DNA of 46,416 bases, counting the filler, from Jimgerdemannia flammicorona (taxonomy: Eukaryota), in the NCBI GenBank assembly GCA_003990765.1. It is 2 parts of 2 records of this genome, joined end to end, with 100 filler letters (N's around TTAATTAATTAA, not from the genome) between each part and the next. Parts side by side here need not be neighbours in the genome. Positions count along the whole stretch, not along the records: positions 1 to 23,160 come from RBNJ01001146.1; 1 more part is not named here. One strand, given 5' to 3'. Position numbers and translations under genes: made by a program. The notes beneath the pieces are model-generated. The model was not told where the DNA came from, searched no databases, and saw only the letters and a list, made by a program, of their open reading frames with translations. Positions 1-46,416 of the stretch are shown here, in pieces (position 1 is the stretch's first letter; each line of letters begins with the position of its first letter).

Positions 1-200
1 AAAATATTATAAAAATCAAAAGAAAATCAAAAAAATGAAATTATCAAAAAAAAATTTCAATTTTTTTTTCCAATTTCCTAACTTTTTTCAAAAAAAAAAA
101 AATTTTATAATTTTATAATAAATATTAAGTCAAAAAAAAATTTAAAAATTTAAAATTTTTTTGCAGCCAAATTTAGCTGCATTATATTACAGAATAAGGG
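1..200. mobile_element. AT-rich segment, possibly the end of a DNA transposon that interrupts the neighbouring LINE fragment
   Basis: A/T-run-rich sequence with a near-perfect 20-bp palindrome TGCAGCCAAATTTAGCTGCA (162-181). It ends in GGG at 198-200, where similarity to the LINE copy at 24674-25858 begins, and the LINE poly(A) end is missing. The other end is outside the window. Confidence 0.25.
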
Positions 201-1316
201 ATATAGACCAAAACTCTCCTCCATCATCCATCAAGCACTGCCCCCTCATTAACCTAGGCTAGCAGCTCAACTATACCAGGTGCAGTAGGGCCTATATTGG
301 CCCACACCTTATTCTATACACCATACTCTCCCTACTACTAGAAGAAACCCAGCTATATGCCAATGACTGAAAGTATATATCCAAGAACCCAATGTATATA
401 CAAGACTATACCCAAGCCAAATAGAAAAGCTCCTGCCACCCCAAAGAGAATGACAGGTAAAGAAAAAAACCCTTATCAAAGCACAACATGGTAGGTAGGG
501 CCTGGTTCTCTCAGTCAAGGTGAGTAAAGGACTTACACATGAGGTAGAAAGAGACCTCCAATACCCCACTACTCAAGTCTACAGGTCTTGATCATATTGC
601 TATATCAGCTCTTGGTTCTAGTTAAGTGTAGCCAAGATACCTGAAATGGGTAGCCTTGGGCCCCCCAACCTTCTCTGACAACTGGGGCCCAATCTGCCAA
701 ATTGCCAAAAGAAGCTGAGAGTGACACCTACCACCTAACTATGCCACACTAATCAAAAGGTCCCACCAAAGCAGTACCTGCCCCAGCCCCAATGACTGCC
801 CCCAGCCTGGCACTCTACTGGTTCACTGTTATTGCCCTTCCTTCTATCTGTAACAGCCATCTCTCCTCCCATCCCAACAACACCCAAAAAGTAGTCATCT
901 ATACCAGAACTGTGCTCACTGGAAAGCTCACCAAAGCCAGAGGGCCCCACCACAGATACTGAGGACCTGTAGGTAACCTATACTGAGCACTTGATGCCCA
1001 AGATCAGCCAACTCCCTATATAGTCTGAGACACACCAAGACAGCACCTTGTTGGTGATGACAAAAGGAAGAAGGTGTCACATCAAAACGGATATACTCCA
1101 GACACAGCCAAAGGTATCAGAAACTATGAAAAAGTAGAAAAGACACTGATCGGACACTGATAAAAGGGCAACTCATCACCATTACCTCTCTCCTACTGCC
1201 CTGCAATAGATACAGCAAACCAATCTAAGATAGAGGGGGTAATAATTGTGGAAAGTAGACTCAGAAGGTTGTCTACCAAACTATTATGACCAGTAAGGTA
1301 GCAGAGAAAGAGATTG
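201..1316 (-). mobile_element. LINE family D copy 1: ~1.1-kb 3' fragment (ORF2 C-terminus, zf-RVT-like region), decayed
   Basis: Colinear similarity over its whole length to 24735-25858, which has a poly(A) tail and TSD. Minus-strand translation resembles the Cys/Trp-containing C-terminus of L1/Tx1 ORF2, with many stops. Confidence 0.75.
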
Positions 1317-4300
1317 TTATCCATCAGAGTGTCCTTCATCAACCCTTTCCATCTCAGCAGCTATACCCCCAAACTCAAATGCCTCTCTTCCTCAAAAACA
1401 AATAACCAATGACCCACTAACTCCACCCACATAGCTAGTACTCAATCTAAAGTAAGCCACTCCTTTACCACCCCCCTTCTATCAATCTATTCCACAAATC
1501 CTCCCACTAACCCCTCACACTATCTCTCCTATGTACAATACCCAATCATTTCCTGACTGCTATCCAGAAGTCACTAAGCATCTTACACTCTTCTAGCCAA
1601 TGTTCAGGTATCTATACAAAACCCCCTTCCTGTCCAATATTGTAGTACTCTTTACAGTCAAAGTTTTCCCCCTCAATAAGGTGGCCTGAGCAAAAGTTGA
1701 GCATAATATTCTTTCTTAATATGCACCACCAGACCACCCAATACTTCAATAGCAGCTACTGCCTAACCTCAGCACTCTAGGCCCAGACCCCATTCCAGTC
1801 CCACTCTTCTCTAATATCCACTAACTGCTACTTGCTGGGCTACAGGTTCTGCCCTAACCCCCTCTGATACTTAATCCCATCACTAATATTGAAATCACCT
1901 AGATAGATACCCCCAGTCTTATCTCCACATTACTGGGCCCCAAGATATCTCTCCTTTATCTCTCTGCCAATGAATCCCAATATGGTATACCCCATCTGCT
2001 ACTCCCCACCAGAAGTCCTTAAACCACATATACTTATTGTTCTGAAGCCCAACTAAGGACAATAGATCTCTTATGAAGCCTCTTGGCAAGAACCTTATCT
2101 CTCAGACCTTCTTTATCAGAGAAACCCAGCTACCATCTCTCAACTCCACAGCCTACTTTAGCCACTATACTCTCAGGCAGTACAACTTCTTTGGAAAGTC
2201 AACCAGCCTGAGTCCTCCTCTCACTACTGGCAAAGACAAGATTTTCCAGCTAATCTGACTTCTCCTCTCAGCCCAGATCTACCCCTTGGCCAATTTCAAT
2301 AATCTCTTCACCACCTAGACTGGGAAGTCCAGATGATAAGCTAAATATCACACTTCAGCAGCCAGTAAACATTCAAAATTAAAACATGCCCTACCAGAGA
2401 CAAGTAGTGGCCTTCCCAACTCTACAGGACCTCCCTCCAGATTATAATCTGCTGCTCTCACCAGAGTCTTGATAGGACTGATCCATACACTGAAAGATAG
2501 ATGCCCAAGTACCTCACCATCTCTCTAGCAGGGATAATTATTCTGATGATATCCCCCTCTATCAGACCATTACCCAATACTATTGTTTCATATTTGTGCT
2601 AATTGAGTTTAGTCTCAGAGTATGCCTCATATCACTCTATAGTCTCTTTGAGTTCCTCAACATCAGCAATCAAACCTAGGCCAATTACCATATCATCTGC
2701 AAAGACACCAACTTTCCACCCAATGCCAAATATTGAAAGCCCTACTATTCTCTACTGAATCCTATTCATCAATAGCTCTAAGAAGAGAGTATACAGAATG
2801 AGGGACAGCAGGTCCCCCTGGGGAACACCCCTATCTAGAGGGAAAGCCACTCCTTGATACCTATTATATATGAGCACAGCTCTACTTCCTTCTAGTAGGC
2901 TGACTATTACCACTCAAAACTACTGAGAGATGCCAATCCAATTTAGTATCTTTGCCATCCAAACCTGCTGAACACAGTCATATACTTTTTTCTGATCCAG
3001 GAAGATTAGGCACCCATCCAGTCCACAGGTATGTATCTCTTCAATAATGCCATATACCCAAGCTGTGCCATCCCTAATGAGTCAGTCCCCTACAAAGCCC
3101 CATTGCTCCTCCCCCAGAACCTGTTGGGCCACCTTCTGTAGCCTCACTACCACTATCTTAGTAATTAATTTTCTGTCCATGTCCAGTAATATGATTGGCC
3201 TCCAGTTCTTCCAGTTCTCTCTCCTACCTTTGTTCTTATAAAGCAGTACCACCAGCCTCAGATCCTGCTCACCCACCCATCTCCTGGACTATAGTATCAA
3301 GTTACAAAGTACCATCAGCTCTCCTAGTATACTGGAGACACCTACTATCTTTCTTTAAAAATCCCAGGGCAGGCCATCCTCCCCTGGTGCCATGCCCAGT
3401 ATAGTTATGGCAAGAATCTGGTGAATCTCCTCCTCCTGTACTGACAACACCAGGCTGTTCAGCCCTTCTACCTGTAGTGGGTATCAATCCTCCAAAACAT
3501 GATCAATGGCATCAGCATTGGTCCCACTCTCCTTCCTACTCTACAAATTACTCCACCTCTCCTTTAATGATCCAAGAATGTCTTATATACTATGCACCAA
3601 AAGCTCCTCAGAATTGAGAACTCTCTCCCACCTCTGCTGAACTCTCCTTACTCAAAGAGCCTTCATGAGAAACTTGGAGAGCCTCTCTCCTTCCTTCAGC
3701 CCCTGCCACTATAGCCATGCTACCAAACTCTGCACCTATACTATCTCTTCCTCCTGCAGCATCTGTTGTAACTCAATAACCTCCTTTTTCATCTGTAGTA
3801 ATCTTCAATCCTCCACCCCCTCCAGGGCCAACAGGCCTGCCCAATCTTCCAGAAGTCTCACCAGTCTAACAGAAGCCCACATCATCCTCTTCCTCCTCTA
3901 TCTACCAGCCACCTTATCAGCCTCCCCCCAAAAGACTCTAGCAGTCTCCTTCAATCTCCTTCACCTAACTCCAACCAGGGCACCTTTCTGTATCCACCCC
4001 TCCACCCTCTGCTGAATATCCTCAGCCCACTTGTCCCATAGTATCTTATTGTCTAACAAAGAGGAGTTGAGGTACCAATGTCCAGATCCATCCCCACTCT
4101 CCCCAAAATGTCCCTGTCCCAGCAATCTCCAATAATCTGACCATGGACACCATTCAGTCTCCAGTGACCTCCAAACATCTAAGCCCCAGCAGTCTACCAT
4201 CAAAATCCAGTCAATCCTTATCCCCAGATCACTCATCCAGTATATGTACACCCTTCTGTCACCCTAGAACCCCCTGCTAGCATCCATCAGAGCACTCAGC

Positions 4301-4812
4301 CTCTCCACTTCCTCCTATACCTCCAGACCTCCACTCCTACCCTCAGCCCCCTACCCTTCATCAGTTCTATCCAACAGTATATTCTTGACCATATTAAAAT
4401 CTCCACCAAGCATGTCTACTCTAGTCTCTGCAAGGATCTCCCCCTTCTAGAACCCCTTCACCCAATCTATACACTTACCTTGTACAGCAGAGCAGTAGCA
4501 GGATCCCACTGTAACTGGCTCCCAATCTGTATGAATCCACTCTCTCCAAACTAGTCTATTTTCCCAGCTTCTCACATCTCATATCTCCCCTCTGCTTCTT
4601 TAGACCAGAATCTCAATCTTGCCCTTCCAAACTACCTCACCTCTCCATTTCTTCATCCATTCCAGTTTATCCACTTCATTCTCACATCTGACATTCTGTA
4701 AAAGAAAGAGATTGGCCTCCAATCTCTTCAGCTAAGCAAAAATGTTCCAATGTTGCAATGAATCCTATAACCTATTCACATTCAAAGAAAAAATATTAGT
4801 TGTACTATTTAT
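1317..4812 (-). pseudogene. LINE ORF2 (APE endonuclease + reverse transcriptase), disrupted
   Basis: Motifs FSLNVN (~4790), GDFN (~4400), RIDWIL, PWSDY, HGTRGG/PGEDG region, NWRPIILLDMDRKL, FLDQKK.YD, VPQGDLLS, VFADD (~2700), YLG. Many stops and frameshifts; start codon decayed ATG to ATA. Confidence 0.9.
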
Positions 4813-4843
4813 AGGGAATATTGTGTAATAGTAATCATATTCT

Positions 4844-6536
4844 CTACTGCTCTATGTTCATCACCTCCTGAGCCAAGTCCAGATCATGTTCAGCAGCCAC
4901 TACCTTCTCATCAATCCTCTTAGCCTCCAATTCAACCAGTAGTTCAGCAAGCTCCCCATTCTCCTTCTTCTCGAAATTCTCCTGATACTCTAGACAGGTC
5001 TCCTGCTAGAGCTGTAGCCCATAATGCTCTACCCAACAAAAGGTGGCCCACTCACCAGCAGCAACTGCCAGCTCAGCCTCCCTCTCTTTATCAATCTCAT
5101 ACCCTTTCTTCTCCAGGAAAACTACAAGAACCTCTGCCTTCAGTGCCTTCACCACTCCATCACTATGCAGGATCTGTGCCCAATACTCTTCACTCAACAC
5201 TCACAGATCCATCTCTCCCAACTTCTCTGCTGCAAAGTTTTTTATTATCTTGTACATCTACAGTAGGTTTCCCACCTCCTTCCTTCCTGGAGTTGCTAGC
5301 CTTCTTTTATCTAGTATTGAGATATTAGCCCCTGTACTTACAGTCTCATCCCACTCTTCCTCTTGGACATCCATCAGTTTATCTTCACCAACCACTACCA
5401 CCTGTCTCCTCTTCACTACCTCAGGAACTCCAAAGTATATATGCTGGGCCCCCTGCATAGACACATTCTCTACCACTCTGCTCCTTGAAGCTGGACCTCA
5501 TCTAATAAGAGAAGTAGGAGATGGAGAGTCTTCCCAGACCTCAAACATACTATTTACATATGGGTCATTACCAGTTATCTCCTTGGCCACTTCTGGTCCC
5601 TTTTCTATATTCACTCCATCTTAACTGGCTCGGATACTCACTTTGGCTCCCTCCATAACCTTAATTCCACCAGCCTCCTTCTTCACCCTACTCTCCAGGT
5701 TTGCTAACAGCTCTCTCTGCCTCTTGCATTCTTGGGACCTTTCTCACAGCCCCTTATCTATGTGGATCCTCTTCCCATCTACCACCTCCAAATATATTGA
5801 CTCTATATATATCTTTCAAGCCTTTACCCTCTACTTTACTATACTACTCAGCTCCTTCAGTACCTCTAACAAATCCTCTTCCTCCTTCTCACTCCTCTTC
5901 ACCCTCATCACCTTATATAAGAAAGTCTCCCAAACTATCACCAAAGGTCAGTCTCTAGCCTTCTTAGTAGCTTTCTTTCCTATCAACCAAATCTTAACAT
6001 CAACATTTCTAGTTCTGAATGAGATCCCCTCCCAGACCCAGAACCCAACATTGACTATCTCTCTATACTTAGTCATGACTTCCTCAACTCTTCTCCTCAT
6101 CTCCACAGTGGTCACTGTGGGTACTCCTTTTACTAACAGCTATACCACCCAGGGATCTCACCTCAAGTAGTACATCATTGGAATACACATCTCTCCAATA
6201 GTCAGCCCAGTCTTCAGTATTTCCTCCAATAGCTCAGTCTTCCCAAAACCCACCTCTACTCCTTCTAATCTCTTTAGGAACTTCACAGACACTGCTTCAG
6301 CCACCTACTTAGCAATCAGCTCCAATACTATTTTCACTATCACTGCTAAGCCCTAGAAGTACAAAGTAACTATAAACTCTGAAATTGACTTCTTGAGTAA
6401 TAGTACTACTATCAGGCCTATTACACCATCTGCCAGATCTTCTATCTATCCAAGCCCCATTCTCTCAGTTCTACTATTAGCAGTCATATCTGGATTTTTT
6501 TTCCAGATTAGCAGTCCTGTTGCCATCAGTTGTCAT
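4844..6536 (-). pseudogene. LINE ORF1 (RRM-like region plus acidic C-terminal region), 5' part missing
   Basis: Matches ORF1 of the copies at 39228-41141 and 43862-45897 (SVKFLKRLEGVEV; LKAEVLVVFLEKKGYEIDKEREAEL). Ends about 30 nt before ORF2. Confidence 0.8.
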
Positions 6537-7494
6537 AAGATAACTAGAGTAATAATCACTTAAGATTTGAGTTGAAGAATTTCTCTTACTATAGAAAATT
6601 ATTATATTATAGAATTCAAGATATAAGATCAAGAACACTATCAGAAATGATTGTCATTAGGATAAAAGACTCTGGAAAATATCAGAATACTATTAGGAAA
6701 TATAGAGAATCTGTAAAATGATTACTAGAAAACTCAAGAATAACTCAGTTATTGCTGTCTCTGAAATCAGATATAAAAAATCAGAAAACTCTACTATAGT
6801 TAATAATGTCACCATGAAAATCAAAAATCAAGATCTATGGAATTCAAGAATAAGTCAGTTAGTTGAAATTACTATTATAGAAAACTTACCAGAAATACTA
6901 AAATAATTACTAACTACTAAGAAGCTTAGAAAAACTATAAAAATGATTACTAGAAATCTTATGCTGTCTGCTATTCTGAATGACCAGTCACATGACCAAT
7001 GACTTGAGATATATAAATAAATCAAATAGCAGTTGAAGTAAATATTAAGCCAGAATATTATTAGATAAAGAGATAAATAGTATGTAAATAATCAGTAGTA
7101 TATTGAGCTATATAATTCAACAAAACAATTTATATAAATCATATACCACAATATATATTTAAAGATATAGCAATCAGTCTAGTATTTTAATAATAATAGC
7201 TAATTCTAAATCTCAAAATATAGTTAAATTTTGAAATACTAAATAAATATAGTACTTAGGTATTATATTATATAAGTATAGCTTAGAACTTATAGATATA
7301 TCATATCTGAATATAAAATATAATTTTTGTCATTTCTAGCTCTAATAAGATGAGTAAGATGTTATTATATCTGTCTAAGAGTACTAAAGATAGATAATAA
7401 GTAGTATAAATAGTATAATATATAGAATTTTAAATATATTCAAAGCTTAAGAATATATATTATATAACTTGGTTACTATATCTAAAATACTTAT

Positions 7495-7915
7495 ACTTAT
7501 AAGCTCACAAATCTACAAGTCTGCAAGCAATAAGTATAAGCTAAGAGTTTTGAATATTGCAATAAGTATAAGTCTATAAGCCTATAATTTTATAAGCAAT
7601 AAGTGTAAGTCTATAAGTCTATAATTCTACAAGTAATAAGTATAAGCTGAGAGCTTCAAATATTATAACAAATATAAACTTACAAACTCATAATCTTATG
7701 AGTAACAAGTATAAGCTGAGAGCTTTAAATATTATAATAAGTATAAGCTCAAAAGTCTGCAATTCTACAAGTAATAAGTATAAGCTAAGAGCTTTGAATA
7801 TTGTAACAAGTATAAGCCTACAAGTCTGCAATTCTGCAAGCAACAAGTATAAGTCAAAAGCTTTGAATATTACAATAAGTATAAGTTAAGAGCTTCAGAT
7901 ATTATAATAAGTATA
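7495..7915. repeat. Degenerate composite tandem repeat, 69-bp unit made of 33- and 36-bp subunits
   Basis: Recurring AAGTAATAAGTATAAGCTGAGAGCTTTAAATATT-ATAATAAGTATAAGC...CAATTCTAC. The 23-aa periodicity shows in the ORF at 7698-7889. Confidence 0.85.
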
Positions 7916-8144
7916 GATAAAATACATATATATAAATAAGCTGACTTTAATAATAAAAGACAAAACAAAAAATGATCTTACCTTATAAAAAACTTCTAGA
8001 GCCTTTGAGAATATGAATAATACTATTAATAAGATTGTTATCTTATTGGATAATGAAGAATCTAAGACTGATAATAAATATAAGAAGAAGAAGAAGTTTA
8101 AAGAAGATTCTTTTACTTAAACTATATAGAATAAGCTAAGCTAT

Positions 8145-8395
8145 ATAGATATCTTTTAGTAAAAAGTAATATATTTTCAAGTTTTACTTCATTTATACTA
8201 GTATATATATAAGATATGGTAGAAGTCTAGTAATAAGATATAATAAGTTTCACTTCTATCTGATAAGTTTTAACAGAATAGTAAGCAAAAGTTTAATGAG
8301 CTCTAAGTATTTAGAGAGAAGATAGTTTGGTCTAAATCTTTTCAAGAGTTTTATAATAGCTACTAGAGCTAGAGATACTGAGAGTAATAGAGGCC

Positions 8396-8431
<36 letters not shown>

Positions 8432-11400
8432 AGTAATAGAGGCAGTTAGAGAGAGACTACAGGGATAGAGAACTAGTATACTGTAGTAGAGAGCAGAAGG
8501 GCTGTTACTAGACCAGTAGTAGTGAGACAGAAGAGATATAATATTAATAGGAAGAGCAGTCAGGTGACCAGTCAGGTATTCAATAGGGGTTAGGAGTAGG
8601 GGGGTACATATGTATAACTAATATGGCTGACAATTCTGGGGCTGAGCTGGTGGCTGATAGTATGAATATAGTTGGGAATGGTATAACTAGTAGTATGACT
8701 ATAGAGATATCTGAAAATAAGAAGAGGACTACACTGGTGGCAGGATCTAGTGAGCTAGTTGTATATTTATTCTTCTATAAGTCAGTATCAATATGAGTAA
8801 TCTTGGTCAACTTTTTGAGACTGAAGTTGTTGACAAGAGAAGTTTTGCAGCTGGTGAGTAAGAAGCTTACAGAAGCAGAGTCTCTAAAGTTTATTTTTTT
8901 GGCAGAGATAGTGGAGATTGGTTTTGTGGAAAAGGATGAGATAATGAGGCCCTGGAGAAAGAATTGATGGTCAAGAGTATCAAGATTAATATAGTGAGAT
9001 ATCTGAGATAAGATCTGCATGCTGTGAGACTAATAGTAAAAGGACTGCTAATACTGGATAAATAGAAGATGAAAGGGATAGTAGCAGAGACTCTCAAGCA
9101 ATATAGAGAGATAGTGGATTTCACATTTATGTTTTAGGAGAGCATAAAGCTGAGAAATAAAAACTGTGAGGCAATAATATAACTGAAGAATAAGAAGAGT
9201 ATTAGTTTTGGAAAAAAAACTAATCTGAGATAATCTATATTGCTGACCAGAAGTATAAGATATGAAAAAGAAAGAGAATAGAGCAGGAGAAGGAGGGGCT
9301 ATTGATTGATCTTGAGGAAAAAGAAGCTACAAAGATATTATATAAAAGGAAATATGTAGAAGGAGTTTGCAAAGAACTGAATTTGAATTCTAGTAGATAG
9401 GAAGAGGAAGAGGTAGAGAAAGAAGAATTGAAAGTATCTACTAACAGTATTGTAAGGAACTATAGAGAAGAAGATAGTAAGGACTAAGATTGATAGGAAT
9501 CAAATAAATAAAGTAGAGATAATAAAGATTTCTTTTTCTCAACTAAAGGGTGTAGGATATTTAGTACATATGTATACCAAAAATGGAGAAATGAGCTGAT
9601 AAGGTGAAGGTACAAAAGAGCAGATTTGAAGAAAAAGAAGAGATAGTTCTAGAGATCCGGATAGAGGATATGTATATAGTGAAGGCTATAAATATTTACT
9701 GAGAATGCCCTAAGATTAGAGAGGTGGTAAGGCTAGAGAAGGTTGCTGAGGAGGATGAGTTGGTAGAGAGTTTCTCTGATTTTTCTATAGATAGAGATAT
9801 ATTTCAGAAATTGAGCAGGGCCCTGAGGTCTGCTATACTAAGACCTCTTATATATATGGCTGAGGATTAGTATAAGGCAGTTCTTGAGGAGTTAACAGAG
9901 AAAGACATCAAGAAGATTGATGTATTTCAAGAGTCTCAGAAGAAGTGAGATAGATTCTTTAATATTATATTATAGATACTAAAGCTGGTGATAGCAATGA
10001 TAGCTAATCTTCTAAAGGATGAGAAATATAAGATAGATAAGACTAAGATGGCTGATATTAATAGAGTGATATCTGATTATATAAATAGCTTTTGTAGTAG
10101 TAAAAATGGCAGATTTATCTAAAGAGCTATCTGTGAGAACTATAGAGATATTATTAGAGAGAAAATAGAAAGAGTAGCAGCCATACCTGAGGATCTTTAA
10201 TCACTCATCTACATATTATAAACAGTTTGTAAATTCTATTACTAAATATTAATAGTCTGCAAGATAGAGTGAAATAGAGATAATTGTTTAAGTGACTGAA
10301 GATCAGAAAGTATAATATAGTATTCTTTCAGGATGTTTGAGCTTATAGTATTCAAAATTACAAGGAGTAAAGTAAGAAATAATTTAGTAGTATATATAAG
10401 TTAAAATAAGTAGATTGGTATCTTGGTTGATATTAGTAAGAGTGAGCTAGTAGAGATAGATACTTATGTAAGCACTTGGTCTGAGAGATATTAAAAAAAG
10501 AAAGCTAGTAATAAACTAGTAGTAGGCTCTATATATCTTTCAATAGTTAGTAGAGAATAAAAGCAATAGATAGAGAAGTGATTGATCTGAGATAGCTGGA
10601 TAGAGATAGAGTTGAACATTTTAAAGGATGATTTTAATATAGTTTAGAATAAGGTATTAGATCACTCAGATAGTAAAGCTAGAGTAGTAATTTCTTCAGA
10701 ACTATCAAGATAGCTTTATATAGAAAAGGACATGAACTTGATTAATAGTATTCAGTAGAGAAGAAGAGATATATCAGAGCTCTTTACTAGATAGTATGCT
10801 ATTAGTAACAGACTAGTAGAGATAAGGATTGACTGGGTGCTAATAGCAGAATACTGGGGCAATATATTAAATACTGTAGAGGTGAGATAGTATCTCTGAT
10901 CAGATTACTGGAGTGTGAAAGTAAGGGACAGATTCTAGATAGTTAGTAATAGTAGTAAATACTGATACCTAAATATAATACTGCTCAGAAGACAGATAGA
11001 AAGAAGTCAATTTGTTGATATTACTAGACAAGAAGTAGTAAGATAGAAGAAGAGTAGACTGCCAGTAGTAGATTAGTAGAGTAGATTTAAATATTTAACT
11101 GGAGCCTACTAGAGAGATATTGGTAAGATTGCAGAAAAAGAGTAGCAAAACAGAGAGAGAAGGACTGAGAGAGGGCTATAGTAGAGGTTGAAGTTAATAG
11201 AATTGGTAGAGTTGCCTGGAGATATATACTGAAAGTTAGCTGTAGAAGTGACTGGACTTCAGTCTGACTTATAGATTGCTGAGAATAGAGTAGTAGATAG
11301 ACTACTGACTCAGTTGTAGACTAGGTAGCTAGAGGAAGGGAAGAGGTCAACTAAGTATCTATCTGATGTTCTGAAGGTCAGAAGAGTGAGATACAGCTGA

Positions 11401-13992
11401 GCTTTATTCTTATGAGAAGATGGTATAAAAGTCTCTGAGATTACTGATATGCTTAAGGAAGTCTCTAGACAATAGCAGGCTCTTTGATAGGATGAGGACT
11501 AGCTTGAGGGTGGTGAGAAGATAGTAATTTTGGATGATGACTTGGTGAGTAACTGGCTGATATAAGCTATGCCTGAGATAAATACTAGGGTGATAGATAG
11601 AGTAACTCTAAAGGAGGTGCTTAGAGTATTGAGAAGATATAGATTAGATCATCTCTAGGAAAGAATAGACTACCTTGGGAATTCTGAAAGAAGTTCTGGA
11701 TGGAGTTTAGAGGTTGGTTGATTGAGATGGTAAACTATATTTTAGAAGAGGGCTGCTGGATTGGCAATGGTCCTTAGGGCTGATCTCTTTACTATATAAG
11801 AAGAAAGAGGATAGAAGGATATGGTACAACTTAAGGCCAATTATACTACTAAATATAAATTAGAAGTTGATCTTGAAAATATTAATAAAGAGAATATAAC
11901 AGTAGATTAGCAGACTGATTAGTAAGGAGTAATATGAATTTATAAAGAGAAGATAGATTAGAGATAGCACTATCTATATTTAGAATATTCTAGAAGATTA
12001 TGGAAGCTATTGGATAGATAGACAGATAGTCTTTTTAGATCAAGAGAAGATATATGATAGAGTGTAATGAGACTATTTAGAGATAGTACTATAGAAGATT
12101 GGATTTGACTTTAATGAGACCAAGAGATTGATAGATTTGGTACAGAGATGTCAAGCTATAGTCTTGATGAATAGCTGAAGTGAGTCTGAGTTTACTTTAG
12201 AAAGAAGTATTCTGCAGAGTAATCTGCTTTCTTTTCTACTCTATATACTTTTATTAAAACCTCTATTAACTTAACTATAGAAACAGTTGACTAGATTGTA
12301 GATGAGAGGAGGGTGGTTTGGAAGCTGAGAGCTTTTGCAGATATATAATATAGTAGTTAAATTAAGATATATAGAAAATGTAGACATTCTATAAATTAGT
12401 ATTAAAAAGTATAAGAGAATGATAGAAGCAAAGTTAAATTGGAGAAAGTATGAGATAATAGAGTTAGATACTAGTTTGAGAGAAGATAGAAGATTTGGAT
12501 ATATAGTGGCTACAGAGAAGGCTATTTGGTATCTAGAGATCTGGTTTCTATATATGAGATGATTCTGTCTAAGGTATGGTGGTGAGAGATAGTGATGAAG
12601 TGGAAGGAGATACTATTAGAATGGTCTGAAAGAAGCTTCTCTTTAGTGAGTAGAGTAGTGATTTTGAATATTTATTAACTATCAAAGTTATAGTATGTGG
12701 GCTATTATTTAGATTTTTCTGAATAAGTAGTGAGGAGACTGTGGAGAATTATTGAAGAATGGTTTTAATGAGAAAGATGGTTACAGATTAGTTGAGAGAT
12801 AATAATAATAAGAGTAGCTGATAGGAGCTTGGGCTTAGTGAACTTTTAGAGGAGACTAAAGGCCCTTTAAGATTAGTGGAAGTAGAGACTGGTAGTCTTG
12901 AGAGAAGAGGGATAGGGCAGACTAACTATAATAATTAGAAGGTCAGATTCTGCCTATATAGTATAAAATTGAAGGATTTGAGAGATCTGCTCCAGATGGA
13001 AAATATTGGTCAGAGTTTCTGATAGAGTATAGTTGAGATCTGATTGACTATAAGACTAATTGGGCCTGAGGTAGAGAATGATAAGAATCTTGAGAAAAAT
13101 TGATAAAAGCTAAAATTACTTAGAGTTAGATATAGTAGCTTAGAGAAGTACTCATTAGAGGAAGCTATAAAATAGATAAGAGTAGACTCACTTAAGTGAT
13201 AGCCAGTTGATTGATAAAAGACTGGAATTAGTAATTCTTAAGAATGAAAAGTAACTTAAAGCTGGGCAGACTCTTTATATCAGTTGGTACCTTCTTAGTA
13301 CTGAGTAGTGTGGTGGTGATTTTTGAGAAAAAATGTGATACTAGGTTACTATATAGACTAGATAGTAGCTGAGAGCTATTGTAAGTATGAATAGTATATA
13401 GAGATTTAAGATAAGATAGTACAGATATCAGAGTATGTCTTAGTAGTCTGTCCTGTGATAGAAGATTATTAGCTGAGCTTGGAGAAGTATTAGAGCTTTA
13501 AAGATAGGAGACTAGAGAATACTATTAAGATAATAGTTAAAAGAAGATTGATAGGAGAGACAGATAATGTGTAAGATAGTATTAATCAGATTCTAGATAT
13601 CTGAGTCCTAATAACTACTCATTAGTGATGGGTCTTTAAAAAAAGACAATAGATAGGAGTTAGAGAGCTGATAGATAGATGATAGTAGTTTTTCTGAGAA
13701 ATAATACAAGAGTAGTAGTATCAGGGGAAGCAGAATCAATTAAGAGCTCTAAAGAGAGTATAGGAGATTATAATATAAAATCAGAGCTACTTAGTATTAG
13801 ATAACTAGAGTGAGATAGAAGAAAGATATTAACTAATAGTCTCTTTTGAGATTATAAATCTATATCTTCTTTATATAAAATAGTTACTACTGATTTAATA
13901 TGTAGACAATTTATTATATATAGAATTAATAGAATAAAGTATTATAGTATTTATAAAAAATAAAAAATAAAATAAAAAAAAATAAAAAAAAA
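8145..13992 (+). mobile_element. LINE family C copy 1, near full length, very heavily decayed
   Basis: Residual motifs: FFQD (~10323), GDFNI-like (~10628), RIDWV (~10826), PWSDH-like (~10894), LEEGKRSTKYLSDVLKVRRV (~11330), FLDQEKIYDRV (~12032), QGDPLS-like (~12215), AFAD (~12331). Degenerate poly(A) at 13954-13992. Similar to 14320-17609. The 5' boundary is approximate. Confidence 0.85.
8380..8443 (+). mobile_element. Minimal TPRT insertion: CTAT + A30 flanked by a perfect 15-bp TSD
   Basis: GAGAGTAATAGAGGC at 8380-8394 and 8429-8443 flanks CTAT(A)30. LINEs in this window end in ...GACTAT(A)n. Confidence 0.85.
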
Positions 13993-14019
13993 TTAAAGAA
14001 GTAATTAAGCAATTTATCT

Positions 14020-14280
14020 TAAGAACTATCTCTGAAGTTACTCCTCAGACTACCTCTGAAGCCTCTACTCCTGAGATCTCTGAAGTCACTATCTAAACTC
14101 AAGCTATTATCTAAGCTTAAATCACTATCTAAGCTATCACTACTGCCCAAGTTCAAGCTATATACTACTGCTGCCTAAGCTGCTACTGCTATCTAAGTTA
14201 CTACTACTGTATAAACTACCACTCAAGCCCAAGCTACTGCCCAAGCCCAAGTCACTACTATCATCTAAGCCACTATTTTA
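14020..14280 (+). repeat. Low-complexity degenerate repeat (CAAGCT/ACTACTGCC-type units; Gln/Ala/Thr-rich if translated)
   Basis: Repeated (C/T)AAGC(C/T) and ACTACT/ACTGCC words in triplet phase, e.g. TQAQATAQAQVTTI near 14221. Confidence 0.55.
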
Positions 14281-14287
14281 AAAACTA

Positions 14288-14291
<4 letters not shown>

Positions 14292-14322
<31 letters not shown>

Positions 14323-17300
14323 GTCACTTAGACTCCTTTATTACAAACTATCTAATATAATAATAACAAACTACAAACTACTACTAATATCACATAATAC
14401 ACATAAGTAGAGTCCTTCAGCCAACTCCTTCCTTTTATCTTACCCTATAATTATCTAATACCAGATACCCTTGACTCCACTGTATAATGTCCTGCACCTT
14501 CTTTAAGGCCTCTGGTTGAAGTTGCTTCCCTTGATATCACTACCCCTAAACCACTTTCTGGAGAAGCCACCTCTACCACTCCACCATCTCTCTAATCCCC
14601 ATCCATGGATCCTGTTCAAAAATCTACTGCCAATGCACTGCCATCAAGGCCCAGACCCCCAGAACTCTACCTAGGCTCCCCCATATATTACCAATTTCCC
14701 CTACCAGTCGATACTTGACCACCAGACTGGCCAGATCCTCTGTCCTTTATCTCTCTGAGCCCCAGTAACCTTCCAAACTCTGCCAAAACCCTTCTATGTC
14801 TGAGCAGGCCCCCAGAATATGTTCCAGTGTCTGAACAACCCCTCTATCTACCTTATTACACCACTCACAGTTCCAACAGCTATCTACTTCCATCCAGCCT
14901 ATCCAATAGCTCAGCATCACATTACATCTCAAAAATTGCCACCAAACCACCCAGTACTTGGGTGACACCAACTTACATACTGAGGCTCCCCAATTCCAAA
15001 TTTGAACCCACTCCCAGTCTTCACCAATATCAGCTCTCTGCCAACCAGGTGGCCATCTCTCCAGAGGGCTGGATCTGATCCACTCCATTGCCTCAATCAG
15101 AGAGTACTCCTTTAGACTGTGGCCATCAATGTGAAGGTCTCCCAGTCACCACCATCTCTGCTCAGAGTTCTCACCCACCTCTATTTCTAGACCTGCCAAC
15201 CCCATGGCCAGCCAGACCTCTACAATACCCCACCAGAACCCCTTAAACCACAGTCTACCTACACTTCCAACCTGAAGCAAGCCCCGTATATTCTTCCAAA
15301 CCTCACCACAAGAGCAGAACCAGACCTTCCAATTGTCTATGGCCAGCCTGCCCCAACCTTCCTCACCTAGTTCTATCATTTGGCATCCCCACCAACCCTG
15401 AAGTACCTTCAGCCAGCACCTGAAATCCATCAGCCCCAGGCCTCCATCAGAAGTTCTCATCACCAAAGTCTCCCATCCAATCTGTGGATACCTCCTATAT
15501 CATAACCACTCTTCTATAATCTTCTTCAGCTACTGCACCACCCACTCCGGAAAATCCAGATGATAACCCAGATACTACAGTTTGGGCAGCCAATACACAT
15601 TCAAGACCACTATCCTGCCAACCAAGGAGAAGCTCCTCCCTGACCAATCTGTCAGTGCACCTTCCAGTTTCTAAATCAATCCACACCACCACTCCCTTGG
15701 CAGGACTATCCCATATACTGAGAACCAGATACCCAGATACCAAACAGTACTCTCTGTAGCTATCAGTTGTCTGAATTGTCCATATCCCCCCAGGCCGGCA
15801 CCAAGTTCCATTGTCTCACACTTGCCCCAATTCAACTTTGCCCCTGCCAGCCTCTCATACTGTCCAACCCCCTCTTGTAGAGCTTCTATATTCTCCCGAC
15901 TACCCAACTCTACCATCATGTCATCTGCAAAGGCACCCAACTGCCAGACCACATCTCTCATCTGCAGTCCAGAGAGCCACCTCTTTAGCCATACTAGCAA
16001 AGGCTCCAGAGAAAGTACATAAAGAAGGGGGGAGAGAGGATCCCCCTGTAGTACTCCTCACCCCAAGGCAAATTCTGGTCCACACCATCCATTCATCATT
16101 ACTGCTGCTCAGCTTCCCCTTACCAAGCCCATCAGTTACCCTGCCTTTACTACACCAAACCCTGCCCTCCTTAGAATAGCCTCCAGGTAACTCCACCACA
16201 CTCTATCATAGGCCTTCTCTTGATCCAGAAAGATCATCTGGCCATCTACCTGCTGGCTCCTACAGCTCTCTAAGACATTCTGCACCCAGACAGTACTGTC
16301 TCTGATCTGTCTCTCCTTGACAAAGCCTTACTGCTCTTTCTCAACTAGCATACCAACATACTGCTGTATCCTCCCTGCTAGAATCTTTGATACCAACTTT
16401 CTATCCACATTCAGCAGCATGATCAGTCACCAATTACACTATACTTGTTGATCTCTCTTCTCCTTATATAGAAGAGAAACTAGCCCCAAGGAACTATTGC
16501 CAATCCAGCTACCCTCCTTCAGAACAGTATTGGCCATCTCCACCAACTAGTCACCAAACTCGGTCTTGAACTCCTTCCAGAATTCCCAGGGCAACCCATC
16601 CTCCCCAGGAGATGAACCAGTCTACATCTTCCTCAGTACTTCCAATACTTCATCTAGAGATACCTCCCCCATGACTGCCTCCCCTATCTTGGGTATCACT
16701 GCTACTGGCCAATTAGTCACCATATTGTTGTTATCCTCCCCAAGCCTGGCACTCTCAGCATACTCCCTGCTATTCTGCCAAAGAGCTTGCCATTGGCCAG
16801 ATACCTCCTCTAATATGTCAGCAATCCCAGAGACCTCTACTCCATCTTCATGCAATACTGAGGCCCAACTATGTCATACTCTTCTGGCCTTCAAGACACC
16901 AAACAGATATCTCATCGGCCTCTCTCCTTCTTCCAACCATCTAGCTTGCAGTCTGGCCAGCAGGCCATCAACCACCCTGGTCTCAGACACCCTTAAATCT
17001 ATCTGCAGCTCTGCCACCTCTAATGCCAACCAGTGGCACACCTCTCCAGACAAGTTCCCTCTTTCCAAAAGCTTCAATTACCATCTCAGCTCCTTCTCTA
17101 CTCTCCTTTTCTTGTCCTTCTGTTCCTTTCCCGCCACTTCTCCAACATCATGCTAGTAAGCACTAGCCAAATGTTTAAATTTACCCCACCATTCTGCTAT
17201 CAACTGCCCTTCATTCTACCATTGTATAACTTCCTGTCTCATAACCATCACAAAATTGTCCCTCTCCTTCTTTCTCTTGAGTAAGGCCACATTGAGGCAC

Positions 17301-17609
17301 CAGCACCCTCTACCACTGCCTGCTGCTTGGAATCTACCACAAACCTCTACTCTCTAGTGATCAGACCAAGGGCACTAGCACATCTCAGTAGTGTCCAGTA
17401 TATTGCCCCAGCACTCTGCCACTAGTACTCAATCTATTCACATCCCTACCAATGCTGTTCCAACTGGATAACACTGGGTGAAAGATTCCAACTTATCTCC
17501 TTATTGTTGATGAATGCCATCCATCAAACCTGTGTTATGCTCCACCTGAAGCCATTGAGAAAGTCCAGAGAATACTGTGACTTCTGCTCCACCATCAGAC
17601 CTATCCAGT
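14292..17609 (-). mobile_element. LINE family C copy 2 (3' part of ORF2 with poly(A)), interrupted in the endonuclease by the gypsy element
   Basis: Poly(T) 14292-14319. Motifs CPWSDH, LEEGERPMRYLFGVLKARRV, SPGEDGLP, FLDQEKAYDRV, GAFADD, YLGIWF, GGLGLMDF, CEWC...TLEHILGAC. Stops abruptly at the LTR start (17610). Confidence 0.92.
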
Positions 17610-19676
17610 TGTAAGCGCACAACCTCCAAGCCACCGAAATTACATGTCACCCTCTGAACAAGCCACCGAAATTACACGCGACCTCTGAACAAATCTGGAA
17701 ATCACCTGCTTGATCACGAAGCTGAGTCAAACCAAAGTCACAGTGCACAAAGCTGAGTCAATACAAAGTCATGGAATATAAGATTTATACAAACGGAATC
17801 TTACCAATCAGGACCAAATGCATATATACCAAGCACCAAGATGCATCAAATCAGAGAACCAAAACAAACAACAACCACAACTTCCAAATACACAAATATG
17901 ACCACTGAGATCTACAACTGTATCCATGCTGACATTTGGAATGCCATTGTTAACTGAGCCACACCCCCTCTGCCCCTCATAAATATCCATAGCCTGGCAC
18001 CCCTCTACTTCGTGGAAGCCCGATGGAACACCCTGAACATGCTTAGTGAGGCCCACTGAATCGGACAAATCTCAAGCTACTACCAGATTGACCACCTCCT
18101 GGAAGATATGGTCGAACACCACCATGATACAGACATTACCCAGATGTCTCAACACCAGAAGCTCATCACCCGCAAACATCGAGAACTCTTCTATGAGTAC
18201 AATACCTTTATTCCCTGCCTCCGAGTCACTACCAGTGAAATGGTTGCTACCCTGTCCTATGGCCAAATCGATGATATGATACAAGAACTCAACCACAAGT
18301 ACCTCGAATACGTCCAGACTATAGACAGAACCTTCCCACACCCTGATGACCATATCCTGCAAATGCCTCAAGTCAGATATGCCATGAAGGATGTCTATGA
18401 TATAATCCACTTCAACGAAGATGAAGCAGAAGACAATGATCCCTCTGATACCGACATGACCTCTAGCCAAGGATCTCTGCCAACCCTGATCACACTGCCA
18501 AACTTGCCGATGAACTTGCAACAGTTCATAACTGCATACAAGACTTATTGAGACAATGACCACTGGTATGAATACTAACCTGCGTTCACCCCTGACTACT
18601 TCAACTACAATGAGGAGACCAGAGAACACAATCTGTACCTCCAGACAACCCTCGAGATTAAACCAACCACTCTACCACCTGAGTACGAGCAATATGAACC
18701 ATAGCCGCCAGCTTACTACAATCCTGCAACTCATAGTGCTGTAACCTATAGAAGATATGTAGATAGTGAATCTGATGAAAGCGAAAACAATATACCCATC
18801 CTTCGCCCACCAACACCTTATCCAGCCTATGAGACAGACGATGCTATCCTGTGGGACGGAGATGAAGTCCCAATGTATTACTACCTCAGCGAACAAGGAG
18901 AAGTAATCTGCGAACCACTCTTCCTAGATGACTACTTTATCAGAGATGATGCAATCGATGGTGATGTCATCGAAGACTACCCAGATAGTGCCTAAACCCA
19001 TAAATAGCCTAGCAGTTATAGTATAGTTAGATTAGCATTGTATGATGTGACTGTGAACTGACTCAGCAGTCAGACGATCTCTTGATATATCAGATCACAC
19101 TTATACTATGTGACTACATTCCGACTTAACAAGGCACTTAGTGCTACATCCATATCTAGCATAACCCAGATAGCCCCTCACTAGTATAAATACCCCCTCC
19201 CCCAGACCTCAGAATCTCAGACTTGAACACACAAGAACATTCCTGAATACTTCCCCACAATACCCCTTCACACAACTACTCCTAGTATACATAGCAATAT
19301 CATGAATAGCAAATAAACCTATTCCATAACCCACAAACTACTCTTAAGTAAATTCACTCCCTGTTAGGTCCTACTCCTAACCCCGTCACGAAATTTCCTA
19401 ATTGGGTATTATCTGCAGCGATACGCCAATTCAACTAAGCTGGTCTTAGTTTCTTGAACTTCCTGAAATACGGAAAATCCTGAACATCTAGAACCAGTCC
19501 AAAAAAAGGACTTTGGTTGAGACATCAACCTAATCTTGGAATCAATAAGCATAGAGGACATACTCCATACAAAATTGATCTTGACCATAAGAAAACGGTC
19601 TTCCAGAACATTCAGAATATCCAGAAAACCCTTCCAGAACTACGTAATGGTCACCCTAAAAAGTAACCCTCTTACA
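17610..19676 (+). repeat. 5' LTR of gypsy copy 1 (2067 bp)
   Basis: Starts TGTAAG and ends CTTACA (6-bp inverted termini), the same termini as the LTRs of copy 2. TATAAATA at 19185-19192, AATAAA at 19312-19317. Followed by the PBS. Confidence 0.9.
17841..18995 (+). pseudogene. Orphan 385-codon ORF inside LTR U3, function unknown
   Basis: One frame from ATG 17841 to TAA 18995 with no frameshift. The five internal stops (17955, 18057, 18549 TGA; 18576 TAA; 18702 TAG) each revert with a single T-to-C change. Includes ORF-track entry 18108-18551. Confidence 0.7.
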
Positions 19677-19679
19677 ACT

Positions 19680-19690
19680 TGGTAGCAGCA
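19680..19690 (+). promoter_or_regulatory. Primer-binding site, probably initiator tRNA-Met
   Basis: TGGTAGCAGC 3 nt after the LTR end. TGGTAGC is complementary to the GCUACCA 3' end typical of fungal and animal tRNAi-Met. Confidence 0.7.
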
Positions 19691-19715
19691 GTTTTCAATC
19701 CAATTCTGCTTCAAG

Positions 19716-22700
19716 ACGCTTCCTCACCCCACTACAAACCCCTCTGCGAATTTCTACAAGTTGGTATAAAGCCCAACCTCTGAACTGGAATTTATCTTGA
19801 ACCATCTGACAATCTGGAGAGAATCGAACCTGATGTATAAGGACAATTTGACCTCCACACCTGCAACAAGTGGGACAAACTTCATTCAAAGAAAGAAGTA
19901 CTCAGGTTAAATCAGCAAATAGGCAAAATCCTATTCACCAAACTCCTTGCACTACACCCAGCAAGCCAAGATGAAGAAGGTCTTATTGAAGCCTTCTTTA
20001 CTCTTCTCAACAAGAGTTTTGTCAGCTCCACAAATCCAAGTGACCTAGGACAACCAGCAGCAGTCTTTCTAGCCTTAGTTCCTCATGAAGCCCAAGCCTC
20101 TATAGCCAAGTGGCTCAACTCTACCAACTTTCACCGCACCAGGACTAAGACTGCCTTATACTACCGATTCCAGAACAGCAAGGCCTGCCATATTCTTAAA
20201 GAAGAAGCAAGAGAAACCCTTCATCAACTACCTGACCCTGAACCTGAAGCAGGCCCTGCCACAGCCCTACTCGAATCTGAAACTAATACTGAACCTGAAC
20301 TTGACTTTGAATTAAGTCCATCTGAAATCAGATATATAACTGATTCTGTCTACTTTGACGCTGAGCAAACCCAATTACATGGGGACCAAACCGAAGAAGA
20401 GGAGGAGTATCTCAGTAAATTCAATCCCAGATATACCACTGAAGGAGAAGTACCTCCATCAGGACAGAATACACCTACATAGCAATAAATAGTTATCTAT
20501 CAAGCCCTCACTCCAGATCCACAACTACTACTCCAGCAACTTACACAGACCCAAAGAACCCCATCACACTCTGCACCAGTACCTCAAGTAGTATCAGTAA
20601 CACCACTACCAGCAGTCCAACCGCCTCCAGTAAACAACATAGTGAACCAACAGATTCTAGACCTCACAGCCCAAGTAGCTATAATGGCAGCAACCATTAC
20701 TGCCTTAGCTGAACAGACCCAACCTACCAAAAATCTGAGCCTACCTACCTTCAATAGTACTGCATAAGAAGTCCAAAGCTTTATTAGTGTAGTTGACACC
20801 AACTTCGAAGCCAATCAATGGACCAATGAGCAAGTAGCTGACTGTGTTCTGACAAACAATCAAGACCACACCCTGGAACAACTCTTTGCTACAACTACAG
20901 CCTATGTCCACTGAGTTGTTACATTCTTCCGAGGACCTGCCGAAGAATGGTGGCGAACCCTTCCTGAAAAACCCCTCACATGGGATACCCAACCTGCAGT
21001 AGTTGCCCAGAATGCAGCAAACAATGCCCCAGGATACAGAGCCCATCCTGCAGCCCCTGGACTCAAACAACTCATGATTGCCCAATACCGCAGTGAAACC
21101 ATGATTGCTGAATCTCGAGTAAAACTCCACAACCTCAAATTTGATGTATATGACAAAGAAGAATTTGAAACCTTCTATACAAAACTCGAGTCACTCCTGA
21201 ACACTGTTGGCCTAGGATACATCGCCAATGATGAAGCACAAAATGGTACAAGAGCAGACCATTTATTTGATGCACTACCTGAATGGCTTAATAGAAAAAT
21301 CCGAGAACAAGGCCGCCCAGTTGGTTGTGACCACCAACAATGGTGCCTGGCAAAAATTAAGACCATAGTCAAGCGAATCCTAACAGCTGGACCAATTCTG
21401 CCCCGAAGGCAATTCAACAACAAGAAAAAGACTTGGACTAAGAAAGAAGAACCCAAGCATGAAGCATCTTGAGCTCCCTCCACATCCACCTCTTGGACAC
21501 CCAGAAATCATGAACCCACCCAGCCAAGTACCTTCAAGAAACTTACTGAAGGCGAAAGAAATGAACTTCGAAGAAGTGGAGCATGCTTCTATTGCTGAAA
21601 GACAGGACACATGGCCAGTGCCTGCCCCAACCGAAAACCCCGAACAGCAACATGAGCAACTGTTACCACTCTGCACCACCTCAACAACCTGACCACCAGA
21701 ACACTGGACTTTGTCAAGTTAAGACAAACTGCTAAGGCCCCAACTAAAGGAAGTCAAAAAGCAGCTGGATATGACCTGTATACAGCCGAAGAAGCTACAG
21801 TTTCTAACCGAGAAGTCAAACAAGTCTATACAGGAATTAGTATCCAAATCCCTGAAGGACATGTTGGAAGAATATGCTGTCACAGCAGCCTAGCACTGAA
21901 AGGACTCTCAGTAGAAGGAGGAGTCATTGACGAAGATTATATAGGCGAAATTATTGTCCTCATTCGAAACCACAGTTGGACACCCTTCAAGATCCCTATT
22001 GGCTTCTGCATCACCCAGATCCTATTCGAAAAAATTGAGTTAATGCTGACAGTCAAGGAAGTCCCTGAACTACTGCCCACCATCTGAGGATCTAAAGGAT
22101 TTGGCTCATCAAACAAAGCCCCAGCCAAACCTACTATAAGCAAAGAAGAACAATTCTACAAGAAGATCGAAGATAGATATGTACCAAGTGGCTGATGCCC
22201 TCATGGTATTGGAATGTACTCTTCCCGAATGATTGATGATTGCTTCTCTTGTGTCAACAAACTGGCTCAAAGAAGAACCAACAGAAGAAAGGCTCCTATA
22301 ACTGAAATCACCACCATTAGATCAGACAAACTGCTCACCCTTAAGGCTTTTGTCAATGGAGCACCTGTCAAGATTATGATAGACAGTGGTGCCTCAGGCA
22401 ACTTCATCAATGAGGAAACAGCCAACAGACTCAAGGTCTTCACCTCTCCAGTACAGCAAACTCAAGCAGTTGCTACAGCTGATGGAATCTCATATGTTAT
22501 TAGCAAAGAAGTCCGCAATCTACCCTTCTGAATTGGCGACTACCGAGTACATGTTACCCTCCAAATCGTACCACTTCCTGACAATGAAATCATCCTTGGG
22601 ACTCCATGGTTAAAACAAGAGAACCTCATGATTGATTGGGTAAACCATTTGCTGACCATCAAGAAAGGACACCACAACTTCAAACTACAAGGTGAAAAGG

Positions 22701-23160
22701 ACCCACTCAACTCTAGGGACCCTAGACCAAAGATCACCCATATCAACAAGCTACAACTGAAGAAATTGGCCAAGAAATGTCCTCTCTTTGCCATCTCCAT
22801 CCGACCATCCAAAGGAGAACCCGAGAACTCTGAAGAAGATTTTTCCAAAGTTGATAGCCATGTCAGACCACTACTCCAGAAATTCCGAGACATATTCCCA
22901 AAGAAGCTCCTGAAAGGCCTACCTCCCAAATGAGTAGTAGACCATACAATCAAGACTATCCCAGATGCCAAACCAGCCTTCAAGTCAATCTACCACATGT
23001 CTCTGAGAGAAATTGATGTACTCAAGAAGGAAATCGATGAACTCCTAGAACAAGGATTCATCAGACCCAGCATATCACCCTATGGTGCACCAGTCCTCTT
23101 TGTTGTCAAAAAAGGAGGAGACCTGCGAATGTGCATTGACTACTGCGATCTCAATGAACA
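19716..23160 (+). pseudogene. gag-pol: Single gag-pol polyprotein: N-terminal extension, gag, CCHC, dUTPase, aspartic protease, RT start
   Basis: ORF-track pieces at 21074, 22214, 22628 and 22997 are in one frame, and stops between them are TGA/TAA/TAG from C-to-T. Motifs LPTFN, FRGPAEEWW, CFYC(R)KTGHMASAC (21584-21625), IDSGASGNFI (~22380), IILGTPWL. Confidence 0.9.
21704..22111 (+). pseudogene. dut: Trimeric dUTPase domain within the polyprotein
   Basis: All five motifs in order: AAGYDL, GRICCHSSLA, GGVIDEDYIGEI, ITQIL, (R)GSKGFGSS. Confidence 0.95.
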
Positions 23161-23260
23161 NNNNNNNNNNNNNNNNNNNNNNNNNNNNNNNNNNNNNNNN
23201 NNNNTTAATTAATTAANNNNNNNNNNNNNNNNNNNNNNNNNNNNNNNNNNNNNNNNNNNN
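23161..23260. other. Assembly gap with artificial six-frame-stop linker
   Basis: Ns flanking TTAATTAATTAA (23205-23216). Contiguity across it is not guaranteed. Confidence 0.97.
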
Positions 23261-23409
<149 letters not shown>

Positions 23410-23669
23410 ATAATGTGTAAGAATGCAATGTAAGCAGGAATGCATAAATGCAATGAAACCAAGCAATAACTGTAGAATGATGCAAATGTACTAAAAAGAT
23501 GCTATCTACACATACTTAAAACATAAGAAACTGAAGAATATAGATAGATTCTATTGATAAAAAAACTCAAATATAGAGAAAATAAAATAGACTGGTAAAT
23601 AACTGTAATGTTTGAAGGTTGCTTAGCTGGATGCTGGTGTATACTTGCTATTTTGTCATTAGTGTATAG

Positions 23670-24674
23670 GTAAAATATCTATTTCTTAAGTGTATTATGT
23701 AAATTTAGATTCTGGAAGAACTTTGATAAGTAAATCTATAATCATATTCTCTATAGAGATATATTCTAGATATATATAGTACTGTTTTCTATATATTTCT
23801 ATATGAAATGATAGAGTATATTAATATGTTTAGTTCTTGAATAAGGTATTGGATTCTTTACCATAGTAATTATAAACTAGTTATTTTAATAAACAAGTAT
23901 AAAGTACTATTTCTAATTAAAGCTAAGTTCTTTTAATAGTTAGTATAGCCAAATGACTTCTTTCATTGCTGTGAATAATGCTTAATATTTAGTTTGTATA
24001 GATGATATTGCCACTGAGCTCTGCTTATATATTTGCTATAAAATAGTAGATCTCTTATTATTTAGTTAAATGAGATATCTAGTTATAGATCAGTAATTAT
24101 CTAAATCTTTAGCCTAATTGACATCACATATACCAGATAGCTATATGCCATTCTTATCATTACTTTTGCTTAATCTGCCAAGGGTGAGTATATAGTATAC
24201 TATTTCTTTAATATATCTGAAAATTCTCTTAATAGTACTTTAATCTAAATTATTATAATAGAAGAAGTACTATATTATCTTATTGACTATGAAGAATATA
24301 TTGAGCCTTATCTTAAGTATTAAATATATTAGGAAACCAACTGCTTGTCTATAGAAAATACTGATATAGTTGTTATTTTTATCAGCTTTAGACTTCCTTA
24401 ACTTTATAGATATCTCTATTGAGATACTAATAGATTTATATTTACTTATATTAAAATATTCAAAGATTGCTTAGATATATATTGACTGTAATAGGTATAT
24501 AGTAGTATGTACATTTCTATTATATATGATAAATATTTCCAAAAGAAAGAATATATTACCTATATCTATCATCTTGAATTCCTAGTATAGAGCTTCTTTA
24601 ACTCCATTAAGCTTACTTTTATTATAATAATAATTATATATATCATCCATCCATATGTCTATAAAAATCACTCT
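23670..24674 (-). pseudogene. pol: Ty1/copia relic, segment 1: RT C-terminal half and RNase H
   Basis: DIWMDDI (YVDD motif, ~24640-24660), LSGICDVN*AKDLDN (GYCDADWA-like), KNPIPYSRTKHINILYHF, ENMIIDLLIKVL (ADxLTKAL-like). Confidence 0.88.
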
Positions 24675-25858
24675 TTTTTTTTTTTTTTTTTATGAACTCA
24701 TAGTCCCATGGATTTTTATTAGAAGAGAACCTAGACTATATAGGCCAAAACCCTCCCCTACCACCTACCAAGCACTACTCTTTTATTAAACCTAGGCTAG
24801 CTATTGTCCAGTGGCTTGACTATGCCAGATATAGCAGAGCCTATAGTGGCCCATATCTCATTCTGTATACTATACTCTTCCTATCACTAGGGAGAACTCA
24901 GCCATATGTCAACAACTGAAAGCATACACCTGAAATTCCAACATATGTACAAGGCCATGCCCAAGCTAAATAGAATAGCCTCTGCTACTCTAAGTAGAAA
25001 TAACAGACAAAGAAAAAACTCTCCTTAAGATATAGAACAGTGGGTAGAGTCTGGTTCTCCCAAGTGAGGTGAGTAGAGGACTTACACATGAGGTAAGAGG
25101 AGACTCCCAATACCCCACTACTTAAGTCTGCAGGCCTTGATCATATTGCCACATCAGCTTCTGGTTCTAGTTGAGTACAGCTAAGATGCCTAACATAGGT
25201 AGCCTCAGACCCCCCAGCCCCCTCTAATGACCAGAGCTCAACCTTACAAATCACCAAAAGAAGCCAAGAGTGATACCTACTACCTAACTGCTCTACACTA
25301 ATCAAAAGGCCCCACTGAAGCAGCACTCACCCCAGTCCTGATGACTACCTCAGCCTAGTACTCTACTGGTCTACTGTAATTGCCCTTCCTCTTATCTATT
25401 ATGGCCATCTCCCCTCCTAACCTGATATCACCTGAAAAATAGTTATCTATATCATAACTATACTCACTGGAAAGTTTGCCAAAGCCAGAGGGCCCCATCA
25501 TAAGTACTGAAGACCTGCAGATAATCTATACTGGGCACTTGATGCCTAAGGTCAGTCAACTTTCTACATAATCTGTAATATACCAAGATGACACCTTGTT
25601 GACAACAGTAAAAGGAAGATATTACACCAAAATAGGTATATTCAAGATATAGCTAAAGGTACCAGAAATTGCAAAAAAGTAGAGAAGATACTAATCTGAT
25701 ACTGATAAAGGAACAACTCATCACCATTGCCTCCCTCCTACTGTCCTGCAGTAGATATAGCAAACCAACCTGAGGTAGAGAGAGTATTAGTTATGGAAAG
25801 AGAACTCAGAAGATTGCCTACCAAACTATTATGACTGGTAAAGTAGCAGAGAAAAGAG
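24675..25858 (-). mobile_element. LINE family D copy 2: ~1.18-kb 3' fragment with poly(A) and 16-bp TSD, inserted in the copia RT
   Basis: Poly(T) 24674-24691. TSD CTATAAAAATCACTCT (24659-24674) vs CTGTAAAAACCACTCT (25859-25874), differing by two transitions. Confidence 0.85.
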
Positions 25859-26483
25859 CTGTAAAAACCACTCTATTATTATAGTATTGAATGTATATAT
25901 AGTTATCTACTTTACATTATATAAAGCTATTATCAAGAAGATATTTATCAATTTTTTAGTTTTATAAATAAGCTGCTTACTTAATACTATATAGTCCTTT
26001 ATATAGTTTATATACTAACTTTTTATTCTGGTTATTATATAGTTTATATCCTTATGGCTAATAAATATATAACTTCATATCTATATTACTATTAAGAAAG
26101 GCCATCTTTATATCTATCTGATAGATTTCTAAGTTATATAGTATACTGATTACAAGAAGTATTCTTAGTGAAGTAAGCTTAAATATAGATAAAAATATCT
26201 CATTATAGTCTATGTTATAATTTTATAAATATCTCTTAATAATAAAATAAGTTTTATAGTATTTAAGTATCTATTAGTATTGTGCTTAATTTTATAAACT
26301 CAATGAGATATAATTGCTTGATAGTTTGACAGAAGAGATATAAGATCTCATATACTATTCTTTATGAGTAAATTATATTTCTCAGTTACTTAGGCTCAGA
26401 TATATATATATATATAGTAATTGAAAATAATTTTGCTTCACTACTGAAAAGGTAAATAATAGTTATATTGATTACTATATTTG
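25859..26483 (-). pseudogene. pol: Ty1/copia relic, segment 2: RT N-terminal half
   Basis: YNIDYNEIFLSIFKLTSLRI (GIDYxETFSP-like) and KGLYSIK*AAYL*N (LYGLKQA-like). Confidence 0.85.
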
Positions 26484-27980
26484 TGTAAGAGGGTTACTTT
26501 TTAGGATGACCATTACATAGTTCTGGAAGGGTTTTCTGGAAGTTCTGGATATTCTGGAAGACTGTTTTCTTATAGTCAAGATTAATTTCATATGGAGTAC
26601 ATTCTCTATGCTTATTGATTTCAAGTTCAGGTTGACATCTCAACCAAAGTCCTTTTTTGGACTAGTTCTGGATATTCAGGATTTTCCATATTTCAGGAAG
26701 TTCAAGAAACTAAGACCAGCTTAGTTGAATTGGTGTATTGCTGCAGACAATACCTAATTAGGAAATTTCATAATGGGTTAGGAGTGGGATCTAATGGGGA
26801 GCAGATTTACTTAAGGGTGGTTTGTGGGTTATTAAATAGGTTTATTCACTATTTATGATATTGCTATATTAGGAGTAGTTGTGTGAAGGGATATTGTGGG
26901 GAAGTGCTCAGGAGTTGTGTTCGGATTGTTCAGATCTGAGATTCTGAGGTCTGGGAGAGAGAGTATTTATACTAGTGAGGGGCTATCTGGACTATACTAA
27001 ATATGGATGTAGCACTTAGTGCCTTGCTGAGTCGGAATGCAGTCATATAGTATAAGTGTGATCTGATATGTCAAGAGATCATCTGACTGTAGAGTCAGTT
27101 CACAGTCATGTTATACAAGGCTAATCTAACTATACTATGACTGCTAAGCTATTTATAGATTTAGGTGCTGTCTGGTTAGTCTTTGATGACATCACTATTG
27201 ATGACATCATTGCTGACAAAGTCTGAGCAGTTTTCTGACTTCTGATATTATCAGTTTTCAAGATATCGTCACTTCTATCTCTTGCAAGATTAAGACTGTC
27301 CTTGGTGGTGGTGGTTGTACATATAAGGATAACAGGTCTTAGTTCTCTTTTTTTTTGGTCTGCTGGCGCATTTGCGAGGACTGGCCATTCTCATCTAGAG
27401 TGAGGGTTCCCAATGTTATGGCTGGAGATTCAAACCTCTTGGAAATGATATTTTCTATAATCTGAGGCAATTTCTAGTAGTAATATCTGTCATGTGGATG
27501 GCTTGAGATTGGTTTTGACAATGTCGGCTTTTTTGAGTTCAGATGAAATGTCTGTCACTCTCCAACAGAGGTGATACAGATAGAGTGAATGAAGTTGTTC
27601 AAATGTGTTTTACTTCTGCTAAGTAATAAGGTCTTGTATAGTTGCAGTGTATCTTGGTCTTGAGTTGATAAGTGCAGTTCGTGAACCTTTTGGTAGATAA
27701 GATAGGGTTCTTCTTATCTCGATTTGAGTTTGGTACTTTCGGTTTCCTTTTGTAATAGTACAGTACACCAAACTAGTTATAGCAGTTCGGAGTCAGTCTT
27801 ATGGTTGTAGTACTTCTTCTAGTATTCTTGTATCTTGGCGGTGGGTTCTCATGCTTGCTGGCATATTTCGTGTAACCAGATGATCTCTTCAGTAACTTGT
27901 TTTGTAGTCTCACATATGGTTTCCAAATTAGTTCTGAGGATGCCATGCGATTTTGGTAGCTTGGAGGTTATGCGCTTACA
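26484..27980 (-). repeat. 3' LTR of gypsy copy 2 (1497 bp)
   Basis: Direct repeat of 31375-32857 with TGTAAG...CTTACA termini, adjacent to the PPT. Confidence 0.95.
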
Positions 27981-27996
27981 ACTCTCCCCTTCTTAA
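27981..27996 (-). promoter_or_regulatory. Polypurine tract
   Basis: TTAAGAAGGGGAGAGT immediately before the 3' LTR on the minus strand. Confidence 0.85.
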
Positions 27997-30900
27997 CTTT
28001 CGACATCCTCATCGAGGCCTTCTAATTTGTTCTGGTGTTATTGTACCATTTGGATGGTTCTTGTGGCTGTGTTTGTTGAGAATTTGTTCAACTTTGTATT
28101 CTTCTTGGTCATTAAGAATGACAGGTGCAGGTGGTTCTGTAATTCAGTTCAGAAATGTGTCTCGGAATTTCTGGAGTAGTGGTCTGATGTGGCCGTCAAC
28201 TTTGGAAAAGTCTTCTTTGGAGTTCTCAGGTTCTCCTTTAGATAGGCAGATAGAGATGGCAAAAAGAGGGCATTTCTTGGCCAATTTCTTGAGCTGTAGC
28301 TTGTTGATGTGGGTGATCTTTGGTCCAGGATCACTAGAGTTGAGTGGGTCCTTTTCGCCTTGCAGTTTGAAGTTGTGGCATCCTTTCTTGATGGTTAGAG
28401 AATGGTTTACCCAATCAATCATGAGGTTCTCTTGTTTCAACCATGAGGTTCCAAGGATGATTTCATTATCTGGAAGTGGTATGATCTGAAGGGTAACATA
28501 TACTCAGTAGTTACCAATTCGGAAGAGTAGGTTGCAGACTTCCTTGCTAATAACATGTGAGATTCCATCAGCTGTGGCAACTGCTTGAGTTTGTTGTACC
28601 AGAGAGATGAAGACCTTGAGTCTGTTGGCTGTTTCTTCATTGATAAAGTTGCCTGAGGCACCACTGTCTATCATGATCTTAACAGGTGCTCGGTTGACAA
28701 AAGCTTGAAGTGTAAGCAGTTTGTCTGATCCAATGCTGGTGATTTCAGTTATAGGAGCTTTTCTTCTGTTGGTTCTTCTTTGAGCCAGTTCATTGATACA
28801 AGAGAAGCAATCATCAATCATTCGGGAAGAGTACATTCCAATGCCATAGGGGCATCAGCTACTTGGTACATATCTGTCTTCGATTTTCTTATATAATTAT
28901 TCTACTTTGTTCATGGTAGGTTGGGCTGGGGCCTTGTTTGATGAGCCAAATCCTTTGGATTCTCAGATAGTAGGCAGTAGTTCAGGGACTTCCTTGACTA
29001 TCAGGGTTGACTCGATTTTCTCGAATAGGATCTGGGCAATGCAGAAACCGATAGGGATCTTGAAGAGTGTCCAACTATGGTTTCGGATGAGGACAATGAT
29101 TTTGCCTATATAATCTTCATCAATGACTCCTCCTTCTACTGAGAGTCCTTTCAGTGCTAGGCTGCTGCAACAGCATATTCTTCCAACATGTCCTTCAGGG
29201 ATTTGGATACTGATTCCTGTATAGACTTGCTTGACTTCTCAGTTGGAAACTGTAGCTTCTTCAGCTGCATACAGATCATATCCAGCTGCTTTTTGACTTC
29301 CTTTGGTTGGGGCCTTGGCAGTTTGCCTTAACTTGACAAAGTCTAGTGTTCTGGTGGTCAGGTTGTTTAGGTGGTGCAGAGTGGTAACAGTTGCTCATGT
29401 TGCTGTTTAGGGTTTTCGATTAGGGCAGGCACTGGCCATGTATCCTGTCTTTCGGCAATAGAAGCATGCTCCGCTTCTTCGAAGTTCATTTCTTTCTCCT
29501 TCAGTGAGTTTCTTGAAGGTACTCGGCTGAGTGGGTTCATGATTTCTAGGTGTCTAAGAGGTAGATGTGGAGGGAGCTCAGGATGCTTCATGCTTGGGTT
29601 CTTCTTTCTTGGTCCAAGTCTTTTCCTTATTGTTAAATTGTCTTCGAGGCAGAATTGGTCCAGCTATTAGGATTCGCTTGACTATGGTCTTGATTCTCAC
29701 TAGGCACTATTGTTAGTGATCGCAACTAACTGGGCAGCCTTGTTCTCAGATTTTTCTAGTGAGCCATTCAGGCAGGGCATCAAATAAATGGTCTGCTCTT
29801 ATACTATTTCATGCTTCATCATTGGCAATATATCCTAGGCCAATGGTGTTCAGGAGTGACTCGAGTTTTGTACAGAAAGTTTCAAATTCTTTCTTGCTAT
29901 GTATATCAAATTTGAGGTTGTGGAGTTTTACTTGAGATTCAGCAATCATGGTTTTACTATGGTATTGAGCAATCATGAGTTATTTGAGTCCAGGAGCTGC
30001 AGGATGGGCTCCATATCCTGGGGCATTGTTTGCTGTATTCTGGGCAACTACTGCAGATCGGGTATCCCATGTGAGGGGTTTTTCAGGAAGGGTTCGCTAC
30101 CATTCTTCAGTAGGTTCTTGGAAGAATGTAACAACTCACCGGACATAGGCTATGGTGGTAGCAAAGAGTTGTTCTAGAGTGTGGTCTTGATTATTTATCA
30201 GAATGCAGTCTGCAACTCACTCATTTGTCCATTGATTGGCTTTGAAGTTAGTGTCAACTACACTAATGAAGCTTTGGACTTCTTGTGTAGTACCATTGAA
30301 GGTAGGTAGGCTCAGATTTTTGGTAGATCTGGTCTGTTTGGCTAAGGCAGTAATGGTTGCTGCCATTATGGCTATCTGGGCTGTGAGGTCTAAAATATGT
30401 TGGTTTGCCATATTGTTTACTGGAGGCGGTTGGACTGTTAGTAGTGGTATTACTAGTACTACTTGAGGTACTGGTGCAGAATGTGATGGGGTTCTTTGGG
30501 TCTATGTAAGTTGCTGGAGTAATAGTTATGGGTCTGGAGTAAGGGCTCGATAGATAGCTGTCTGTTGCTGTGTCAGTGTATTTTGTCCTGATGGAGGTGC
30601 ATCTCCTTCGGTGGTATATCCGGGATTGAATTCACTGAGATACTCCTCCTCTTCTTCAGTTTGGTCCCCATGTAATTGGGTTTGCTTGGCGTCAAAGTAG
30701 ACAGAATCAGTTGTATATCTGATTTCAGATAGACTTAATTCAAAGTCAAGTTCTGGTTCAGTATTGGTTTCAGGTTCAGGTAGGGCTGTAGCTGGGCCTG
30801 CTTCTGCTTCAGGGTCAGATAGTTGATGAAGGGTTTCTCTTGCTTCTTCCTTAAGAATATAGCAGGCCTTGCTGTTCTGGAATTGGTAGTATAAGGCAGT

Positions 30901-31335
30901 CTTGGTCCTGGTATGGTGAAAGTTGGTAGAATTGAGCTACTTGGCTACAGAGGCTTGGGCTTCGTGAGGGACTAAGGCTAGAAAAACTGCTGCTGATTGT
31001 CCTAGGTCACTCGGATTTGTAGAGCTAACAAAACTCTTATTGAGAAGAGTAAAGAAGGCTTCTATAAGACCTTCTTCATCTTGACTTGCTGGGTGTAGAG
31101 CAAGGAGTTCGATGAATAGGGTTTCACCTATTTGCTGATTTAATTGGAGTACTTCTTTCTTTGAATGAAGTTTGTCCCACTTGTTGCAGGTATGGAGGTC
31201 AAATTGTCCTTATACATCAGGTTCAATTCTCTCCAGATTGTCAGATGGTTCGGGATAAATTCCAGTTCAGAGGTTGGGCTTTATACCAACTTGTAGGAAT
31301 TCTCAGAGAGGTTTTGTAGTGGGGTGAGGAAGCAT
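27997..31335 (-). pseudogene. gag-pol: gag-CCHC-dUTPase-protease fused in frame to a partial chromodomain
   Basis: Colinear with 19716-22895. After KFRDTF it continues in frame as (P)N(R)ITEPPAPVILNDQEEYKVEQIL. Candidate ATG at 31335. Confidence 0.88.
28939..29346 (-). pseudogene. dut: dUTPase domain, copy 2
   Basis: Same length (408 nt) and motifs as 21704-22111: AAGYDL, SSLA, GGVIDEDYIGKI, IAQIL, GSKGFGSS. Confidence 0.95.
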
Positions 31336-31360
31336 CTTAAAGCGGAATTGGATTGTAAAC

Positions 31361-31371
31361 CGCTGCTACCA
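31361..31371 (-). promoter_or_regulatory. Primer-binding site, probably initiator tRNA-Met
   Basis: TGGTAGCAGCG 3 nt after the 5' LTR on the minus strand. Confidence 0.7.
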
Positions 31372-31374
31372 AGT

Positions 31375-32857
31375 TGTAAGAGGGTTACTTTTTAGGGTAA
31401 CTGTTACGTAGTTCTGGAAGGGTTTTCTGGAAGTTCTGGATATTCTGGAAGACTGTTTTCTTATAGTCAAGATCAATTTCATATGGAGTACATCCTCTAT
31501 GCTTATTGATTTTAAGTTCGGGTTGACATCTCAACCAAAGTCCTTTTTTGGACTAGTTCTGGATATTCAGAATTTTCTATATTTCAGGAAGTTCAAGAAA
31601 CTAAGACCAGCTTAGTTGAATTGGCGTATCGCTGCAGACAATACCCAATTAGGAAATTTCATGATGGGGTTAGGAGTGGGACCTAATGGGGAGCAGATTT
31701 ACTTAAGGGTGGTTTGTGGGTTATTAAATAGGTTTATTTGCTATTCATGATATTGCTATACTAGGAGTAGTTGTATGAAGAGATATTGTGGGGAAGTGCT
31801 CAGAAGTTGTGTTTGGATTGTTCAGGTCTGAGATTCTGAGGGGGTATTTATACTAGTGAGGGGCTATCTGGACTATGCTGAATATGGATGTAGCACTTAG
31901 TGCCTTGCTGAGTCGGAATGCAGTCACATAGTACAAGTGTGATCTGATATGTCAAGAGATCATCTGACTGCTGAGTCAGTTCACAGTCACGTTGTACAAG
32001 GCTAATCTTACTATACTATAACTGCTAAGCTATTTATAGATTTAGGTGCTGTCTGGTTAGTCTTTGATGACATCACTATTGATGACATCATCACTGGCAA
32101 AGTCTGAGCAGTTTTCTGACTTCTGATATTATCAGTTTTTAAGATATTATCACTTCTATCTCTTGCAAGATTAAGACTGTCCTTAGTAGCAGTGGTTGTA
32201 TAAGGATAACAGGTCTTGGTTCTCTTTTTTTTTAGTCTGCTGGTGCATTTGCGAGGACTGGCCATTCTCGTCTAGAGCGAGGGCTTCCAATGTCACAGTT
32301 GGGGGTTTGAACCTCTCAGAAATGATATTTTCTATAATCCGAGGCAATTTCTAGTAGTAATATCTGTCACATGGATGGCTTGAGATTGGTTTCAATGATG
32401 TCGGCTTTCTTGAGTTCAGATGAAACATCTGTTACTTTCTAACAGAGGTAATATAGATAAAGCAAACAGAGTTGTTCAAATGCATTTTACTTCTGCTAAG
32501 TAATGAGATCTTATATAGTTGCAGTGTATCTTGGTCTTAAGTTGATAAGTGCAGTTTGTGAACCTTTTGGTAGATGAGATAGGGTTCTTTTTGTCTCAAT
32601 TTGAGTTTAGTACTTTCGGTTTCCTTTTGTAATAGTACAGTACACCAAACTAGTTATAGCGGTTTGGAGTCAGTCTTATGGTTGTAGTACTTCTTCTAGT
32701 ATTCTTGTATCTTGGCAGTGGGTTCTCGTACTTACTGACATATTTCGTGTAACCAGATGATCTCTTCAGTAACTTGTTTTGTAGTCTCGCATATGGTTTC
32801 CAAATTAGTTCTGAGGATGCCATGTGATTTTGGTGGCTTGGAGGTTATGCGCTTACA
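31375..32857 (-). repeat. 5' LTR of gypsy copy 2 (1483 bp)
   Basis: Direct repeat of 26484-27980, followed by the PBS. Confidence 0.95.
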
Positions 32858-33455
32858 ATTTGCAATAGCTGAGATGTAGATATTATTATAGAGGTAAATA
32901 TAGAAGTTCCAATAGATACTTCTACATAGATATCGTTATTATTATCTTTTTCTCTAAACTATATATTATATGAAATAACTATATATCTCTTACATAGATT
33001 CTAGTACCTATATACCTTATCAGAATATTAAGAAATATATACTTACTAGCTTTTGACTCTAACTTATATTAATTGATATTGCTTTTAATAAGAATATATA
33101 TATTATATCTAAATATATATAAGTAGAATATATATATATATCTAACTTAGTTCTACTCTATAATTCCTCAGAGATAAGATTATCATCCCTTATTATTATT
33201 ATCAGATTTCTTACTTAGAGTCTGAGAAATATTCTAATTATAGATATATATCACTATATTAATAACTTCAACCTAATAAGAATATGATAATCTAGTTATA
33301 TTAATTATCATATATACTATTTCAATAACTGTATAGTTACATAAATTGCTTAGCCATACTATTTTACTGGAGTATATAGAGAGCCATTATCTGATAGTAT
33401 ATACTATATTTTTTTAAGAACTACTTGAACATACTATTGATATATTTATATATAT
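32858..33455 (-). pseudogene. pol: Ty1/copia relic, segment 3: integrase core C-terminal part
   Basis: FLKKYSIYYQIMALYILQ*NSMAKQ (HGIxHQxTAPYTPQQNGVAER-like) and LSYSY*VEVINIVIYIYN (WAEAVxTAVYxxNR-like). Confidence 0.8.
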
Positions 33456-33914
33456 TGTAACGTAGCGGACGCTTACTCTTGAAAGTACGTCGGATTTCTG
33501 TATCTTGAAAACTTGACTGTTCTGACTCTCGCAGAGTCTTCTTGAGGTTGCAGGGGAGGGTGGGTGAGTTCGAAGTGTATCTGCCCGCAGGCTTACTAGT
33601 TCCTTTGCTATCTCTTTGCTTTGAACTATTTCGATCTGAGATTTATTCACTCGAAGATACTGGGTTATTTATACAAGTTTGCTAGCTATGAGAGGGTGGC
33701 TAAGTAATAAATGAGTCATTTGGACTTTGTCGAAACATTTAGACAATGTCTAAATGCTATGCTAAATCGGGGTATTCGATTTGGATAATGTCTAAGAATT
33801 TAGACAATGTCAAAATCGAGGACTGCTAACTATAAGGCTATACTACTTTGGGAATGGGTGCGATCAAGTGTCTATTCCCTATTTCCTTCTTCCAAATTCG
33901 GCTGTACCGTCACA
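33456..33914 (-). mobile_element. Young solo LTR (459 bp) of an unrelated family
   Basis: TGTAACG...CGTCACA termini, 4-bp flanking duplication ATAT (33452-33455, 33915-33918), CpG-rich in contrast to the flanks, TATAAATA on the minus strand (~33665-33672). It splits the copia SDN..EY motif. Confidence 0.85.
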
Positions 33915-34288
33915 ATATCTATTATCTGAGTATATAGTATATATTCTATATTCTGTCTAATTTTTCATAATTACTTTAAATTTTTTAAATTTCTTTAGAG
34001 TTTCATTATTTATTGATAAAAAGTATATATAGATCTTGTATATATATAATTATCAATAAATATAATAAAATATCTCTTCTTGAAGTATAATAGTATATAT
34101 ATTAAACTATATATATATATATATATATACATATATATAAGATCTAGAATCTCAGAGATATACTTCAATTATTCTTCAAATAGTCACTAAGATACTTTGA
34201 TTTTTATATAATCCTTGTAGAAACTCTCAAGATACGTATATTACTAGTAATTCTTTACAGATCTAGTTCTAATGATTCTTTCTAGACT

Positions 34289-34290
<2 letters not shown>
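33915..34290 (-). pseudogene. pol: Ty1/copia relic, segment 4: integrase N-terminal part
   Basis: SEILDLIY, RYFIIFIDN (YFITFIDD-like), KFKKFKVIMKN*T and TIYSDNRY (RSDNGGEY-like). Confidence 0.8.
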
Positions 34291-34320
<30 letters not shown>

Positions 34321-35519
34321 GTCACTCGGACTCTACTATTTATTACCAGTCTATACATATATTTACATTATCTTCTTCCACTACCCAATCCCCATAGGGG
34401 AATCCTCCCTCCCCCCCACTCCACTTCTTCATACTTGAAAATCACCCTGTCTCCCACAACCCCCACTCTTCCCCCACTCTGTTTGCATATCTTCTCTACC
34501 AAACAATGTCACCAATTACCCTGTAGTCTCCACCCATACTACCAATCTATCAGAGTATTCTCCATCAGTCCTTCTCATTGCAACAGTTATATCTCGAAGT
34601 CCAGACATCTCTCTTCCTCAAACATATAGAGCCAGTATCCTGTCAACTCTACCCATACAACCAGCACCCACTCTAAAGTAAGCTATTCCTTCCCAACCCC
34701 TTCCACCAGTCTATCCCACAGATTCTCCCACTAACTCCTCATACTATTCCCCCTTTACATGATACCCAACCTCTTTCTAACTGTTATCCAGAAGTCACTG
34801 AGCACCTCATACTCTTCTAGCCAATATTCAGGCATCTGTACAAAATCTCCTTCCTGTTCAACATTATAGCACTCCTCATAGTCAAGAGTTCTCCCTTCTA
34901 TCAGGTGGCTAGAGTGAAAGTTGAGCATAATATTCTTTCTCAACATGTGCCACCAGACCACTCAATACTTCAGTGGCAGCTACTGCCAAACCTCAGTGCT
35001 CTAGTTCCAGATCCTGTTCCAGTCTCACTCTTCATCAATACCCACCAACTGCTATCTGCTGGGCCACAGATCCTGTCCCAACCCCCTCTGGTATTTAACC
35101 CCATCACTAATATCAAAGTTACCAAGAGGGGCACCCTCCAGCAACACCCATTCCCATCTCTACATTACTGGGCCCCAAGGCCTTTCTCTCTTATCTTCCT
35201 GTCAATAAATGCTGATGCAGTGTGCTCCATCGGTGACTCCCTACCAGAAGTCCTTAAACTGCATGTGTCTAATGTTCTGAAGCCTAACTAAGGACAGAAG
35301 ATCTCCTGTAGATCCTCTCAGTAAGGACCTCATCTTCCAGACCTTCTTCAATAGAGAGACCCAGCTGCCTCTCTCCAGCTCAACAGCTCTCTTCAGCCAC
35401 CATGTTCTCAGGCAATATAACCTCTTTGGGAAGTCAACCAGTCCAAGTCCCCCTCTTTTTTTTTTTTTTATTTTTTTTTTTATAGTTACTTGGACTTCTC
35501 TTTATTACTGCCATCTAAA

Positions 35520-38500
35520 ATAATAGTAATACAATATCACCCCATCCTCTCAACCAATACCCCTCAGATCTACTCCTCCACCCTCTACTCTCCCCTGCTA
35601 GAGGATAACCCAGTCGCCCACTACCCAAATCCTCCCGCTACTTTTCCAGAAGATACACTGTACTAAACCCCTGTGACTCCCCCCACCTGGCCCCCACCCC
35701 CACCATCAGCCATTAAAAATATCCAGTAATAACCATTCACAATGTATCACTCTATCCCAAACTCCAACCTACTGGCCCTCCTCAAATATATATATCCAAT
35801 GTCCAGCCATCCCAACCCATATGGCCAGAGCCCAACTGAGGGTCAGCCATTCATCCCCAATCTCTCCCACCAGCCTTTGGCAGAGCTCTCCCCATCCCCT
35901 CCCTCCAGGGCTCACAGCCCTAACTGGTCTGTGATACAACACCAGAATACCCCCAAAATGTTATACTCACTAAGCCAATGTTCAGGCATTTGTATCACTC
36001 CCTCTTCCTGTCCAACATCTAAACATTCCTCACACTCTAATGTGCCACTGGCCACCAAGTGCCCAGACTGATAGTTCAACATCACATTCTGCCATAGAAC
36101 TCATTACCATATCACCCAGAACTTGGGGGGTAGCCACCATATCACCTGCTTGCTCCAAAGCCAGAGACTATTCCAGTCCCACTCCTTACCAATTCCAACC
36201 CTCTGCCAGACATCAGACCAAAGGTCTCTACCTAAGCCCCTCAAACACTCCATGCTATTGCCAAGCTGGAAGTCTTCCACCAAAACACTGCTCAGTAGTA
36301 GCCTGTCCTATCTCTACATCTGTGGTCCCCAATTCTCCTCTCCCTCAACACCCTGCCACTGAAGTCCAATTCTCTTAGCACCATTCACCACCCCTCACCA
36401 AAAGCCCTTATACCACATCCTCCTGCTCCCATCCATGGCCACCATTGCAAGCAGGTCACCAGAAGCTCCACAGGGGGAATACCAGGCCTCTCACACCCTC
36501 TGCATGAGTGGCACCCATTCCTGACCCCTCAGCTCACTCACTCTCCTCAGTCACCAGGCTCTCAAGCAATGAAGATATTTGGTAAAGTCCACCAAACCCA
36601 GCCTGCCTCTTTCCACTGGTAGGGTAAGAATCTCCCATCCTATCTAACTTTGCCACCCTGCCCAGATCTATGATCTTGCTATCTTCAACAGTCTTCTGAC
36701 CACCCAAGCTGAGAAGTCCAGATGATACCCCACATACTATAGCTTCAGTAGCCAATATACATTCAGTACTATCACTCTTCCTGCCAAGGAAATGTGCTGA
36801 CCACCCCATCACAAAAGCACATTACCCCACTCCAGAAGTCATTGATCCCACTAAGTACAGGGGAGAAGAGACCCAAACACTGAAAAGTAGATCCCTAGGT
36901 AATGAACTGGCTCTCCTGCTAGTACTACCATCCCAATCACATTGCTACCAATAATTCTGCCACCTAGCACCAGAGTCTCGCATTTGTGCCAATTGAGTTT
37001 AGCACTGGAGCCTCTCTCATATCATTAAACAGACCTTCGTAATTCCCCCACATCTGCCAACGAGCCCAGTCTAACCACTATGTCATCCATGAAGGCCCCC
37101 ACCTTCCAATTTATCCCTAGAATGTCCAAACCCCCAATTCAATGCTGGATCCTGTCCAGTAGGGGCTCCAGGGAGAGGGCATATAAGATGGGTGACAAAG
37201 GGTCTCCTCCCTATGATCAAGGAGAAAGGTTATACCTCTGTGGCCATTGACAACCAATGTAGCCTGACTGTTTTCCAAAAGGCCGATCAACAACCTTTGG
37301 AACCCAGGGGGAACATCAACCCATTTCAACACTCCCTCTAACCATATTCTCCTCACTCGATCATATACCTTCTCCTGATCCAAAAAAACCAATCTGCCAT
37401 CCACCCCTGCAGTCTGGGCACCTTTAATCACACCATGTATCCAAGCTGTCCCATCTTGGATCAACCAGCCACTGACAAATCCTCATTGCTCCACACCAAG
37501 TACTTGCTGAGTGATTCCCTACAGCCTTAACACCAAAATCTTTATCACCAGTTTGCAGTCTATGTCGAGTAGCATGATTGGCCACCAGTTCTTCCAATCT
37601 TCCTGTCTCCTCTTATCTTTATAGAGCAAGGAGACCAGCCCTAGGTACTGGCCTCCAATCCAAGTTCCAGACCAAAAAACCTCACTACACATTTCCATCA
37701 TTTCCTCCAATACCTCTGCTACCCTGACCATCTTCTTCCAAAAATCCCAGAGAAGTCCATCCTCCCCTGGAGCCATCCCCTTACTTGTTGTAACCAAGAC
37801 CTTGCAAATTTCCTCTCCTCTCACTGAATCCCCCAGAGTTTCCAGGCCCATTGCAGGGTCCAGATACCACTCCTCCAGCTACCTCTCAATGTTCCAAGCA
37901 TCCTCCCCCCCTTCCTCCTTACTCCATAAATCCTCCCAATGGGTCCTCAGCAATCTCAGAATTACCGGAGTCCCCACCACTATCTCCCCATCCTCATCCA
38001 GGACCCCATCCCACCACTGCTTAGTTCTCCGTACTTGTAACATCCACAATAAAAACCTAGTAGGTCACTCTCTCTCCTCAAGTCCCTGCCACCTCAGCCA
38101 TGCCACCATTCCCTTCAGCCTAAACTCTTCCTCCCTTCATAACACTTCCTTAAGCTCCTCAATCTCCTTCTAAATCCTCACAATATGCCAGTTGGCCACC
38201 TCCTAGTCTTCTAGTACCCCTGCCCATCTCCTCATGAGCGCCACCAATTGCTGCAAGGCCCATAGCACCCTCTACCACTGCTGAGCACCCCTTCCTTTCC
38301 CTGCTTCTCTCCAGTACCTCTGAACACTTGCTTTCAGCCTCCTCCAGCAGTCCCCAATCACCAGACCCTGTTCCCGCCACCTCCCAATTTTCCCAATAAC
38401 CTCCTTCTCTCAGTCTGTCCATAAAGCCCCATCCTCCAACAAAGAAGAATTTAGTTGTCAATGTCCAGGCCCATCCCCACTTCTCCCAAACCTCTCCCCT

Positions 38501-39196
38501 CCTAACAGACCCCAGTGATCTGACCATGGGCACCAAACCACCTCCAGTATAGTCCAGACATCCACTCCCCAGTATTCTGCCATCAATATCCAGTCAATCC
38601 TGGAGCCCAGCCCTGTTGCCCAGTGAGTATAAATTCGATGATCATCTCAAAACTGTCTCCCTGAATCAACCAAAGAACTCAACCTCTCCATCTTCAACCA
38701 ATTATCCAACCCACCACTCCTGCTCCTCATTTCTCTCCCACTATCTGTCCTGTCCATCCCCTTGTCCCACACTATGTTGAAGTCACCCCCTAGGAAGTCA
38801 AACCCAACCTCACCTAAGATACTAGCCTCTTTCAAATCTCAAATCCAATTCACCCATTCCCCTCTCTCTGCTGGGCAGTAATACAACCCAACTATCAATG
38901 GACTCCATCCAGGCCTCTTCTATACTCTCCACACCAACCGAGTCCCCCAATGTCCAATGTCCCCAATGTCCCCCATCCTCTTTTGAACTAGGATACCCAC
39001 TCTCCCCATCTATACTGCAGCCCCCCCCTCATTCCTTAGTCTAATTCTGTAAGTCCACATCTACCTCATAATGGATATCCTACAGTAAAAAGAGATCTGC
39101 CTCCAGTCCCTTTAGCTATCCAAATATGTACTTCCTCCTAGCTATCCCCTGTAACCCATTCACATTCAAAGAGAATATTCTAGTTATACTGTTCAT
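35520..39196 (-). pseudogene. LINE B ORF2 (endonuclease + RT), disrupted
   Basis: MNSITRIFSLNVNGL start; GGDFNIV, SRIDWIL, PWSDH, APGEDGL, WWPIMLLDIDCKL, FLDQEKVYDRV, GDPLSP, AFMDD. The 3' end is approximate. Confidence 0.9.
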
Positions 39197-39227
39197 ATTG
39201 AATAATGTTTGGATTTGAGACCCTAGC

Positions 39228-41141
39228 CTAGTATTCTATGCTCATCTCATCCCCAGCCAGATCCAAGCACCACTCTGCTTCCAAGTCCCTCTCCGCGACA
39301 GTCTGAGCATCCAATGTCTCTAAGATTTCTTGATATTCCACCTCATTCACTACCTCCATCTCTGACCGATAGTCTGTGCAGACCACTCTCCACTTCTCCA
39401 ATCCCTTTCTTGAGCCCCACAAGTAAGCTGCCTGGTCATTTGCAATCCCTCTAAGTTCCTCCTCTCTCTGATCATTGACTTGGTATTTAACTGATTTCAA
39501 GAGGACTGCCAGGATCTCATTCCTCACCTTTCTTAATACCTCCTCACCATGAAGGATTTTCTCCCAATGCCTCTCTTCCATAACCCAGAAGTCCTCTCCC
39601 CCCAGCTCCTTTACTGCCACCCCTTCCAGAGTCTTCCACAGCCACTTCTCCTCATCCACCACCTCCACCATACTCTGGGTGACCCAATCACCCCCCACCT
39701 CTGGGTCTACTAAAGTGCTCCTCCTCACTGACTCATCCCACTCCTCATCCAGTATATCCAGTAGCTCCTCCTCACCCCCTGCTCCACCCAGGACACTATA
39801 CTGAGGGTGAACTCCTTCACTCATTTCTGCATCTGCCTTCACCCCACCCTCCCTCTCCACCCTAGGTCCATCCTGGGCCCCACCTTGGGCCGTCTCATGT
39901 TCCCCCACTCAGGCACTTGTATGCAATCTCACTCTCCCATTCTCTGTGCTGCTGCCAGCCCCACCACCACCCAACTTCACTAGTAGCTCCTTCTGGATTC
40001 TCCTCCCCTGCATCTTCTCCCAGGTCCCCTGATCCATTCTGATCCTCTTCCCATCAACTACTTCCACCACTGTCTTGGCTTCATACTCCTTCCAAGTCAA
40101 TCTCCTCCTCTCAACCATACCTGCCAGATCCTCTAGAGCCTCAAGCAAATCTTCCTTCTCTTCCTGAGTCCCCTTCACCTGCATGACCTTGCACTCCACC
40201 AGTCTCCACTTCAGAGTCGCCGGCCAATCCCTCATCTTCCCTGTATTCTCCTTTCCAGCCAGCCTCACCCGAATGTCAATATCATCAGTCTGGAGCTCCA
40301 TACCCTCCCAGACCTTGAACCTGACATCCAAAATCTCTCCATACTCCTTGACTGCCCCCACAATCAACTCTCTGGCCCTCTTTCTTGATACTGTAGGAAG
40401 GTCTAATACCATCAACTGCACCACTTGGGGGTCCCAGTGCATACACCTGGCCATAGGGACCACAACTCCGCCCACTATTACCCCCTTCTCCATAGTAGTC
40501 AGCAACACTTCCTCTTCCTCAAACTCTACCTCAACTCCTTCTTTCCCCTTCAGAAACTTCACTGATGCTGCCCCTTTTGCCTCCTGCACCACCAGCCCCA
40601 AGATCGACCTTGCAGTTACTGCCAAGCCCCTGAAATACATTGTGATGGTGAATTCCGACCATGATTTCTTGAGTAATGGTGCCAATACCATACCCATCAC
40701 CCCATCCGCCAGGTCCCCAGGCTCATGCCCACCCTTGTTCTGAACCATCAACCACTATCACATCTGGATTTTTTTCCAGATCCCCAGTCACAGCCCCATC
40801 AACAGTCACATCTCCAGCCCCTACTCCCCCCCCTCCTCTACCGCCGGATACTCCCCTGGACACTCCTCCCTGTCCTCCAGCAGCAGCCATCGATGCCTTC
40901 CCCAGGCCCAGCCAACAATCCAGACCAGTGGCCATTCTCCCCATCTTGACCTTGTCAGCAAAGATTGACCTCTCCCCTCCTCACTGCCTCAGGCTGCCCC
41001 TCCCTCCACCACCAGTACCTCGGCCAGCCATTGAGACCCCTGGCATCCCCAAACTATCTCTTCTCCTCCCCACTTATTGCCAGCCAAAGGCACCACTGCC
41101 CCCTGGCCAGCATGCTCACCAGTACAATCATTACCATCCAT
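39228..41141 (-). pseudogene. LINE B ORF1 (Gly-rich N-terminus, RRM-like core, acidic C-terminus), disrupted
   Basis: Long ORF pieces 39909-40751 and 39228-39908 are in frame and separated by one TGA. The pattern SVKFL..GVEVEF...V.LP...EYGEILDV fits Tx1/L1-type RRM ORF1s. Confidence 0.82.
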
Positions 41142-41226
41142 GTCAATAGTCATCTATTACCAAAAACATTGTAAAAGTATTGTCTGAGTCTTGTGTCACC
41201 TGAATGTTACCAGTGAAAGATGTTGC

Positions 41227-43830
41227 CCAAGTCTCCCTCTAGTCACCAGCAGAGACAAAATTTCCCAGCTAATCTGACTCCTCCTCTCTGCCCAGATCTA
41301 CTCCTTGGCCAGTTTCAGTAGTCTCTTCACCACCCAGGCTGAGAAGTCCAGATGGTATGCCAGGTACCACAACTTTGGCAGCCAATAAGTGTTCAAGATG
41401 GAAACATACTCTATCAGAGACAAGTGGTGGTCTCCCCAGCTGCACAGGGCCTCCCCCCAGATAGCCAACTACTGCTCCCATCAAAGTTTTGGAAGAACAG
41501 ACCTGTACATTGACAGATAGATGCCCAAGTACCTCACTGCCTCTCCAGCAGAGATAATTGTTCCAATGACCTCCCCCCCTATCAGGCCATTACCCAGTAC
41601 CATTATTTCATACTTATGCTAATTGAGTTTAGCCCCAGAGTGCACCTCATACCACTCCACAGTCTTCTTGAGTTTCTCAACATTGGCAATCGAACCCAAA
41701 CTGACCATCATATCATTTGCAAAAGTACCAACTTTCCACCCAATGCCATAAATTGAAAGCCCTCCAATATTCTGCTAAATCCTATCCATTAGGGGCTCTA
41801 AGAAGAGCATATACAAAATGGGGGACAGCAAGTCTCCCTGGGGAACACCCCTACCTAGAGAGAAAGCCATCCCTTGATGCCCATTACACATGAGTACAGC
41901 CCTGCTCCCTTTCAGTAGGCTGATCATTACTACTTAGAACTGATGTAGGACTCCAATCCTGTCTAGTACCTTCACCAACCAGACCCTCCGAACACAGTCA
42001 TATGCCTTCTCCTGATCTAAGAAGACCAGGTACCCATCTAATCCACAAGCCCATATCCCTTCAATAATACTGTATACCCAAGCTATGCCATCCTGAATGA
42101 GTTGGCCTCCAACAAATCTCCACTGCTCTACTCCTAAGACCTGCTGGGCCACCTTCTGTAGCCTCACTACTACCATCTTAGTAATCAACTTTCTGTCTAT
42201 ATCCAGTAGCATGATTGGCCTCCAGTTCCTCCAGTCCTCTCTCCTACCCTTGTTCTTATATAGCAGTACCACCAGCCTCAGATCCTGCTCTCCTACCTAT
42301 CTCCTGGACTGCAGTATTAAGTCACAGAGTGCTCTCAGCTCTCTCAGTATACTGGGGACATCCACCATCTTCTTCCAGAAAGCCCAGGGCAGGCCATCCT
42401 CCCCTGGTACTGTACCCAACATAGTTGTGGCAAGAACCTGGCAAATCTCCTCTTCCTGTACTGGTATCACCAGGTTGCCCAGCCCTTCTGCCTGTAGTGG
42501 ATGCCAATCCTCCAAGGCAATACCAATGGAGGCATCTTCTGTCCCACCTTCCTTCTCACTTCACAAGCCACTCCACTGCTCCTTCAGTAACCTGAGAATG
42601 TCTTGTATGCCATGCACCAATGTCCCCTCAGAATTGAGAACTCCCTCCCACCTCTGCTGAACCCTCCTTACCCAAAGGGCCCTCATGAGAAACTTAGAGG
42701 GCCTCTCTCCTTTCTCTAGCCCCTGCTAACAGAGATGTGCTGCCATACTCTACACCTGTGCCTCCTCCTCTTTCTGCAATACCTATTGCAACTCTACAAC
42801 CTCCTTTCTTGCCTTTAGCAATCTCCAATCCTCCACCCCCTCCAGGGCCACCAAACCTGTCTATCTTCCAACAGCCTCATCAATCTAGCAGAAGCCCACA
42901 CTCTCTTCTTCCTCCTCTGTCTCTCAGCTGCTGTACCTGCCTCCCTCTAATAGATCCTAGCAGCCTTCTTCAGCCTTATCTACCTAATGCCAACTGTGGT
43001 ACCTTCTCTTATCCACCCCTCTACTCTCTGCTAAATATTCTCAGCCTACCTATCCTACAGTACCTTGTTATCCACCAGGGAGGAGTCGAGGCACCAATGT
43101 CCCAGTCCATCCCCACTCCCCTCAAAATATCCCTGTTCCAGCAGTCCCTAATGATTGGACCATAGACACCATTCCACCTCCAGAGATCTCCAAACATCCA
43201 GACCCCAGCAGTTCACTGCCAAAATCCAGTTGATCCTCATCTTCAGGCCACTCACCCAATGAGTATATACCCTTCTGTCACCCCATAGCTCCCTGCCAGC
43301 ATCCACCAAAGTACTCAGCCTCTCTACCTCCTCTCATGCCTCCAAACCTTCACTCCTTCTCTCCACCCCTGCTCTCTATCAGTTCTATCCAACAGTATAT
43401 CTCTAACTATATTAAAGTCTCCACTAAGCACATCCACTACAGTCCCTGCCAGAGTCTCTTCCTCCCAAAGACCCTTCACCCACTCTACCCATTCACCCCT
43501 CATTGCAGGACAGTAGCAGGATCTAACCATAACTGGTTCCCTCCCAGTGCAAATCCACTCACTCCAGTTCAACCTGTCTCCTCAGTTCTGCATATCCCAT
43601 ATCTTCCCTCTGCCCTTCTTGATCAGAATCCTAACCTTGCCCTTCCAAACTACTTCCCCTCCCCATTTCTTTGTCTATTCCAGTTTATCTAAATTATCCT
43701 CATATCTGACATCTTGCAAAAGAAAGAGATTGGCCTCCAATTTCTTCAGCCAAGCAAAAATGTTCTATTGATGAAATGAACCCTGAAGCCCATTCACATT
43801 TAAAGAGAAAATGTTAGTTGTACTATTCAT
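41227..43830 (-). pseudogene. LINE A copy 2 ORF2, 5' part (endonuclease + RT); continues at 34330-35456
   Basis: MNSTTNIFSLNVNGL, SGDFNIV, VPGEDGLP, NWRPIMLLDIDRKL, FLDQEKAYDCV, VPQGD, FANDM, YLG. Confidence 0.9.
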
Positions 43831-43861
43831 AAGGAATAATGTATAATAGTAATTATATTCT

Positions 43862-45897
43862 CTACTGCTCCATGTTCATCTCCTCCTGAGCCAGGTCCAG
43901 ATCATGCTCTATAGCTTCTGCCTCCTCTTCAGTTCTCTTAGCCTCTAGTCCAACCAGAAGTTCTGCAAGCTCCCCATCCTCCTTCTTCTCAAATTCCTCA
44001 TGATATTCCAGGCAGGCCTCCTGCCAGAGCTGTAACCCATGCTGCTCTGCCCAATAGAAAGCAGCCCTCTCACCAGCAGTGACTGCCAGCCCAGCCTCCC
44101 TCTCCTTGTCAACCTCATACCCTTCCTTCTCTAGGAAAACTGCAAGAATCTCTGCCTTCAGCACCTCCACCACTCTCTTACCATACAGGATATGTGTCTA
44201 ATACTCATTACTCATCACTTGCAGGTCTACCTCCCCCAATTCCTCTGCTGCAAAGTTGTTCATCATCTTACACATCTATAGCAGATTTCTCACCTCCTTC
44301 CCCCTGGGAGTTGCTGGCCACCCTCTGTCCAGTATCAAGATATCAGCCCCTGCACTTGCAGCCTCATTACACTCCTCCTCCTGAACATCCACTAGTTCAT
44401 CCTTGCCCACCACCACTATCTGCCCCCCCTTTGCCACCTCTGAAACTCCAAAGTATATCCTCTAGACTCCCTGCATAGACACATCCTCCACCACTCTGCC
44501 CTGTAAAGCTAGACCTCATCTAATAAGCAGTATAGGGGTCAGGAATGGCTCCCAGACCTCAAAGGTACCATCTATATAAGACTCATTTCCTTTCACCTCC
44601 TCCCCCCCTCCTGGCTCCTTCTCTATATTCTCTCCATCCTTGCTAGCCCAGATGCTCTCCTTGGCTCCTCTCATAATTTCAATACCACCAGCATCCTTCT
44701 TTACTCTGCTTTCCAGTTTCACCAGCAGCTCTCTCTGCCTCTTATATCTTTGAGATCTTTCCCACCACCCCTTATCTATCCAAATCCTCTTTCCATCCAC
44801 TACTTCCAAATGCATTGACTTGACATATACCTTCTAAGCCTTTGCCCTCTGCTCCACAGCACTGCTCAGCTCTTCCAGCACCTCTAGCAGATCCTCTTCC
44901 TCCTCCTCACTCCCCTTCACCCTTGTTACCTTATATAAGAAAGCACTCCAGACCATCACCAAAGGCCAGTCCCTAGCCTTCTCAGTAGCTTCCTTCTCTG
45001 CCAACTGAATTCGAACTCAACATCCCCAGTCCTAAAAGAGGTCCCCTTCCAGACCCAGAACTCAACATCAACTATCTCACCATACTCAGCCATGACTTCC
45101 ACAACCCTCCTCCTTGTCTCCTCAGCAGTCACCATAGGTACCCCCTTCACCAGCAATTGCACCACCCTGGAGTCCCACCTCAAGCAATGTGCTATTGGAA
45201 TATACATCTCTCCAACTATCAACCCCACCTTCAGAGCCTCCTCTAATGATCCAGCCTCCTCAAAACTAACCTCCACTCCTTCCAGTCTCTTCAGAAACTT
45301 CACAGATGCTGCTCTAGCCACCTGCTTAGCAATTAGCCCCAGGACCATTTTCACCATCACTGCCAAGCCCTAGAAGTACAAGGTGACTGTAAACTCTGAG
45401 ATCAACTTCTTGAGTAATGGTACCACTATCAGTCCCATTACACTATCTGTCAGATCACTAGATCTCATATCTTTCCCACTACTTGGTCCACCATCAGTAG
45501 TCCCATCTCAATTTTTTTCCTAATTGCCCATTATGCTCCCATCAGCAGTCACCCTAGCAGTTATGCTCTCAGCCCCTACACCACCAGCCCCACTACTCTG
45601 GTCCTTCAGAGAGACTCTCCCTTGAGGCTGCTGCTCTGCAGTCTTTGCCATCTCCTTGCCCCTCTTAAGCCAGTCCTCCAGTCCTCCAGCTCCCTGCTGA
45701 TCTCTCTTTACCTTGTCCACAAAGCTTACTCTCTCTGTCCCCTGATCTCCAGCACTACCCCCTCCCCTACTATATCCACCCACTAGCAGGCCCCTCATAC
45801 TTCCTCTCAAGCCAGGGCCCCTCTTTATATACTGCCAGTTGAATACACCTGGACTACCCTACCCAGTATACACCTTGGAATGCTCATCAATTACTAT
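43862..45897 (-). pseudogene. LINE A copy 2 ORF1, disrupted
   Basis: Pieces 44956-45366, 44516-44815 and 43862-44173 match ORF1 of the other copies. Start approximate. Confidence 0.82.
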
Positions 45898-45977
45898 GAT
45901 ACTAGTAGTTTTTCTCCAGAAACTATGTCAAAAGTATTGCCAAAAGGTTGTATAATCTGAATATTACTAGAGAAAGG

Positions 45978-46416
45978 TTCCTTCTAGACTTATACATATT
46001 ATCTATATATTATAAGTATTAATGCTATATATTAGATATATCAGATATAGTTATTATATATACAGAGACTTTTGCTATACTATTTAGTATAATATTAATT
46101 ATATAAAGATTGTTTTATTTTGAGACTATCATTAACTAATTATTATTTAAGTTATAGACTATTGTATTATTTGAATATATATATATTTATTTATTACTAT
46201 GTAATATCATCTTGTCTATTAAAAAGAAAATTTTATTTATTTCTAAAGTATATAGTATATATATCTAAAAAGATACTGACAAGTTATATAATATTCTTAT
46301 ACTAATATTTCCTTTTTCTTAAGTATAGATGATATGTATTATTATCATCTAAATTTATAGATATAGGATGTTTGAAAGGCTCATATATAGAGAACTATTC
46401 TCTACCGTTAAAAAAA
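45978..46416 (-). pseudogene. pol: Ty1/copia relic, segment 5: protease C-terminal region and pre-integrase (WHxRLGH) region; continues beyond the window
   Basis: FSIYEPFKHPISINLDDN...EKGNI, DIYY, QNNLYII and *H*YL*YID (WHRRLGH-like). Domain order PR-IN-RT-RH across the five segments is that of copia. Confidence 0.65.

Follow-up and report, generated by a model that had tools for sequence, protein, structure and literature searches.

Can the LTR of a retrotransposon hold a protein-coding gene, and would such a gene be the element's own? The question is raised by a locus of Jimgerdemannia flammicorona, where a long reading frame lies inside the LTR of a gypsy-type element. In the stretch analysed (46,416 nucleotides with filler, hereafter the window), the initial annotation had described a frame running without frameshift from ATG 17841 to TAA 18995, within a 2067-bp LTR and 5′ of its TATA box; the frame was borne out by our frame count and the location by the LTR boundaries and the position of the TATA box. 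The window contains two copies of the family, one on each strand, with the following features.

17610..19676, plus strand: long-form 5′ LTR of a gag-dUTPase-PR-RT retrotransposon, 2067 bp, TG...CA ends
17627..17771, plus strand: two pairs of ~31-bp tandem repeats (17627-17683 and 17715-17771), 5′ of the ORF
17823..17828, plus strand: TATATA, 70 bp 5′ of the second ATG (17898)
17841..18995, plus strand: ORF of 385 codons including the stop, with five internal stops; probable true start ATG 17898 (Met20)
18934..19676, plus strand: part of the LTR common to the short form, with the last ~18-20 codons of the ORF, TATAAATA, AATAAA, then R/U5
19680..19691, plus strand: PBS-like TGGTAGCAGCAG, 3 nt past the LTR end, also present after the 5′ LTR of the minus-strand copy
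19841..23158, plus strand: gag (CCHC knuckle)-dUTPase-aspartic protease-RT start, one frame free of frameshifts, its 1106 codons broken by 11 stops
26484..27981, minus strand: short-form 3′ LTR of the second copy, 92% identical to the 5′ LTR of that copy, with 11 stops in 148 codons
31375..32857, minus strand: short-form 5′ LTR (~1.5 kb) of the second copy, which is internally deleted; ends as in the long form

The long-form LTR begins with TGTAAGCGCA, the same start as that of the second copy's LTR at 32857, and ends in ..TTACA. Contig loose ends with different flanks were found in public sequencing runs at 17607/17610 and at 19676, and the depth of run X1 rises from 26 to 596 at the LTR 5′ end. 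The element carries what is expected of Ty3/gypsy, namely TG..CA LTR ends, a PBS, a CCHC gag, a retropepsin and an RT. Pfam recognized dUTPase (1.3e-28), gag-asp_proteas (3.2e-09) and RVP_2 (1.2e-05) in the plus-strand copy, while Retrotrans_gag (0.0044) stayed below the cut-off. The gag knuckle reads C-x2-C-x4-H-x4-C with one stop within it, and the RT motif ..RMCIDYCDLNE was read by eye, Pfam giving no match for that 75-aa piece; the frame is cut by N runs at 23161. With respect to these parts, the ORF lies inside U3, 5′ of the LTR promoter, in sense orientation and on the same strand as gag-pol. The LTR TATA box, TATAAATA, is located at 19185-19192, 190 bp past the ORF stop, and AATAAA at 19312-19317.

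The short-form LTRs of the minus-strand copy have the first ~90 bp and the last ~745 bp of the long form in common. Of the ORF they retain no more than the final ~18 codons, and their middle part of ~675 bp is unrelated and not coding. A purine-rich tract lies directly before the 3′ LTR of this copy. As the window also contains LTRs that lack the gene, the gene is dispensable in cis.

The frame itself extends from 17841 to 18993-18995 on the plus strand as a single run of 385 codons, the stop counted, with five internal stops and zero frameshifts. Over this span of 384 codons, the three plus-strand frames contain 5, 15 and 37 stops and the three minus-strand frames 3, 24 and 26. When 2000 sequences were simulated with a first-order Markov model, the best frame of three carried 20.5 stops on average and never less than 11, so that none of the 2000 reached five or fewer. 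The codon-position composition of the ORF gave a chi-square p of 1.7e-13. The stop density of 5/384 (1.3%) is close to that of the gag-dUTPase-PR-RT frame (11/1106, 1.0%), with transitions in both, and the suggestion that the ORF has decayed in the manner of its neighbouring gag-pol thus stands; the non-coding middle of the short-form LTR has 10 stops in 147 codons and 11 in 148 in its two LTR copies. The RSCU of the ORF frame correlates with that of gag-pol at 0.83, compared to 0.22 and 0.69 for the other plus frames and 0.05 for the antisense frame. As the +2 frame (0.69) also correlates, this signal is partly one of strand composition.

Relatives were sought by word-index searches and by an exhaustive phmmer search of 1.84 billion representatives (~15 billion predicted proteins). 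Two true relatives only were found, P0004 and P0005, both metagenomic and intact. P0005 (128 aa) is 88% identical to ORF residues 20-147, and P0004 (247 aa) aligns with residues 134-383 at 157/250 identical (63%) and 201/250 positive positions. P0004 is open through the same C-terminus as the ORF, and its two gaps, each of 2 codons, are in frame. Because P0004 begins at a Met aligned to residue 134, the N-terminal half of the ORF is confirmed in the close relative alone. Each relative lies on a contig of ~1 kb and is known here as protein sequence alone; no DNA matching them was found in JGI metagenome contigs, viral contigs or prokaryote genome contigs. Gene callers output open frames only, and the relatives thus carry an ascertainment bias. 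Two further candidates of the exhaustive search, P0006 and P0007, are bacterial repeat proteins aligned over short acidic stretches and were rejected as compositional.

At the five internal stops, the relatives read as follows.

17955..17957, plus strand: stop 1, TGA; R in P0005 (CGA>TGA)
18057..18059, plus strand: stop 2, TGA; R in P0005 (CGA>TGA)
18549..18551, plus strand: stop 3, TGA; W in P0004 (TGG>TGA likely)
18576..18578, plus strand: stop 4, TAA; Q in P0004 (CAA>TAA)
18702..18704, plus strand: stop 5, TAG; Q in P0004 (CAG>TAG), with C at 18702 in nearly all public-run contigs

The earlier proposition that all five arose by C-to-T decay of CGA, CAA or CAG therefore fits four of them, where the relatives have R, R, Q and Q; the stop at 18549 is more likely derived from TGG, as P0004 aligns W there. 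At 18702, the depth with C relative to the total depth was 436.5/441.4 in X1, 57.5/57.5 in X2, 3.43/3.43 in X3 and 25.5/25.5 in X11. All 15 differences between the window and P0005 are single-base differences, and in 10 of them it is the window copy that has the A or T (3 C>T, 7 G>A). The two R-aligned stops, scored ambiguous by the script, would also be A/T-ward if they are CGA>TGA. From this bias it follows that the window copy is the decayed one, and this copy of the ORF is a pseudogene. The alignment also bears on the start codon. The N-terminus of P0005 is the Met aligned to 17898, and among the indel variants listed, the only ones within the ORF, at 17854 and 17862, both lie between ATG 17841 and ATG 17898. 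The second ATG (Met20) is the probable true start.

The P0004 lineage shows marks of purifying selection, as judged from the protein alignment. Neutral simulation to 63% identity predicted 3.0-5.1 new stops with P(0) = 0.7-3.2%, and P0004 has none. The simulated fraction of positives had a mean of 0.73-0.74 and a maximum of 0.802 over 3000 runs; P0004 reaches 0.804, with gap and X columns counted as non-positive. Single-step replacements fall on codon position 2 in 16 of 69 cases (23%) against a neutral expectation of 47-50% (sd 6%), and on position 3 in 10 of 69 against 5-10%. All these features point the same way: P0004 has no stops, its gaps keep the frame, second codon positions have seldom changed and the replacements are conservative.

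The ORF in its gene-bearing LTR form is covered by contigs of all four public runs. In X1, with 3710 contigs, the word depth over the ORF bins was 627-1533 against 26-41 just outside the LTR, run depth being a sum over contigs and not a copy number. Contigs bridge the LTR 5′ end to the ORF and the ORF end to the TATA region, and loose ends at 17659 and 18934 correspond to the short form in the same runs. Among 42 of the 582 differences, none of the five distinct indel places falls in 17898-18995, which makes up 41% of the compared stretch; this placement is only suggestive. Among the same 42, the 14 ORF substitutions are distributed 6/2/6 over the codon positions, with no bias at this small number. 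The ORF is thus coding, sited in the LTR, conserved in a 63%-identical relative and covered by contigs of four public runs, and these observations support it as a genuine coding region of the element, wholly in U3 and in sense orientation.

Other explanations have to be weighed against this reading. A chance open frame could have come from the skewed, G-poor composition of decayed repeats, as strong GC skew is region-wide and neighbouring elements bear long frames on either strand. Nevertheless, none of the composition-matched simulations came near five stops, the short-form LTR of similar composition has 7% stops and two independent relatives are intact; the chance reading is effectively refuted. 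More has to be said about the antisense frame exactly opposite the ORF, which, with 3 stops in 384 codons, is even more open than the sense frame. The codons TTA, CTA and TCA, which would be antisense stops, make up 0.8% of the ORF codons against 4.2% in gag-pol, some five times rarer, and antisense-synonymous replacements are slightly raised (31/69 vs 31-38% neutral). It might be argued from these figures that the antisense frame is the one selected, with the sense frame as its shadow, or that coding occurs on both strands, in the way of retroviral HBZ or ASP. We find this hardly credible. The composition of the antisense product would be unnatural (V 14%, I 11%, K 1%, P 1%), with no Met near its start and the first one at residue 87. 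Its codon usage is unrelated to that of gag-pol (the 0.05 above), Pfam recognized nothing in three antisense pieces, and replacements at sense position 3, which is antisense position 1, are enriched and not depleted. Moreover, both relatives were found as sense-frame proteins, starting at Met codons shared with the window.

A true coding sequence could also be a passenger, that is, a fragment of some host or foreign gene captured into U3 by template switching, of no service to the element and seemingly intact only because its copies are young. U3 is the most plastic part of an LTR, the two LTR forms differ by wholesale replacement of the middle, the short form has transposed without the gene (its two LTRs being 92% alike) and the protein has no recognizable function or fold. 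We nevertheless regard capture of this kind as unlikely. The exhaustive search gave no cellular homologue, and the two true relatives look like this ORF in other copies. P0004, at 63% identity, has kept its frame open; its gaps are in frame, its position-2 changes few and its replacements conservative. The codon usage of the ORF is that of gag-pol, and its last 18 codons and stop lie in the segment common to both LTR forms and are conserved in P0004. A nested transposable element was rejected as well, there being no terminal inverted repeats, no other match in the window and no TE domain recognized by Pfam.

What the protein does has to be approached from its composition. It is very acidic (net charge −45), with a tail rich in aromatics. 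The annotation had recognized no family for it, and we can only agree, as Pfam-A assigned no family to P0001, P0004 or P0005 at a threshold as loose as E ≤ 10, and the PDB sequence/profile search gave noise alone (E = 0.3); by the same searches, it has no homology to MMTV Sag or to the lentiviral Nef family. The AlphaFold2 model of the ORF protein has a mean pLDDT of 31 and no confident fold. The Atlas model of P0004 (pLDDT 0.39) gave no usable look-alikes, and P0005 gave only sub-threshold ones (recognition 2273 against the mark of 2300, with 155 shared features).

Two PPxY motifs had been pointed out in the tail, and both are present in the window copy.

18675-18686, plus strand: PPEY (residue 279); not conserved in P0004
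18705-18716, plus strand: PPAY (residue 289); not conserved in P0004

Lying in a disordered, Pro/Tyr-rich tail, these motifs invited the idea of an adaptor which recruits Nedd4/Rsp5-type WW-domain ligases or the ESCRT pathway. That part of the annotation is not supported, because neither motif is kept in P0004, the sole divergent relative to cover the sites, where PLSEY and QPLAY are aligned; P0005 does not reach the region. PPxY, LPxY, PTAP and YPxL are all missing from P0004 and P0005, and the proline stretch that is conserved, PPTPYPAY, is not a PPxY. We consider such an adaptor role very unlikely. The last 40 residues carry a charge of −12 with 10 W/F/Y/L residues in the window and −10 with 12 in P0004, and both tails are predicted to be unstructured. 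In composition, and in composition only, they resemble acidic activation domains, which are acidic, disordered and interspersed with large hydrophobic or aromatic side chains; acidic tails that do not activate are numerous. It is speculative, and rather improbable on our own estimate, that the acidic-aromatic tail would act as an activation or docking module aiding transcription of the element or blunting host silencing, as accessory genes of the Tas, Tax or Sag type do in complex retroviruses.

We consider it probable that this retrotransposon family has a true protein-coding gene in the ORF, wholly within U3 of the long-form LTR and in sense orientation, the window copy being a pseudogene. 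After insertion, this copy would have accumulated C>T and G>A transitions that produced five stops and roughly a dozen replacements, at the rate of its own gag-pol. The product would be an element-encoded accessory protein of ~366 residues, counted from ATG 17898, whose N-terminal half is prone to form helix and whose tail is disordered, very acidic and rich in Tyr, Phe, Trp and Leu. It might be expressed from a small transcription unit in each LTR, for which the first 230 bp of U3 would supply the tandem repeats and TATATA, the transcript ending at the LTR's own poly(A) signal; alternatively, it might be made from the 3′ end of the element RNA. The tandem repeats are possible enhancer or promoter elements. 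GCTGAGTCAA occurs twice in the second repeat pair, and these are the only 2 matches in the window, against 0.10 expected; joints of differing repeat copy number (17642>17680 and 17652>17684) were seen in other runs. TATATA at 17823..17828 is a candidate for a U3-internal TATA element.

A bolder form of the proposal would make every LTR, solo LTRs too, a self-contained gene cassette, consisting of the tandem repeats and TATA-like element, the ~366-codon gene and the LTR poly(A) signal. The acidic-aromatic product could then work in trans for all members of the family, perhaps switching on the LTR promoter or titrating away a silencing factor of the host. Bolder still would be the addition that the nearly stop-free antisense frame is used as well. 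We hold the cassette to be doubtful at present.

Among known systems, the nearest in layout is MMTV sag, the superantigen ORF in the U3 of the LTR. Like sag, the present gene is a sense ORF of ~1 kb wholly in U3, and thus in both LTRs, and would be accessory, outside the core gag-pol machinery. Unlike sag, it is carried by an env-less gypsy-type retrotransposon; there is no sequence likeness by Pfam, and the protein is acidic and predicted to be disordered, whereas MMTV Sag is a membrane glycoprotein. HIV/SIV nef and foamy-virus tas/bet, the latter with an internal promoter, are 3′ accessory genes that overlap U3. They share with the ORF a place at the 3′ end of the genomic RNA that extends into U3 or falls inside it, and Tas, an acidic transactivator, offers a functional analogy for the acidic-aromatic tail. 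These genes start internally and only overlap U3, while the present ORF is wholly inside it and has no homology to them.

Extra ORFs are also carried by other retroelements, including plant Ty3/gypsy elements with their aORFs. To our knowledge, the ORF3s of bdelloid rotifers, CERV of C. elegans Cer1 and the plant aORFs are placed internally, either ahead of gag or in the interval from pol to the 3′ LTR, and not within the LTR. The ORF3s (PMC5408684), CERV (PMC10309623) and the aORFs are, like ours, lineage-restricted additions beside gag and pol with unknown or regulatory function, and none of them shows sequence likeness to the ORF. The passages on the crapaud gypsy element of Podospora (PMC10787394) describe LTR subfamilies with a conserved 3′ half and a U3 whose 5′ half is swapped before the TATA box, a subfamily-specific replacement like that seen here; the variable part of crapaud is less than 200 bp of regulatory DNA, while here it is 1.2 kb and protein-coding. 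According to the passages of PMC2864245, basidiomycete and ascomycete Ty3/gypsy elements have a dUTPase at variable positions in the polyprotein, as in our element, where it stands between gag and PR; a figure legend there mentions an additional ORF of unknown function, these passages stating no LTR location for it. Among the papers listed in literature searches, none was on an ORF wholly within the LTR of an LTR retrotransposon. A gene embedded in U3 is a layout otherwise known mainly from complex retroviruses.

Retrotransposon LTRs are treated as non-coding regulatory DNA and masked by annotation pipelines, and LTR dating methods assume their neutral evolution. If a conserved U3 gene is real, solo LTRs may stay protein-coding units after loss of the element, and divergence dating by LTRs would be biased for such families. 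Accessory-gene complexity, deemed typical of complex retroviruses, would then have arisen in env-less gypsy elements too. An orphan protein with so extreme an acidic-aromatic tail is a candidate TE-encoded regulator or anti-silencing factor. Should the cassette also prove true, it would be the first accessory gene wholly within the LTR of an LTR retrotransposon, by the literature searched, and the fungal-type equivalent of what sag is in MMTV or tas in foamy viruses.

Two minor observations concern the second copy and run X11. In the minus-strand copy, everything between the RT start and a 38-aa tail (..EEYKVEQILNK..) is missing; Pfam gave 0 families for this tail, which may resemble the start of a chromodomain. 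Among the public runs listed none is recorded as RNA, and X11 is only guessed to be so; skips in single X11 contigs (17653>17781, 18505>18591 and 18754>18861) have no GT..AG ends. The depth of X11 was high over 19220-19583 and low over the ORF.

The window is a nest of decayed LTR retrotransposons of strongly skewed base composition, in which the parts of two elements were delimited as follows.

17610–19676, plus strand: 5′ LTR of the plus-strand element, 2067 bp, starting TGTAAGCGCA and ending ..TTACA
3 bases past the LTR end, plus strand: PBS-like TGGTAGCAGCAG (sequence reading)
19841–23158, plus strand: gag (CCHC knuckle), dUTPase, retropepsin and the RT start in a single frame (Pfam, frame reading)
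31375–32857 and 26484–27981, minus strand: LTRs of the minus-strand copy, 92% alike

The LTR length of 2067 bp in the initial annotation was matched exactly. No frameshift interrupts the 1106 codons of the gag-pol frame, which include 11 stops. Pfam E-values are 1.3e-28 for dUTPase and 3.2e-09 for retropepsin; the dUTPase domain (21656–22084, plus strand) lies between gag and protease in this single frame. The plus copy is interrupted inside RT by N runs from 23161. These runs, 23161–23204 and 23217–23260 (44 bases each), are an assembly gap or a masked stretch. A poly(A) stretch exceeding 100 bases comes next (~23261–23400).

Within this LTR, the single frame with five internal stops annotated from ATG 17841 to TAA 18995 (the ORF) is present as claimed. 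The remaining plus frames over it hold 15 and 37 stops. Markov simulation at matched composition (2000 replicates) left 20.5 stops on average, and 11 at minimum, in the best of three frames. Base composition varies by codon position (p = 1.7e-13). The stop density of 1.3% against 1.0% in the element's own gag-pol, values taken as equal, is as expected if both were open at insertion and then decayed jointly. Codon usage correlates with that of gag-pol at 0.83 in the ORF frame; the value is 0.05 for antisense, and 0.22 and 0.69 for the two alternative plus frames. Since one of these reaches 0.69, part of this signal is strand composition. We consider the ORF likely to be a genuine gene.

Word-index searches of 5.8 billion clusters and an exhaustive phmmer search of 1.84 billion representatives revealed two true relatives of the ORF product, P0004 and P0005, both metagenomic and on contigs of ~1 kb. 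P0005 (128 aa), whose first Met aligns to residue 20, is 88% identical and has R at both N-terminal stops. Its 15 differences from the window copy are all single-base. In 10 of the 15 it is the window copy that has the A or T (3 C>T, 7 G>A), as it does at the two stops aligned to R if they arose by CGA>TGA. These A/T-ward changes mark the window copy as the decayed one. P0004 (247 aa) is identical at 157/250 and positive at 201/250 positions to residues 134–383; it is open through to the same C-terminus, with two gaps of 2 codons each, and places W, Q and Q at the remaining three stops. Position 18702 is C (CAG) in nearly all contigs of four public runs. The proposed C>T origin of all five stops thus holds for four, while the fifth, at the W of P0004, more likely arose by TGG>TGA.

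Selection was approached by neutral simulation, in which window codons 134–384 were randomly mutated down to 63% protein identity. This gave 3.0–5.1 new stops, with a 0.7–3.2% probability of none, as in the open P0004. The share of positive columns averaged 0.73–0.74, and none of the 3000 runs passed 0.802; for P0004 it is 0.804, even when gap and X columns are scored as non-positive. Single-step replacements fall at codon position 2 in 16 of 69 cases (23%), against a neutral 47–50% (sd 6%), and at position 3 in 10 of 69, against 5–10% expected. This pattern, a protein-level comparison and not dN/dS, agrees with purifying selection acting on the sense frame. The relatives are known as protein only and gene callers report open frames alone, which biases toward intact relatives.

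The antisense frame opposite the ORF (17841–18992, minus strand) has just 3 stops in 384 codons, and it may be a shadow frame or, with both strands in use, an overlapping gene. The sense codons TTA, CTA and TCA, which would be antisense stops, make up 0.8% of the ORF versus 4.2% of gag-pol. The antisense product is extremely hydrophobic (V 14%, I 11%), unnatural-looking and without a start, and the position-3 replacement pattern argues for the sense frame.

Pfam gave no family for the sense product even at E<=10, and the PDB search gave no relative. No confident fold was obtained (AlphaFold2 pLDDT 31; Atlas model of P0004 pLDDT 0.39), and the Atlas search gave no usable look-alikes of the relatives. 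Low-confidence helices are predicted at residues 14–160 and coil elsewhere. The protein has a net charge of −45; its 40 C-terminal residues have a charge of −12 and 10 W/F/Y/L (−10 and 12 in P0004), a composition which we take to be acidic-activation-domain-like. PPEY and PPAY of the window copy are absent from P0004; because these motifs were its sole basis, the earlier idea of WW/ESCRT engagement falls away.

In position, the ORF is like MMTV sag or the U3-overlapping genes of complex retroviruses, but its protein is not in those families. Our literature search turned up no account of a conserved gene that lies entirely within the LTR of an LTR retrotransposon. Published work describes extra ORFs in gypsy-type elements (PMC5408684, PMC10309623), U3 subfamily replacement in the fungal element crapaud (PMC10787394) and dUTPase-bearing fungal gypsy elements (PMC2864245).

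At ~1.5 kb, the minus-copy LTRs are shorter than the plus LTR, with which they have the initial ~90 bp and the final ~745 bp in common. The ~675 bp in between are unrelated to the long form and non-coding, with stops at 10 of 147 and 11 of 148 codons. Therefore, the family has two U3 forms, a long one bearing the gene and a short one without it. Within the common 3′ part lie the final 18 ORF codons with their stop, followed by the TATAAATA box and AATAAA. As these conserved C-terminal codons and stop, also kept in P0004, are retained in the common segment, we infer that the short form descends from the long. In the minus copy (26484–32857), an internal deletion has fused the start of RT (28154) with a tail of 38 aa (..EEYKVEQILNK..), presumably chromodomain-start-like, with a purine-rich tract next; the copy looks like a non-autonomous derivative of the same family. 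Close to its 5′ end, the long LTR holds a tandem duplication of 32 bp (17627–17683) whose copy number differs between public contigs (joints 17642>17680, 17652>17684); the short form has a single copy of the unit.

Parts of the LTR occur in 18 runs from 12 studies among the matches listed, mostly soil metagenomes, with a best word share of 0.25. Contigs of four public runs were aligned at 80% likeness, depth being a sum over contigs and not copy number. The ORF is covered in all four; in the run X1 (3710 contigs), word depth rises from 26–41 outside the LTR to 596–1533 over the 5′ LTR and ORF and about 1000–3000 over the common 3′ part. Short contigs connect the 5′ part of the LTR with the ORF, and the ORF end with the TATA region, and loose contig ends at 17659 and 18934 represent the short form within the same runs. 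Differences are overwhelmingly transitions. Among the indel variants listed (17854, 17862, 19217–19503), none falls in 17898–18995. Since two lie between the first and second ATG, and given the start of P0005, ATG 17898 is the likelier true start.

TATATA, a candidate element, lies 70 bp upstream of this ATG. The 230 bp upstream of the ORF contain two pairs of ~31-bp tandem repeats, and GCTGAGTCAA occurs twice in one pair, its only 2 matches in the window against 0.10 expected. The gene's place on genomic RNA would be the 3′ U3, ~260–320 nt past the pol stop, and its expression would then call for a subgenomic route. Another possibility is a transcription unit belonging to the LTR itself, with the transcript ended by the LTR's AATAAA.

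Decay in the window looks deamination-driven and RIP-like. Transitions account for 270 of 305 inter-copy differences in the internal region, CpG observed/expected is 0.26–0.47 and TG 1.4–1.95, and CpA/TpG context is commoner than CpG among private C>T and G>A changes. GC skew is very strong (between −0.3 and −0.57, or between +0.4 and +0.5) and tracks blocks, e.g., 1–6000, 14000–23000 and 34000–46416 versus 8000–14000, and not the coding strand. Repeat families at 201–6439, 24738–25854, 34545–35456 and 41249–45456 are 72–81% alike across distant window parts, and searching them for the ORF protein gave no match. A minus-strand retroelement (14000–17459; RVT_1 16057–15674, E = 3.9e-09) adjoins the 5′ end of the LTR and has an inverted relative, 63% alike, at 10807–12799 (plus strand). 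A tandem array at 7484–7924 comprises 5 copies of ~69-bp units, 66–80% alike, in a 22%-GC stretch.
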